Assembly: GCA_045863575.1 (NCBI GenBank)
Contig: BTUC01000002.1
Coordinates: forward strand, 10,726 to 40,546
Reading direction: 5' to 3'
Source of the DNA: Phycisphaerae bacterium
GTDB taxonomy: Bacteria > Planctomycetota > Phycisphaerae > UBA1845 > PWPN01
Length of the DNA stretch: 29,821 nt
Shown: positions 1 to 29,821 of the stretch, piece after piece
How positions within the stretch are numbered: the stretch's first letter is position 1
How the letters are laid out: each line of letters starts with the position of its first letter
Made by a program: the position numbers and the translations under genes
The notes under the pieces: model-generated
Told to the model about the DNA's origin: nothing
Seen by the model: the letters and a program-made list of their open reading frames with translations, nothing else
The model's database searches: none

Positions 1-901
1 CGCCCTGCCCGGGCGGCGTCTCGAACAGGCAGGCCAGGCCTTCGACGATCCATTTGGGGCTGGGCGCCTGCCGCGGATGCACGCCGGCGTTGAACAAGAC
101 GTGGTGGGCGGCCTCGTGCTGGACGACCGTTCTATTGATGCGATCCGAGTAATTGCTCCGCCGACCGTCCAGCACCTTCAGCTCCCGCTGCGCGGACTCC
201 AGTTCCCGGCGGGCCTGCACCTTCGTCAAGGTGACCCGCCGGCCGTCGCCGTAGACGATCTCCACCCGGGCCGTGTTTCCGCGGATGGCGTTGACCCGTT
301 CCTGGAGATCGGTGAGATTCTGACGAGCGGATAGAATCTCCGCGCTCAGCCGCTCAAACTGCGGATCGGTGTGCACGTTGAAGAAGGCCGAGCGGTTGCT
401 GGCTTCATGGTAGACCCCGAAAGTGCCGGCCGCGTCGAACCCGAGGCTTCTGCCATACTCATCGTACTCCGCCCGTTGCTCGAAGAGCAGCACCTCCAGA
501 CGCTGGTCGGGACGGTGAGATTCAATCCCGTTGAACTCGAGAAATCGGTAGATCAACCGATAGGTGTCTTCCAGACGACTGGCCATGCTGTGGGCCAGCC
601 CCTCGGACGTGTTGTAGACCAGCAGGAAGTGCGGCGTGCGCTTGAGATCAAATCCTTCCCCTGCGATATGCAGGAACTGGTCCTCCTGCGCTTCATCCAC
701 GGGCAAGGCTGCATCGGCGCTTGGCTGAGTCGCAGCACCCGCGTCGACCGTGTCCACAGCGGCCAGAATGCCCGCGGTCAGGCTCAGGGCTGACCACACC
801 AACAGGGACCGGGACGGGCAGCAATCAAGCCAGCTCACAACGTGTGCGGTCTTGGGTATTCCTCCGATCAGCAGACGGCCGGTGTGTCTCATTGCGTCCA
901 T
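1..901 (-). CDS. DUF1570-like protein with HExxH (HEAAHH) motif, putative zincin-like peptidase; C-terminus lies outside the window
   Basis: Hand translation of the minus strand from ATG (complement of 899-901) runs without a stop to position 1: MDAMRHTGRLLIGGIPKTAHVVSWLDCCPSRSLLVWSALSLTAGILAAVDTVDAGAATQPSADAALPVDEAQEDQFLHIAGEGFDLKRTPHFLLVYNTSEGLAHSMASRLEDTYRLIYRFLEFNGIESHRPDQRLEVLLFEQRAEYDEYGRSLGFDAAGTFGVYHEASNRSAFFNVHTDPQFERLSAEILSARQNLTDLQERVNAIRGNTARVEIVYGDGRRVTLTKVQARRELESAQRELKVLDGRRSNYSDRINRTVVQHEAAHHVLFNAGVHPRQAPSPKWIVEGLACLFETPPGQG. It has a hydrophobic N-terminal segment and a GAGG box about 10 nt upstream. It is absent from the ORF track because no stop codon falls inside the window. 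The plus-strand ORFs at 77-975 overlap it and look like antisense artefacts. Confidence 0.6.
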   Translation of the reverse strand, partial: MDAMRHTGRLLIGGIPKTAHVVSWLDCCPSRSLLVWSALSLTAGILAAVDTVDAGAATQPSADAALPVDEAQEDQFLHIAGEGFDLKRTPHFLLVYNTSEGLAHSMASRLEDTYRLIYRFLEFNGIESHRPDQRLEVLLFEQRAEYDEYGRSLGFDAAGTFGVYHEASNRSAFFNVHTDPQFERLSAEILSARQNLTDLQERVNAIRGNTARVEIVYGDGRRVTLTKVQARRELESAQRELKVLDGRRSNYSDRINRTVVQHEAAHHVLFNAGVHPRQAPSPKWIVEGLACLFETPPGQG

Positions 902-1031
902 TATATACCGCCTCGGTTCACTGGCCGGCAGTTCGACATCGGATGATCGGCCGACCTGCCGGTGAAGCGGTTTGACCCCACCCCGGCCGCACCGCTACCA
1001 TCCGCCCGAAAGACGAAGGGAGTGAGAACCG

Positions 1032-2429
1032 ATGAGTTCGACGCCGCAGAAGAGCTGGCAAGCGCGCTTTTCACAGTCCGCCGACGCCCTCACCGAGAGC
1101 TACGTGGAGAGCCTGTCCTTCGACCAGCGGCTCTGGAAATATGACATCGCCGGCAGCATTGCGCACGCGGAAATGCTCGCCGAGCAGGGGCTCATCACCC
1201 GACCCGACCGCGAGGCCATCGTGCGGGGCATGAAGGAAATCGAGGCCGAGATCACGGCCGGCAGCTTCACCTGGGACCCGGCCTGCGAAGACATCCACAT
1301 GGCTATCGAAGCGGCCCTGACGCAGAAAGTCGGCGAGCCCGGCAAACGACTGCACACCGCCCGCTCGCGCAACGATCAGGTGGCCCTTGATCTGCGGATG
1401 TACACCCGCGACGCGATCGACCTGGATGTCTCGCCGCTACTGGCGGGACTCCAGAAAGCGCTGATCGATCTGGCGGAGCGTTATGCCGAGGCCGTCATGC
1501 CCGCCTACACCCACCTGCAACGGGCCCAGCCGGTCACCGCCGGCGCTTATCTGCTCGCCTACGTCGAGGCGTTCGGGCGCGATCGCGAGCGATTCCTCGA
1601 TGCCCGCAAGCGCGTGGACGTCTCCCCGTTGGGCGGTGGAGCGGTGGCCGGCTCGACGCTGCCGATCGACCGCCGGGCCGTGGCCCGCCGGCTGGGCTTC
1701 CCGGCCATCACCCGGAACAGCATCGACTCCACCTCCGACCGCGATTTCATTCTCGAGTTCCTGGCGGCCGCTGCCCTGTGCGCGGGCCATCTTTCACGCC
1801 TGGCAGAGGATTTCATCCTCTTCAGCTCCCAGGAATTCCAGTTCATCTCCATCGCGGACGCGTTCTGCACCGGCTCCTCCATGATGCCGCAGAAGAAGAA
1901 TCCGGACGTCTGCGAACTCATGCGCGGCAAGACCGGCCGTATCTATGCCGCCTTGAGCGGCATGCTCATGCTCACGAAGGGCTTGCCGCAGGCCTATAAC
2001 CGCGATCTCCAGGAGGACAAAATTCATCTTTTCTCCGCTCACGACACGATGAAAGCCTCACTGGAGATCGCAGCGGCCGTGGTCAGCCACACGAAATTCA
2101 ACCCGGAGCGTCTTCTGGCCGCCACGCAGCGAGGCTACATGGACGCCACCATTCTGGCCGAGTACCTGGTCGGCAAGGGGGTCCCCTTCCGGGAGGCGCA
2201 CCAGCACGTCGGGCGTCTCGTCGCTCAAGGCGAGCAGGCCGGTCGCGAGCTGGCCGAGCTGAGCCTGGACGAGTTCCGCGCCGTCTGCGACCGCATCGAA
2301 CAAGACGTCTACGACTACCTGGGCCCGCAGAACGTCGTCCATCGCTACCGTAGCGAGGGCAACGCCGGACCCGCATCCACGCGGGAGCAGATCCGCTACT
2401 GGCGCGAGTCCCTGACTTCCTCAGCCTGA
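1032..2429 (+). CDS. argH: argininosuccinate lyase
   Basis: 465 aa. Fumarate-lyase signature GSSMMPQKKNPD; the N-terminus WQARF...YDIAGSIAHAEML is typical of ASL; full-length family architecture; AAGGGAG-like SD upstream of the ATG. Confidence 0.95.
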   Translation: MSSTPQKSWQARFSQSADALTESYVESLSFDQRLWKYDIAGSIAHAEMLAEQGLITRPDREAIVRGMKEIEAEITAGSFTWDPACEDIHMAIEAALTQKVGEPGKRLHTARSRNDQVALDLRMYTRDAIDLDVSPLLAGLQKALIDLAERYAEAVMPAYTHLQRAQPVTAGAYLLAYVEAFGRDRERFLDARKRVDVSPLGGGAVAGSTLPIDRRAVARRLGFPAITRNSIDSTSDRDFILEFLAAAALCAGHLSRLAEDFILFSSQEFQFISIADAFCTGSSMMPQKKNPDVCELMRGKTGRIYAALSGMLMLTKGLPQAYNRDLQEDKIHLFSAHDTMKASLEIAAAVVSHTKFNPERLLAATQRGYMDATILAEYLVGKGVPFREAHQHVGRLVAQGEQAGRELAELSLDEFRAVCDRIEQDVYDYLGPQNVVHRYRSEGNAGPASTREQIRYWRESLTSSA

Positions 2430-2453
2430 TATAGAGAAATCCATCCCTTCGTG

Positions 2454-2462
2454 TGGTAGAAT
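2454..2462 (+). promoter_or_regulatory. candidate extended -10 promoter element (TGGTAGAAT) upstream of the 2510 gene
   Basis: TGnTAGAAT sits about 48 nt upstream of the ATG, in a locally AT-richer patch after the argH stop. Sequence pattern only. Confidence 0.2.
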
Positions 2463-2509
2463 GCCCGCATCGATCACCGTGAGCCTTTCACCGTCGCGGA
2501 GATGCGGGA

Positions 2510-4609
2510 ATGACATCATCTGGCAGCAGCAAGCAACAGAACGTCTGCCCGAGCCATACGCCTGGTAAGCGGCCGGCGCCGCGTCTCTGGAGTTGGTGGC
2601 TGATTCTTTTTTCGGGCCTGGCCGCACTGGTGTGGTTTCTGGTCCGGGTACTGCCCAAGCCCGCACGGGCCGCCTATCCCTGTCAGCGGGCGGCCGCCCC
2701 GCTGGCCGCCGGCTTCGTCCTGTGGCTGGGCAGCGGCATCGGCTCCGCGTGGGCCTATCGCCAGGCTGGCCGGCTGCTGAAGCAGTCCCGTGCCCGGCTG
2801 GCGTTCGGCTGCCTGAGCATCGCCGCCGTGCTGGCCGTGATTGCCATCCAGCACACCCCGACGCCGCCGGCCGCGGCGGCTCCTCCTGTGCCCAACCAGC
2901 CGATCGGACAAGCCCAGGGGCTGCACCCGGGGCGCGTGGTCTGGGCCCACGATCCAGACGCCACCGACTGGGCCGGGCCGGGTAACGGCCATTGGTGGGA
3001 GCCCGCCCACACGAGCCAGACGCGAGTCGACCAGATGCTCTCCCGCACCCTCCGTACGCTCGCCGGCCAAACGACCGATGCCGCCGCCTGGAATGCCCTC
3101 ATCCGCCACTTCAACCAGACCCGCCGGCAGATCGTCGCCGGCTACACGCCGGGAGAAAAAATTGCCATCAAGGTGAACCTCGTCGGCTGCATCCACGCCA
3201 ACGGCTGGGGCGGCGTCGACCCGAACACCTACAACCTGGTCAGCAAAGTGGACTACATGAACACTTCGCCCCAGGTCATGCTGGCCCTGCTGCGGCAACT
3301 GGTCACTGCCGCCGGTGTCAATCCGGCGGACATCTCCATCGGCGACCCCGTGTGCCTGTTTCCGAAGCAGTATTACGATCTTCTGCACCCCGAGTTCCCG
3401 CAGGTCCAGTACCTGGATTACCTTGGGGGCAACTCCGCCAATCCGCGTACCAAGGTTCTCCCCTCCGATGTCCGCTTCTACTGGAGCGCACGGCCGACCG
3501 GCAAAACGCCCGACTATATCCCCGCTCCGTACGCGCAAGCGACCTACTTCATCAACCTGGCCAACTTCAAATCGCACAGCAGCGCCGGCGTAACGCTGTG
3601 CGGAAAGAATTACTACGGCTTCCTGGCGCGAACGCCCGTCGAGAGCGGCTACTACGATATGCACCTGACCCTGCCCGAATTGGCCGGTGGCCCCGGCCAG
3701 TACCGCTGCATGGTAGATCTCATGGGCCACGCCCACAGCGGCGGCAAGGCCCTGCTCTACCTTGTCGACGGACTCTACTCGGGTGTACACCCGACGGAGG
3801 ATTCGCCGCGCAAATGGCTCAAGCCGCCATTCAACAACGACTGGACCTCGAGCCTGTTTGCCTCGCAGGACCCGGTGGCTATTGACTCCGTCGGCTTTGA
3901 CTTTCTCTACAACGAATGGATCCTCTATACGCACATGTCCGCCGCCGACGACTATCTCCACGAGGCCGCCCAGGCCGATAACCCCCCGTCGGGCAAGTTC
4001 TACGACCCCAACCACGCCACCGCCACGACACGACTGGCGAGCCTGGGCGTCCACGAACACTGGAACAACGCGACCGATCGCCAGTACAGCCGCAACCTGG
4101 GCACCGGCGAGGGAATCGAGTTTGTGGTGGCCGGGCGCCCCACCGCCATCATCGAGGCCACTCCGACTGCCGGCCGGGCGCCGCTGAGCGTGCAGTTCGA
4201 CGGTTCCGACTCGTACGATGTGGATGGTGCGATCACGGAGTGGTCCTGGGATTTCGAGAACGACGGCGTGCCCGATGAAATCGGGCAGACGATCACGCAC
4301 GTGTACGCGACCAGCGGGGATCACACCGCGGCTCTCAGCGTGACGGACAACGAGGGCAACACCGACACGCGCACAGTCCTGATCGCCATCGACCATCAGC
4401 CGGGAGACGGCGACAGCGACTATGACGTGGACCAGTCCGATTTCGGCAGGCTACAGGCGTGCATGACCACGGCATCCCAGAGCGTGTCAGACGCATGCCG
4501 GATTTTCGACTTGAACGGCGATGGCTTTGTCAACCAGCCGGATGTCACCATCTTCCGGGGGTGCATGAGCGGGCCCAACAGCGAAGGCGAGCGCGACTGC
4601 GCCGACTGA
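2510..4609 (+). CDS. membrane-anchored secreted protein: N-terminal 3-TM anchor, large unknown (possibly DUF362-like) domain, PKD domain, C-terminal dockerin-like module
   Basis: 699 aa. Three hydrophobic helices at the N-terminus, then a Pro/Ala linker. The central domain contains GEKIAIKVNLVGC and QDPVAIDSVGFDFL. A PKD-type domain (LSVQFDGSDS...WSWDFENDG...YATSGDHTAALSVTDNEGN) lies at about 4150-4390. The C-terminal 68 aa (4403-4606) are DGDSDYDVDQSDFGRLQACM...DLNGDGFVNQPDVTIFRGCMSGPN. Confidence 0.8.
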   Translation: MTSSGSSKQQNVCPSHTPGKRPAPRLWSWWLILFSGLAALVWFLVRVLPKPARAAYPCQRAAAPLAAGFVLWLGSGIGSAWAYRQAGRLLKQSRARLAFGCLSIAAVLAVIAIQHTPTPPAAAAPPVPNQPIGQAQGLHPGRVVWAHDPDATDWAGPGNGHWWEPAHTSQTRVDQMLSRTLRTLAGQTTDAAAWNALIRHFNQTRRQIVAGYTPGEKIAIKVNLVGCIHANGWGGVDPNTYNLVSKVDYMNTSPQVMLALLRQLVTAAGVNPADISIGDPVCLFPKQYYDLLHPEFPQVQYLDYLGGNSANPRTKVLPSDVRFYWSARPTGKTPDYIPAPYAQATYFINLANFKSHSSAGVTLCGKNYYGFLARTPVESGYYDMHLTLPELAGGPGQYRCMVDLMGHAHSGGKALLYLVDGLYSGVHPTEDSPRKWLKPPFNNDWTSSLFASQDPVAIDSVGFDFLYNEWILYTHMSAADDYLHEAAQADNPPSGKFYDPNHATATTRLASLGVHEHWNNATDRQYSRNLGTGEGIEFVVAGRPTAIIEATPTAGRAPLSVQFDGSDSYDVDGAITEWSWDFENDGVPDEIGQTITHVYATSGDHTAALSVTDNEGNTDTRTVLIAIDHQPGDGDSDYDVDQSDFGRLQACMTTASQSVSDACRIFDLNGDGFVNQPDVTIFRGCMSGPNSEGERDCAD

Positions 4610-4728
4610 TCGGGACCGGTGTTGGTTTTGCATGTGGCACAGGTTTCCAGCCTGTGTACCGAACAGGTGCCCCACCGGTTGGAGCCGGTGCCACACCGCC
4701 TTTGGCGGAAAGAGTGTAAGGAGGAGAA

Positions 4729-6915
4729 ATGCCTGGCCGCGTAGCCGCCCTATCCCTATTGGCAGCCTTGTCCATGACAGCCCCACGAGCGCAGGGGGAT
4801 CCACCGAACCCTTACGGCGTGGCCGGCTGGGGCGTGCTCACCCAACTGGGCATGCCGGCTGACTGCCTCGATTACGACTGGAACGGGCTGCATCCCGGCA
4901 CGCTGGCCCAGATGTGCCGGCCGAACCACTACTACGACTACGTGGGCATTCCACACCGCTGGTGGGGCTGGAACGAGACCACCGGCCAGATCAACGACCC
5001 GACGCGATTCGCCCAGTGGATCGCCGACAATCCAGGTCGCGTGTGGATCATCGCCAACGAGCCGGACCTCGTCTCGCAGGACGGCCTCACGCGTGAACAG
5101 TACGCCCGGATGTACAAGACTTACCACGATTTCATCAGTCCGCTGGACCCGACCGCGAAGTTCTGCATCGGCGCCATCACCGGCGGATCGACGGCCGACC
5201 GCCTGGCCTACACGACTGGTTGGTACCAGTACGTCCTGAATTACTACCAGACCACCTACGGCCAGCCGATGCCCATCGACATCTGGAATATTCACAGCTA
5301 CTGCGGCCCGACGCAGATTGAGGATCCCGACCAACCGATTCGCGACTTCATCACGCCGTTTGTCAACTGGTGCCACACGGTGGATAACGGCCGATACGCC
5401 GGTTGCGAGGTGTGGATTACCGAGCTGCCCATCGGCGAGTGGAACGGGGCGCTCAGCGAAGAGTGGATCATCTGGTTTGCACAGCGCTACCTGCCCCGAC
5501 TGGAGCGAGCCGGCATCAGCCGGTGGTTCTGGTTCGTTTCGCGCGACAACTCCGAGTGGGCGACGGTGGCGCTGGTCAAGTCCACGGGCGTGACCGCCAT
5601 CGGGCAGGCCTACTCGGCGCTGGCCAACGGGTATCCCAACGAAATCATCCCCGTCCAGCCCTACGTCCCCGCACCCACGCCGGCCTATTTTGAGGACCGT
5701 TTCGATAACCCGACGTTGAGCGCCCCCTGGATGGTCAAGGCCGGAAGGTGGGCGGTTGACTCCGGCGTTCTGCGCCAGAGCCGCATCGACTTTCCCTGGA
5801 CCGGCGAGACCTGCGTGCTCCAGCACACCTGGGGCGATTTCGACGCCACGTTCAAAATGCGCGTCAATGAGGCTACCGATGGCGTTAATTGGGCGGGCTT
5901 CGCCTTCCACGTCGGAGGGCGGTTTCAGAGCGTGTTCCAGAGTGGGTATCTTGTTTTCCTGCGCCGCAACGGCACCCTCGGCCTCCACCATACGCCCGCT
6001 GGCACCGTCCGGGAAATCCCCGCTGCCGTGGCCGATGCTACGCAGTTCCAGCAGGTCCGGGTGCAGATGAACGGCTGGCGCATCCAGGTCTGGCTCAACG
6101 GCGTCAACCTGATCGACTACACCGACGCCGGCCATCGCTACGCTTCGGGGTACACAATCCTGCAAGTGCATAAAGCTGATTGCAGCTACGACGATGTGCA
6201 GATCTGGACCACGCCAAACGTACCACCCACGGTGAGCGCCACCACGATCAGTTCGAGCCATTTGGCGGCCAATGACGAGACCACCTACTCAGTGGCCGCC
6301 ACCGCCTCCGCGGCGGAGGGTGCCGCGGAGATCCAGGTCGTGGAAGTGCTGCTCAATGACGATACGCCCGACGCTCAGCAGGCCCGGGGTCGGTTCGCCT
6401 GGGGCCTCACGGACGAGGCCATCACGCAGGACGGCGGCGGCTGGACCATCATGGGCAACGCAGAAGGCGGAGGTCGATGGGCCTGGCGGTCCGACGGCTG
6501 GGGCACCGATGCCTACGTCACGCCCCGGGGCGCGACAACGGCTGTGAACGGCACCGCCCGAACCGTGACCTTTACGTTCTCGGCTAAGCCGGCATGGGCC
6601 CCTGCATCGGAGCAGCGAGTGCATGCGGCTGCTCGCGATGCGCGCGGCGACGCAACCGGATGGGTCCTCGCTCCCGCTGTTTTCCGCGTCCGCTGCTCCG
6701 CACCCGGCGATCTGGATTGCGATGGTGATGTCGATCAGGAGGACTTTGGCCGGTTACAGACCTGTTTCTCAGGGCCCGGCTTTACGCAGTCCGACTCCGC
6801 TTGCGAGCAGGCCCGGCTGGACGCAGATCTGGACGTAGACGGCGCGGATGTGGCCATCTTCCAAAACTGCATGTCCGGCCCCAATACCCAGGCTGACCCA
6901 CGTTGCGCACCCTAG
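4729..6915 (+). CDS. secreted clan GH-A (TIM-barrel) glycoside hydrolase fused to a concanavalin/LamG-like (DUF1080-type) domain and a C-terminal dockerin-like module
   Basis: 728 aa. Signal peptide MPGRVAALSLLAALSMTAPRAQG. WIIANEPDL (acid/base NEP) and VWITELPIGEW (nucleophile TE) are about 110 aa apart, as in GH-A families (Glyco_hydro_cc/GH128/GH5-like). The middle domain WMVKAGRWAVDSGVLRQSRIDF...FKMRV...QQVRVQMNGWRIQVWLNGVNLIDYTD resembles DUF1080/3-keto-disaccharide-hydrolase-type beta-sandwiches. The C-terminal 68 aa (6709-6912) are DLDCDGDVDQEDFGRLQTCFSGP...DADLDVDGADVAIFQNCMSGPN. Confidence 0.85.
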   Translation: MPGRVAALSLLAALSMTAPRAQGDPPNPYGVAGWGVLTQLGMPADCLDYDWNGLHPGTLAQMCRPNHYYDYVGIPHRWWGWNETTGQINDPTRFAQWIADNPGRVWIIANEPDLVSQDGLTREQYARMYKTYHDFISPLDPTAKFCIGAITGGSTADRLAYTTGWYQYVLNYYQTTYGQPMPIDIWNIHSYCGPTQIEDPDQPIRDFITPFVNWCHTVDNGRYAGCEVWITELPIGEWNGALSEEWIIWFAQRYLPRLERAGISRWFWFVSRDNSEWATVALVKSTGVTAIGQAYSALANGYPNEIIPVQPYVPAPTPAYFEDRFDNPTLSAPWMVKAGRWAVDSGVLRQSRIDFPWTGETCVLQHTWGDFDATFKMRVNEATDGVNWAGFAFHVGGRFQSVFQSGYLVFLRRNGTLGLHHTPAGTVREIPAAVADATQFQQVRVQMNGWRIQVWLNGVNLIDYTDAGHRYASGYTILQVHKADCSYDDVQIWTTPNVPPTVSATTISSSHLAANDETTYSVAATASAAEGAAEIQVVEVLLNDDTPDAQQARGRFAWGLTDEAITQDGGGWTIMGNAEGGGRWAWRSDGWGTDAYVTPRGATTAVNGTARTVTFTFSAKPAWAPASEQRVHAAARDARGDATGWVLAPAVFRVRCSAPGDLDCDGDVDQEDFGRLQTCFSGPGFTQSDSACEQARLDADLDVDGADVAIFQNCMSGPNTQADPRCAP

Positions 6916-7113
6916 AGCCGATCAGGGACGCCTTCTCGTCGAACCGTGGGCAACTGCCCTAAATCCACTTACACCGCAAAATAGACATTAAAACCTATTT
7001 ACCTGACCATAGGCATCAGGTACACTCCCCACCGACGCGGGATTCTGGCCATTCGGTTGGCGCGGTAACCACCGGCCCAGCCCGCTCTTGTCTATTGTTC
7101 TGGAGACGACAGC

Positions 7114-8469
7114 ATGATGCTCCGCCGTCTGCCCTGCCTGTTGGGCGTTCTGCTCACAACGAGTCTGGCTTACGCCCAGGAAACGATCCAGGAACCTCCG
7201 GACGCGCCAGTACCGACCACCAAGCCGGCGGCCGCACCCTCTCCCTGGGAGCGCCAGTTTCTGACCGGCGACTGGGATGGAGCGCGCACCGAGTTGGCCG
7301 AAAAGGGCCTCACCTTCAACCTGAATATCACGCAAATCCTGCAAGGGAATGCCCACGGCGGGCACCGCACGCGCGACGGGATCAAGTACTCCGGCTCTGG
7401 CGATCTGACCATCACGGCCGACACCGGCAAGATGGACCTGTGGCCGGGCGGCCTGCTGCTGCTCAATGCCGAACCCAAGTGGGGCGACGGCGTCAACGAA
7501 ATGGTCGGTTCACTGCTGCCGGTGAACACCGATGCCGCCAGGCCTGGCCTCAACGAAGGCTGCGCCATGACGCTGTCCGAGTGGATCTACTTCCAGCACC
7601 TGCTGGAGAACAAGCTGATCCTCATCGCCGGCAAGCTGGACGGAGCCCGCGCGTTCGACCGTAACGTGTTCGCCAACGACGAGCGGACGCAGTTCATGAA
7701 CGCGGGGCTGCGCAACAACATGATCATCCCGGCGTTCCTGCCGTACACCAACCTGGGCGCGGGAGCCGTGGTGAACCCGACCGAGTGGCTGTCGATCATC
7801 ACGGCCGTGGCCGACACCGAGGGTCGGAACAAGACGACGGGATTCGAAACCACGTTCCACGGGCCGACAAACACGACGGTTATTCACGAGTGGTCTTTCA
7901 AGATCAAGCCCTTCGACCTGCCGGGTAACCAGCGCTTCGGCTTCGTCTGGAGTTCCATGGATTTCGAGCACCTCCAACCGCCGTCGCCCTTCAAGGAGAC
8001 CGGTCCCCTGATGATGTCGCTCCTGGGGCCGAACCTGGCCAACAAGGTCGTGCGCATGCTCACGAAGTTCGACACCAGCCCGGACAACGTGGGCCTCTAC
8101 TACAATTTCGACCAGTACCTCTACACGGAGGAAGGCTGTCCGGACCAGGGTGTGGGCCTCTTCGGCCGCTTCGGATGGGCACGCGGCGACGTGAATGCCC
8201 TGGAGTACTTCTACAGCATCGGCATGGGGGGCAAGGGTGTCCTGCCGGACCGCGACGAAGACACGTTCGGCATCGGCTACTTCCACGCGAATCTCAGCGA
8301 CGACCTGCCGTCGTTCCTCCAACAGGAAGCCGGCGTGGAGATGTACTACAACATCCAGATCTGCCCCTGGCTGCACATCTCGCCGGACGTGCAGGTCATC
8401 ATGGATCCGGGCGGATTCAGCAACGAGTGCTCGCTGGTCTACGGCATCCGCATGCAGTTGAACCTGTAA
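7114..8469 (+). CDS. carbohydrate-selective porin, OprB family (outer-membrane beta-barrel)
   Basis: 451 aa. Signal peptide MMLRRLPCLLGVLLTTSLAYAQE. The family-typical N-terminal motif LTGDWDGARTELAEKGLTFNL matches the OprB 'GDWGG.R..L...G' start. Alternating amphipathic beta-strand pattern throughout. GGAGA box 8 nt upstream of the ATG. Located directly downstream of the secreted GH. Confidence 0.65.
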   Translation: MMLRRLPCLLGVLLTTSLAYAQETIQEPPDAPVPTTKPAAAPSPWERQFLTGDWDGARTELAEKGLTFNLNITQILQGNAHGGHRTRDGIKYSGSGDLTITADTGKMDLWPGGLLLLNAEPKWGDGVNEMVGSLLPVNTDAARPGLNEGCAMTLSEWIYFQHLLENKLILIAGKLDGARAFDRNVFANDERTQFMNAGLRNNMIIPAFLPYTNLGAGAVVNPTEWLSIITAVADTEGRNKTTGFETTFHGPTNTTVIHEWSFKIKPFDLPGNQRFGFVWSSMDFEHLQPPSPFKETGPLMMSLLGPNLANKVVRMLTKFDTSPDNVGLYYNFDQYLYTEEGCPDQGVGLFGRFGWARGDVNALEYFYSIGMGGKGVLPDRDEDTFGIGYFHANLSDDLPSFLQQEAGVEMYYNIQICPWLHISPDVQVIMDPGGFSNECSLVYGIRMQLNL

Positions 8470-8652
8470 TCAGACCGGCTGCAGAACTCCCAGCAGCACG
8501 CTGGAGAGGACGGTGGCCACCGTGTCACTGATGCCGCCGAAGACACCGTCCAGAACGGCGTCTCCCGCCTGACAACCTGTCGAGAAACCCAGGAGCAGCA
8601 CGGCCGCAATCGCCAGTGCTGCTCTTCGTCCATATGGGAATCGTATCTTCAT
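8470..8652 (-). CDS. small lipoprotein (about 60 aa) with lipobox
   Basis: The inner start of track ORF 8470..8772 is MKIRFPYGRRAALAIAAVLLLGFSTGCQAGDAVL..., a signal peptide plus lipobox (LGFSTG|C). It is preceded on the minus strand by a strong SD, AAGGAGGAGAACCG-ATG. Its stop TGA (8470-8472) abuts the OprB stop TAA (8467-8469). Confidence 0.55.
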   Translation of the reverse strand: MKIRFPYGRRAALAIAAVLLLGFSTGCQAGDAVLDGVFGGISDTVATVLSSVLLGVLQPV

Positions 8653-8872
8653 CGGTTCTCCTCCTTGTGTTCGCCTGCTGAGGCCCCGCCCCATCCTACG
8701 CGAGGACGGCTGGCGCCTCCAGCCTGCTGGTCCAGGCTGGTCCGCACAAGAGACAAAGCCCCGTTCTCTCACTACGAACGGCCGCGCGGGCTGAAGCCCG
8801 CGGCTCCTTGCTTACGGTTTCGGTGGACCTGTTCAGCCGGTATGATGGGCTCGTTACCGGAGACGACTGGCC

Positions 8873-10147
8873 GTGGTCAAAGTCCAATGCCCCCATTGTC
8901 AGCGCCGCTACCGCACGAAGGTCGAAGCCTTCGGCGTCACCGCCGTATGTACCAAGTGCCATCGCGCGTTCAAGATCGGCGAATCGCGCCCCCCCTTCGC
9001 GTGGAAGAGCCAGGATCTGGCCGAAGACTCGTGGATCGGCGTGCCGCCGCCCGAAGAACGCCAGGAGATGAAGCACTGCATCATCTGCGATGCTCCCCTG
9101 CCGCCCGAGGCGCTGCGCTGCCCCGAATGCGGAGCCAACCAGGTCACCGGCGTCGTCCACCGCTCGCGGACGCAGATTACCGAGGAGAAGATCCCCTTTG
9201 GGGCCATGCTGCCGTGGCGGTCGATTACCGTAGTCGCCGTTCTGCTCGTCCTGGGGTTGGGCGTCTACTGGGGCATTCGGGCCATCAGCCGCAGCGCCCA
9301 GCAATTGGGAGACGAGGTCGCTGACACCACATTGGCAACCCAGGTCGCGCGGCAGCTCCGTGACGGCGCGGACGAGTACCTGCTGGCGGAGAAACACGTC
9401 GGCGCGGTCAGCGACGCGAACCTGCCGCGCCTCGTCGGGATGCTCTCCGCACGCGACCCGTACATCCGACGGGCGGCCATCCTGCTGATTGGAGCCGGCC
9501 GGGCGACTCAACTCGAATCGCTCGTGGCCGCAGCTCGTTCGGAATCGGTTGACAGCGCCCGTGCCGCCCGAGACGCGCTGCTGGCCTTCGGGCCCCGGCA
9601 GCTGACAACATTGAGTAACCACGCAGACAGCAGCGTGCGTCAATCCGCCGCCACGGCCCTGGTGCTGCTGTTCGGGCTGGATCAGGCGGTGATTGCGCGC
9701 CTCTCCGAGCCCTCCTCCGATGCCGAGAAGATCCAACGCCTCAATGAGCTCTGCCGGCCATGGCCGCTGCTGACCGGCGGCTTCCACCTCCTGATTGCGG
9801 ACACCCCCGCTCCATTCGCTGTCCAGGTCCAGCAAGTCGGCAAGGTGTTCTACCTCAAAGCGGGCACAGGCCAGTTCATGACGCCCGATCCGCAGGAGCG
9901 GCGATTCCTCATCCCGCTGCACCGCTGGTGCCTGGCCACAGGTTCCGCAGTGGATCCAGAGCGCGTGCGGGAACTGATTGACGGCACCGTCCAACTGGCC
10001 GCACCGGTGGGTGCTGCCTGGGAAGGTCAGGTGCAGGTCAGCGCCAAAACGGTGATCCGCGGCCCTCTGCCTGGGTTCCTGCCCATCGAGCCGCCCCAAC
10101 CAGGCCGGACCGCCGAAGCGCCCATGGAACTGATCCGACCGGGTTAG
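8873..10147 (+). CDS. double zinc-ribbon (MJ0042-type) / single-TM / HEAT-repeat protein
   Basis: 424 aa with a GTG start. CPHCQRRYR...CTKCHRAF and CIICDA...CPECGAN Zn-ribbons, one TM helix (ITVVAVLLVLGLGVYWGI), then PBS-lyase/HEAT-like repeats (DPYIRRAAILLIGAG..., DSSVRQSAATALVLL). The overlapping 487-aa minus-strand ORF is low-complexity R/G-rich and was rejected. Confidence 0.7.
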   Translation: MVKVQCPHCQRRYRTKVEAFGVTAVCTKCHRAFKIGESRPPFAWKSQDLAEDSWIGVPPPEERQEMKHCIICDAPLPPEALRCPECGANQVTGVVHRSRTQITEEKIPFGAMLPWRSITVVAVLLVLGLGVYWGIRAISRSAQQLGDEVADTTLATQVARQLRDGADEYLLAEKHVGAVSDANLPRLVGMLSARDPYIRRAAILLIGAGRATQLESLVAAARSESVDSARAARDALLAFGPRQLTTLSNHADSSVRQSAATALVLLFGLDQAVIARLSEPSSDAEKIQRLNELCRPWPLLTGGFHLLIADTPAPFAVQVQQVGKVFYLKAGTGQFMTPDPQERRFLIPLHRWCLATGSAVDPERVRELIDGTVQLAAPVGAAWEGQVQVSAKTVIRGPLPGFLPIEPPQPGRTAEAPMELIRPG

Positions 10148-10185
10148 AGCCCCTTTCACTTCCTCAGTTCCGCAACGCCAGCTCT

Positions 10186-10215
10186 CCCCCCCTTTCCAAG
10201 GGGGGGGCGGGGGGG
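10186..10215. other. C7-TTTCCAA-G8-C-G7 element: GC hairpin / G-tract motif in the intergenic region after the 8873 gene
   Basis: The sequence ctCCCCCCCtttccaaGGGGGGGGcGGGGGGGta is seen directly. It forms a 9-bp stem (ccccccctt/aaggggggg) with a 3-nt loop, and contains two G-runs of 7 or more. No U-tract follows on either strand. Confidence 0.3.
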
Positions 10216-10429
10216 TATCGGACGACGCCGGGCTCGAATTCGCGGCCGGTGATTCGTGCGCGCAATGGCCGGCAGGGACACCGGCCGCTACGGAACTGGC
10301 GGGTTGGAGTGGACGAAAGAAGTCCGGGCAGTCCGCCAGAAGAAGCCGGGTATAAAGATGCCCCCCGATTCTAATTGCGGACTATGCCGATGAACTTTAT
10401 GGTTCAACTGGCAACAGACCGGGGTACGG

Positions 10430-10551
10430 CACGTGGCCACACGTGACCTGATGCGGGTGGCGTCACCCGCCCCGGGAGTGCGACCCGCGTATTGCGGAGG
10501 TCGGCTCTCCCGGCGACAATGGAAGATGGGGGTTGCGGATGTGGTCACGTG
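10430..10551. promoter_or_regulatory. cluster of three CACGTG palindromes (two spaced 10 bp apart, the third about 100 bp downstream in inverted GTCACGTG orientation) upstream of the NfeD-flotillin operon
   Basis: ggCACGTGgccaCACGTGAcc at 10430-10447 and GTCACGTGcc at 10544-10551, seen directly. CACGTGAC and GTCACGTG are reverse complements. The region also holds an AT-rich TATAAA-containing patch (about 10350-10420). Confidence 0.3.
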
Positions 10552-10584
10552 CCGGTTGCCACCGCTGGCAGAAAGGGGTGACCT

Positions 10585-11331
10585 GTGGTTTCCTCCCAAA
10601 TGCTGGCCCAGAGCGCCTCGCTCTTCGCCTGGTACAACGCCGTGTTCGTCGTGTTCTTCGGCGTGGGACTCTTCTTCACTCTGCTCCAGTTGATCGGCCT
10701 GGGAGGCGAAGGCGGCGTCGATGCGGATGCCGATGTGGACGTCGACGCGGATGTGGATGTGGATGCCGATGTTGACGCGGACGTGGATGCCGATGGGGAT
10801 ATCGACGCCGGTGCGGATGCCGATGGGGACATGGATGCCCACGCAGGCGCCGCGGTCGCCCATGTCCCCAGCCTGGTCGGGACGGCGGCGCAGCTCTTCG
10901 GCCTGGGCAAGATTCCCCTGTCCATGTCGCTCATGCTGCTCTGCTACACCGCGGGAGTCGTCGGGTGGCTGAGCAACAGCTTGTTCGTGGAACGCGGCAT
11001 GGACGTGGCCAGCCTGTTCCCCGTCAGTCTGCTCATCGCGCTGATGGCCGGCTTCGTCGTACTGCGCGCGGTAGGCTCTCTCATGAGCCGTTACCTGCCC
11101 TCGTTCTCCACGACAGCTATCGATAAGCGACAACTGGTGGGCATGACCGCCAAGGCGACCCTACCGGTGAACGAGAAGTTCGGCCAGGCTTCGCTCTTCG
11201 ACAAGCACGGAACGCTGCACGTGGTGGGTTGCCGCGTGCGGACCGGAGCCCCATCGATCGAGAAAGGCAGTCAGATCGTGCTGATCCGGTACATTTCCGA
11301 ACGCGACCTGTTCGTCGTCGGACGAGCATGA
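10585..11331 (+). CDS. NfeD-like membrane protein (YuaF/YqeZ short-form NfeD with C-terminal OB-fold), containing an acidic DV/DA repeat linker
   Basis: 248 aa (GTG at 10585; alternative ATG at 10600 giving MLAQSASLF...). Two N-terminal TM helices. The C-terminal segment QLVGMTAKATLPVNEKFGQASLFDKHGTLHVVGCRVRTGAPSIEKGSQIVLIRYISERDLFVV matches the NfeD OB-fold beta-barrel. It lies immediately upstream of a flotillin gene, the conserved nfeD-floT pairing. Confidence 0.7.
   Translation: MVSSQMLAQSASLFAWYNAVFVVFFGVGLFFTLLQLIGLGGEGGVDADADVDVDADVDVDADVDADVDADGDIDAGADADGDMDAHAGAAVAHVPSLVGTAAQLFGLGKIPLSMSLMLLCYTAGVVGWLSNSLFVERGMDVASLFPVSLLIALMAGFVVLRAVGSLMSRYLPSFSTTAIDKRQLVGMTAKATLPVNEKFGQASLFDKHGTLHVVGCRVRTGAPSIEKGSQIVLIRYISERDLFVVGRA
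10717..10838 (+). repeat. in-frame hexanucleotide tandem repeat (GAT-GYS)n encoding (D-A/V)n acidic dipeptide repeat inside the NfeD-like gene
   Basis: gtcgatgcggatgccgatgtggacgtcgacgcggatgtggatgtggatgccgatgttgacgcggacgtggatgccgatggggatatcgacgcc... encodes VDADADVDVDADVDVDADVDADVDADGDIDAGADADGDMDA. About 20 imperfect 6-nt units. Confidence 0.8.
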
Positions 11332-11399
11332 GCAAGTGAGCATACGGCGGGAGCTTGTGGCGCGGATACGTGGATGAGATTTCGAGAGGAGGCAGCGAC

Positions 11400-13373
11400 A
11401 TGCAAGTATTCACCGGCATCGTGTTCCTCGGCATGGCCCTGATCGTTCTACCGATCGTACTCGAGGATCAGTTCGGGGCTTACCGGTGGGTCCTGATTCC
11501 GCTGGGAGCGGCGCTGCTGGTGATCAGCACGTTCTGCCTGCTGATCGCGCGCTTCTATCGCAAGCCGGCCGCGAATCAGGCCTATGTGCGGACCGGCATG
11601 GGTTCCGCCAAGGTGATCCTGGACGGCGGCGCCTTCGTCATCCCGGTCGTGCACCAGCTCGTCGAGGTGAGCATGGAAACCATGCGCCTCGACGTCAAGC
11701 GCGTCGGGCAGGACGCCCTGATCACGCGTGACAATCTCCGCGTGGACATCGCCAGCGAGTTCTACATTCGCGTGGACGCGAACAAGGAGGCGATCCTTCA
11801 AGCCGCCCGGTCGCTGGGTGAGAAGAGTGTCAACGCCCAGGCTGTCTCCGATCTGGTCTACGAGAAACTGGTCAGCGCTCTGCGCAGCGTGGCCGCCACC
11901 AAGGATCTGCTCGAGCTGCACGTCAAGCGCGATGAATTCGCTTCGGCGGTGCTCGAGAACCTGACCTCCGACCTCCTGCAGAACGGTCTCAAGCTGGAAA
12001 CGGTGACCATCAGCCAGCTCGACCAGACGCCGCCGGAGAGCCTGAACGAACGCAACGTTTTCGACGCCCAGGGGCTCCGCAAAATTACCGAAATCACGCA
12101 GTCTCAGAACGTCGAGCGCAACCGGATCAACCGGGACGCCGAGCGGCAGATCAAGGAAAAGGACGTCGGCATCCGCAAGGAGGTCCTGGGGCTGGAGAAG
12201 GACCAGGCGGAGGCCGAGGCCATGCAGGCCACCGAGATCGCGAACATCAAGGCGGCCAAGCTTCGCGAACAGCAGGAGTACGAGATCCAGCAGCGCCGCG
12301 AGGTCGAACTGGCGGCCGTGCAGAAAGACGAGGCCGTCAAGAGAGCGGAGATTCTCAAGAACCAGTCGGTACAGGTCGCGGACGTGGAGCGGGAACGACA
12401 GGTTAAAACGCAGATGGTTGTGCGCGACCAGAAAGTGCAGGAGGCCGAGGCCGCGCGTCAGCAGGCGGTCGAGGTCGCCAAGCGTCTGGCCGAAATCGCC
12501 ATCGCCGAGAAGGAAGCCGCCCGGGCGGCCGCCGAGGCCAAGGCCAAGGCCGCCGAGTCCGAGCGCGAAAAAGAGGCGCAGAATGTCCAGACCGTGGCGG
12601 TGACCGCCGAGGCCGACCGCGAAGCGCAGAAGAAGATGATCGAGGAGAAGCAGCAGGTGGACGTGGCCAGGTACCGCCAGCAGATTGAGGCCGACGTCGC
12701 CGCTTACACCCAGGTCAAGAAGGCCGAGGGCGAGCTGCAGGCCGCCGAGAAGCAGAAGCAGGCCCGGCTGGTGCTGGCCCAGGCGGACGCCGAGGCCGCC
12801 AAGCGCCGCGCCGAGGGCGACCAGGCCGTCAAGATGGTGGACGTGTCCGTCGATCGCGAGCGCGTGGCCGTCGAGCAGGCCCGCGTCGACGTCGAGCGCA
12901 AGGAACTGGAGAACAAGCAGACCTTCGGCGAGGCGGCCCTCGAGTTCGAGGTCTCCAAGCTGGAGATCCAGGCCAACGCGGAAGTCCAGAAAGCCTTCGC
13001 CCAAGCCATCGGCAACATGCTCTCGCACGCCAACATGCAGATCTTTGGCGACCCGACCACGCTGTCCAACATGGCCGGGCGGTTCATGCAGGCCGCCGGC
13101 TACGGGCAGATGCTCAACGGGCTGAAGGCCTCACTGCCCGAAGACGTGCAGCAGATCGCCGGTCGGGCATTGACCGGAATGGGCGGTTCCCTGGCCGCGG
13201 CATTGCAGAAGGTGACCGGGCAGCACGTCGAACCGGCCGTCCTCGAGAGAGTGATCTCCGAGGTGGTCGCCGATCAGACGGCCCCGCCCGCAGAGGGCAA
13301 CGGCCGGCGCGTGGAGGCAACTCCGGCCAAACCCGAAGCGCCTGCCCGCAAGCAGGAAGAGAAGAAGAGCTGA
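11400..13373 (+). CDS. floT: flotillin-like SPFH/Band-7 protein (FloT/YuaG/YqiK type) with long EA-rich coiled-coil
   Basis: GAGGAGG SD 7 nt upstream of the ATG at 11400 (track start 11355 is probably too long). N-terminal TM anchor, SPFH domain (RTGMGSAKVILDGGAFVIPVVHQLVEVSMETMRLDV...ITRDNLRVDIASEFYIRV), then about 350 aa of E/A/K/Q-rich heptad coiled-coil typical of flotillin. Confidence 0.9.
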   Translation: MQVFTGIVFLGMALIVLPIVLEDQFGAYRWVLIPLGAALLVISTFCLLIARFYRKPAANQAYVRTGMGSAKVILDGGAFVIPVVHQLVEVSMETMRLDVKRVGQDALITRDNLRVDIASEFYIRVDANKEAILQAARSLGEKSVNAQAVSDLVYEKLVSALRSVAATKDLLELHVKRDEFASAVLENLTSDLLQNGLKLETVTISQLDQTPPESLNERNVFDAQGLRKITEITQSQNVERNRINRDAERQIKEKDVGIRKEVLGLEKDQAEAEAMQATEIANIKAAKLREQQEYEIQQRREVELAAVQKDEAVKRAEILKNQSVQVADVERERQVKTQMVVRDQKVQEAEAARQQAVEVAKRLAEIAIAEKEAARAAAEAKAKAAESEREKEAQNVQTVAVTAEADREAQKKMIEEKQQVDVARYRQQIEADVAAYTQVKKAEGELQAAEKQKQARLVLAQADAEAAKRRAEGDQAVKMVDVSVDRERVAVEQARVDVERKELENKQTFGEAALEFEVSKLEIQANAEVQKAFAQAIGNMLSHANMQIFGDPTTLSNMAGRFMQAAGYGQMLNGLKASLPEDVQQIAGRALTGMGGSLAAALQKVTGQHVEPAVLERVISEVVADQTAPPAEGNGRRVEATPAKPEAPARKQEEKKS

Positions 13374-13399
13374 TCGCCCGGAACAAGGCGGCACTCCAA

Positions 13400-13437
13400 C
13401 AGCGACCCGGACGGGCTCAGCGCTCTCCGGGTCGCTG
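13400..13437 (+). terminator. perfect 12-bp inverted repeat hairpin (CAGCGACCCGGA-N14-TCCGGGTCGCTG) after the flotillin stop
   Basis: Seen directly, 27 nt after the TGA. No canonical U-tract (the 3' side reads ccgttgattacg), so it is a probable factor-dependent or weak intrinsic terminator, or an RNA-stability element. Confidence 0.4.
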
Positions 13438-13484
13438 CCGTTGATTACGTGAAGGATTCCTGGGTGGTTGTAGCATTCTGAGGT

Positions 13485-13490
13485 TATAAT
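13485..13490 (+). promoter_or_regulatory. consensus -10 hexamer TATAAT about 200 nt upstream of the protease-like gene
   Basis: ctgaggtTATAATtcc. No convincing -35 at 16-18 bp spacing (TTGTAG sits at 11 bp). Weak evidence. Confidence 0.2.
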
Positions 13491-13687
13491 TCCGCTGGCG
13501 GCGTCAGCCATGCACAAAGGTCCTGGGAAGCGGTTCCAGGCGGAGCGTAACTCGTGGACACCTTGAAACTGCCGAAGACCGGCACGGTATATGTGGACAC
13601 GCAGATCGTGGTGCGGCGAGTCCGCCCCATGTTACAACTCAGGTTGCGGAGAAGAAGTAAACCAGCGACGAGAGACTCCCGGTGCTT

Positions 13688-15256
13688 ATGTCAAGAACGG
13701 CAGGCAGGTTGTTCCTGTTCATCTTGAGCTGTTTCTCAGCGCTGATATCGTCAGCCTGGGCGGATTGGCGGGACGAAATCGGTTATACGGACCTGCGGGC
13801 GCAGTTGGGCGCGGATACGCCAAGCGGTGCAGGCGTTGACGTAGTCCAGGTAGAGGGCAACTACCTTCAGACGCACCGCTTCCTGCCCTCGACCGACGAT
13901 CCTGAGTTCACCGACAAAGCGATCACAGACAGGACCGGTCTCGGTCTGACCTCCACACACGCCACCCAGGTGGCGCGCTACTGCTACGGATTGACCACCA
14001 GCATCGCTCCGGGCATAGACGTCATCGACTGCTACCAGGCGGACCACTGGCTGGAGGATGGTTTCCTGAGAACATTCGGGCTGAATCCACCCCGCATCGA
14101 GTCGAGACGGATCCAGAACCACAGTTGGATCTCGCGTTACTTCAATTGGCAGAAAAATACGGACGCGATTGAGCGTCTGGATCTGGTCATCGACCGCGAT
14201 GGCGTAGTGGCATGCGCCAGCGTCAACAACTACGATCCAGCCGATCCGACGTCTCGCGAAATGCCGGTACTCATGTGCAGCGCGTACAACGGCATCGCCG
14301 TCGGACTGACAAACGGAAAATCCAGCTACGGACCGACCATCACCTATGTATCCGGCCGAAGCAAGCCCGATCTGGTCGCCACTGCGGGTACCCCCCTGAC
14401 CAGCTATGCGACTGCCGTCACCAGTGCTTCGGCGGCCATGCTCGTGGAGGCACAGGAGCGGCTGGGCGTGTTCTCGGATCTGCCCGCACGAGAGCGTCTC
14501 CGGGCAACACCCATGCTGACCAAGTGTCTTCTCATGGGCGGGGCGACAAAACCTGAGGGCTGGAGACCAGGCACCGTTACCCCCCGCACGGACGGGACGA
14601 TCCCCCTCGATTACCGCTACGGGGCCGGCAGCCTCAACATCCACAAGAGTTACAGGATTCTTTCCGCTGGCCAGCACGCGGGCGGGAATGCAGTCGTGGT
14701 GCCATGCACAGGCTGGGACTACGGCCGTATCGCCGCCGCCGAACGGCGCTACTTCCTCGAGATTCCGCAGAACCAGGTGGCCAGCACAATCTCGATCATG
14801 CTGGTCTGGCACCGAAGGATTGCCACCCCGCCGGACCTCGATCGCGACGATGACGTGGATTCCGCCGATCTCGAGATCTTTCGGGCTTGTACGACGGGAG
14901 CCAACGCGGGTCCTTATCCCGCTGAATGCCGGGAGGTGGATTTCGACGATGACGCTGATATCGACCAAAGTGACTTCGGCGTCTTCCAGGTTTGCGTGAG
15001 CGGCGCCGATCAGCCTCCGCCGGTTGCCTGCCGCCGGCGACCAACAGCCAGTCTGGCGAACCTTGACCTGAAACTTTATGCTACCGAGGGGTTCGAACTA
15101 GGAGCACTTCGCGCCCAGAGCATCTCGCCGATCGACAACGTCGAACACATCTACCTTCAGAACGTCTCGTCCGGAAGCTGGGCGATCGTGGTATCCTCCG
15201 ACGGACTCTCGTCCTATGCCCTCACCTGGGATGCTCAACTGACAGTTTCGCCCTGA
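13688..15256 (+). CDS. secreted divergent subtilisin-like (S8) peptidase-like protein with dockerin-like module and an about 80-aa C-terminal extension
   Basis: Signal peptide MSRTAGRLFLFILSCFSALISSAWA (ATG at 13688; track GTG at 13682). S8-like motifs: His box STHATQVARYCYG (compare HGTHVAG), KPDLVATAG (compare KPDIxAPG), Ser box TSYATAVTSASAAM (compare GTSMAAP), C-terminal YRYGAGSLNIHKSY (compare GxGxxNxxxA). The Asp box is not clear. The dockerin-like module at 14834-15021 is DLDRDDDVDSADLEIFRACTTGA...DFDDDADIDQSDFGVFQVCVSGA. Confidence 0.65.
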   Translation: MSRTAGRLFLFILSCFSALISSAWADWRDEIGYTDLRAQLGADTPSGAGVDVVQVEGNYLQTHRFLPSTDDPEFTDKAITDRTGLGLTSTHATQVARYCYGLTTSIAPGIDVIDCYQADHWLEDGFLRTFGLNPPRIESRRIQNHSWISRYFNWQKNTDAIERLDLVIDRDGVVACASVNNYDPADPTSREMPVLMCSAYNGIAVGLTNGKSSYGPTITYVSGRSKPDLVATAGTPLTSYATAVTSASAAMLVEAQERLGVFSDLPARERLRATPMLTKCLLMGGATKPEGWRPGTVTPRTDGTIPLDYRYGAGSLNIHKSYRILSAGQHAGGNAVVVPCTGWDYGRIAAAERRYFLEIPQNQVASTISIMLVWHRRIATPPDLDRDDDVDSADLEIFRACTTGANAGPYPAECREVDFDDDADIDQSDFGVFQVCVSGADQPPPVACRRRPTASLANLDLKLYATEGFELGALRAQSISPIDNVEHIYLQNVSSGSWAIVVSSDGLSSYALTWDAQLTVSP

Positions 15257-15275
15257 GCCGCCGCCACATACGGCG

Positions 15276-16466
15276 TCAAGAGCAATCCGGTTTCCGGCGG
15301 GGCTTCAGCCGGGTCACGGCCATAGCTGCCAAAGCCGCCCAGGCCAGCAACAGCGCACTTGGTTCCGGGGTCTGGTACGATGTGCCCAGATAGGCAACCC
15401 AGGTCACCACCCGCAATGCTTCCGTCGGGCAAAAGCCATACCCCATCAGCATCCGTCCGTCGTCCGAAACACTCAAGGCGTTCATCAGTTCCCAGCCTTC
15501 AACATCCAGGCCTACCTCGGCCAGCACGGCGGAAACCGATCGCAGTCCATGTGCCTTGTCCCACATCAGAGCCCCGTCCGTACCCTCGCCCACAATCACC
15601 GAACCGTCCGATGATACGTCTAACGCTCCGGAGTACACGTGGCCGCCCGGGAGATATCCAAGGCTGACCATCCCTGTTTCCGCTGTCCAACGGAAAGCTT
15701 CGACCCCCAGAGCCGACGTGCCCCTGCCGACAATGACCTTCCCGTCCGCAGAAACGGCCGTCGCCGTACTGCTGAACAACCCTCCGCCAAAGTCGCCGAG
15801 CCCCACCATGCCCTCGGCCGGCGTCCAACGAAAGGCTTCGGAGTACAGTCCGCTCGCGGCGGAGGAGCTCTCTCCCACGACAACCCCGCCGTTCCTGGAA
15901 ACCCCCAAGGCTCGTCCATAGAACCTACCGCCTGGCAATTCGCCAAGTGATTCAATCTGCGGAATCGGCGCATTCCACCGCCACTGAACAGCCTCAGTGC
16001 CGGAGGAAGAGGTGCCGTAGCCGACGAAACTCGCTCCCCCAAAAGCTAACACCTCACTATGAAACGCGCCTCCCGGAAGGTCGCCCAGGCCGATCTGCCG
16101 ATTCTGACCGACCGGCGTAAACATGTACGCTTCCGTGACCCCGGGCTTCGTGCGCGCTCCGACGAAGACATGAGGGGGCCCCGGGCTCACGTCTGTCGGT
16201 CGCCAGTTCGTAAAACCAACTCCCGGTCCAGGGAGGGGGCCGAGACCGTCCGTCGCATTCCATGTCCAGGGGCGGGTAGCGCCTGTGATCGGGTCTTCCG
16301 CCTGCCCGACGACTCGCACGCCATCCGACGAGAGCGCCGTTCCCCACATGTTGGGGTAGCCAGGTAGTTGCCCGACCTCCAAGAGAAAGGGCGGCTCGGC
16401 CGCGACGGTGGCCGCGAAAACCAGCACGATCGCAGCGGTGTGTGGATTCATGAGGCTGCGTGCCAT
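15276..16466 (-). CDS. HAF-repeat extracellular protein with PEP-CTERM sorting signal
   Basis: 396 aa. AGGAGG SD 6 nt upstream of the ATG. Signal peptide, then 5 or more repeats of about 45 aa (G.LPGG..S.A.GVS.DG.VVVG.S...G.EAFRW....GM..LG). C-terminal PEPSALLLAWAALAAMAVTRLKPRRK is a PEP + hydrophobic + basic tail. Confidence 0.8.
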   Translation of the reverse strand: MARSLMNPHTAAIVLVFAATVAAEPPFLLEVGQLPGYPNMWGTALSSDGVRVVGQAEDPITGATRPWTWNATDGLGPLPGPGVGFTNWRPTDVSPGPPHVFVGARTKPGVTEAYMFTPVGQNRQIGLGDLPGGAFHSEVLAFGGASFVGYGTSSSGTEAVQWRWNAPIPQIESLGELPGGRFYGRALGVSRNGGVVVGESSSAASGLYSEAFRWTPAEGMVGLGDFGGGLFSSTATAVSADGKVIVGRGTSALGVEAFRWTAETGMVSLGYLPGGHVYSGALDVSSDGSVIVGEGTDGALMWDKAHGLRSVSAVLAEVGLDVEGWELMNALSVSDDGRMLMGYGFCPTEALRVVTWVAYLGTSYQTPEPSALLLAWAALAAMAVTRLKPRRKPDCS

Positions 16467-16679
16467 AGAACCTCCTGCAGCGTATGACGAACGGATCCGG
16501 ACGTAGGCAGGAACCTCTCAACCTGCAAATAGAAGCATCGCGGCTCGAGGGATAATCTTCCCAAAGCGGCTCCCCCCTACCATGACCAATCTATCTTGTT
16601 GTCTCCTGGATTTCAAATGTGGCCGGGGTTACGGGTCGGCAGCTTTGCCTGACAGGGACTGTCTGACGTGCCGAAGCGC

Positions 16680-17927
16680 CTATTCTCCATGCCTGGCCGA
16701 CTCGTCGCTCTTCGCTTCGGGTGACCCGCGCCCCCGCATCTGCTCACCTCGACCGGTATACCGAAGCCTGTAAATCCGGTTACCTTTGTCGTCGCTGATG
16801 AGAAGCGTCCCATCGGGTGCAACGGCCACGTCCACCGGCCGGCCCAGCGGCGACTTGGCGCCTTCGGGAAGGAAGTGAACATACCTCTGTTCGCCGTAGG
16901 GCCGGCCGTTCTCAAACAACACGCGAGTCACGCAGTAGCCCGCCGGCTTGCTGCGGTTCCACGAGCCGTGGTAAGCCACGAACGCGTCACCCCTATGTCC
17001 GGGAAACTGGTCGGCCGTGTAGAACTCCATGGCATTGGCCGCCCAGTGAGCACCGCCGCACCACTCGGGAACAGTGGTTTTGGCGGCCAGGGCGACGATG
17101 TCCTCCCGCTCCATGTACTCGTAGCGCGGCAATCTCATGCCCACGATGAAAGGATGGCCGTAGAAGCCCCCTTCCCGATAGTGATTCATCTCTTCAGGAG
17201 GGTTCAGATCCGTGATCGGCTGGCCGGCCTCACCGCCCTCCCCGAGTTCCTTTCCGAACCAGTCGCTGCCGTGATCCATGCCCCAGATTTCATCGGTACC
17301 CGGCCGGACGACGAGTTTCTCGGTATTGCGGATGCCCGTGCAGAAAAGCTTCTCATCGCTGCCGTCGAGGGCGTAGGACCAGATTTTCTGGCGCTTGGTG
17401 TCGGCTTCGTCGGTGATGTTCCCGCTGTCCCCGATGCTGGTGTACAGCCGCCCTTTATGGATCAGGATCGACCGCCACCAGTGGCCGCCCCCTTTAGTCA
17501 AACGCCCTTCGGGGATCACGATGACGTGCTCGTCGCTACGGCCATCCCCATCGGTGTCCCGGGCCCGCCCAATGGCAGTCGACAGGGAGTACCACAGCCA
17601 GCCGTCGTGCCAGCACAACCCGTGCACCGACGGGCCCGCCTTGAGGAAGGTCGTGATCTGTTCGTAATGACCATCCCCATCCGCATCGCGGCAAGCTTTG
17701 ATTTCACCATCAGTTGGAACACTGACGTACAGCGTCTGATCCGATCCCAGCCGCATGAATCGCGGAGTCTTGATTCCGTCAACAACCACCGTGAGCGAGT
17801 AACCGGGGCGGACCCAGGGGCCCGGCGCCCCCTCGGAAGCTGCGCTACCAAAACCCCCGAGGATGGAAAGTAGCCCTGCCAGCCCGACCCATGCGAGCCG
17901 ACCCGTATGTCCGATAATCAAGCCCAT
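16680..17927 (-). CDS. soluble quinoprotein glucose/sorbosone dehydrogenase-family (GSDH, beta-propeller) protein
   Basis: The preferred start is the ATG at 17927 (MGLIIGHTGRLAWVGLAGLLSILGGFGSAASEG signal peptide, GGAGAG box upstream). The track's TTG start at 17999 adds 24 aa with no signal peptide. Family-typical motifs DADGDGHYE, DTDGDGRSDEHVIV, GGGHWWRSI, YGHPF, APDGTLLISDDKGNRIYRL. Confidence 0.8.
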   Translation of the reverse strand: MGLIIGHTGRLAWVGLAGLLSILGGFGSAASEGAPGPWVRPGYSLTVVVDGIKTPRFMRLGSDQTLYVSVPTDGEIKACRDADGDGHYEQITTFLKAGPSVHGLCWHDGWLWYSLSTAIGRARDTDGDGRSDEHVIVIPEGRLTKGGGHWWRSILIHKGRLYTSIGDSGNITDEADTKRQKIWSYALDGSDEKLFCTGIRNTEKLVVRPGTDEIWGMDHGSDWFGKELGEGGEAGQPITDLNPPEEMNHYREGGFYGHPFIVGMRLPRYEYMEREDIVALAAKTTVPEWCGGAHWAANAMEFYTADQFPGHRGDAFVAYHGSWNRSKPAGYCVTRVLFENGRPYGEQRYVHFLPEGAKSPLGRPVDVAVAPDGTLLISDDKGNRIYRLRYTGRGEQMRGRGSPEAKSDESARHGE

Positions 17928-18382
17928 TTCTGCTCTCCGGAAGCCCTGCTGCCCAGGACGACAGCAGGAGAGGATGGCGGAAACCCGGTCCTGGATCAAC
18001 CCTGGAGCATCATGGCGGTTCTGGGACTCACGAGCGCGCCGACAATGGTATCTCAGATCAATTTTTAACCAGATTTACAAAGTGACCTCTTGATCTGCTG
18101 AATGTAATCGGGTAAAACAGGATGTAATTCAGGGGGAGAGACACCAAACGCAGGTGTCCGGTGAGGAAAGGAGCGCGCGGAGATGCCGCCAGTCGCGGCT
18201 CGGAGGGCAAGGGAAAGTTGTAGTCATTCCGTACTTTCCCGGCCTCTCAAATCTCTCACCTCGCTCCCAATCTTGTTGAGTGCGACCGAACCAGTGGGGT
18301 TCGTTTCGACAAATCGTTGAAGGCAAGCTTGCGCAGATCGCATCTCGCGGAATAGGGCTTGCCGGAAGAAGGAGGAGTGAAC

Positions 18383-19021
18383 ATGCGAAAGTACGTGATT
18401 CTGAGTGCATTGCTGACAGCGACGATCGTCGCACCCGCCAGCGCGAATCTGCTGGTGAACGGCGGTTTCGAGACTGGCGACCTGACCGGCTGGACTCACT
18501 ATCAGGATGGTTGGGGCGGCGGCGTGAGCAGCGCCGTGGGCGGAGACGGGGACGCCACCCTCTGGAATCCGACCGATCGAACACCGGAAGGAAACTACTC
18601 CGCCCGGGTGACTGACGGAAACAGCGGTTCCGGCGGCATCTACCAGGTCGTGGATACATCTGCCCTGATCGGCCAGACGATCAACCTGCAGGGCTTGGTG
18701 CACACCGGCCGCAACACCTCGAGCAATTGGCAGGATGGCTGGCATGAGTTCGGTGTCATGCCCGGCACCAACACCAACCCGAACGCCGGCACAGCGATCG
18801 TCCTCTACAAGCGCGATTCCGGCGCCGCCGATGAGTGGGTCGCCGTTGACCTCCCGTTCTCGGTCACGACCCCTACGGTCACGGTGTTTGCCAAGGTTGG
18901 CGCCGTCAATAGCGTCCCCGTGGCCACCTGGATTGACGCGGCTGTCCTGACTCCCGAGCCGGCCACACTGGCCCTGCTGGGGATTCCGATGCTGCTCTTC
19001 CGCCGTCGGCGTCAGGCCTGA
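18383..19021 (+). CDS. PEP-CTERM protein with CBM4_9-like carbohydrate-binding module (paralog 1)
   Basis: ATG at 18383 preceded by AAGGAGGAGTGAAC. Signal peptide MRKYVILSALLTATIVAPASA; NLLVNGGFETGDLTGWT (CBM4_9 hallmark); C-terminal VLTPEPATLALLGIPMLLFRRRRQA. Confidence 0.85.
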   Translation: MRKYVILSALLTATIVAPASANLLVNGGFETGDLTGWTHYQDGWGGGVSSAVGGDGDATLWNPTDRTPEGNYSARVTDGNSGSGGIYQVVDTSALIGQTINLQGLVHTGRNTSSNWQDGWHEFGVMPGTNTNPNAGTAIVLYKRDSGAADEWVAVDLPFSVTTPTVTVFAKVGAVNSVPVATWIDAAVLTPEPATLALLGIPMLLFRRRRQA

Positions 19022-19094
19022 CCAGCACGAAGCCCGGACGGACCATGTGCATGAGTCTTGGCCCGGGCTGAGCTGCTCCCTGTTTGTCTAACTG

Positions 19095-19137
19095 AAACGC
19101 CGCGCCCTATTCTCGGGGCGCGGCGTTTTTCTATTTT
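19095..19137 (+). terminator. rho-independent terminator of PEP-CTERM paralog 1
   Basis: aaacgccgcgccc-tattctc-gggcgcggcgttTTTCTATTTT. A 12-13 bp GC stem with a 7-nt loop and a T-tract, 75 nt after the stop. Confidence 0.8.
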
Positions 19138-19554
19138 ACTTCAACGAGAAGCTGCGGCCCATTAGTGCGGGAGGAGACCGGGCCGTCAAAATATCCATGC
19201 AAAATACAACAATCCTCTTGAATGCTCGTCGCGAGCGAGGTATAAGAAAACTCAGAGGCCGGAGTTTGATTCCTTCTGATTCGGCATCAGGCCGTTGCAA
19301 GAGCGTACCGGGCTGACTTGGCCCGGAGGTCGGAAAGACATTGAGGGAGAAAAGCATTCTGCAGCATTCGTGCGCATTCTTGCCAATTCCCTTCCGACCA
19401 GGACCGATCGTCTTCGCTCTTTTCATCTTCGCGTATAACCGGAACCGTGTGGTCCGGTAATTCGCTTTTCGCGCTGGGCGGCCTGTAACAAGCCGCCGAA
19501 TGAGGGGCTGCATCTTTCACAGGCAAATCGCAGCCAAAAAAAGGAGGAGTGAAC

Positions 19555-20205
19555 ATGCGTAAGATGGCAATCATCGGTGCACTGGCGGTGGTGGCGGCGT
19601 TCGTGGCCCCGGCCAACGCTGTTCTGGTGGTGAATGGCGACTGGTCAACCGGCGATGAGACTGGTTGGACCCAGTGGGCATCGCCCTGGGGCGGAAATCA
19701 TGCATGGTCGGTCGATGCTGGTGATGGCAATCCGGCTCCCGCAGGCAAGCTCACCATCAACGACGGAGCGGGCGGGAAAAGCTTCGGGTGGTATCAGGCC
19801 ATTCCGGCTGTCGTGGGCCAGAGCTATACGATCACGGGGGATTGGTCCGGCAGCCAGATTGGCTGGATCGAGCTGATGTTCTTCAGTGACGATGGTCGTC
19901 CGATCTACGATCAGCTTGATGCGCCGGTCGCCGGTGCGGTGATCGCCAAGCGCGACGCAGGCGGCCTGGGCGGCGGCCCGAATTTCGGCTGGTAGTCTGC
20001 CCTGAACTCGCAGCAGAACCCCAACACGCAGGTCGCCACCGCCCCGATCATGTACGTCGGGCTCAAGGTTGGCGCGGTTCCGGGATTCGGTGGCTTCCCG
20101 GCCGTGGGTGCGTTTGACAACATCACGGTTGTGCCCGAGCCGGCCACGCTGGCCCTGCTCGGCCTGCCCATGGTGGTACTCTTCCGCCGTCGGCGCCACG
20201 CCTGA
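19555..20205 (+). pseudogene. PEP-CTERM / CBM-like paralog 2, interrupted by an in-frame TAG at 19993-19995 (annotated ORF ends there; 70 further in-frame codons encode an intact PEP-CTERM tail)
   Basis: ATG at 19555 with the same AAGGAGGAGTGAACATGCG context as paralog 1. Signal peptide MRKMAIIGALAVVAAFVAPANA; VLVVNGDWSTGDETGWT. After W-TAG the same frame reads SALNSQQNPNTQVATAPIMYVGLKVGAVPGFGGFPAVGAFDNITVVPEPATLALLGLPMVVLFRRRRHA-TGA (20203-20205), checked codon by codon. That tail is homologous to the C-terminus of paralog 1. Confidence 0.6.
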
Positions 20206-20271
20206 TCAAGCTTCTTCCAGGAGGTGCCGTTCGCACCTCAGCGACAATCATCATCAGGTGATACACCATGG

Positions 20272-20310
20272 ACCGCCGCGGGCACCTTAAACCCGCGGCG
20301 GTTCTTGTTC
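20272..20310 (+). terminator. terminator-like hairpin (ACCGCCGCGGG-N9-CCCGCGGCGGT followed by TCTTGTT) 67 nt after the downstream TGA of paralog 2
   Basis: Perfect 11-bp GC stem, then a T-rich run. A second, smaller hairpin (GAGGTGC-cgttc-GCACCTC) lies at about 20219-20240. Confidence 0.5.
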
Positions 20311-20526
20311 GTCCACCCCCCGGCTCAGCAGGGTTCAGGGGACATATAGATTTGGATGGGAGCGGCGCCGGCCGTCCTGCAGGAGTACCCGATTGGGGCG
20401 AAATCCTGGTCTCACGAGAGGCGACGCGTGAACCGGCAGGTTACTAAAATCATTCCGACCCGGACCGCAGCGCACGCGTGGGCTGCTGTGCGCTAACGAG
20501 ACCGGCATTAGAAGGAGCCATCCCCC

Positions 20527-21750
20527 TTGCAGTTGATGGATACCTCATTGGCCGCGACCGGAATCGCAGAGCCGCTGGAACTCGGTGTACAGGCGGGACA
20601 TCCCCGGCACAACCGGCTGTTCCGAAGCTTCTTCCTTGGCGGATTTGAATGTTCCTGCCACTTCCGATACCAGGGGGGGCCCCGACTGGATGTGATCGCC
20701 GCCACGAACCACGACCAGTGGGCGCGGCAGGACTACGCCGCCTTACAGAGGTTCGGCATTCGCACCGTCCGGGACGGGATCCGCTGGCATCGCATCGAGA
20801 CGACGCCCGGGGAGTACAACTTCGCCTGCGATCTCCCGCTGGTGCGTGCCGCCCGCCAGACGGGAACTCAGGTCATCTGGGATCTCTGCCACTACGGGTG
20901 GCCCGACGACCTGGACCCGTTCACCGCTGAGTTCCCGCGCCGCTTGGCCGCCCTGAGCAAGGCTTTTGTCCGGCTCCTGCTGGAAGAAGGTGAAGAACAG
21001 CCATTCGTCGTACCCGTGAATGAGATTTCATTTCTCTCGTGGATTGGCGGGACGGAAGGCAAATTCCCGCCGTTCGCCACGCACCGCGGCGATGAACTCA
21101 AGCGAGCGCTGGTACGGGCCACCATTGAGACCATTGAGGCCGTCCGGGAAGTCGCTCCTCAGGCCCGCTTCTGCCTGGTCGACCCCATGATCAATGTGGT
21201 GGGTCATCAAGACAATCCGGAGGACTGCCGACAGGCCGAAGAATACCGCCTGGCCCAGTACGCTGCCTGGGACATGATTGCCGGACGAGCGGCACCCGAA
21301 CTGGGCGGCAAACCTGAGTACCTGGACATCATTGGCGTCAACTACTATGTACACAACCAGTGGCTGCACGCGGGCCATGGCGAGTTTGTGCGAATGCTCA
21401 AGCCGTCAGACGCCGGGTACCGACCCGTTTCCAACCTGCTGGCTGAGGTCCACGAGCGCTACCAGCGGCCTATTTTCATTGCCGAAACAGGAATAGAAGG
21501 CCGCCACCGGGCCCCGTGGCTCCGGAGCATCTGTCGTGAAGCGGGCAAGGCACTCACGGCCGGCGTCCCCCTCGAAGGGATCTGTCTTTATCCGGTGGTG
21601 GATTACCCGGGATGGGCAGATGATCGCCACTGCCCCGTCGGCCTTCTGGGCTACGCGGGACGGGGTGGCCGTCGCCCGGTCTATCGGCCATTGGCAGCGG
21701 AGATGAAGCGCCAGCAGGCGCACTTCTGCGCCTTAATGGGGGGCTGCTGA
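20527..21750 (+). CDS. glycoside hydrolase family 1-like (clan GH-A beta-glycosidase-like) protein, short form
   Basis: 407 aa, TTG start 9 nt after an AGAAGGAG SD. GH1-like N-terminus FFLGGFECSCHFRYQGG...DYAALQRFGIRTVRDGIRWHRIETTPGEYNF (compare GH1 'RfSIsWsRI.P.G.G..N'). NE in VPVNEISFL (acid/base) and IAETGIEG (nucleophile; compare ITENG). Confidence 0.75.
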   Translation: MQLMDTSLAATGIAEPLELGVQAGHPRHNRLFRSFFLGGFECSCHFRYQGGPRLDVIAATNHDQWARQDYAALQRFGIRTVRDGIRWHRIETTPGEYNFACDLPLVRAARQTGTQVIWDLCHYGWPDDLDPFTAEFPRRLAALSKAFVRLLLEEGEEQPFVVPVNEISFLSWIGGTEGKFPPFATHRGDELKRALVRATIETIEAVREVAPQARFCLVDPMINVVGHQDNPEDCRQAEEYRLAQYAAWDMIAGRAAPELGGKPEYLDIIGVNYYVHNQWLHAGHGEFVRMLKPSDAGYRPVSNLLAEVHERYQRPIFIAETGIEGRHRAPWLRSICREAGKALTAGVPLEGICLYPVVDYPGWADDRHCPVGLLGYAGRGGRRPVYRPLAAEMKRQQAHFCALMGGC

Positions 21751-21933
21751 GCTTCCGCGGGTCGGCAAGACCTGGAACGCCTGCAATTTGCCGGCCTGCT
21801 CGGCAGTGCACGAGCCCTAGAATGCTCACGAAGATTGTTCGCGGTGACGGCGCGGAGGCGGGCCCAGCCTCACGCTACAACCGCGTCGAAGGAGTTCGAG
21901 TCGGTGGCTACAGCAGTCAGTACGAGCCGAACG

Positions 21934-23811
21934 ATGACGCGGACGGTCGGCTACCCACGCCCGCAGCTCGAGCGCGTCGGATGGATCTGCCTCAACGGAC
22001 CCTGGGATTTCGCTCTCGACCCGGGGGCGCGCTGGAATCTGCCCGATCAGGTGCCTTGGAATGGTACGCAGATCATCGTGCCGTTCTCTCCGGAGACCCA
22101 GGCCAGCGGCGTAAGCGAACCTGGCTTCTACCGCGCCTGCTGGTACCGCCGAACCTTCAGCGCGCCCCGGATGGCGGATGGCAAGCGGCTGCTTCTGCAT
22201 TTCGGAGCGGTGGATTACCAGGCCACCGTCTGGGTGAATGGCCGCCTGGCCGTCCGGCACATGGGAGGCTATACGCCGTTCCATGCCGATATCACCGACC
22301 TGCTGCACGAATCCGGGCCACAGGTCATCGAGGTGCTCGCGGAAGACGACCCTGCGGATCTGGCCAAACCGCGCGGTAAGCAGGATTGGCAACTGCACCC
22401 GCATTCTATCTGGTACCCGCGAACGACAGGCATCTGGCAGACCGTCTGGCTGGAGGTCGTGCCGGCCGTGTGGATTGAACAAGTGCGTTGGACGCCCAAT
22501 GTCGAGCGCTGGGAGCTGGCTCTCGATGTAGTCATCCAGGGTGAGCTGCGCAATGACATGCGCCTCAACGTGCGGTTGGAGGCCAACGATACCCTGTTGG
22601 CGGATGACGTTTACACCGTGGTGGCCGGCGAGGTGCACCGCAAGATTGTCTTCTCTGACCCCGGCATCGACGATTATCGCAACGAGCTGCTGTGGAGTCC
22701 CATTCGACCCACGCTGATTCAGGCCCAGTTGGAGCTGCTCACGCCAGAGGGCGAAGCCGCAGACGTGGTTTTGAGCTACACGGCCATGCGCTCGATCGGT
22801 ATCCAGGGCAATCGGCTGGTGCTCAATGGTCGTCCCATCTCCCTCCGGCTGGTTCTGGACCAGGGGTACTGGCCCGAAACGGGAATCACCGCCCCCAGCG
22901 ACGATGCGTTACGCAAAGACGTTGAACTGGCCAAGAACATGGGCTTCAACGGTGTGCGCAAGCACCAGAAGATCGAGGATCCCCGATATCTGTACTGGGC
23001 AGACCGGCTGGGGCTTTTAGTCTGGGAGGAGATGCCCAGCGCCTACCGGTTCACGCGTCGCTCGATCGAACGGCTGATGGTCGAGTGGACCGAGGCCATC
23101 AAGCGGGACAGCAGCCATCCCTGTATCATCGCCTGGGTGCCGCTCAACGAGTCCTGGGGCGTGCCCGATCTGCCCGACAGCCCCACGCAGCGTCACTACG
23201 TGCAGGCCCTGTATCATCTCACCAAGACGCTCGATCCAACCCGCCCGGTGGTTGGCAACGACGGCTGGGAGAGCGTGGCCACGGACATCATTGGCATTCA
23301 CGACTATGATGAGAACCCCGAGACCATCCGGGAGCGTTACGGAAGCGAAGATCAGACGCTGTCCAGGCTGGCGGAGCGCGAACGGCCGGGCGGGCGGCTG
23401 CTGGTTCTGGACACCAACCTCCAGGGGCTTTTGCCCATCATCCTGACGGAGTTCGGCGGCATTGCCTGCTCGCCCGACCGCGAGCGCACCTGGGGTTATT
23501 CACTGGCCAAGGACAGCGAACAGTTCGCCGAGCAGTACAGCCGGCTGCTGGAAGCCGTGCGGTCCATCCCCATGCTGGCCGGTTTCTGCTACACGCAATT
23601 TGCCGACACCTACCAGGAGGCGAACGGACTGCTGTACGCCGACCGCACGCCGAAGTTCCCCATGCGGCGCATGAGGTTGGCCACCGCCGGCCCCAAGGGT
23701 GAACGCGAGCAGCAGGTGGAAACGAAGTGGCGCGATCGACTCATGCAGGTTCAACTGTTCCACTACTCCATTCCCTCCGAGGACCACCGCAGTCAGCAGG
23801 ACCGCGGGTGA
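21934..23811 (+). CDS. glycoside hydrolase family 2 (beta-galactosidase/beta-mannosidase/beta-glucuronidase-like; possibly beta-galactofuranosidase)
   Basis: N-terminal sugar-binding domain (YPRPQLER...ICLNGPWDFALDP). A TIM barrel with WVPLNESWG (acid/base) and IILTEFGG (nucleophile). No signal peptide. Start ambiguous: ATG at 21934 or TTG at 21835 in the track. The 270-aa minus-strand overlap is rejected as antisense. Confidence 0.85.
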   Translation: MTRTVGYPRPQLERVGWICLNGPWDFALDPGARWNLPDQVPWNGTQIIVPFSPETQASGVSEPGFYRACWYRRTFSAPRMADGKRLLLHFGAVDYQATVWVNGRLAVRHMGGYTPFHADITDLLHESGPQVIEVLAEDDPADLAKPRGKQDWQLHPHSIWYPRTTGIWQTVWLEVVPAVWIEQVRWTPNVERWELALDVVIQGELRNDMRLNVRLEANDTLLADDVYTVVAGEVHRKIVFSDPGIDDYRNELLWSPIRPTLIQAQLELLTPEGEAADVVLSYTAMRSIGIQGNRLVLNGRPISLRLVLDQGYWPETGITAPSDDALRKDVELAKNMGFNGVRKHQKIEDPRYLYWADRLGLLVWEEMPSAYRFTRRSIERLMVEWTEAIKRDSSHPCIIAWVPLNESWGVPDLPDSPTQRHYVQALYHLTKTLDPTRPVVGNDGWESVATDIIGIHDYDENPETIRERYGSEDQTLSRLAERERPGGRLLVLDTNLQGLLPIILTEFGGIACSPDRERTWGYSLAKDSEQFAEQYSRLLEAVRSIPMLAGFCYTQFADTYQEANGLLYADRTPKFPMRRMRLATAGPKGEREQQVETKWRDRLMQVQLFHYSIPSEDHRSQQDRG

Positions 23812-23925
23812 CCAGCGATCCGCCCTCACCAGGGCCCTGCTGCCGCACTCCCGCGGCAGGTGCTTAATCGTTTCAAGCCGATTTAATCTCTAATTAGAAG
23901 CATTAATGCCCACACCCTTCCCGGC

Positions 23926-23954
23926 TTGACATTCGGGCGGGACGGGGCTTACAT
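23926..23954 (+). promoter_or_regulatory. candidate sigma70-type promoter TTGACA-N17-TTACAT in the AT-rich GH2/GT intergenic region
   Basis: TTGACAttcgggcgggacggggcTTACAT, seen directly, about 390 nt upstream of the GT-UGM ATG and next to an AT-rich stretch (cttaatcgtttcaagccgatttaatctctaattagaagcattaatg). Confidence 0.3.
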
Positions 23955-24345
23955 CTACCGAGGCGCACGAAGTGAATCGCACCTGCTTTCCAGACGCACG
24001 AGGCGGATGACGGCGAGACTCGGGATGCACGTCTGCATGCATCCTGACGAAGTGTTCCGCCCTCCGGAGCATGGCGCGATGAGCGTCACGCGGAAGAAAC
24101 TATCCGTCTGCAGGACTGACCAGCTTCAGCCGGGCCGAGTACGCCGGTTGCATGGGTTCCACGCGTCGCCGACCTGCGGATCACCGCGTTCACATGCCTC
24201 CTCCGGCCCTCGGCCGGTCGCCACGGTTTTTTGAAAGCAACCCGCCTCCGGTGCTGCCGCCCGCGCCCCGGGGAAGCTACGAACTGCGCGCCGCGAGGCG
24301 CCGGCAGAAAACATGGGTCTGCGGACCATAAACGGGAGGATATCC

Positions 24346-27213
24346 ATGAAAGATTCGTTGCCCATAATCGTATTCTCTCATCTGCGGTGGGACTGGGTCT
24401 ATCAGCGCCCCCAGCATCTGATCTCGCGGTTGGCGGCCGGACGCCGTGTCTTCTTTGTCGAGGAACCCCAGCATGAACCAGGCGGCGAAGCGCGATGGAA
24501 CTTCTCCGAACCCGAACCGAACGTCCTCGTCTGCCGGCCTCTCACCCCCGTGGCGGCGCCGGGATTCGCTGATGAGCAGATGCCGGCCCTGCACTGCCTT
24601 TTGAGAGAATTGCGCGAGCGCGCCCATCTCGACGAATACGTCGTGTGGTTCTATACCCCCATGGCCCTTCCCCTGCTCGCGGGGCTCAAGCCGGCCGGCG
24701 TGGTGTACGACTGCATGGATGAGCTTTCGGCGTTCCGTGGCGCGCCGCCCGCACTGCTCGAGCGGGAAGCCGCCCTCTATCATGCGGCAGATGTCGTGTT
24801 CACCGGCGGGCCGAGCCTCTACAAGGCGAAACGCAGCCGCCACCACAACGTGCACTGCTTCCCCAGCAGCGTGGATGCCGCCCATTTTGGGAAGGCCCGC
24901 GGGCTGGCGCAGGAGCCCAAGGACCAGGCGGCGCTGGCCGGTCCGCGCCTGGGCTTCTTCGGCGTCATCGATGAGCGGCTGGACCTTCAGCTTCTGGATG
25001 CCATGGCCAGAGCCCACCCGGACTGGCAGATCTGCATGGTTGGCCCGGTGATCAAGATCGATCCGGGAGTGCTGCCGCGGCACACCAACATCCACTACTT
25101 CGGTCAGCGGCCCTACGAAGCCCTGCCCGGTTATCTGAAGGGTTGGGACGTCTGCCTGCTGCCGTTCGCGCGCAACGAAGCGACTCGGTTTATCAGCCCC
25201 ACGAAGACACTGGAGTACATGGCCGCGGAGAAGCCGATCGTCAGCACGCCGATTACCGACGTGGCCGAGCCCTACGGCCACATCGTCCGCCTGGGTGACG
25301 ACGCGGCCACGTTCATCGCAGCCTGCGAACAGGCGCTCAGCGCCACGCCGGAAGACCGCGCCGCACGAACGGCCGAAATGCGCAAAGTGCTGGCCAGAAC
25401 GTCCTGGGATACGACCGCCCGGGCCATGGCCGATCAGATCGAGGCGGTCGTGGCGGCCCGGCGGACTCTCAGCGCCTCATCCGCCCGGCAGCCCGCCGCC
25501 TCCTCAGACGAATCCGCAGGGCGCGTGGTCGTGGTCGGCGCCGGCCCGACCGGCTTGAGCGCCGCCTACCACCTGGGCTCCGACGCCCTGCTGCTCGAAC
25601 GCAACGAGCGCGTCGGCGGCTGGTGCCGGTCCATTGAGGATGGGGGCTTCACCTTCGATTACGCCGGCCACATCATGTTCTCCAACGACCCCTACGTGCA
25701 CGAACTCTACGAGAAGCTCCTGGGAGACAACGTCCACTGGCAGAACCGCGAGGCCTGGATCTTCAGCAAGGGCGTCTACACACGCTACCCGTTCCAGGGC
25801 GCCCTCTACGGTCTTCCACCTGAGGTGATCAAGGAGTGTATTGTCGGCGCAATTGAGGCACGCTTCGGCCCGATCAGGAAGAAAGCCTCCTCCGGCAATT
25901 CGACCGCTTCCGGCAACGGCAACGGCCGGGAGGCATCCTTGAAGATCGAAGCGCAGGGGGCGACCCCGCCCGCGGGCAACGGCAAAGTCAACGGCAACAA
26001 CGGCCATGCCCCAGGCTCTGCACGAACGACCAATGGCCACTCCAGGCCGCTCGCGGAGACACGCTCAGTTGCCTCCAGCTGCGCGGCTGGTGACGCCAAG
26101 GACTGCTGCGCGGACGGGCTCATGGAGAGTACGGCCCGCCTGGGCAGACCACAGAACACCAACGGCAATGGGAACGGGAACGGGTCGGATGCTTCCGGTG
26201 AGCCTCGAAACTTCGAGGAGTTCATCTATAGGGTGTGGGGCGCGGGCATCGCGAAGCACTTCGCGATTCCCTACAACCGCAAGCTGTGGGCCGTGCCGCT
26301 GACCGAGATGGAAACGTCCTGGCTGGGCGGGCGGGTTCCTCTGCCGGATCTGGAGGAGATGATCGACGGAGCCCTCAAGCCCGTCCCCGCCCCCATGGGT
26401 CCCAACGCGCGGTTCGGCTATCCGCTGCGCGGCGGATTCCAGGCACTCATGAACGGCTTCCTGCCGCACGTGCAGGACCGCCTGCGGCTGAACACAGCGG
26501 TCAAGAGTGTATCGCCCCGTCGCAAGACCATTACCACGCGAGATGGCGAGGAGATCCGCTACGAGTACCTGATCAGCACCATGCCTCTGCCGGTGCTGAT
26601 CGGGAGCATGGGTGACGAGGTGCCCGCATCCGTCCGGCAGGCGGCCGCCGGCTTGCGCTACGTCTCGGTTCGCTGCGTCAACATTGCCGTGGGCCGCGAG
26701 AACCTCACCGAGAAGCATTGGATCTACTACCCCGAGGACACGGTATTCCACCGCATCTTTGTGCAGGGCAATGCCAGTCCTCACTGCAACCGGCCCGGGG
26801 GCTTCGGCTTCACCTGTGAGATCACCTACTCACCGCACAAGCCGCTGCCCTGTGATGGTCAGGACCTGATCCAGCGTTGCATCGACGATTGCCGGCGCGT
26901 CGGCTTCATCCGGGAGGATGACCCCGTCTGGTGCGCGAACCAGGTGGACATGCCGCACGCGTATGTCGTCTACGACCACGGCCGATCGCGGAACGTGAAG
27001 CAGATCCGGGACTGGCTGGAAGAGCAGGACATCCTGCTGGCCGGCCGTTACAGCGAGTGGGAATACTACAACTCAGACCACGCCTTCATCGCCGGCAAGA
27101 AAGCGGCCGACAAGGTCCGGGAGCTCATGGCCGAGAGGTCGAATCGAAGCACTCGCGCCGCGGGGACGAGTCGAGTTCTGTCGGGCAAGGCCACCGCCGG
27201 CACGGGCGTCTGA
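24346..27213 (+). CDS. bifunctional fusion: GT-B glycosyltransferase (GT1/GT4-like) + eukaryotic-type UDP-galactopyranose mutase (UGM/Glf) with N/G-rich loop insertion
   Basis: ATG at 24346 sits 6 nt after GGGAGGA (track start 24313 is probably 11 codons too early). N-terminal 390 aa: IIVFSHLRWDWVYQRPQHLISRLA...EYMAAEKPIVSTP (GT-B E-x7-E). C-terminal about 560 aa align along their whole length with fungal/kinetoplastid UGM, from my recollection of the family, not a search: VVVGAGPTGLSAA, AGHIMFS, YPFQGA, NFEEFIYRVWGAGIAKHFAIPYNRKLWAVPLTEMETSWLGGRVPLPDLE, KHWIYYPED, GRYSEWEYYNSDHAF. An about 115-aa N/G/S-rich insertion (25880-26215; SGNSTASGNGNG...NTNGNGNGNGSD) lies between the ALEAR and FEEF motifs. 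Confidence 0.85.
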   Translation: MKDSLPIIVFSHLRWDWVYQRPQHLISRLAAGRRVFFVEEPQHEPGGEARWNFSEPEPNVLVCRPLTPVAAPGFADEQMPALHCLLRELRERAHLDEYVVWFYTPMALPLLAGLKPAGVVYDCMDELSAFRGAPPALLEREAALYHAADVVFTGGPSLYKAKRSRHHNVHCFPSSVDAAHFGKARGLAQEPKDQAALAGPRLGFFGVIDERLDLQLLDAMARAHPDWQICMVGPVIKIDPGVLPRHTNIHYFGQRPYEALPGYLKGWDVCLLPFARNEATRFISPTKTLEYMAAEKPIVSTPITDVAEPYGHIVRLGDDAATFIAACEQALSATPEDRAARTAEMRKVLARTSWDTTARAMADQIEAVVAARRTLSASSARQPAASSDESAGRVVVVGAGPTGLSAAYHLGSDALLLERNERVGGWCRSIEDGGFTFDYAGHIMFSNDPYVHELYEKLLGDNVHWQNREAWIFSKGVYTRYPFQGALYGLPPEVIKECIVGAIEARFGPIRKKASSGNSTASGNGNGREASLKIEAQGATPPAGNGKVNGNNGHAPGSARTTNGHSRPLAETRSVASSCAAGDAKDCCADGLMESTARLGRPQNTNGNGNGNGSDASGEPRNFEEFIYRVWGAGIAKHFAIPYNRKLWAVPLTEMETSWLGGRVPLPDLEEMIDGALKPVPAPMGPNARFGYPLRGGFQALMNGFLPHVQDRLRLNTAVKSVSPRRKTITTRDGEEIRYEYLISTMPLPVLIGSMGDEVPASVRQAAAGLRYVSVRCVNIAVGRENLTEKHWIYYPEDTVFHRIFVQGNASPHCNRPGGFGFTCEITYSPHKPLPCDGQDLIQRCIDDCRRVGFIREDDPVWCANQVDMPHAYVVYDHGRSRNVKQIRDWLEEQDILLAGRYSEWEYYNSDHAFIAGKKAADKVRELMAERSNRSTRAAGTSRVLSGKATAGTGV

Positions 27214-27244
27214 CCGCTAATCCGTAGCCGACGCAATCGAGCAG

Positions 27245-27266
27245 GAGGGGGCCTCGCGGCCCCCTC
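27245..27266 (+). terminator. GC hairpin (GAGGGGGCC-tcgc-GGCCCCCTC) 32 nt after the GT-UGM stop; a second hairpin (GGGGAGC-N11-GCTCCCC-TCTCTG) lies at 27317-27347
   Basis: Perfect 9-bp stem with a tetraloop, seen directly. No U-tract. Confidence 0.35.
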
Positions 27267-27541
27267 ACTATCACACCATCGGACGTACTCGCCGCACATG
27301 CCTGGCGCGCCGGGAAGGGGAGCAGCTCAAAGCCGCTCCCCTCTCTGCGGAGCTGGAAACGGCACGGCCGGCGGATGCTCAGGCAGAAGCCAGACGTGGG
27401 AAGCTGCAAGCTCATGAGCAGTGCAGAGGCAGGTTCCCGGCAGCGCGAACCGCGCGTATCGCCCGTTGGTAGATTCGGCGCAGTCGGACGCGTCCATGCT
27501 GATGACCCCCGCGGCACTTCAAGTCGGCTTGGCCGTGAAGC

Positions 27542-27841
27542 TCAGGGATGGACAACTTGCCAGCAATCACCGGTTTCCGGACCGTGGTAGAAGGACCTGC
27601 CTTTTAACGGGCCACATATCGCCCTCTTGTCCGTACAGGCCGGCCATTCGCAGAGCTCATAGATGCACTCCGCACATTTTTCAGGATCGTCAGGATAGAT
27701 CTGCCGAACGTCCTCATCGGCCATTTGGCCGGCCTCCTTCGGGCTTGAAGCGCAAATCAGCCAGGCCCAATCGTCGCCAGCAAGTGGGCAAGCTGGATGA
27801 TCTGCCTCCTGTCCCCAGCAAAACACAAGAAACACCTTCAT
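27542..27841 (-). CDS. small Cys-rich hypothetical protein (99 aa) in a lower-GC patch
   Basis: MKVFLVFCWGQEADHPACPLAGDDWAWLICASSPKEAGQMADEDVRQIYPDDPEKCAECIYELCEWPACTDKRAICGPLKG... GAGGT box 6 nt upstream of the ATG on the minus strand. Local GC is visibly lower than in the flanks. The overlapping 166-aa plus-strand ORF is R/P-rich junk. Confidence 0.4.
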   Translation of the reverse strand: MKVFLVFCWGQEADHPACPLAGDDWAWLICASSPKEAGQMADEDVRQIYPDDPEKCAECIYELCEWPACTDKRAICGPLKGRSFYHGPETGDCWQVVHP

Positions 27842-27878
27842 TGGACTACCTCTGCGGAAAGAGCCTACTCACGTTCAT

Positions 27879-28731
27879 CTATCGCCCGAAACAGGATAGC
27901 CTAGCGCCGGGTGTTCCGTAAGCCTGGGTCTTGGTGGTAAGCAGGCAGGTGGTCTCCTGGTAGACCCCCCAGGTCACATCGGCCGTGCCGGGCTCGGCGG
28001 GCCAGGTATCCGCGTTCCACGAGCTGCCACCCTGGAACGTGTGCATTTTCCGTCCGCCGTCCGTACGCGTCGTAATCATAACTGGGTAGCCGTACGTGGT
28101 CGTGGCTGGCCGAGTCCTGTTCGTAGTCGATGGCCCCCTTGGGAACGGCCGTGCGGTACGCCGTCGTGGTGGTCAGCCCGCGGGCGTCGGTCACGCCGGT
28201 CCGCCGGCCCAGTGGATCGTAGGCGTACCGGAACAGCAGCCAGCCAGTCTTGGCGTGATGTGTTTGCAGCAGGCCGTTGCGCGTGACCAGCACCTCATTG
28301 TAGTTCGCGTCCCAGTGATTGACGCTCCGGGTCACCCGCTTGTCGGCCAGGAGCAACGTCTCGGTGGTGATGTTCACGTTGCCGTGAGCATCCTGGACGC
28401 GCGTCTCACCGATCGTGCCTGCCGGGAAGTTGGTCAGCCGCCGTCGCTGGTAAGACGTCGGCGCCGTCCCGCTGTCGTCGGCGTGGACCTGGCTCGAAGT
28501 GGTCAGCCACCAGTCGCTGCCGATCTTCTCGTAAGCGGTTGAGGATGCAGTGATACGGTCGGCCGAGGCGGCGGTCAGATCGCCATCCGGCAGTTGATGG
28601 CCGTAAGGACGAGCCGGGAGGCGCGGGCCACAAGTGGCCCTCGGACCGCCACCGGCAGGGCTACGGCCGGCACGGCGACCTGACCGCGAGGAACTCTTAA
28701 GTGGTGGCGAGAGAGGCCGCGGCCGGGGATC
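27879..28731 (-). pseudogene. Rhs/YD-repeat protein fragment (internal core repeats only; no start codon, frameshifted near 28079)
   Basis: The minus-strand frame is open from the stop at 28732-34 down to 27901 (hand-translated): ...ADRITASSTAYEKIGSDWWLTTSSQVHADDSGTAPTSYQRRRLTNFPAGTIGETRVQDAHGNVNITTETLLLADKRVTRSVNHWDANYNEVLVTRNGLLQTHHAKTGWLLFRYAYDPLGRRTGVTDARGLTTTTAYRTAVPKGAIDYEQDSASHDHVRLPSYDYDAYGRRTEN... shows the YxYDxxGR YD-repeat periodicity. The N-terminal 60 aa are R/P-rich with no ATG. A second frame (27879..28079) continues after a +1 shift. There is no Rhs N-terminal domain, no DPxGL core end and no toxin tip. Confidence 0.5.
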
Positions 28732-28763
28732 TTAGGAAGGCCCCCCGGGCGCCGTGTTGATCA

Positions 28764-29821
28764 TTATCCGCCCGGCGGTGGAGACACCGGCTGAATCTCG
28801 TTCCGCGGAGCCGGCTTAGCGGGGACGGTAAAACGCGACCGAATCTTAGCACAAACCCGATCCGGCTGAAGCAGCTCTGATCCGTGGAGGAACAGCCCCG
28901 GCGGCTCCTTCCTGAAGAGGTAACGCCCCATCAGCCGGATGCACTCGTCGGTGGTCAGGGTCTGCGCCGGAGTCCCTATGGAAGTCTTTGGGGCCACCTC
29001 CCCTTTCAACCGCTCGATCCAAGACTCCACCGCGCCCTCAAGATCTTTGAGTCGTACGGGGGCTGCTGGCTCGATCCGGCCGCCGGATACAAGGAACGCC
29101 TTGATCCAGGTAGTACCAGGACCGCGCTGAACAACGAGGTAACGGAAAGCGTCCATCGGGCGCAGGTGTCGGTAGTCCTCGTGACTTAACTTCGCCGCGC
29201 GCTCGATTCGCTGTTTGAGCGCCGCGGCCCGCTCGAAGGCCAGCTCCGAAGCCGCCGCGCTCATCTGGCGGTGCCACTCGTCCAATGCGGTCGAACGCTG
29301 ACCCGCGGCGAAAGTGAGCGCCTGGCCGATGCTGGCCCGATACGCTTCCATTCCGATGGTGCCGTCACAGGGGGCGGGGCATTTACCCATGTCGAAGTAA
29401 GCGCAGCGCTGGCCGTTCGGCGCCTGGCGAAGCACCTCGTAGTAGCGGCACAAGTCGAACGCATCCTCCAGCAACTCGACCAGCCGGGTGGCCGCAGCCT
29501 GCGTGGGCATCGGTCCCAAGTCCACGCCGGGAGGAGAGCGCAATGCCTTGCCGGGGACAAACCGGGGAAAGGGGGCCTCGACGTCCACGTGCACGAACCA
29601 GCACAGGGGCAGCGCGATGTCCTTGAGATAGCGCGGCGGCATGATCTGACGGGCGATGCGCTGGTGCTCGAAATCCAGCTCGAACATCGAGTGGGCCGGC
29701 CGCCAGCGGATTCGCCGCACGATGGCGCCCAGATCCGCCCGCCGACGCGCGGGGGACGCCGGACCATCCCCGGGATCGCCGCGCAGACGGTTGAGCAGAG
29801 CCCGCCGGAGATCAGCAGCCA
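28764..29821 (-). CDS. UvrC-homolog (Cho-like) GIY-YIG excinuclease, N-terminus outside the window
   Basis: The minus-strand frame stays open from 29720 to the window edge (checked codon by codon), so the track's GTG 'start' at 29720 is internal. UvrB-interaction (UVR) motif MSAAASELAFERAAALKQRIERAAKL. Cys cluster DMGKCPAPCDG. Distal part of GIY-YIG (FELDFEHQRIARQIMPPRYLKDIALP..FPRF). The protein ends about 90 aa after the UVR region with no RNaseH-like/HhH C-terminal half, as in E. coli Cho. Confidence 0.55.
   Translation of the reverse strand, partial: AADLRRALLNRLRGDPGDGPASPARRRADLGAIVRRIRWRPAHSMFELDFEHQRIARQIMPPRYLKDIALPLCWFVHVDVEAPFPRFVPGKALRSPPGVDLGPMPTQAAATRLVELLEDAFDLCRYYEVLRQAPNGQRCAYFDMGKCPAPCDGTIGMEAYRASIGQALTFAAGQRSTALDEWHRQMSAAASELAFERAAALKQRIERAAKLSHEDYRHLRPMDAFRYLVVQRGPGTTWIKAFLVSGGRIEPAAPVRLKDLEGAVESWIERLKGEVAPKTSIGTPAQTLTTDECIRLMGRYLFRKEPPGLFLHGSELLQPDRVCAKIRSRFTVPAKPAPRNEIQPVSPPPGG

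Follow-up and report, generated by a model that had tools for sequence, protein, structure and literature searches.

Outside the cellulolytic Firmicutes, many dockerin-like modules have no known partner, and what they do is a question of long standing. Among docking modules of other organisms, the fungal (Neocallimastigomycota) dockerins found on secreted CAZymes are Cys-rich and disulfide-bonded; they are ~40 aa long, have an unrelated fold and lack EF-hand Ca2+ loops. Thrombospondin type 3 (TSP3) repeats, another class with Ca2+ sites, contain no helix. For the Planctomycetota, a 'Planctosome' hypothesis was put forward on the basis of cohesin and dockerin proteins in freshwater Phycisphaerae (Nemodlikiaceae), with dockerin-tagged, non-cellulolytic M12B and M14 peptidases and with lamin-tail-domain (LTD) proteins as proposed anchors (Andrei et al. 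2019, ISME J, PMC6461901). That model is based on domain annotation of one MAG, with 0–1 cohesins and 1–6 dockerins per MAG among the rows listed (PMC6461901). OmpA-type TSP3 repeats are described as binding Ca2+ in a manner dependent on an intra-repeat disulfide (Dai et al. 2017, as cited in bioRxiv 10.1101/2023.11.21.568195). In the literature searched, we found no Cys-containing or 'GC-type' dockerin in Planctomycetes.

The locus described here lies in a stretch of 29,821 nucleotides (hereafter the window) of contig BTUC01000002.1 from a Phycisphaerae bacterium (GCA_045863575.1). Three unrelated genes on the plus strand each encode one module of ~68 aa (Table 1). PEP-CTERM proteins are encoded in the same window.

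Table 1 Carrier proteins and their modules, in window coordinates.
Feature	Position	Strand	Length (aa)	Description	Cys codons
Protein A	2510..4609	+	699	Hydrophobic N-terminal region, DUF362, PKD domain, C-terminal module	
Protein B	4729..6915	+	728	Signal peptide, Glyco_hydro_cc catalytic core, 3-keto-disaccharide hydrolase (DUF1080) domain, Ig-like spacer, C-terminal module	
Protein C	13682..15256	+	524	Signal peptide, weakly S8-like region, module (residues 385-454), ~70 more residues	
Module A	4403..4606	+	68	Final residues of protein A	4460, 4496, 4562, 4598
Module B	6709..6912	+	68	Final residues of protein B	6763, 6802, 6868, 6904
Module C	14834..15043	+		Internal in protein C	14888, 14927, 14993, 15029

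Protein A matched the Pfam families DUF362 (E = 1.6e-13) and PKD_4 (E = 1.1e-15). It has 2–3 hydrophobic segments through which it may be anchored in the inner membrane, in which case module A would lie in the periplasm and not at the cell surface. Proteins B and C bear Sec-type signal peptides and are therefore presumably exported. Protein B is identical to GMU19945.1 (AMXMBFR13_00470, from a Phycisphaerae MAG), and its Ig-like spacer was assigned by fold. The label 'S8-like protease' given earlier to protein C rests on a match to Pfam Peptidase_S8 below threshold (E = 2.6e-4, 20.8 bits; cut-off 21.8), and no relative was found in the PDB. To judge from its sequence, the ~70 residues that follow module C look like the rest of a beta-sandwich, into which the module would have been inserted.

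Translations, a motif scan and alignments bore out the original prediction that the three proteins share a double-loop module, with six loops and all Cys residues at the anticipated places. Each module contains two repeats of the motif D-x-D-x-D-G-D-V-D-Q-x-D-F-G-x-F-Q-x-C-x-S-G-x(7-9)-C, in which a 12-residue EF-hand-type loop with Asp at positions 1, 3, 5, 7, 9 and 12 is followed by a helix. The first Cys of a repeat sits where the helix ends, at loop position 19, and the second 12–13 residues further on, giving four in total (C1 to C4). Module B has an additional Cys at 6718 and an Arg at position 1 of loop 2. The last codon of modules A and B directly precedes the stop codon. The boundaries predicted for these two modules were correct, as was the start of module C; its predicted end at 15021 omits the fourth Cys codon (15029–15031), and the module ends at ~15031–15043. 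A 'CMSGPN' ending, proposed as part of the signature, does occur and is merely the commonest form of repeat 2.

Modules A and B are clearly related at the protein level (BLASTP E = 2e-17, 49% identity), and the pairwise match of B to C is weak (E = 0.007). An HMM built from relatives outside the window only recognised all three, with scores rising from 64 bits (module A, E = 2e-19) through 75 bits (module C, E = 8e-23) to 92 bits (E = 6e-28); it found no further module in the window, all other six-frame ORFs scoring no better than E = 0.4. The three DNA copies show many synonymous differences and are thus not recent duplicates. We also weighed the reading that the likeness is a chance or compositional artefact of low-complexity, Asp-rich sequence, given the high GC content of the genome. 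A true low-complexity Asp-rich run is present in the window, (DADV)n at ~10700–10860, but this run fails the independent profile that detects the three modules at E values of 1e-19 to 1e-28. In addition, conservation across 133 modules extends to the four Cys and to the hydrophobic positions of the helices, and a structural model of the module folds confidently. The non-window profile scores and this conservation refute the artefact reading, to which we assign practically no probability. Nor is the module a scattered Asp-rich linker that lacks conserved Cys in the other proteins where it occurs, the outcome that was to have told against the original prediction: in other genomes each Cys is kept in 94–100% of the 133 modules, drawn from 16 assemblies.

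Comparison with known Ca2+-loop modules identifies the module as a divergent, four-Cys member of the bacterial dockerin superfamily (type I-like, 'F-hand'). The best matches of a 25-module profile among solved structures were dockerins (8x39, E = 3.8e-7; 4fl4, E = 7.5e-6; 5lxv; 2vn6), and the same profile also reached generic EF-hand Ca2+ binders at E values of 1e-4 to 0.1. Dockerin_1 of Pfam was matched at E ≤ 1 by 23 of the 25 relatives, at best with E = 4.9e-7. The duplication that defines PF00404, a ~22-residue segment with a 12-residue Ca2+ loop and then a helix, is present in the alignments and in the model, where helices at residues 10–18 and 45–54 each come right after a loop. Similarity to experimentally solved dockerins extends over sequence profile and fold; a Foldseek comparison with PDB dockerins gave no significant match (E > 4). 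The gathering threshold of PF00404 (22.9 bits) was missed by protein A (21.0 bits) and by module B alone (15.7 bits), with no whole-protein match for B or C, and was passed by some relatives, for example L039 at 28.8 bits. In sequence sets with less bias, both repeats keep Gln10, Gly14 and Gln17; loop positions 10, 14 and 17 correspond to the cohesin contacts in type I dockerins (1OHZ-type complexes).

Three other identities were rejected. A calmodulin-like canonical EF-hand pair does not fit, as an entering helix before each loop is missing. TSP3 repeats share Asp-rich DxDxDG Ca2+ sites plus Cys with the module, a likeness that we regard as analogy rather than homology: PF02412 is absent among the families matched by the 25 modules, and each module repeat has a helix in the model. 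The NCBIfam model NF041540 ('GC-type dockerin domain-anchored protein') likewise describes a C-terminal domain of dockerin type to which an anchoring role is given in bacterial genome annotation, but model scores place the module in a different subfamily, with no match at E ≤ 1 in the three window proteins and matches in only 4 of 25 relatives (best E = 0.0016). With the Neocallimastigomycota dockerins the convergence is in name only.

The expectation of a dockerin-like double Ca2+ loop with a distinctive Cys pattern is accordingly backed by profile, fold and family-wide conservation. Type I dockerins (PF00404; 1OHZ, 2VN5, 4FL4, 8X39) typically have core Tyr/His and Leu at the two columns that hold the four Cys of the module, and the helix consensus of the module, D-F-G-x-F-Q-x-C-x-S-G, differs from the S-T-D-x-x-x-L-K-R-Y of clostridial type I dockerins. 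Further differences from the clostridial cellulosome dockerins are the planctomycetal host and the position of the window copies under the Pfam cut-off. C1 and C2 were present without C3 in 33 domains and C3 without C1 and C2 in 3, and only one of C1 and C2 was found in 13; in the model, C1/C2 appear to lie at one end of an antiparallel helix pair and C3/C4 at the other. Together, the co-occurrence of the Cys and the topology of the fold suggest that each repeat has its own disulfide, C1–C2 and C3–C4.

At E ≤ 1e-10 the family numbers 5,733 representative proteins. Carriers are numerous within single Planctomycetota genomes: MAG CAZOIA01 has at least 38, the closed chromosome CP070790.1 at least 17. 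All four Cys (pattern CCCC) were found in 104 of the 144 best library matches. The carrier loci were retrieved with a tight 10-sequence alignment, and the retrieval peptide DVDQ[SE]DFG biases the conservation of repeat 1; its apparently far stronger conservation relative to repeat 2 in the 133-module set was rejected, the repeats being similar in less biased sets. We therefore attribute the asymmetry to ascertainment and have dropped the idea of a single binding mode. In around 30% of modules, module B among them, loop 2 begins with Arg or Lys, so the second Ca2+ site may be altered in these.

In placement and cargo the module behaves like a tag. It ends no more than 12 residues from the C-terminus in 122 of 131 carriers (93%), and the cargo is very mixed, with 68 Pfam families matched by 71 carriers, mostly polymer-degrading enzymes and carbohydrate-associated domains (BACON_2, GHs, sulfatases). 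The module has been shuffled onto a conserved catalytic core: among homologues of the core of protein B, 25 of 48 carry it and the rest have unrelated C-terminal domains. Such extreme C-terminal placement on very mixed cargo, dozens of times per genome, could point to a sorting or secretion tag that is read by export or attachment machinery and possibly then removed, comparable to the T9SS C-terminal domain or the PEP-CTERM/exosortase system, and NF041540 illustrates that C-terminal domains of this kind have been viewed as anchors. We nevertheless consider this improbable. In 9 of the 131 carriers the module lies more than 12 residues from the end (more than 40 in six of these), and the internal, N-proximal and tandem copies seen in window protein C, L078, L079, L019 and L034 speak for a domain that folds and binds, not for a terminal signal. 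The module has neither a transmembrane segment nor a basic tail, unlike the PEP-CTERM proteins of the window; no processing or secretion gene recurs beside the 131 carriers, and N-terminal signal peptides already explain export from the cytoplasm.

Pfam scans of 23 window ORFs agreed with the original prediction that no cohesin partner is encoded in the window. Cohesin (PF00963) was also absent from five proteins with a non-terminal module (Pfam) and from five related contigs (precomputed Pfam annotation); the Pfam listing for the aligned sets covers the 25 commonest families, which a rare cohesin could escape. A homologue search with a CipA cohesin seed (300 bits to 1AOH) returned only 11 close clostridial relatives. 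All-vs-all clustering of 485 genes neighbouring the 131 carriers revealed no recurrent gene, the largest family having 4 members. As to the predicted 'signature of cohesin-dockerin-type surface assembly', the dockerin-like module was thus recovered, but neither a cohesin (window, five proteins, five contigs) nor a recurrent neighbour was.

These null results would fit a module that has no dedicated protein partner and is instead an appendage, dependent on Ca2+ and disulfides, with a stabilising or ligand-binding role. In one version, Ca2+ would bridge the module to the cell envelope or to acidic extracellular polysaccharide, so that enzymes stay close to their polymer substrates. The polymer-degrading and carbohydrate-associated cargo fits such a role, as does the reach of the profile to generic EF-hand Ca2+ binders, and the disulfide-dependent TSP3 repeats offer a bacterial precedent. 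On the other hand, in sequence and in fold the module is closest to dockerins, which bind proteins, and not to lectins; Gln10, Gly14 and Gln17, which lie on the helices, are not Ca2+ ligands, so that Ca2+ binding alone hardly explains their conservation; and a pure stabiliser would not be expected to sit at the very C-terminus of proteins so numerous and so unrelated. On balance, we see the appendage role as possible, with the odds against it.

Our preferred reading, to which we assign a probability of roughly 0.55, is that the four-Cys dockerin is a Ca2+-dependent, disulfide-stabilised docking tag that places secreted enzymes on a common receptor. Here we infer Ca2+ binding, the disulfides and the way they pair and, most of all, that there is a partner and what it is. 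Carriers would be exported into the oxidising periplasmic or extracellular space, where each repeat would form its own disulfide (C1–C2, C3–C4). The first would fasten helix 1 to the linker between the repeats and the second would fasten helix 3 to the C-terminal tail, which would stabilise the small Ca2+-dependent fold. The module could then act as a common, interchangeable C-terminal docking tag for secreted proteins as diverse as hydrolases, peptidases, sulfatases and adhesin-like proteins. All would be held on one receptor whose gene lies elsewhere in the genome; this receptor could be a cohesin-like domain or another surface component.

A bolder version of the docking-tag reading, which we offer tentatively and consider rather unlikely, would make the four-Cys dockerin the tag of a large, undescribed enzyme-display system of Phycisphaerae-type Planctomycetota, with a receptor that would not be recognised as a cohesin and with disulfides that make the docking module robust outside the cell. 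If this holds, planctomycetes would have their own equivalent of the cellulosome, one that relies on a new partner fold and displays dozens of hydrolases per cell. Of the protein types named for the planctosome, an M12 reprolysin (L050) and LTD-containing proteins (L078, L079) were also seen here, as carriers; by description rather than by sequence, the planctosome account differs in mentioning neither a Cys-containing subtype nor dozens of carriers per genome (PMC6461901).

The subfamily is sharply defined and easily searchable: its four Cys are invariant, its representative proteins number in the thousands, and carriers amount to at least 17–38 per genome. It marks much of the secreted polymer-degrading set in a Planctomycetota lineage of wastewater, anammox-type and other environmental metagenomes. 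Used as bait, the module offers an experimental handle on the planctosome idea and on the partners of planctomycete dockerins, and a naturally disulfide-stapled dockerin could serve engineered enzyme scaffolds. Most of the carriers looked up bear the annotation 'hypothetical protein', and in four carriers (P0001, P0006, P0228 and L039) TSP3 repeats lie directly upstream of the module.

One shared module occurs in the products of three plus-strand genes of the 29.8-kb window (GC ~63%), here called proteins A, B and C. It is an internal duplication of ~68 aa with four cysteines in total (C1 and C2 in repeat 1, C3 and C4 in repeat 2), in which the pattern D-x-D-x-D-G-D-V-D-Q-x-D-F-G-x-(F/L)-Q-x-C-x-S-G-x(7-9)-C is present twice. 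A six-frame motif scan found exactly six such loop-plus-Cys units in the window, two per protein, and an HMM trained solely on non-window relatives recovered modules A, B and C at 64–92 bits (E from 2e-19 to 6e-28), confirming the six loops and their cysteines where the original prediction had placed them. With the same HMM, no further window ORF in any frame scored better than E = 0.4, for which reason the Asp-rich (DADV)n run at ~10700-10860, lacking a profile match, was rejected as a module. Modules A and B form the very C-terminus of their proteins, with the stop codon following directly. Module C lies inside its protein (residues 385-454) and reaches ~15031-15043; it had been located correctly, but an end at 15021 missed its fourth cysteine. 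Judging from the sequence, it seems to interrupt a loop of a C-terminal beta-sandwich. The earlier label of protein C as an 'S8-like protease' is only marginal, since its Peptidase_S8 match is sub-threshold; 'VQVEGN' stands at the place of the catalytic D-[ST]-G motif of subtilases, and a search by sequence found no PDB relative of the protein.

Coordinates of features in the window and in related loci
Feature	Coordinates	Strand	Description
Protein A	2510-4609	+	699 aa; hydrophobic N-terminal region, DUF362, PKD domain
Protein A N-terminus	2510-2860	+	hydrophobic segments
Protein B	4729-6915	+	728 aa; signal peptide, Glyco_hydro_cc catalytic core, 3-keto-disaccharide-hydrolase/DUF1080 domain
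Protein B spacer	6205-6708	+	165 aa (residues 493-660), unannotated
Module B fifth Cys	6718-6720	+	loop-1 position 4 (DLDCDGD)
Module B Arg	6817-6819	+	loop 2 position 1
Membrane protein	10585-11331	+	long Asp-rich low-complexity (DADV)n run
Band_7/flotillin-like gene	11355-13373	+	672 aa
Protein C	13682-15256	+	524 aa; signal peptide, weak sub-threshold Peptidase_S8 match
PEP-CTERM protein	15276-16466	-
PEP-CTERM protein	18359-19021	+
Shorter paralogue	19549-19995	+	148 aa; signal peptide
Fusion protein	24313-27213	+	966 aa; group-1 glycosyltransferase and FAD amine-oxidase-like domain
Short ORF	27901-28377	-	RHS-repeat match, E=1.2e-6
C25 carrier	L034:1-6774		gingipain-like peptidase
Lamin-tail-domain carrier	L078:5269-10611		large
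Lamin-tail-domain carrier	L079:585-3467		large

At the DNA level the three copies show many synonymous-site differences, so they are old copies that selection has maintained. Protein B matches GMU19945.1 ('hypothetical protein AMXMBFR13_00470 [Phycisphaerae bacterium]') at every one of its 728 residues; that protein is encoded on a 56-kb contig of a MAG from which two further strong library matches also come, and modules A and B are kept in a 95%-identical syntenic strain (JGI metagenome 3300061720).

We assign the module to a divergent subfamily within the dockerin superfamily, lying at or below the detection limit of curated models. Against Pfam, protein A scored 21.0 bits for Dockerin_1 (cut-off 22.9) and whole proteins B and C had no Dockerin_1 match; among 25 aligned family members, 23 matched Dockerin_1 at E<=1 (best 4.9e-7), and fewer matched EF-hand models. 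When a profile of the 25 modules was searched against all PDB sequences, the top match was the C. thermocellum double dockerin 8x39 (E=3.8e-7), followed by 4fl4 (7.5e-6), 5lxv, 2vn6 and 1daq, with CIB1, calmodulin and like EF-hand proteins ranking below the true dockerins. An AlphaFold2 model of module B built from the 25-module alignment (pLDDT 95.4, pTM 0.80) has a helix after each loop plus a short linker helix, and Foldseek returned the same top targets for it with non-significant E-values. The NCBIfam model NF041540 ('GC-type dockerin') had no match in the three window proteins and was barely matched by four of the 25 relatives. Thrombospondin type 3 (TSP3) identity was rejected, as PF02412 did not match the modules; bacterial TSP3 repeats are an analogy for disulfide-dependent Ca2+ sites and are not homologous to the module. 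The profile matches to dockerins and the four conserved cysteines thus bear out the earlier reading of a dockerin-like unit with a distinct Cys pattern, a subtype of which we found no description in the literature searched.

C1 lies at loop position 19, just past helix 1, and C2, 13 residues further on, falls within the short linker helix, four residues ahead of loop 2; C3 and C4 have the same arrangement in repeat 2. Ordinary dockerins that the same profile picked up usually have Tyr/His and Leu in the C1 and C2 columns. Across all domains collected, C1 and C2 occurred without C3 in 33 cases, 20 of which had no Cys whatever within the following 20 residues, as against 13 cases with only one of C1 and C2 and three with C3 in the absence of both. 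Helices 1 and 3 are antiparallel in the dockerin fold, which places the first Cys pair at one end and the second pair at the opposite end. From this co-occurrence and two-end placement we infer one disulfide per repeat, with C1–C2 and C3–C4 as the predicted pairs. Three library proteins (P0073, P0036 and P0032) carry tandem arrays of 'half-Cys' modules with the first Cys pair only, and these resemble a stage intermediate between the ordinary and the four-Cys type.

The subfamily is large, sharply defined, expanded within its lineage and poorly annotated. An hmmsearch run exhaustively against 1.84 billion cluster representatives yielded 17,011 matching proteins at E<=1e-3, of which 5,733 also passed E<=1e-10. 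A module with all four cysteines was present in 104 of the 144 best new matches, and 39 of the remaining 40 were multi-dockerin proteins without one, their score being summed over many repeats. A search for the peptide DVDQ[SE]DFG in one genome per species yielded 410 stretches confirmed by tblastn; among them, the best 80 came almost entirely from Planctomycetota/Phycisphaerae MAGs, the exceptions being a MAG labelled Lentisphaeria and another labelled Rhodopirellula. Our carrier set (79 loci, the Logan contig L001 and the window; 81 sequences) contained 131 ORFs bearing the module, two of which, on L001, duplicate window proteins A and B. All four cysteines were present in 123 of 133 modules, each Cys column being 94–100% conserved, and the module lay <=12 residues from the protein end in 122 carriers (93%). 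Two to four carriers were found in 34 of the 81 sequences, so clustering like that in the window is common; per assembly, carriers numbered at least 38 in CAZOIA01 and at least 17 in the closed 4.28-Mb chromosome CP070790.1. Members looked up at NCBI and JGI were named 'hypothetical protein' or 'PKD repeat protein'.

The cargo is highly varied, with 68 different Pfam families among 71 carriers, including BACON_2, CarboxypepD_reg, PKD, TSP_3, Ig, GHL10, beta-helix, sulfatase, GH39, GH123, alpha-amylase and M12 reprolysin; Dockerin_1 was matched at E<=1e-3 in only seven of the 71. By a crude heuristic, 85 of 115 N-terminally complete carriers have a signal peptide. Domain shuffling is seen directly in protein B homologues: 25 of 48 carry the module, always C-terminally, in some placed directly after the DUF1080 domain (P0224, P0225) and once after TSP3 repeats (P0228). 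In others, the Armatimonadetes protein P0211 for example, this catalytic core is joined to C-terminal domains of unrelated kinds. The protein B spacer is confidently predicted as an Ig-like beta-sandwich and, being a generic one, was rejected as a cohesin; the pTM of 0.84 for the modelled spacer–module pair hints that their orientation may be fixed.

These data support the view of the module as a folded, exported Ca2+-loop unit that many different kinds of secreted protein share as a C-terminal accessory. Its being a cleaved terminal sorting signal is argued against by internal, N-proximal and tandem copies, in protein C and at four related loci (L078, L079, L019 and L034). Among these, the L034 carrier ends in an ordinary dockerin in addition to its non-terminal module, and the modules of the L078 and L079 carriers (with CotH or Cthe_2159) are also non-terminal. 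A docking role is favoured on sequence grounds, because the module is homologous to protein-binding dockerins and because the non-ligand helix positions Gln10, Gly14 and Gln17, which correspond to cohesin-contact positions of type I dockerins, show conservation in both repeats when less biased sequence sets are used. Pfam scans found no cohesin in the 23 window ORFs, as the original prediction had stated, nor in five proteins with non-terminal modules, and none was listed in the existing Pfam annotation of five related contigs, a weak negative, and no neighbour family recurred among 485 genes flanking carriers; the proposed surface assembly of cohesin–dockerin type is unproven. Non-cellulosomal dockerins are already known from Planctomycetes, and Andrei et al. 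(2019, PMC6461901) proposed, from cohesin and dockerin annotation, a 'planctosome' for Phycisphaerae in which peptidases of the M12B and M14 types take part and a lamin-tail domain is the anchor. M12 and lamin-tail-domain carriers are likewise found among our four-Cys carriers, those at L078 and L079 recalling that anchor. The module is a practical bait for finding the binding partners of planctomycete dockerins.

A simple surface-display picture is complicated by the two or three N-terminal hydrophobic segments of protein A, two of them strongly hydrophobic (~residues 26-50 and 93-117) and one moderately so (64-83), with basic loops between. There is no ATG, GTG or TTG just ahead of the last segment, so an alternative start could not convert it to a signal peptide; the topology of protein A, and therefore the compartment of module A, is uncertain. 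The picture is also complicated by loop 2 position 1, normally an Asp ligand of the second Ca2+ loop: about 30% of family modules, module B included, have Arg or Lys there, a basic side chain that might take the ion's place or modify the second site. Module B also has a fifth cysteine, and 20 of 133 modules from other genomes have five as well.

The window also encodes an OprB porin, argininosuccinate lyase and PEP-CTERM proteins, and the region therefore uses, besides the Cys-dockerin, another C-terminal anchoring system unrelated to it. One PEP-CTERM protein has HAF-like repeats and ends in PEPSALLLAW...RLKPRRK, the other is CBM_4_9-like and ends in PEPATLALLGIPMLLFRRRRQA, and the shorter paralogue is without a PEP-CTERM tail. 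The (DADV)n membrane protein gene and the Band_7/flotillin-like gene directly downstream look like an NfeD–flotillin pair. The short RHS-matching ORF, without obvious full-length context, is possibly a gene fragment.

What the first reader, a model, noticed from the sequence alone, without database searches (positions are those of the whole stretch)
10585..13373. NfeD-flotillin operon in which the NfeD carries a 40-aa (Asp-Val/Ala)n repeat encoded by a hexanucleotide microsatellite
The gene pair is the classical YuaF-FloT/YqeZ-YqfA membrane-microdomain module. Here the NfeD linker between the TM segments and the OB-fold is a pure alternating acidic repeat (DADADVDVDADVDVDADVDADVDADGDIDAGADADGDMDA), written as about 20 GATGYS units at 10717-10838. 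Such a repeat is prone to in-frame slippage, so linker length could vary, and it would be a high-capacity cation-binding stretch next to the membrane.
Basis: seen in the sequence. Interest (0 to 1): 0.5.

Follow-up and report, generated by a model that had tools for sequence, protein, structure and literature searches.

The report
Acidic loop in flotillin partner protein
This is an ordinary two-gene flotillin operon of the E. coli YqiJ–YqiK type, and the striking Asp-X repeat is not a slippage-prone DNA microsatellite but a loop that most members of the YqiJ family carry; its function is untested, and it probably binds metal ions on the cytoplasmic face of the membrane.

Summary
The sequence facts hold. 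ORF 10585-11331 (248 aa) carries the quoted 40-residue (Asp-X)20 tract (nt 10720-10839), and a 657-aa flotillin-type SPFH gene follows (11400-13373).

Three parts of the interpretation need correcting:
- **Family.** The first protein is a YqiJ/DUF1449-type partner, which has an NfeD-like OB fold. It does not match Pfam NfeD, and the pair matches E. coli YqiJ-YqiK.
- **Position.** The tract lies between TM1 and TM2, not between the TM segments and the OB fold. It is predicted disordered and most likely cytoplasmic.
- **DNA.** Period-6 self-identity is 0.63, equal to random back-translation of the same peptide (0.64±0.03). No more than about 2.8 identical units occur in a row, and every 17-mer is unique. 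This is a protein-level repeat, not a contingency locus or an assembly artefact.

The tract is a family hallmark. A search with the repeat-less C-terminal part found 136 full-length representatives. Of these, 114 have at least 6 alternating D/E/H positions right after TM1, and 20 have at least 20 (the window has 21).

Asp is preferred over Glu. The X positions are 63% hydrophobic and 15% His, and almost never Lys or Arg. Cation binding is plausible but untested.

Verdict: a new member of a known kind, of modest interest.

The parts
10572..10578 (+). Shine-Dalgarno-like AAAGGGG, 6 nt before the GTG start of the YqiJ-like gene
   Evidence: Read directly. The N-terminus aligns with relatives (MVSAHMLAQ...), which supports the GTG at 10585 as the start.
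10585..11331 (+). YqiJ/DUF1449-family gene (NfeD-like flotillin partner), 248 aa
   Evidence: There are 769 homologs at E<=1e-3, many carrying PF21001 YqiJ_N and named DUF1449/YqiJ family. BLASTP to E. coli YqiJ gives E=3e-8. The Pfam hits of the window protein itself are sub-threshold. AF2 model pLDDT is 80.6.
10630..10692 (+). TM1 (aa 16-36), preceded by a short uncharged N-tail
   Evidence: AF2 helix 16-36 with pLDDT >90. Hydropathy peak 2.49. The N-tail has K+R 0.02 on average across 60 homologs.
10720..10839 (+). (Asp-X)20 tract, aa 46-85: 19 Asp and 1 Gly in the acidic phase; X = A, V, G, I, M
   Evidence: AF2 pLDDT is below 50 across aa 44-92. The equivalent tract is present in 114 of 136 unbiased family representatives.
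10785..10844 (+). Two 30-nt units (DADGDIDAGA / DADGDMDAHA), 24/30 identical: the only trace of a DNA-level duplication
   Evidence: for the direct comparison. TRF period 30 scores 129. The only repeated 15-mer in the tract lies here. Period-30 identity is not significant against the back-translation null (P=0.10).
10873..10917 (+). Short amphipathic helix and the conserved GxG(K/R)xP motif (aa 97-111) leading into TM2
   Evidence: G106, G108 and P111 are invariant or nearly so. The motif occurs in 119 of 136 representatives. AF2 helix 97-104.
10918..11094 (+). TM2 (aa 112-136) and TM3 (aa 141-170) helical hairpin
   Evidence: AF2 helices with pLDDT >90. K/R cluster at and after the end of TM3.
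11140..11328 (+). C-terminal five-stranded OB-fold domain (aa 186-248)
   Evidence: AF2 strands 188-247. Foldseek top hits are YbbJ in 8z5g and the NfeD soluble domains 3cp0 (TMt 0.87, rmsd 1.9 Å) and 3wwv (TMt 0.82). A weak profile hit to YuaF 2k14.
11384..11392 (+). Shine-Dalgarno GAGAGGAGG, 7 nt before the flotillin ATG
   Evidence: Read directly.
11400..13373 (+). YqiK-like flotillin (SPFH2) gene, 657 aa: N-terminal hydrophobic hairpin, Band_7 domain (about nt 11574-12074), long Ala/Glu-rich coiled-coil region
   Evidence: Pfam Band_7 E=1.2e-17, above the cut-off. E. coli YqiK 34% identity over 450 aa, E=4e-67. The closest solved sequences are human flotillin-2 and flotillin-1. 76-84% identical in relatives L002-L005. 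A+E+K+R+Q make up 66% of aa 250-520.
13400..13437 (+). Perfect 12-bp inverted repeat 27 nt after the flotillin stop; a possible terminator hairpin without a T-run
   Evidence: The consensus terminator scan did not pick it up.

Best explanation
A two-gene operon encodes a YqiJ/DUF1449-type NfeD-like membrane protein and a YqiK-type flotillin in a Phycisphaerae-like planctomycete.

**Shown**
- The (Asp-X)20 stretch is this copy of a length-variable loop between TM1 and TM2 that most of the YqiJ family carries.
- The pattern is held at the protein level: strict period-2 alternation, Asp preferred over Glu, small or hydrophobic or His residues at X, and almost no Lys or Arg.
- The synonymous sites are as scrambled as chance allows.

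**Inferred**
- The topology is N-out, loop-in, C-in. That places the tract on the cytoplasmic face, on the same side as the OB fold and the SPFH domain.
- The protein sits in a multi-copy ring with the flotillin cage, by analogy with the 26:26 QmcA-YbbJ complex. The cage base would then carry several hundred carboxylates.
- The loop is disordered on its own and acts as a low-affinity, high-capacity binder of divalent cations (Mg2+/Ca2+ here, transition metals in the His-rich relatives). Binding may order it into an amphipathic extended structure that tunes assembly or the local ionic environment of the microdomain.
For: **Identity**
- Searches show sequence homology to YqiJ, YqiK and flotillins.
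- Searches give three TM helices plus an NfeD-type OB fold.
- The gene pair is conserved in all relatives examined: four planctomycete MAG loci and four further places, in a Phycisphaerae MAG, a Chloroflexi MAG, an unnamed metagenome contig with the same gene row, and an 11-Mb contig.

**Family hallmark, without search bias**
- A phmmer search with the repeat-less residues 86-248 found 798 representatives.
- Of 136 full-length ones, 114 have at least 6 alternating D/E/H positions after TM1, 72 have at least 10, and 20 have at least 20.

**Protein-level selection**
- DNA period-6 identity is 0.632 against a null of 0.637±0.029.
- D/(D+E) is 0.77 in the loop and 0.43 elsewhere.
- The X phase is A 27%, V 20%, H 15%, and K/R 0.4%.
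- Loops have a median of 14 D+E and 6 His.

**Topology**
- Across 60 homologs the N-tail has K+R 0.02.
- A conserved K/R sits just before TM2.
- About 4 K/R lie at and after the end of TM3.
- The QmcA-YbbJ cage protrudes into the cytoplasm (PMC13086221, citing Tan 2024).

**Disorder**
- pLDDT is below 50 across aa 44-92.

**Link to metals**
- Deleting the YqiK-like SO1377 in Shewanella lowered EPR-detectable free iron threefold. Its DUF1449 partner SO1376 was proposed as a metallochaperone (PMC1468410).
- One homolog was auto-annotated as RcnA-like.
- The window protein contains 15 overlapping DxDxD triads and one DxDxDG motif.
Against: - No ion binding has been measured for any YqiJ-family loop.
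- The window copy has only 2 His, so transition-metal binding is less likely here than in relatives.
- E. coli YqiJ keeps only a vestige of the tract (LDAHLDHYD), so the tract is dispensable for the basic YqiJ-YqiK partnership.
- Acidic residues are statistically enriched on the outer flank of TM helices (recalled from the literature, not checked here), which argues mildly against a cytoplasmic loop.
- The stoichiometry and position of YqiJ relative to a YqiK cage are extrapolated from a different NfeD/SPFH branch.
- Low AF2 confidence is compatible with disorder but does not prove it.
- The B. subtilis nfeD2 deletion has no discernible phenotype (PMC4928834).
Confidence: 0.6

Rival explanations
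1. Passive polyanionic spacer. The loop is a disordered, negatively charged 'bristle' whose only role is electrostatic and entropic: keeping neighbouring subunits or the anionic membrane surface apart, or setting the distance between TM1 and the TM2-TM3 hairpin. It does no specific ion binding.
For: - AF2 pLDDT is below 50 across the tract.
- Loop length is very variable: 17-171 aa across the family and 58-96 aa among close relatives.
- The tract is almost absent from E. coli YqiJ.
Against: A pure charge spacer should tolerate Glu and any ordering of residues. Instead:
- the alternation is strict (21 positions against a maximum of 16 in 5000 loop shuffles);
- Asp is strongly preferred (0.77 against 0.43 elsewhere);
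- X is 63% hydrophobic and 15% His.
Confidence: 0.22
2. One reading: a hexanucleotide microsatellite that slips in frame, so linker length varies between cells or strains, as in a contingency locus.
For: - The number of repeat units differs widely among relatives.
- One 30-nt near-duplication is present (24/30).
- GAT is enriched in the tract, 13 of 19 against a 38% background, P=0.007.
Against: - Period-6 DNA self-identity equals the back-translation null (P=0.62).
- The longest perfect period-6 run is 11 nt, and 9 of 20 units fit GATGYS.
- All k-mers of 17 nt or more are unique.
- Homolog tracts of 54-66 aa are reproduced identically: P0060 is on 10 contigs and P0020 on 4, each with two places from separate assemblies that proved identical or nearly so over 10.7-10.9 kb.
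- The GAT excess is not seen in four relatives.
Confidence: 0.05
3. Opposite topology. The acidic loop faces the periplasm, where it binds Mg2+/Ca2+ at the outer leaflet or the cell envelope.
For: - Acidic residues tend to be enriched on the outer flank of TM helices (general knowledge, not tested here).
- No K/R occurs in the first about 60 loop residues.
Against: - With three TM helices, the loop must lie on the same side as the C-terminal OB fold.
- The OB fold follows a K/R cluster and has to meet the SPFH domain.
- The SPFH domain follows RFYRK on the flotillin, and in QmcA-YbbJ the cage is cytoplasmic (PMC13086221).
- The segment at aa 87-105 is only weakly hydrophobic (1.22), and in relatives it carries charged residues. 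A fourth TM helix is therefore unlikely.
Confidence: 0.1
4. Assembly artefact: a collapsed or expanded low-complexity stretch.
For: The sequence probably comes from a metagenome-derived genome, and low-complexity regions can be mis-assembled.
Against: - Every k-mer of 17 nt or more in the tract is unique in the window.
- The frame is intact.
- Relatives have equivalent tracts at the same position.
Confidence: 0.02

Closest known systems
E. coli YqiJ-YqiK (DUF1449 inner-membrane protein plus flotillin-family protein; NfeD2/SPFH2 of Hinderhofer et al. 2009, PMC2636767)
   Same: - Same gene order, with a short intergenic gap.
- YqiK is 34% identical over 450 aa (E=4e-67).
- YqiJ aligns from the loop end through TM2, TM3 and the OB fold (E=3e-8).
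- The GxG(K/R)xP motif is shared as IGRLP.
   Different: - E. coli YqiJ has only a vestigial LDAHLDHYD where the window has 40 residues of (Asp-X)n.
- The window protein falls below Pfam's YqiJ_N and YqiJ_OB thresholds.
- The window flotillin is about 100 aa longer and has two N-terminal hydrophobic segments.
B. subtilis YuaF(NfeD2)-FloT
   Same: - It belongs to the same SPFH2/NfeD2 operon class (PMC2636767).
- NfeD2 colocalises with FloT, co-migrates with it, and needs it to form foci (PMC4928834).
- There is a weak profile match to the YuaF soluble domain 2k14.
   Different: - The NCBIfam FloT equivalog scores 31.6 bits against a cut-off of 700.
- Whether full-length YuaF has an acidic loop was not examined here.
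E. coli QmcA-YbbJ (stomatin-type SPFH1 plus classical NfeD; cryo-EM 8z5g, Tan et al. 2024)
   Same: - YbbJ is the best structural match to the model.
- It provides the architectural analogy: a cytoplasmic cage of 26 heterodimers (PMC13086221).
   Different: - YbbJ (152 aa) has no acidic tract.
- The profile-profile match is very weak (probability 5%).
- It is a different SPFH branch, and the gene order is reversed (qmcA lies upstream of ybbJ).
Shewanella oneidensis SO1376 (DUF1449)-SO1377 (COG2268)
   Same: - It is the same family pair.
- It is the only member found in these searches with a phenotype linked to metals: lower free iron and H2O2 sensitivity (PMC1468410).
   Different: - The phenotype is for the flotillin gene, not for the DUF1449 gene.
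- The authors argued from Cys and His residues, not from an Asp tract.
Asp/His-rich cytoplasmic loops of metal transporters (for example RcnA and CDF/ZIP His-rich loops) and DxDxDG calcium-binding loops
   Same: - Composition is similar, with runs of DxDxD or DHDH next to TM helices.
- One homolog was auto-annotated as RcnA-like.
- One DxDxDG motif lies at aa 66-71.
   Different: - There is no homology.
- The window tract has 2 His only.
- The EF-hand position-12 Glu is missing.
- No Pfam calcium- or metal-binding domain matches.
- The resemblance is recalled from general knowledge, not tested.

Membership tests
YqiJ / DUF1449 (Pfam PF21001 YqiJ_N + PF07290 YqiJ_OB) | Match to the Pfam models above their gathering scores | tested here: not met
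   YqiJ_N scores 14.7 bits (cut-off 23, E=0.035) and YqiJ_OB scores 12.3 bits (cut-off 25.4). The YqiJ_N match spans aa 21-139, so it is interrupted by the 40-aa tract.
YqiJ / DUF1449 (Pfam PF21001 YqiJ_N + PF07290 YqiJ_OB) | Significant sequence homology to recognised family members, including E. coli YqiJ | tested here: met
   Homologs with precomputed PF21001 and DUF1449/YqiJ names score E=1e-30 to 1e-79. BLASTP to E. coli YqiJ gives E=3e-8 over 181 columns.
YqiJ / DUF1449 (Pfam PF21001 YqiJ_N + PF07290 YqiJ_OB) | Architecture of three TM helices followed by a C-terminal OB-fold domain | tested here: met
   The AF2 model (pLDDT 80.6) has helices 16-36, 112-136 and 141-170, and five strands across 188-247.
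YqiJ / DUF1449 (Pfam PF21001 YqiJ_N + PF07290 YqiJ_OB) | Encoded immediately upstream of a YqiK-type flotillin gene | tested here: met
   In the window the gap is 68 nt. The same arrangement holds in L002-L005 and L008-L013.
NfeD (Pfam PF01957; YbbJ/PH0471 type) | Match to the Pfam NfeD model | tested here: not met
   PF01957 gives no hit even at E<=10. hhalign against E. coli YbbJ gives probability 5%.
NfeD (Pfam PF01957; YbbJ/PH0471 type) | Membrane-anchored five-stranded OB-fold C-terminal domain | tested here: met
   Foldseek against the PDB finds 8z5g YbbJ (E=1.5e-4), 3cp0 (TMt 0.87, rmsd 1.9 Å) and 3wwv (TMt 0.82). This rests on a predicted model, not an experimental structure.
NfeD (Pfam PF01957; YbbJ/PH0471 type) | Physical interaction with the neighbouring SPFH protein | not testable with these tools
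   Interaction has been shown only for other pairs: FloA-NfeD (PMC11222466), FloT-NfeD2 (PMC4928834) and QmcA-YbbJ (8z5g).
Flotillin / YqiK (SPFH2, COG2268) | Band_7/SPFH domain after an N-terminal membrane anchor | tested here: met
   PF01145 scores E=1.2e-17, 64.9 bits against a cut-off of 23.6. The N-terminal hydrophobic segments are visible.
Flotillin / YqiK (SPFH2, COG2268) | Closer to flotillins and YqiK than to stomatin or HflK/C, with a long Ala/Glu-rich coiled-coil region | tested here: met
   YqiK E=4e-67. The only PDB sequence hits are human flotillin-1 and flotillin-2. A+E+K+R+Q make up 66% of aa 250-520.
Flotillin / YqiK (SPFH2, COG2268) | NCBIfam FloT equivalog cut-off | tested here: not met
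   31.6 bits against a cut-off of 700. It is therefore not a FloT equivalog.
Simple-sequence contingency locus (slippage-prone microsatellite) | A run of many identical or near-identical tandem DNA units | tested here: not met
   The longest perfect period-6 run is 11 nt. TRF gives 66% matches. 9 of 20 units fit the consensus.
Simple-sequence contingency locus (slippage-prone microsatellite) | DNA repetitiveness beyond what the encoded peptide imposes | tested here: not met
   Observed 0.632 against a null of 0.637±0.029, P=0.62.
Simple-sequence contingency locus (slippage-prone microsatellite) | Length polymorphism within a species or population | not testable with these tools
   No reads are available, and no relative above about 69% identity was found.
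EF-hand-like DxDxDG calcium-binding loop | DxDxDG with a hydrophobic residue at position 8 and an acidic bidentate ligand at position 12 | tested here: inconclusive
   One DVDADGDIDAGA at aa 66-77 has the DxDxDG motif and Ile at position 8, but Ala at position 12. No Pfam EF-hand hit was found.

The most novel reading that the evidence does not exclude
The (Asp/His-X)n loop of YqiJ-family proteins, multiplied by the copy number of a flotillin cage, forms a membrane-attached, high-capacity store of divalent metal ions on the cytoplasmic face. This store buffers or senses metals, and it gives YqiK-type flotillins a role in metal homeostasis. That would explain the free-iron phenotype of the Shewanella SO1377 mutant. 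Asp-only variants like this one would be tuned to Mg2+/Ca2+, and His-rich variants to transition metals.
Probability: 0.15. Interest if true: 0.6.

Novelty: new member of a known kind. Interest (0 to 1): 0.3.

Why it matters
Bacterial flotillin/NfeD pairs are widespread, and their molecular job is still debated. Proposals include scaffolding, stabilisation of unfolded proteins, and membrane-stress response.

This analysis gives one cheap, testable lead. Most YqiJ-type partners carry a patterned Asp/His-rich juxtamembrane loop that none of the papers returned by the full-text searches run here was seen to describe. Its conservation of pattern, but not of length or sequence, points to ion binding or a patterned interface rather than a passive spacer.

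For the scan itself, the useful result is negative. The stretch is neither a hypervariable microsatellite nor special to this genome.

Tried and rejected
- **Pfam and NCBIfam on the 248-aa protein.** The only hits at or below E=0.01 were composition-driven: TrAA12 and the MSCRAMM Ser-Asp repeat adhesins. I rejected these as low-complexity artefacts.
- **Biased first census.** The word-indexed homolog search could have been biased by DADAD words. I therefore repeated the census with an index-free phmmer search of the repeat-less residues 86-248. The conclusion held.
- **GAT codon excess as a sign of recent DNA expansion.** The excess is significant in the window (P=0.007) but is not reproduced in four relatives. 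Synonymous scrambling argues against recent expansion, so this remains a minor unexplained bias.
- **Search for same-species sequences to test length polymorphism.**
  - The exact-protein look-up found nothing.
  - The degenerate DNA pattern in metagenome contigs found nothing.
  - Related-locus scans returned only relatives at 33-61% identity.
- **L010 against L011, and L008 against L009.** I hoped these were strain pairs. They are 100% and 99.99% identical over 10.7-10.9 kb. They show only that separate assemblies reproduce the tract.
- **A fourth TM helix at aa 87-105.** This would flip the loop to the periplasm. I rejected it because hydropathy is weak (1.22), relatives carry charged residues there, and AF2 gives only an 8-residue helix.
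- **Consensus promoter and terminator scan.** It was uninformative.
- **tRNA and Rfam scans of the window.** Both were empty.
- **Pfam on the Asp-rich C-terminus of the neighbouring S8-like ORF.** No hit.


Full report
**1. What is in the sequence**

The stretch 10585-13373 holds two co-directional genes.

- The first gene is 10585-11331 and encodes 248 aa. It starts at a GTG preceded by AAAGGGG.
- In that peptide, 19 of the 20 odd positions are Asp. The even positions are Ala, Val, Gly, Ile or Met.
- The second gene starts at the ATG at 11400, after GAGAGGAGG, and ends at 13373 (657 aa).
- A perfect 12-bp inverted repeat follows at 13400-13437.
- The alternation is not a by-product of composition. 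By one fixed metric the protein has 21 alternating acidic/His positions. Shuffling the whole protein gives a mean of 3.2 (max 8). Shuffling only the loop gives a mean of 6.8 (max 16).

**2. What the two proteins are**

The downstream protein is a flotillin-type SPFH protein.

- It has a Band_7/SPFH domain above Pfam's threshold (E=1.2e-17).
- It is 34% identical to E. coli YqiK over 450 residues (E=4e-67).
- Its only sequence relatives among solved structures are human flotillin-1 and flotillin-2.
- It is not a FloT equivalog by NCBIfam (31.6 bits against a cut-off of 700).

The upstream protein belongs to the YqiJ/DUF1449 family rather than to classical NfeD.

- It does not match Pfam NfeD at all. 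It matches the two YqiJ models only below threshold, and the YqiJ_N match spans the inserted tract.
- Its homologs are numerous (769 at E<=1e-3). They are annotated DUF1449/YqiJ family and carry PF21001.
- It aligns to E. coli YqiJ from the end of the loop through the C-terminus (E=3e-8).
- An AlphaFold2 model built on 60 homologs (mean pLDDT 80.6) shows TM1 at 16-36 and a low-confidence stretch at 44-92. A short helix follows at 97-104, then TM2 at 112-136, TM3 at 141-170, and a five-stranded barrel at 188-247.
- Foldseek places that barrel with NfeD-type OB folds. The hits are YbbJ in the QmcA-YbbJ cryo-EM complex, 3cp0 (TMt 0.87, rmsd 1.9 Å) and P. horikoshii 1510-C.

The pair therefore belongs to the SPFH2/NfeD2 operon class described by Hinderhofer et al. 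(PMC2636767). That class groups YuaF/YqiJ with YuaG(FloT)/YqiK. It is not the YqeZ-YqfA class. The closest loci found are Phycisphaerae and Planctomycetales MAGs.

**3. Where the tract sits**

The tract is the loop between TM1 and TM2, not a linker to the OB fold. Charge distribution across 60 aligned homologs supports an N-out, loop-in, C-in topology:

- The N-tail averages 9 residues with essentially no Lys or Arg.
- A conserved Lys/Arg lies in the GxG(K/R)xP motif just before TM2.
- About four Lys/Arg cluster at and after the end of TM3.

The flotillin's SPFH domain also follows a basic stretch (RFYRK). The homologous QmcA-YbbJ cage is cytoplasmic (PMC13086221). With three TM helices, the loop must be on the same side as the OB fold, which is the cytoplasm.

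This is an inference. The general enrichment of acidic residues on outer flanks of TM helices is a mild counter-argument. A fourth TM helix at 87-105 would invert the loop, but it is unlikely. Hydropathy there is weak, the equivalent segment in relatives carries charged residues, and AF2 gives only an 8-residue helix.

**4. Is it a microsatellite?**

At the DNA level it is not, in any mutationally meaningful sense.

- TRF reports period 6 with 66% matches.
- 9 of 20 hexamers fit GATGYS, and the longest perfect period-6 self-match is 11 nt.
- I back-translated the same 40 residues 5000 times with the window's own codon usage. Expected period-6 identity is 0.637±0.029, and the observed value is 0.632 (P=0.62). 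The DNA is exactly as repetitive as the peptide forces it to be. Synonymous positions carry no memory of recent unit duplication.
- The one exception is a 30-nt pair at 10785-10844 (24/30 identical), which is not significant against the null (P=0.10).
- Asp codons in the tract are GAT-rich, 13 of 19 against a 38% background (P=0.007). Four relatives do not show this.
- All k-mers of 17 nt or more are unique, so collapse or expansion during assembly is improbable.
- Two homologs with 54-66-aa tracts are each on record with an identical protein on 4 to 10 contigs. For each, two places from separate assemblies proved identical or nearly so over 10.7-10.9 kb.
- Strain-level polymorphism could not be tested, because no relative closer than about 69% identity exists in the collections.

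**5. The tract is a family hallmark**

All 120 best homologs carry a (D/E/H-X)n run of 10-94 residues after TM1, starting at residues 34-90 in all but two truncated entries. That search uses shared 5-mers and could favour DADAD-containing proteins. I therefore repeated it with an index-free phmmer search using only residues 86-248, which gave 798 representatives at E<=1e-3.

Results for the 136 full-length proteins among the best 150:

| Alternating D/E/H positions | Proteins |
|---|---|
| at least 6 | 114 |
| at least 10 | 72 |
| at least 15 | 36 |
| at least 20 | 20 |

The window copy has 21, so it is long but unexceptional.

Composition across the family:

| Feature | Value |
|---|---|
| Acidic phase | D 61%, E 14.5%, H 11% |
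| X phase | A 27%, V 20%, H 15%, G 8.5%, L 7% |
| X phase, hydrophobic in total | 63% |
| X phase, K/R | 0.4% |
| D/(D+E) in the loop | 0.77 |
| D/(D+E) in the rest of the protein | 0.43 |
| Loop length | 17-171 residues |
| Acidic residues per loop (median) | 14 |
| His per loop (median) | 6 |

- Among close relatives the loop is 58-96 residues, while the rest of the protein is 55-71% identical.
- The adjacent flotillin is 76-84% identical in the same loci where YqiJ is 45-61% identical.
- E. coli YqiJ retains only LDAHLDHYD.
- The classical NfeD protein YbbJ has no such tract.
- The gene pair is conserved in every locus examined. In a Chloroflexi MAG locus and a second metagenome contig with the same layout, pspA and a small Ion_trans_2 gene follow it. 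This matches the YqiJ/Band-7/PspA association described in PMC11237479.

**6. How it most likely works**

*Shown:*
- The family membership and the position of the tract.
- Selection on the pattern at the protein level.
- Low structural confidence across the tract.

*Inferred:*
- The loop is cytoplasmic.
- YqiJ is present in many copies around or under a YqiK cage. This follows from the 26:26 QmcA-YbbJ cage and from FloT-NfeD2 co-assembly (PMC13086221, PMC4928834).
- The tract binds divalent cations.

The pattern argues for more than a passive polyanion. It is strictly periodic, prefers Asp, has small, hydrophobic or His residues at X, and excludes Lys and Arg. It yields 15 overlapping DxDxD triads and one DxDxDG motif in this protein.

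From my own knowledge, not tested here:
- DxDxD(G) is the commonest Ca2+/Mg2+-ligating motif.
- Alternating Asp-hydrophobic peptides form cation-binding amphipathic β-sheets at interfaces.
- Asp/His-rich loops are typical of metal transporters.

The only experimental link to metals found for the family is in Shewanella. Deleting the YqiK-like SO1377 lowered free iron threefold, and the DUF1449 partner SO1376 was proposed as a metallochaperone (PMC1468410).

Against the model:
- No binding data exist.
- This copy has only 2 His.
- E. coli manages with a vestige of the tract.
- The B. subtilis nfeD2 deletion has no discernible phenotype (PMC4928834).

I put identity at above 0.9 and the cation-binding mechanism at about 0.4. 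The main rival is a passive charged spacer, at about 0.2.

**7. Novelty and verdict**

The operon is a new member of a well-known kind. The tract is neither unique to this genome nor a contingency repeat. None of the papers returned by full-text searches for YqiJ, YqiK, DUF1449, NfeD with flotillin and cryo-EM, NfeD2 with FloT, or QmcA with YbbJ was seen to describe the loop. Its family-wide conservation may therefore be undocumented, although any alignment shows it.

That gives a modest, testable lead about flotillin partners, but nothing a specialist would find very surprising. Interest is 0.3.

Noticed in passing
window 11400-13373 compared with 10585-11331; loci L002-L005: The flotillin is 76-84% identical to its counterparts in four planctomycete MAG loci. 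The adjacent YqiJ-like partner is only 45-61% identical (55-71% outside the loop among the 13 closest database homologs). The two partners evolve at very different rates.
   Followed up: partly
L010 5001-8938 and L013 5001-9222: In a Chloroflexi MAG locus (L010) and a metagenome contig with the same layout (L013), the pair is extended to a four-gene row: yqiJ, Band_7, PspA_IM30 and a small Ion_trans_2 (K+-channel-like) gene. The window has no pspA nearby.
   Followed up: no
window 10720-10839: Asp codons in the tract are 68% GAT (13 of 19) against 38% in the window's long ORFs (P=0.007). Four relatives show no such bias. This is unexplained.
   Followed up: partly
window 13400-13437: A perfect 12-bp inverted repeat (CAGCGACCCGGA / TCCGGGTCGCTG, 14-nt loop) lies 27 nt after the flotillin stop, without a T-run. 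It is a possible terminator that the consensus scan missed.
   Followed up: partly
window 11448-13028 (-): A 526-aa open frame runs antisense to the flotillin gene. It is most likely a by-product of the GC-rich, Ala/Glu-rich codon run on the sense strand rather than a gene.
   Followed up: no
window 13682-15256 (+): The ORF has a weak, sub-threshold Peptidase_S8 match (E=2.6e-4). It carries two Asp-rich segments (DLDRDDDVDSADLEIF and DFDDDADIDQSDFGVFQ) that look like paired dockerin or EF-hand-type calcium loops by eye. No Pfam domain was found there.
   Followed up: partly
window 8873-10147 (+); L002 2532-3803: A protein with sub-threshold zinc-ribbon and HEAT-repeat Pfam matches is encoded directly upstream of yqiJ. 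It is conserved in the same position in one relative (48% identity), but not in the other three.
   Followed up: no
window 1-29821: The rest of the window is ordinary chromosomal content: argininosuccinate lyase, an OprB-type porin, glycoside hydrolases, a PKD-domain protein, and a glycosyltransferase/amine-oxidase fusion. There are no tRNA genes or Rfam RNA families. Overall GC is 63.5%.
   Followed up: yes

Follow-up and report, generated by a model that had tools for sequence, protein, structure and literature searches.

An in-frame TAG codon in a PEP-CTERM protein gene of Phycisphaerae bacterium AMXMBFR13 is probably a recent nonsense variant

Introduction

Why does a gene that ends at a TAG codon continue, in the same frame, into an intact PEP-CTERM sorting signal? 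Both pieces match the MAG "Phycisphaerae bacterium AMXMBFR13" exactly; there, on a contig of 56,392 nt, the locus appears as a pair of hypothetical proteins, the 146-aa GMU19955.1 and the 51-aa GMU19956.1. An earlier note on this DNA offered three readings: a recent amber mutation or sequencing error, programmed UAG read-through, or a decaying pseudogene. We analysed the locus within the 29,821-nucleotide stretch of DNA that surrounds it, here called the window. We suggest that the gene probably carries a real, sample- or MAG-specific C-to-T nonsense variant, by which Gln147 (CAG) of one 216-aa gene became TAG.

The interrupted gene

The in-frame TAG at 19993-19995 was confirmed in the window. 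The open reading frame from ATG 19555 ends in ...GGGPNFGW, and translation through the stop continues ...PNFGW, TAG, SALNSQQ...VVPEPATLALLGLPMVVLFRRRRHA up to TGA 20203-20205 (Table 1). Between the two stops lie 69 sense codons in the same frame, translated as SALNSQQNPNTQVATAPIMYVGLKVGAVPGFGGFPAVGAFDNITVVPEPATLALLGLPMVVLFRRRRHA. In brief, the 5' part encodes a putative signal peptide (MRKMAIIGALAVVAAFVAPANA) and the N-terminal two thirds of a CBM-like beta-sandwich, and the 3' part contains the invariant residues K171, G173 and D188, the Pro-Glu-Pro motif at residues 194-196, a transmembrane helix and RRRR. The central claim of the earlier note, an in-frame TAG with an intact PEP-CTERM tail downstream, is thus borne out by translation and by the HMM match described below. 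Its frame and stops also stand, whereas its lengths need correction: the 70 codons are 69 by our count, and the products of 148 and 217 aa become 146 and 216 aa when counted from ATG 19555. Judging from the sequence, this ATG is the likely start, rather than the listed GTG 19549 two codons upstream, and the resulting lengths of the truncated and full-length products agree with the database entries.

The 51-aa CDS GMU19956.1 is a gene-caller artefact of the split, because its ATG 20050 has no Shine-Dalgarno sequence upstream and its product has no signal peptide. Re-initiation at ATG 20050 was rejected on the same two points, the product being a 51-aa fragment.

An open stretch of 69 codons is by itself unremarkable, as 19% of the stop-to-stop intervals in the window, whose DNA is 63% G+C, are at least that long. 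Its significance rests on the PEP-CTERM match and on the intact alleles; together with these, the GC3 of 0.86 after the TAG is evidence of coding.

Table 1. Positions in the window of the split gene, its parts and its flanking signals
Feature	Position	Strand	Description
Upstream tandem paralog, intact	18380..19021	+	213 aa; signal peptide, LLVNGGFETGDLTGW motif, PEP-CTERM tail
Shine-Dalgarno-like AGGAGG	19543..19548	+	six bases 5' of ATG 19555, read from the sequence
Split gene, 5' part, ending in premature TAG	19555..19995	+	146 aa; NCBI GMU19955.1
Premature amber codon TAG	19993..19995	+	T at 19993; 7/7 other near-identical contigs have C (CAG, Gln147)
Split gene, 3' part	19996..20205	+	69 codons + TGA; last three beta-strands and PEP-CTERM signal
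51-aa CDS GMU19956.1	20050..20205	+	its ATG is the codon of internal Met166 in the 216-aa protein
Probable intrinsic terminator of the full-length gene	20270..20309	+	13-bp stem, 9-nt loop, TTGTT; z = -4.3

The sorting signal, the terminator and the upstream paralog

Scored with the NCBIfam PEP-CTERM model TIGR02595, the tail reaches 19.4 bits and exceeds the cut-off of 16; with Pfam PF07589 it stays slightly under the cut-off (19.6 bits against 20.7). The TIGR02595 match applies to the read-through or intact product only. By eye, the N-terminus, MRKMAIIGALAVVAAFVAPANA followed by VL, resembles a classical signal peptide with an AxA site, and a helix is modelled at residues 3-15.

The hairpin 3' of the TGA has a GC-rich stem, spans 20270-20304 and starts 64 nt after the stop codon. 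Folding of the 120-nt region that contains it gave the z-score listed in Table 1, whereas no hairpin follows the TAG, where folding of 19975-20095 gave z = 0.13. The earlier note had placed a strong terminator after the second stop and not after the first, and this holds. The hairpin is absent from the consensus terminator scan, probably owing to its 9-nt loop, as the scan permits loops of at most 8 nt.

The note had also described the tail as homologous to the C-terminus of the upstream paralog. The read-through product and this paralog are 36% identical (E = 2e-17) in an end-to-end alignment that crosses the stop, in agreement with that description. The two CBM-like PEP-CTERM paralogs are arranged in tandem, each with a terminator of its own (that of the upstream paralog at 19094-19129), and 527 nt of non-coding DNA lie between them. 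The same pair is found at 1870-2508 and 3034-3684 of contig L009, where the order of genes is that of the window: a GSDH-like dehydrogenase, paralog 1, paralog 2, a GH1-like gene and a GH2 gene.

Three PEP-CTERM genes are found in the window, and the other two (18380-19021 on the plus strand and 15279-16466 on the minus strand) are uninterrupted, so that the check for stops ahead of the sorting signal in other PEP-CTERM genes turned up none in these two. The gene at 15279-16466 encodes an intact protein of 396 aa with HAF repeats (TIGR02913, 53 bits) that ends in ...PEPSALLLAWAALAAMAVTRLKPRRKPDCS.

Predicted fold and effect of the truncation

An AlphaFold2 model of the full-length protein, built on an alignment of 26 sequences, has a mean pLDDT of 88 and a pTM of 0.81. 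It shows a helix in the putative signal peptide, then a beta-sandwich, and a second helix at the C-terminus (residues 199-215). A Foldseek search against the PDB found carbohydrate-binding modules, among them the hyaluronan-binding CBM70 (4d0q), CBM61 (2xon), CBM16 (2zey) and CBM4 structures (probability 1.0, target-normalised TM-score about 0.7, sequence identity 10-18%). No Pfam CBM model passes its cut-off for the protein of the split gene, and the paralog scores 17.5 bits against CBM_4_9, under the cut-off of 25.9. On the strength of the model, the protein is CBM-like by fold rather than an established CBM family member.

Residue 147 lies in the modelled strand 144-148. The strands 158-160, 165-175 and 183-194 (block pLDDT 88-98) and the anchor are all located past residue 146. 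According to the model, the 146-aa product is probably non-functional and misfolded. As an incomplete sandwich without a sorting signal, it argues against a designed secreted short form.

Homologs and near-identical alleles

The alignment holds 26 family members, P0001 and 25 more distant homologs that are 31-71% identical to it, all of which are full length and carry the PEP-CTERM tail. At the column of the premature stop every homolog has a sense residue, Q in the closest relatives and mostly E elsewhere. The invariant positions K171, G173, D188 and P194-E195-P196 are all C-terminal to the stop. This family has no curated annotation; its intact members are small, stand-alone, CBM-like, PEP-CTERM-anchored Phycisphaerae proteins encoded beside glycoside hydrolases, and are uncharacterised.

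Three intact 216-aa variants, P0001, P0029 and P0030, belong to the same protein cluster at 90% identity. P0030 is identical to the read-through product of the window except for Q at residue 147, and P0001 and P0029 differ from that product by one or two further residues. At the nucleotide level, base 19993 is C in all seven contigs (L001 and L004-L009) that stem from seven other samples (SRR32688062, SRR32688063, SRR32688067, SRR32688069, SRR25057006, DRR491770 and JGI 3300061720). Contig L005 (run DRR491770) differs from the window at 1 of 2,464 bases, namely 19993, and L004 (SRR25057006) at 3 of 5,072 bases, with no indels; L009 (JGI 3300061720) is about 95% identical to the window and also has CAG. 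The intact JGI allele L009 was recovered through a protein index, whereas a 41-nt probe spanning the site, its variable base set to N, had no match in the JGI metagenome contigs. Among the representative genomes in genome_contigs, which do not include the species of the window, the sole match was L003, a Phycisphaerae MAG homolog with 51% identity.

The comparison of orthologous loci that the earlier note had proposed thus gave CAG in 7/7 near-identical contigs and a sense residue in 25/25 homologs. Since CAG is found in the other alleles and a sense residue in the homologs, the TAG is derived, having arisen by a single transition in one sample.

The TAG allele was found only in the MAG and in Logan contig L002 of run DRR491768. 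L002 has a length of 2,259 nt, is 100% identical to the window and is continuous through the TAG site. Both accessions are of the DDBJ type, and DRR491768 is most likely the MAG's own read set. As L002 and the MAG probably share reads, the T is confirmed across two assemblers and not across two samples.

Origin of the TAG codon

We favour the view that the organism really has T at 19993, as a variant dominant in the sample concerned, over a consensus error. The opposite reading, in which the T is a sequencing or consensus error or a promoted minority variant and the organism really has CAG and an intact gene, is unlikely. It would account for the TAG being known from a single read set and for the C in every other sample, even in sister run DRR491770, whose 2,464 nt match the window at all other bases. 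Against it, the T is present in two assemblies of that read set, the deposited MAG and L002, the latter being unbroken at the site; the lack of indels against 5 kb of other assemblies indicates high consensus quality; and substitution errors seldom reach the consensus at normal Illumina depth. The true gene encodes a 216-aa PEP-CTERM protein whether the T is a variant or an error. An old, decaying pseudogene would fit a gene that is interrupted beside an intact paralog, but hardly deserves credence, as the TAG is the sole lesion, the read-through product is 100% identical to P0030 apart from Q147 and the locus is 1 nt from that of L005. The earlier note had argued from the intact downstream domain against old decay, which is correct, yet the same domain lends no support to read-through. 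We also consider it very unlikely that an amber allele fixed in one bioreactor population acts as a leaky knock-down of a surface-anchored CBM-like protein, through low-level misreading of UAG by tRNA-Gln, or that the loss itself was selected there; if such basal read-through with Gln were true, a low-level peptide containing ...NFGWQSALNSQQ... would be expected.

Programmed or exploited UAG read-through would yield a short secreted form and a full-length, PEP-CTERM-anchored form from one gene, and the downstream frame is indeed open, encodes a perfect sorting signal and has its terminator after the second stop. Near-cognate decoding of UAG by tRNA-Gln would, moreover, restore the wild-type residue at low frequency. 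We nevertheless regard this reading as highly improbable. A stop at this position is found in 0/7 near-identical alleles and 0/25 homologs and is thus conserved in no relative, which fails the defining expectation of programmed read-through, and the short form would be without three core beta-strands. The sequence after the TAG has no structure (z = 0.13), and the region 18000-20700 has no Rfam match. The base after the TAG is T, a strong, efficient termination context in E. coli. TAG is also an ordinary terminator in the window, and we found no literature tying PEP-CTERM proteins to stop-codon read-through. A stop that is not conserved, a codon that normally terminates and the lack of a stimulatory structure all speak against the second reading of the earlier note. 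The ancestral Gln would also agree with a suppressor tRNA or with TAG having been reassigned to glutamine throughout the genome, and TAG-to-Gln recoding occurs in some phages and eukaryotes, but this can practically be dismissed. TAG ends at least 4 of about 18 genes in the window; the four are high-GC3 open reading frames that end at 6915 and 10147 (plus strand) and at 27901 and 16680 (minus strand), and in each case the next stop follows after 11-34 non-coding-looking codons, so that the extensions are short. The code is thus standard. In-frame TAG is absent from the long open reading frames, the longest of them 993 codons, and the split gene is the only interrupted one in the window. Read with the standard code, about 87% of the window is coding (sum of ORF lengths). 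The strain of L005, otherwise identical, has CAG. No tRNA genes are present in the 29.8-kb window.

Two further candidates were rejected: pyrrolysine at the TAG, the ancestral residue being Gln, and phase variation, the site having no repeat tract.

We therefore return to the recent nonsense variant. The first reading of the earlier note, a recent amber mutation or sequencing error, is strongly supported by the CAG in all seven contigs and by the single-base difference from L005, and decay is excluded with the TAG as the only lesion. The ancestral gene would have encoded a signal peptide, a CBM-like beta-sandwich and a PEP-CTERM anchor in 216 aa. One C-to-T transition at 19993, confined to one sample or MAG and essentially one mutation old, would have created the TAG. 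Translation would then end normally at this codon and release a secreted fragment of 146 aa, without three of the core strands and without the sorting signal. Most likely the fragment is misfolded and degraded, which would make the allele null or strongly hypomorphic, and the intact upstream tandem paralog may buffer the loss. That the terminator, the PEP-CTERM signal and the other strands are still intact would follow from the very recent date of the mutation, which has left no time for decay.

We suggest merging GMU19955.1 and GMU19956.1 into one entry, marked as a nonsense-SNP-disrupted gene or as a pseudogene. An intact domain past a stop is the expected mark of a mutation that is one SNP old and is not evidence of recoding. 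The finding matters little outside annotation; the intact family may be modestly relevant to how planctomycetes capture polysaccharides at the cell surface.

Other genes in the window

The gene just 3' of the split gene, at 20527-21750 on the plus strand, encodes a 407-aa protein with weak similarity to GH1 beta-glucosidases (Pfam GH1, 23.8 bits; TIGR03356, 34 bits against a cut-off of 478). From these scores, it may represent a divergent glycoside hydrolase family. It adjoins the PEP-CTERM gene in contigs L004, L005 and L009 as well.

The GSDH-like dehydrogenase is encoded at 16680-17999 on the minus strand and ends in ...ARHGE followed by TAG, whereas its ortholog at 109-1413 of L009 ends in ...GSSDG followed by TAA. 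The different tails suggest an indel or frameshift near the 3' end of the gene, and with differing C-termini the comparison is uninformative on TAG as a terminator.

At 24313-27213 on the plus strand, a 966-aa open reading frame encodes a group-1 glycosyltransferase (approximately residues 211-373) fused to an FAD/NAD-binding amine-oxidase-type domain (approximately 404-935), which is an unusual combination. A flotillin/SPFH (Band 7) protein is encoded at 11355-13373 on the plus strand. It has a long coiled-coil-like region rich in Glu, Ala, Lys and Gln, which gives rise to an AT skew of 0.42 at 12001-13000 and to spurious high-GC3 open reading frames in other frames. The 699-aa protein encoded at 2510-4609 on the plus strand combines DUF362 with a PKD domain and a weak match to dockerin type I (21 bits, slightly under the cut-off). 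A dockerin-like module is curious for a Phycisphaerae genome.

Comparison with known systems

The full-length protein resembles PEP-CTERM/exosortase proteins (TIGR02595, PF07589) in its putative signal peptide, Pro-Glu-Pro motif, hydrophobic helix and Arg cluster (VVPEPATLALLGLPMVVLFRRRRHA), and in having several paralogs. It is unlike them in that a premature TAG here parts the sorting signal from the body of the protein. No match to an exosortase was found among the open reading frames of the window scanned with Pfam.

Its predicted fold is that of beta-sandwich CBMs (CBM4/9, CBM16, CBM61 and CBM70), and its N-terminal 'VNGDF/W..G..TGW' motif is typical of CBM_4_9-like modules. GH1-like and GH2 genes neighbour the CBM-like gene. 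Unlike CBMs carried on enzymes, the module here stands alone and has a membrane or cell-surface anchor.

The Q-beta A1 protein is an example of programmed stop-codon read-through. The locus resembles it in that the frame stays open after an in-frame stop and encodes a meaningful extension. It differs in that no relative conserves the stop, a stimulatory signal is absent and the short product would be an incomplete domain.

The locus also resembles nonsense-SNP split genes, or incipient pseudogenes, in bacterial strains and MAGs, in which one transition leaves two short hypothetical proteins while sister strains are intact. Nothing sets the case in the window apart from these, and it is an ordinary, already known kind of lesion rather than a new recoding phenomenon.

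Follow-up and report, generated by a model that had tools for sequence, protein, structure and literature searches.

A bacterial fusion of a GT-B glycosyltransferase with a predicted UDP-galactopyranose mutase of the eukaryote-like type

Introduction

Mammals lack galactofuranose (Galf), and in fungi, trypanosomatids and mycobacteria the pathway that makes it is a target for drugs and diagnostics. Its donor UDP-Galf is the thermodynamically disfavoured isomer, as the equilibrium of UDP-galactopyranose mutase (UGM) lies on the pyranose side. To our knowledge, the characterised galactofuranosyltransferases (GlfT1/2 of GT2, GfsA of GT31, LPG1 of GT40, and GT111) all have a GT-A-type or other fold and none is GT-B. 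Two unrelated types of UGM are relevant here, the classical Glf (PF03275, TIGR00031) and the eukaryotic enzymes, represented by Aspergillus fumigatus UgmA (AfUGM, 3ute/3ukh) and its Trypanosoma cruzi counterpart (4dsg). Insert 1 and the C-terminal extension (474-510) of AfUGM are specific to that enzyme and do not define activity. The roles of the AfUGM residues have been described; N207, W315 and N457 differ in prokaryotic UGMs, which have Phe for N207 and Met for Q458, and most of which have Asp for N457 (PMC3322874).

Here we describe a gene in a window of 29,821 nucleotides from a Phycisphaerae bacterium. Its product shares the three-domain flavoenzyme fold of the eukaryotic UGMs. Unlike them it is bacterial, is fused to a glycosyltransferase (GT), and carries a tethered motif in an insertion of 110 aa at the end of helix alpha3. 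The GT-Glf proteins of Azospirillum brasilense Sp7 and Sinorhizobium meliloti are predicted to carry out the same reaction. These classical-Glf modules include an orthologous transferase of the HLRW type, as a neighbour or in fusion, and often U400 (a hydrolase-like protein described below) and an orthologous ABC exporter; the DCC insertion is missing from them, and the mutase halves are dissimilar. An analogy in architecture alone is cyclic beta-1,2-glucan synthase (Cgs), a polymerising transferase with NdvA/ChvA as its exporter. There, too, transferase and glycoside-hydrolase-like domains and an MsbA-like exporter come together in a polypeptide or operon, but the domains are non-homologous, the sugar is different, and we found here no sign of polymer formation, cyclisation or protein priming. 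A literature search found no paper on the fusion or on the rhizobial and Azospirillum GT-Glf genes, and no characterisation of either.

Results and Discussion

One reading frame encodes both domains

The open reading frame list of the window shows an uninterrupted frame at 24313-27213 on the forward strand. The start proposed earlier, 24346 (MKDSLPIIVFSHLRW...), agrees with the N-terminal consensus of 120 homologues, and translation probably does not begin at the other in-frame ATG, at 24313. The following features were assigned:

24346..27213, + strand: GT-UGM fusion coding sequence, 955 aa, stop codon included (from the reading frame list and homologue alignment)
24346..25479, + strand: GT-B domain, aa 1-378, GT4-like, with the N-terminal HLRWDWVYQRPQHL motif
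25510..25863, + strand: UGM part 1, aa 389-506, aligned by phmmer to AfUGM residues 12-132 (chain 3ute); contains the FAD Rossmann motif GAGPTGL, the His loop (AGH), the uridine-binding YPFQ and helix alpha3
25864..26190, + strand: insertion of ~110 aa, aa 507-615, from the alignment gap between AfUGM 132 and 138 (chain 3ute)
26080..26142, + strand: core motif of the insertion, aa 579-599, CAAGDAKDCCADGLMESTARL, codons read directly from the sequence
26191..27210, + strand: UGM part 2, aa 616-955, from the phmmer alignment and Foldseek (TM 0.76-0.84)

The preliminary description had proposed a GT and a UGM in a single polypeptide. The unbroken 955-aa frame, sequence, fold, active-site residues and comparative genomics all agree with this, and every motif that it quoted was found (HLRWDWVYQRPQHL, GAGPTGL, YPFQ, FEEFIYRVWGAGIAKHFAIPYNRKLWAVPLTEMETSWLGGRV, WIYYPED and GRYSEWEY). 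One homologue, P0001, matches the whole length (100%) at 95% identity. A search of the window against Rfam at gathering thresholds gave no match, and a scan for promoters and terminators gave only background. The fusion protein is probably soluble, and no signal peptide is apparent in it.

The C-terminal half resembles eukaryotic UGMs

The only close solved relatives of the C-terminal half (aa 389-955) are fungal and trypanosomal UGMs. In a phmmer search of the PDB, eukaryotic UGMs matched with E-values of 4e-52 to 9e-51, and protoporphyrinogen oxidase came next at 3.5e-4. A Foldseek comparison, which had been suggested as a check, likewise placed the A. fumigatus and T. cruzi UGMs first when the AF2 model was used (E ~1e-32 to 3e-35, TM 0.76-0.84 to 3ukh and 4dsg, with only ~24% identity in the alignments), with protoporphyrinogen oxidase at ~1e-19.

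In the phmmer alignment, 15 of the 16 active-site residues checked are kept: H63, F66, Y104, Q107 and, in UGM part 2, N163, W167, R182, N207, W315, Y317, R327, Y419, R447, Y453 and N457 (AfUGM numbering). The GxGxxG motif and the His loop are also shared with the eukaryotic enzymes. The uridine pocket (Y104, Q107, N163, W167) is exact in YPFQ and PYNRKLW, and the motifs WLGGRV, FHRIF, HAYVVY and EWEYY contain the two essential arginines, R182 of mobile loop I and R327, together with the diphosphate tyrosines (Y419, Y453). All galactose-contacting residues (R182, N207, W315, R327, N457) are retained. At the positions that distinguish eukaryotic UGMs, the protein has H (AGH), N (GPNARF), W (HWIYYPED) and N (YYNSDH), the sole exception being Ser for Q458. 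Counted against the UGM reading are this substitution, Ala at the position of AfUGM Y334, and the lack of the fungal Insert 1 hairpin (340-366), as query aa 817-823 span AfUGM 343-374 (chain 3ute).

The classical Glf is clearly different. PF03275 gave no match at E up to 0.1, TIGR00031 scored 23.9 bits against a cutoff of 303.75 and over the Rossmann part alone, and BLASTP of the window UGM against Pseudomonas Glf found no significant similarity (E 0.21). Thus the mutase half is not the short bacterial Glf, as had been stated. The label "eukaryotic-type" describes no more than a resemblance: the nearest relatives beyond the fusion family are not eukaryotic enzymes but stand-alone bacterial proteins of ~430 aa (35-40% identity), and Insert 1 is absent. 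Sequence and model predict a UGM of the eukaryote-like structural type for the C-terminal half, distinct from the classical Glf. If so, the "eukaryotic" type of UGM is widespread in bacteria, which bears on the origin of the eukaryotic enzyme.

The family databases give a more general answer. Pfam matches the C-terminal half to NAD_binding_8 (3.9e-15), in line with an FAD-binding fold and the GAGPTGL motif, and to Amino_oxidase (PF01593, 72 bits) at the superfamily level, and NCBI homologues are labelled "FAD-dependent oxidoreductase". The domain might then be a generic oxidase of the amine-oxidase or protoporphyrinogen-oxidase type with no furanose chemistry, and the preliminary description had taken such a profile assignment without UGM-specific motifs as an argument against a UGM. 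The generic assignment does occur. It does not refute a UGM, given the UGM-specific residues in the protein and the wide lead of the solved eukaryotic UGMs over all other matches (~48 orders of magnitude ahead of protoporphyrinogen oxidase by sequence and ~15 by fold). The substrate-binding residues of UGM are kept, and in other bacteria a classical Glf takes the place of this domain beside the orthologous transferase. We find a generic oxidase hardly credible. The individual candidates of amine-oxidase type (protoporphyrinogen oxidase, L-amino-acid oxidase and LSD1) matched only the first 50-100 residues, with E 3e-4 or weaker.

The N-terminal half is a divergent GT-B transferase

The N-terminal half had been described as a GT-B transferase. 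It matches Pfam Glyco_trans_1_4, a group 1 glycosyl transferase profile, above the gathering score, and it models as a GT-B (two-Rossmann) fold. A Gly-rich N-terminal loop is typical for GT4; in contrast, the window GT has HLRWDxVxQRPQHL in its place, and it is only 11-19% identical to retaining GT-B enzymes of GT4 (sucrose-phosphate synthase 6kih, BshA, PimA and the PimB'-type 3okc). The canonical EX7E motif is not visible in the GT domain. E290 is invariant in the alignment, while the upstream acidic residue is variable and the spacing, read by eye, is x11 and not x7.

The best matches of the GT domain in the PDB were at E 0.87 by sequence (enoyl-CoA hydratase) and 0.1 by profile (potassium channel), and the fold search alone gave informative relatives. 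Its structural neighbours include sucrose synthase and trehalose synthase/phosphorylase-type enzymes, and the inverting GumK is as good a neighbour as the others. TuaH, a teichuronic acid protein of Bacillus subtilis (NF047676), was also considered, but the score was 78.8 bits against an equivalog cutoff of 550.

The transferase is always paired with a UGM

The fusion is common. At least 588 species genomes encode it (59-66% identity), and its hosts are soil and water bacteria. In Gemmatimonadales and Chloroflexia, the GT and the UGM are separate adjacent genes. Orthologues of the GT domain (45-64% identity) also adjoin a classical Glf in Pseudomonas and Deinococcus and are fused to one in Azospirillum, S. 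meliloti, Sphingobium and Rhizobium; these classical partners have a Pfam GLF domain or a glf annotation. The GT orthologues are thus invariably beside or fused with a UGM of one of the two types. Since the two types have no significant similarity to each other, the pattern is one of non-orthologous displacement around a constant transferase.

The fusion gene is the core of a conserved cassette

Two genes upstream of the fusion gene in the window encode hydrolase-like proteins:

20527..21750, + strand: U400, GH1-like TIM barrel (clan GH-A type), 407 aa, from weak GH1 matches
21934..23811, + strand: GH2 group III protein, closest to GH2_19 (furanosidase group), from PDB matches 7xyr (2e-98) and the beta-D-galactofuranosidase 9j6n (5.6e-71)

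With these two genes, the fusion gene is the core of a conserved cassette. An orthologue of the GH2 (58-75% identity) is adjacent in 31 of the 48 fully flanked loci, U400 in 36, and at least one of them in 39. The catalytic motifs are intact in both proteins (NE acid/base and TEFGG nucleophile in the GH2, NE and ETG in U400), and the GH2 is cytoplasmic, with no signal peptide seen by eye. GH2 group III is the only GH2 group known to be active on furanosides, and it holds both alpha-L-arabinofuranosidases and beta-D-galactofuranosidases (PMC12243196). U400 is part of a U400-GT-UGM triple fusion of 1251 aa in Pantoea, and in S. meliloti it is joined to a GT4. The fusion and GH2 genes have galT and galK as neighbours in Methylocaldum, Methylobacter, Gallionella and Steroidobacterales. 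In Pseudomonas, Azospirillum and Methylocaldum, the adjacent genes include an orthologous ABC gene of the exporter type. Its product is MsbA-like, with fused transmembrane and ATPase domains, and is an exporter and not an importer; NCBIfam gave no specific substrate class, and its glucan-exporter models were not the best matches. Clustering of the reading frames of 85 loci found nothing conserved beyond GH2, U400, galK and galT, and thus no conserved priming transferase, flippase or polymerase.

The preliminary description had suggested that UDP-Galf synthesis is coupled to a presumed Galf transfer. This is strongly supported by the constant pairing of GT and UGM and by the neighbouring genes, which encode a furanosidase-group GH2 and, in part of the genomes, GalK and GalT. 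The protein probably makes UDP-Galf from UDP-galactose and attaches Galf to an acceptor. Our main reading, to which we give a probability of roughly 0.7, is that it is a bifunctional UGM and galactofuranosyltransferase, and that the hydrolases process or turn over the Galf product. The C-terminal flavodomain, with reduced FAD, would catalyse the ring contraction of UDP-alpha-D-Galp to UDP-alpha-D-Galf, and the N-terminal GT-B domain would spend UDP-Galf to galactofuranosylate an acceptor. Because UDP-Galf is disfavoured, the fusion would channel the donor directly into transfer; the AF2 model has a pTM of only 0.58, which counts against a firm domain arrangement and therefore against firm physical channelling. 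The likeliest task of U400 and GH2 would be the processing, sizing or turnover of the product that contains Galf. In the proteobacterial cassettes, galK and galT would recycle the released galactose and the MsbA-like exporter would carry the product out of the cytoplasm. A point against this reading is that the cassettes of Planctomycetota and Acidobacteriota have no conserved gene that would define the acceptor or encode a membrane protein.

The same genes could also be read in the opposite direction, as a salvage route. The GT-B domain would then run in reverse, as the GT4 sucrose synthase does, cleaving a Galf-glycoside with UDP, and the resulting UDP-Galf would be converted to UDP-Galp and enter the Leloir pathway, while GH2 and U400 hydrolyse imported Galf-oligosaccharides. 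Two glycosidases with intact catalytic residues and galK/galT do accompany the gene, the UGM equilibrium favours the pyranose, and the fold of the GT resembles those of sucrose synthase and trehalose synthase/phosphorylase-type enzymes. However, the cassette is found in methanotrophs and an iron-oxidising autotroph (Methylocaldum, Methylobacter, Gallionella), where feeding on Galf-glycans is unexpected, the ABC protein is an exporter, and no conserved uptake system was found in the loci. The U400-glycosyltransferase fusions of Pantoea and S. meliloti are also what one would expect of a biosynthetic machine. We consider the catabolic direction very unlikely.

Since arabinofuranosidases also belong to GH2 group III, the sugar itself might be another one, with the mutase converting UDP-L-arabinopyranose to UDP-L-arabinofuranose, or acting on an N-acetylated or 6-deoxy analogue, and the GT installing that furanose. 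The changes of Y334 to Ala and Q458 to Ser near the flavin and His-loop pocket are consistent with this. Yet every galactose contact is retained, several genomes have galK and galT next to the fusion gene, and the orthologous GT pairs elsewhere with classical GLF proteins, and we give a different sugar very little weight.

If the bifunctional Galf reading is true, GT-B would be a new fold class of galactofuranosyltransferase with an in-built supply of its unstable donor, and the enzyme might serve to make Galf-glycans chemo-enzymatically, with cheap UDP-Gal as the starting material. A product containing Galf would also be expected in phyla that abound in soil and water (Acidobacteriota, Planctomycetota, Gemmatimonadota, Chloroflexota, as well as methanotrophs) and in the genetically tractable Pantoea agglomerans, A. 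brasilense Sp7 and S. meliloti.

The insertion carries a conserved DCC motif

The UGM half had been described as carrying a 115-aa N/G-rich loop of low complexity. The suggested alignment to A. fumigatus UGM confirms an insertion, between AfUGM residues 132 and 138, which takes the place of ~5 residues, but its size is ~110 aa and not 115. It sits where helix alpha3 ends, within the alpha-helical domain forming the active-site entrance; the site corresponds to AfUGM alpha3 (113-134) and the loop 135-141, which is mobile loop 1 in prokaryotic UGMs. The insertion is a disordered tether rich in Asn, Gly, Ala and Ser. In the AF2 model, 102 of its residues (aa 516-617) have a pLDDT below 50 (~30), and the position of the motif is not given by the model.

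The low-complexity description fits the tether, but not all of the insertion, which holds the motif D-C-C-[AG]-D-G. The insertion is present in all 120 homologues, with a length of 41-187 aa (median 64). The consensus of its core is C-x6-D-C-C-[AG]-D-G-[ILV]-[LM]-E-[SA]-[TS]-A-x-L. None of the 120 homologues departs from its D, C, C, D and G, and 104 of them also have the first Cys. Across loci, DCC[AG]DG is present in 79 of 84 and is missing only from Gemmatimonadales, which have a different conserved motif, DDYTGPERRGMFEPLMK, at the insertion site. No partner Cys for the DCC, as in a metal site or disulphide, is co-lost in the five DCC-less Gemmatimonadales proteins: C427, C498, C777, C814, C824 and C845 all persist.

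The insertion is thus a family-wide conserved tethered motif and not slippage filler. It would be a flexible tether that displays the motif from the alpha-helical domain gating the mutase site. DCC[AG]DG might serve as a dithiol for redox chemistry or regulation, as a docking motif or as a priming site. By analogy with the mobile CC/CU tails of thioredoxin and mercuric reductases, a swinging arm could be a redox relay with vicinal dithiols, maintaining or sensing the flavin in the reduced state that UGM needs. Alternatively, the DCC could be a covalent self-priming site for chain start, comparable to glycogenin or cyclic-glucan synthase. The most ambitious reading, a new multi-phylum Galf pathway with the first GT-B galactofuranosyltransferase and the DCC motif as a functional swinging arm, we regard as doubtful. 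The invariant Cys-Cys sits on a disordered tether of a flavoenzyme that works only while reduced.

A neutral low-complexity linker that arose by replication slippage is an unlikely explanation of the insertion. Such a linker would fit the hypervariable length and sequence, the predicted disorder, the small hexamer arrays in the DNA, and the classical-Glf modules and Gemmatimonadales proteins, which manage without DCC. It would not fit a motif that is invariant over at least five phyla amid otherwise unalignable sequence, nor the separate conserved motif of Gemmatimonadales at the equivalent site. The Asn-Gly bias also persists across lineages (10 NG dipeptides per 100 aa in the insertion against 0.18 elsewhere in the 120 homologues). 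Finally, it had been suggested that the hexamer repeats may be length-variable, and this was not borne out. TRF found three arrays of 2.7-4 copies with scores of 32-34, below the default threshold of 50, and the insertion of the 95%-identical homologue is unchanged in length. The length of the insertion differs between species, but not between the close relatives examined.

Domain structure of the fusion protein

A single open reading frame spans positions 24313–27213 (+) of the window. The preliminary description placed its start at 24346 (MKDSLPIIVFSHLRW...). The N-termini of 120 homologues (the best 120 of more than 7,000 matches) support this start, and thus the product is 955 aa long. In Pfam, Glyco_trans_1_4 and Glyco_trans_1_2 were found at aa 200–362, and NAD_binding_8 and Amino_oxidase at aa 396–924. 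NCBIfam gave only sub-threshold matches, to TuaH in the N-terminal half and to PRK07208 'hypothetical protein' models in the C-terminal half.

The C-terminal half had been described as resembling a eukaryotic-type UDP-galactopyranose mutase (UGM) and not Glf, the classical bacterial UGM, and every motif quoted in that description was found in the protein. When all PDB sequences were searched, the only strong matches of the mutase half were the Aspergillus fumigatus and Trypanosoma cruzi UGMs (E 4e-52 to 9e-51). Protoporphyrinogen oxidase came next, at 3.5e-4, with a match confined to the dinucleotide-binding motif. An AlphaFold2 model of the fusion, built from the 120 homologues (mean pLDDT 83), superposed on eukaryotic UGMs with TM 0.76–0.84 and E about 1e-32 to 3e-35, compared with E about 1e-19 for protoporphyrinogen oxidases. 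Against TIGR00031, the model of classical Glf, the fusion scored 23.9 bits, below the cutoff of 303.75.

Active-site residues were checked in a phmmer alignment to the A. fumigatus enzyme (AfUGM), read against a published residue description (PMC3322874). The fusion keeps H63 of the His loop, F66, and the four uridine-pocket residues Y104, Q107, N163, and W167. The two arginines that are essential, R182 and R327, are also kept, as are N207, W315, Y317, Y419, R447, Y453, and N457. Among these, N207, W315, and N457 are positions where prokaryotic UGMs differ (PMC3322874). The exceptions are Y334, a member of a hydrophobic pocket, which is Ala, and Q458, which is Ser; in addition, the fusion lacks the 'Insert 1' hairpin of AfUGM (340–366). 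Since the PDB matches, the model superposition, and the conserved AfUGM residues agree, the C-terminal domain is predicted to be a structurally eukaryote-like UGM. 'Eukaryotic' here denotes resemblance only. Among 1.84 billion representative proteins, the nearest relatives beyond the fusion family are abundant stand-alone bacterial proteins of ~430 aa (35–40% identity, 255–310 bits).

Eukaryote-like UGM domains also occur inside giant multidomain proteins, P0216 (6521 aa, with the domain at residues 5025–5338) and P0154 (1551 aa). Two more distant GT-UGM-like fusions, P0128 (858 aa) and P0149 (906 aa), have 43–50% identity and lack the WLGGRV arginine, the Y453/N457 region, and the D-C-C motif described below. 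Their mutase domains may be catalytically dead or repurposed paralogues.

The insertion in the mutase domain

As described earlier, the insertion lies in a loop that has few residues in eukaryotic UGMs. In our alignment, aa 507–615 of the fusion replace ~5 AfUGM residues at the C-terminal end of helix alpha3. This region belongs to the alpha-helical domain that makes up the active-site entrance and corresponds to mobile loop 1 in prokaryotic UGMs. All of the 120 best homologues among the more than 7,000 carry an insertion, of 41–187 aa (median 64).

The insertion had been called low-complexity. It is indeed rich in Asn-Gly dipeptides (57-fold excess) and predicted to be disordered (pLDDT about 30 in the AlphaFold2 model), but it is not featureless, because it holds the conserved motif C-x6-D-C-C-[A/G]-D-G-[ILV]-[LM]-E-[SA]-[TS]-A-x-L, in which D, C, C, D, and G are unchanged in 120/120 of these best homologues. 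The D-C-C-[A/G]-D-G core (DCC motif) was present in 79 of 84 loci and missing only from Gemmatimonadales. At the same place in the loop, five Gemmatimonadales loci (L037, L057, L058, L061, and L067) carry DDYTGPERRGMFEPLMK, a different conserved motif. The loop appears to accommodate short motifs that are specific to lineages. Classical-Glf modules do not have the DCC motif, and no cysteine elsewhere in the fusion was lost together with it. By analogy only, the motif could act as a mobile vicinal-dithiol redox relay for the UGM flavin, which must stay reduced, or it could serve in docking or in self-priming.

The hexamer repeats in the insertion DNA had also been described as possibly length-variable. 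Since these arrays are trivial and a 95%-identical relative has an insertion of the same length, slippage is unsupported at short evolutionary range.

Distribution of the fusion

The fusion is common: among 5.8 billion proteins searched there were more than 7,000 matches, and the best 120 are all full-length (871–1021 aa) with 61–68% identity, except for the 95% relative. In a species-representative set, at least 588 genomes have a relative. The best 80 loci from these are near-full-length (59–66% identity) and come from Acidobacteriota, Chloroflexia, Gemmatimonadales, Planctomycetota (Gemmataceae, Phycisphaerae, Pirellulales, Isosphaera, and Schlesneria), Gammaproteobacteria (Methylocaldum, Methylobacter, Nevskia, and Steroidobacter), Gallionella, and Rhodospirillales. 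The transferase and mutase halves are separate neighbouring genes in eight loci, which belong to Gemmatimonadales and Chloroflexia.

Gene neighbourhood

The product of a neighbouring gene is 100% identical to a protein annotated from a Phycisphaerae MAG, which places the window in a planctomycete. Two glycosidase genes lie upstream of the fusion gene on the same strand.

Genes upstream of the fusion gene in the window
20527–21750, +: U400, a 407-aa GH1-like gene
about 21934–23811, +: GH2 gene, between U400 and the fusion gene

U400 retains the NE and ETG motifs, as in a clan GH-A type retaining glycosidase, and the GH2 protein retains the NE and nucleophile motifs. The closest solved structures to the latter are 7xyr, an uncharacterised GH2_19 member (2e-98), and the beta-D-galactofuranosidase 9j6n (5.6e-71). 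GH2_18 and GH2_19 are the sole GH2 group with furanoside activity (beta-D-Galf and alpha-L-Araf), and ~90% of GH2_19 is non-secreted (PMC12243196).

Synteny was counted in 48 loci with full 8-kb flanks. A GH2 orthologue (58–75% identity) adjoins the fusion in 31 of them and U400 in 36; both do so in 28, and one or the other in 39. No other gene families recur near the fusion except for galK and galT, which in Methylocaldum, Methylobacter, Gallionella, and Steroidobacterales are found next to the fusion and GH2 genes.

An intergenic gap of ~530 bp (23812–24345) separates the GH2 gene from the fusion gene; it matched no Rfam family, and its promoter and terminator signals were not above background. 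Most loci of Acidobacteriota have an upstream gene, usually U400, that stops about 200–350 bp short of the fusion gene. Directly 3' of the fusion gene in the window lies a 158-aa ORF at 27901–28377 (−) with an RHS-repeat match (PF05593, 1.2e-06); it resembles part of an Rhs/YD-repeat toxin gene. The window also encodes a DUF362 protein with PKD and dockerin-like modules (2510–4609, +) and an OprB-family carbohydrate-selective porin (7114–8469, +). Both have carbohydrate-related surface functions, and neither is kept beside the cassette in other genomes.

One transferase with two types of mutase

Orthologues of the transferase domain (45–64% identity) always have a UGM alongside, of either type.

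Transferase orthologues and their partners
Pseudomonas sp. D1-3: transferase (49% identity, E 5e-118), classical Glf (PF03275), U400, MsbA-like ABC exporter
Azospirillum brasilense Sp7, plasmid p3: 767-aa transferase-classical-Glf fusion, U400 (55%), same exporter (67%)
Sinorhizobium meliloti pSymA: 744-aa transferase-Glf fusion, 1079-aa glycosyltransferase, 759-aa GT4-annotated protein with a C-terminal U400-like domain
Deinococcus: transferase and glf
Pantoea agglomerans: single 1251-aa protein, U400-transferase-eukaryote-like UGM

An orthologous ABC exporter (62% identity) is also in the Methylocaldum cassette; NCBIfam models assigned no substrate class to the exporter. The eukaryote-like and classical mutases have no detectable similarity (E 0.21). 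These comparisons show non-orthologous displacement of the mutase around a constant transferase, with independent fusions. Of the available evidence, this displacement argues most strongly that the C-terminal half acts as a UGM, that the transferase uses the mutase product, and that U400 is part of the same machine.

The Pantoea triple fusion is at L087:7849–11604 on plasmid p33.1_1, and similar U400-like/GT/eukaryote-like UGM fusions are P0122 (1281 aa) and P0124 (1260 aa). They sit on megaplasmids of Pantoea and related Enterobacterales. Pantoea is a culturable, genetically tractable host that carries the triple fusion.

Proposed function

The best-supported reading is that the fusion is a bifunctional enzyme for UDP-Galf synthesis and Galf transfer. 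The mutase domain would convert UDP-Galp to UDP-Galf and the GT-B domain would move Galf onto an acceptor; fusing the two would offset the unfavourable mutase equilibrium. The most plausible role for U400 and GH2 is to process the product or turn it over. Galactose would be recycled by galK/galT, and the exporter would, in Proteobacteria, take the product away. A catabolic role like that of sucrose synthase is less favoured than biosynthesis, because the associated transporter is an exporter and not an uptake system, the cassette occurs in methanotrophs and an autotroph, and U400 is fused to transferases. We therefore favour the biosynthetic role. The GT4-like fold, which is normally retaining and alpha-forming, is mismatched with a hydrolase partner of the beta-Galf type.

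Neither domain family is of a new kind, and databases already list the fusion under generic names, with many homologues named 'UDP-galactopyranose mutase' in JGI and 'FAD-dependent oxidoreductase' in NCBI. Literature searches found no published characterisation of it. To our knowledge, the characterised galactofuranosyltransferases belong to GT2, GT31, GT40, and GT111, and a GT-B galactofuranosyltransferase, as predicted here, would be new. Also new are a bacterial eukaryote-like UGM set in a defined, widespread cassette, recurrent independent transferase fusions with two unrelated mutases, and an invariant Cys-Cys motif on a tether.

In Pseudomonas sp. D1-3, the GT-Glf-U400-ABC module (L085:1–5312) is just 3' of an NAD-dependent epimerase and of genes of carotenoid type, among them SQS_PSY, FA_hydroxylase, and an Amino_oxidase/CrtI-like gene. 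This placement may be a coincidence, or may hint at a lipid or terpenoid acceptor.

Follow-up and report, generated by a model that had tools for sequence, protein, structure and literature searches.

Positions 27218-28585 of the window, together with a duplicated gene tail of about 102 bp, probably represent a strain-specific insertion scar at the 3′ end of a glycosyltransferase-flavoprotein gene, consisting of a patchwork of non-functional pieces without an active system. The window is the whole stretch of DNA analysed here, 29,821 nucleotides with an overall GC content of about 0.64, derived from a Phycisphaerae metagenome-assembled genome (MAG). An earlier note on this DNA had described the locus as the scar of an eroded Rhs toxin-immunity cassette. 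A non-functional Rhs piece is indeed found in strain-specific DNA, but it is accompanied neither by the core end or toxin tip of such a cassette nor by a supported immunity gene, and the locus is an ordinary recombination or insertion scar of pseudogene pieces with no working toxin-immunity system. Within the window the divergent tail copy is followed by a hairpin-bearing spacer, a 327-bp module with a 99-aa open reading frame (ORF), a segment in a shifted frame, a YD-repeat fragment, and finally the displaced native tail. The features of the locus are as follows.

24313-27213, plus strand: glycosyltransferase-flavoprotein gene (966 aa; the "UGM" gene of the earlier note), a GT1 glycosyltransferase fused to a FAD amine-oxidase-like domain.
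27116-27217, plus strand: left tail copy, about 102 bp, supplying the C-terminus of this gene and its stop codon (TGA, 27211-27213).
27218-27541, no strand: non-coding spacer with two GC-rich hairpins and no codon-position GC periodicity in any frame.
27542-27841, minus strand: 99-aa Cys-rich ORF, acidic (pI 4.5), with nine cysteines; a GAGG-type ribosome-binding site precedes it by 8 nt.
27573-27899, minus strand: lower-GC 327-bp module common to contigs L001 and L002, comprising a 58-bp leader and codons 1-90 of the small ORF.
27900-28045, minus strand: coding-like continuation of about 49 codons in frame +1, YD-like by eye.
28046-28585, minus strand: internal Rhs/YD-repeat shell fragment of about 180 codons, lacking a start codon and 5′-truncated at the junction with the displaced tail.
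28586-28687, plus strand: right tail copy, the displaced native 3′ end and now a dead remnant, with a remnant stop codon (TGA, 28681-28683) and contiguous with the UvrC-like gene in the alignment with contig L004.
28688-28763, no strand: native intergenic spacer, sharing about 80% identity with its 78-bp counterpart in L004.
28764-29821, minus strand: intact UvrC_M (Cho-like) gene, whose 5′ end runs off the end of the window with the frame open to 29821.

The extent of the insert was defined by comparison with a sister-strain contig, L004 (Logan SRR24881069), which is about 94-95% identical to the window DNA and was reached via P0004, a 96% identical protein found by searching with the UvrC-like protein. 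In L004 the UvrC_M gene and the glycosyltransferase-flavoprotein gene are convergent and separated by a gap of 78 bp. In blastn alignments, positions 292-1525 of this contig correspond to 29821-28586 of the window (95.2% identity) and positions 1499-7648 to 27142-20995 (94.4%). Between the two convergent genes the window is 1,470 bp longer, and the extra DNA consists of 1,368 bp (27218-28585) plus a second copy of the ~102-bp 3′ tail of the glycosyltransferase-flavoprotein gene. This comparison of synteny, which the earlier note had recommended, places the YD-repeat fragment in DNA that is absent from a relative of 94-95% identity. The whole insert gave no blastn match in plasmid and phage collections.

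Pfam models recognise Glyco_trans_1_4, NAD_binding_8, and Amino_oxidase domains in the 966-aa protein, and the UDP-GALP_mutase model scores 23.9 bits against a cut-off of 303.75. The protein is 94.7% identical to its L004 orthologue over 964 aa, while the last 24-33 or so codons of the gene derive from the divergent left tail copy, and the C-terminus of the product reads ...ELMAERSNRSTRAAGTSRVLSGKATAGTGV. The left copy shares about 69% identity with the L004 tail and about 63% with the right copy, and a three-way alignment places its stop codon at the position homologous to that of L004. Past 27132 the identity profile to L004 drops from 0.88 to 0.57, and the left copy diverges more than every other 60-nt bin of the gene, the remainder of which is 78-100% identical in a mosaic pattern; because no other bin is as divergent, import of this tail is favoured over divergence in place. 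The right copy is itself only about 85-88% identical to L004, with indels, and translates as RQLMAVRTSREARATSGPRTATGRATAGTAT up to its stop codon versus RQLMAERTSREARAASGARTAPAKATAGTTT up to the stop codon in L004. This level of identity, the indels, and its contiguity with the native spacer and the UvrC-like gene identify it as the native tail, displaced and decaying. A repeat scan detected part of the duplication as a direct repeat (27184-27217 and 28654-28687, spacing 1470 bp), and the three-way alignment displays both tail copies, so that direct repeats derived from the target site flank the insert at 27116-27217 and 28586-28687, though they are only about 63% identical.

These alignments show that the event affected the glycosyltransferase-flavoprotein gene, the 3′ tail of which was duplicated and replaced, and not the UvrC-like gene. 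The suggestion of the earlier note that the latter had been shortened by the same event does not hold, since its product ends with the same C-terminus as that of the insert-free relative and its frame is open to the window edge. Over all 318 residues listed, the protein matches P0004 at 96% identity, and its homologues carry PF27096. UvrC-like orthologues at 52-56% identity differ in the gene order downstream and give no information on the polarity of the indel.

The DNA probably entered by recombination with a more divergent donor, which would have carried its own version of the gene tail and, behind it, this spacer, then the small ORF and finally an rhs gene. A homologous crossover would have taken place in the tail near 27116-27142, while the other joint, at 28585/28586, would have been illegitimate and would have cut the rhs gene internally. 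As the pseudogene looks young while the two tails differ by about 37%, import fits better than an ancient duplication. The insert could also be ancestral and have been lost in the L004 lineage by recombination between the tail repeats, since outgroups at 52-56% identity lack this synteny. The donor DNA was not found in any of the genome, metagenome, viral, plasmid, and phage collections searched.

The architecture of the junctions also recalls a site-specific integrative element that used the 3′ end of the glycosyltransferase-flavoprotein gene as its insertion site, with its own tail acting as attL and the native tail as attR, and from which the integrase and most of the cargo later disappeared. 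Direct repeats of the 3′ end of the target gene surround the insert, the tail copy on the element side gives the gene back a continuous frame with a stop codon, the native copy has been moved aside whole, beginning with the first position of the repeat, and the cargo is of mixed composition. This explanation is nevertheless unlikely, as neither the ORF list nor Pfam revealed any mobility gene, such as an integrase or excisionase, within the insert or elsewhere in the window, the repeats share just ~63% identity, the insert measures only 1.37 kb with the pseudogene directly abutting attR, and phage, plasmid, and viral collections contain no match.

The YD periodicity perceived on the minus strand by the earlier note is genuine, as judged by profile matches above the cut-offs and by alignment to an Rhs protein. 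The RHS_repeat profile (PF05593) scores 24.8 bits against a cut-off of 22 (E 2.9e-5) and YD_repeat_2x (TIGR01643) 28.6 bits against 15.8, and two canonical YDxxGR motifs are located at 28221 and 28074. The sole relative retrieved by a scan of one genome per species is L003, a 2336-aa Rhs protein of an Opitutaceae MAG, whose residues 1196-1374 align with the fragment at 30% identity (E 8e-14), including the shared motifs EKIGSDWW and D(A/I)HGNV. Besides four RHS_repeat stretches, the L003 protein has its Rhs-associated core domain at 1967-2045, and it served as positive control for TIGR03696 with a score of 90.6 bits. The fragment maps to the middle of the shell, about 600-770 residues upstream of the L003 core domain. 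A sequence search of the PDB gave sub-threshold matches to teneurin and Rhs (E 0.15-0.6).

One open frame spans 28731-27901 on the minus strand, and the earlier note had regarded it as an Rhs frame from 28731 onwards. That assignment is valid for 28046-28585, but the part at 28586-28731 is the antisense of the displaced gene tail and native spacer. The missing start codon and the missing tip described in the same note were confirmed: YD homology begins at the junction at 28585 without a start codon, and neither a DPxG[LWIVM] motif in the six frames of 27143-28763 nor a TIGR03696 match at E<=1 in either frame betrays a DPxGL/toxin tip. In addition to the start codon, the N-terminal delivery region and a full-length repeat shell are missing from the fragment. 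A tblastn search with the L003 protein found no other Rhs-like sequence in the 29.8-kb window, and 5.8 billion clusters, among them the NCBI proteins of the MAG itself, contain no near-identical donor protein, the protein word-index search with the fragment returning only the MAG's own 158-aa entry. Metagenome contigs yielded no rhs donor, and genome contigs only the 30%-identical Opitutaceae Rhs. The 158-aa entry is the NCBI annotation of part of the frame, hypothetical protein AMXMBFR13_00630, running from a GTG at 28377 to 27901. From these features we infer that the Rhs piece is a pseudogene incapable of shell formation, secretion, or toxin delivery; with its host-like GC3 and long open frame it should be of recent origin, or may conceivably even still be translated.

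Codon-position GC also supports the frame change that the earlier note had placed near 28079, with GC3 values of 0.81-0.86 in frame 0 over 28047-28585 and of 0.83 in frame +1 over 27900-28046. Its site has to be moved, however, since frame-0 motifs can be recognised down to about 28048, and an A4 run occupies 28049-28046, which locates the shift nearer to 28050-28040 and likely in the A run itself. An Rhs origin of the frame +1 segment is plausible, although the local alignment of 27900-28045 with the L003 protein is no better than those of shuffled sequences (z -0.3). The 56-aa continuation in frame +1 ends 20 nt inside the shared module of the small ORF, and neither a toxin domain nor any other family was matched in it by Pfam, NCBIfam, or PHROGs.

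The Cys-rich ORF and its drop in GC content, both reported in the earlier note, are present, with a GC content of 0.56-0.59 versus 0.63-0.70 in the flanks and a GC3 of 0.59 versus 0.78-0.82 for host genes. Searches for homologues, which covered about 15 billion proteins, identified a single true one, P0002, of 91% identity (5.8 billion clusters by word-index and 1.84 billion representatives by exhaustive HMMER). A match to the 2164-aa protein P0003 was rejected as spurious, being caused by a low-complexity "FECKLDxGDWAACTSP" repeat. Scans of metagenome and viral collections gave no further copies. All eight cysteines in the shared part are conserved between the ORF and P0002, and the changed codons comprise six synonymous and nine non-synonymous ones (dN/dS about 0.35, binomial p=0.06). 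These weak signs of purifying selection (p ~0.06) imply that the insert is not wholly inert. The two proteins diverge at residue 91, ahead of either stop codon, which means that at least one of the two copies is 3′-truncated. An AF2 model was uninformative (pLDDT 49.4). It is plausible that the ORF is coding; it is possibly a real orphan gene and may still be expressed.

The shared module aligns with L001 and L002 at 93.9% identity over 327 bp in blastn and diverges abruptly on both flanks. In these contigs its neighbours are an IS200/RAYT-like gene on the upstream side, whose Pfam match to Y1_Tnp (E 0.0014) falls short of the cut-off, and a convergent UDG gene, with no Rhs present. L002 and L004 come from the same sample. 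The roughly 355 bp at 27218-27572 are unique to the window, and their upper ~30 bp form the non-shared 3′ end of the 99-aa ORF. The two hairpins of the spacer (27247-27264 and 27316-27342), with z-scores of -4.8/-5.1 and about -3, are probably terminators for the convergent genes. Rfam found no match in the spacer, scans for promoter and terminator consensus sequences were empty, and a 130-aa ORF within it has no Pfam match.

Such a small acidic ORF directly downstream of a genuine YD fragment on the same strand is what the decay of a canonical polymorphic-toxin locus could leave behind, where the fragment would be the rest of an rhs toxin gene or orphan rhs-CT and the ORF an immunity gene kept against the toxins of neighbours. 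Small ORFs are regularly located 3′ of rhs genes (PMC3150448), the atypical GC of this one resembles that of horizontally exchanged immunity genes, and it is preceded by a GAGG ribosome-binding site, keeps its cysteines, and shows a dN/dS of about 0.35. However, the stretch separating the YD repeats from the ORF contains neither DPxGL nor an Rhs_assc_core or recognisable toxin domain, and the YD fragment stems from the middle of the shell and not from the core end. The other copy of the small ORF follows the IS200/RAYT-like gene without Rhs or toxin upstream, and homology between the two contexts starts just 58 bp before the ATG, which signifies that the ORF does not travel with any toxin tip. 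The immunity role ascribed to it by the earlier note found no backing in profile searches either: Pfam, NCBIfam, PHROGs, and PADLOC gave no match to an immunity or other family, its sole homologue has no Rhs nearby, and the two copies diverge ahead of the stop codon. Only position would link the ORF to Rhs immunity, a role that is otherwise unsupported, and we regard an eroded toxin locus as quite unlikely.

There is a slender chance that the 327-bp module is a tiny mobile or recombining cassette encoding a novel Cys-rich (CxxCx4Cx4Cx6C) acidic protein of about 100 aa under selection in Phycisphaerae, which could represent a new orphan immunity or anti-toxin family that travels from locus to locus without a toxin gene.

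The insert junctions and the frame change at the A run are those of the assembled MAG sequence. A chimeric contig, in which a second, more divergent population contributing the gene tail, spacer, small ORF, and rhs part was stitched into a sister-strain backbone, was weighed as well. The short-read origin of the MAG would allow this, the exact 99-aa and 158-aa products are not on record for any other contig, and the mosaic identity of the glycosyltransferase-flavoprotein gene indicates co-existing divergent alleles. Such an artefact is very improbable, as the rhs fragment and the tail share no long k-mer at the junction 28585/28586, only a 14-nt inverted match, and the displaced tail and spacer display the extra divergence and indels expected of a real decaying remnant.

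That the 158-aa ORF (GTG 28377 to 27901) is a functional stand-alone small YD-repeat protein is barely credible despite its open frame, host-like GC3 of 0.78, and NCBI annotation, because its last ~48 residues are Arg-rich and out of frame, with GC3 periodicity switching frame after about 28046, YD homology reaches upstream of the GTG to 28585, its cluster has one member, and, given the established structures of Rhs and Tc-toxin shells, a two-repeat piece cannot build an Rhs shell.

Taken together, the insertion scar carries little significance beyond correct annotation. The 158-aa "hypothetical protein" of this MAG deserves the label of an rhs pseudogene fragment, and the glycosyltransferase-flavoprotein gene should be annotated as ending in a replaced copy of its C-terminus. 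On a small scale the locus neatly illustrates the remodelling of gene 3′ ends in Planctomycetota through recombination with divergent relatives, and it shows that rhs sequence can be strewn as inert debris outside rhs loci. Experimental follow-up could be worthwhile only for the orphan Cys-rich ORF.

Among known systems, orphan rhs-CT/rhsI modules keep the core up to PxxxxDPxGL together with a CT toxin and an immunity gene, and are preceded by a full-length rhs gene (Poole et al. 2011, PMC3150448). The present locus resembles these modules and "silent cassettes" in that a promoterless rhs fragment is followed by a small ORF on the same strand and the arrangement is strain-variable. It differs from them in consisting of a mid-shell piece without tip, in having no rhs gene nearby, and in that the small ORF also occurs elsewhere without rhs. 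The fragment has no core running up to DPxGL and on into a CT, and in the 29.8-kb window a UvrC_M gene occupies the upstream position of the full-length rhs gene.

Compared with integrative elements that target gene 3′ ends and leave attL and attR, the locus lacks an integrase or mobility gene, its repeats are only ~63% identical, and the insert is a tiny collection of pseudogene pieces; what it has in common with them is a tail duplicated on both sides and an insert-borne copy that keeps the gene intact. With respect to Rhs proteins, the fragment keeps only about 180-230 of more than 1,200 codons, interrupted by one frame change and without N-terminal/delivery domain, core, DPxGL, tip, or start codon. 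In this remaining part it is collinear with an internal segment of the L003 shell at 30% identity, and shares the repeat chemistry of the Rhs/YD-repeat toxins (L003 Rhs, E. coli RhsA, and the TcB/TcC shells of Tc toxins), namely YDxxGR repeats recognised by PF05593 and TIGR01643.

Recombination appears to have left its mark on the gene that precedes the insert, which was compared with its counterpart on the sister-strain contig L004:

24313-27213, glycosyltransferase-flavoprotein gene (966 aa)

Identity between the two alleles is a mosaic, ranging from 78 to 100% per 60-nt bin; patches of divergence cover 24493-24792, 26353-26412, and 26593-26712. This pattern suggests that homologous recombination with divergent alleles is frequent in this population. 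Within the encoded fusion protein, the amine-oxidase-like domain is interrupted by an Asn/Gly/Ser-rich low-complexity insertion (NGNGNG..., about 110 aa; window ~25900-26230). The earlier note had named this gene after UDP-galactopyranose mutase (UGM), a name that is not established, since the protein scores far under the cut-off of the corresponding model.

Exactly at the insert junction, the displaced native tail of this gene is flanked by a 14-nt inverted repeat (window 28571-28584 and 28674-28687) that is complementary at 13 of 14 positions. The motif GGCG(A/T)(C)CTGACCGC also terminates both copies of the duplicated tail. The joining event may have made use of microhomology here, although the match may equally be due to chance.

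Between the convergent gene ends lie two strong GC-rich hairpins, at window 27247-27264 and 27316-27342, with folding energies of -23 to -28 kcal/mol and z-scores of -3 to -5. Both lack U-tracts and are missed by a consensus terminator scan; they are likely bidirectional terminators.

The 99-aa Cys-rich ORF of the insert (27542-27841) is apparently unannotated in the NCBI protein set of this MAG, in which the neighbouring 158-aa piece of pseudogene does have a protein entry. A protein search with the ORF returned only a JGI/Logan homologue. On L002, a contig that shares the small-ORF module in another context, the region is flanked by a 17-nt inverted repeat (L002 515-531 and 1144-1160, 15/17) whose statistical support is not compelling and which is not present in the window. 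Together with a preceding IS200/RAYT-like transposase gene fragment (L002 2-523), this repeat hints that the region could be a small mobile unit in that context.

The nearest full-length Rhs, encoded on the Opitutaceae MAG contig L003 (6371-13381), has an F5/8 type C (discoidin-like) domain ahead of its YD shell. After it comes an OLD-family AAA_15 and TOPRIM nuclease gene (L003 13678-15690), with no obvious small immunity gene in that place.

On the other side of the insert lies the gene that had been described as Cho-like:

28764-29821, minus strand, 'Cho-like' gene, PF27096 (UvrC_M)

More than 800 homologues were found at E<=1e-10, among them P0004-P0123, the first being the sister-strain protein. 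This family has many members in Planctomycetota and Phycisphaerae, where its 380-450 aa proteins correspond to the N-terminal half of UvrC only, comprising a GIY-YIG-like start, a Cys-rich region, and a UVR motif.
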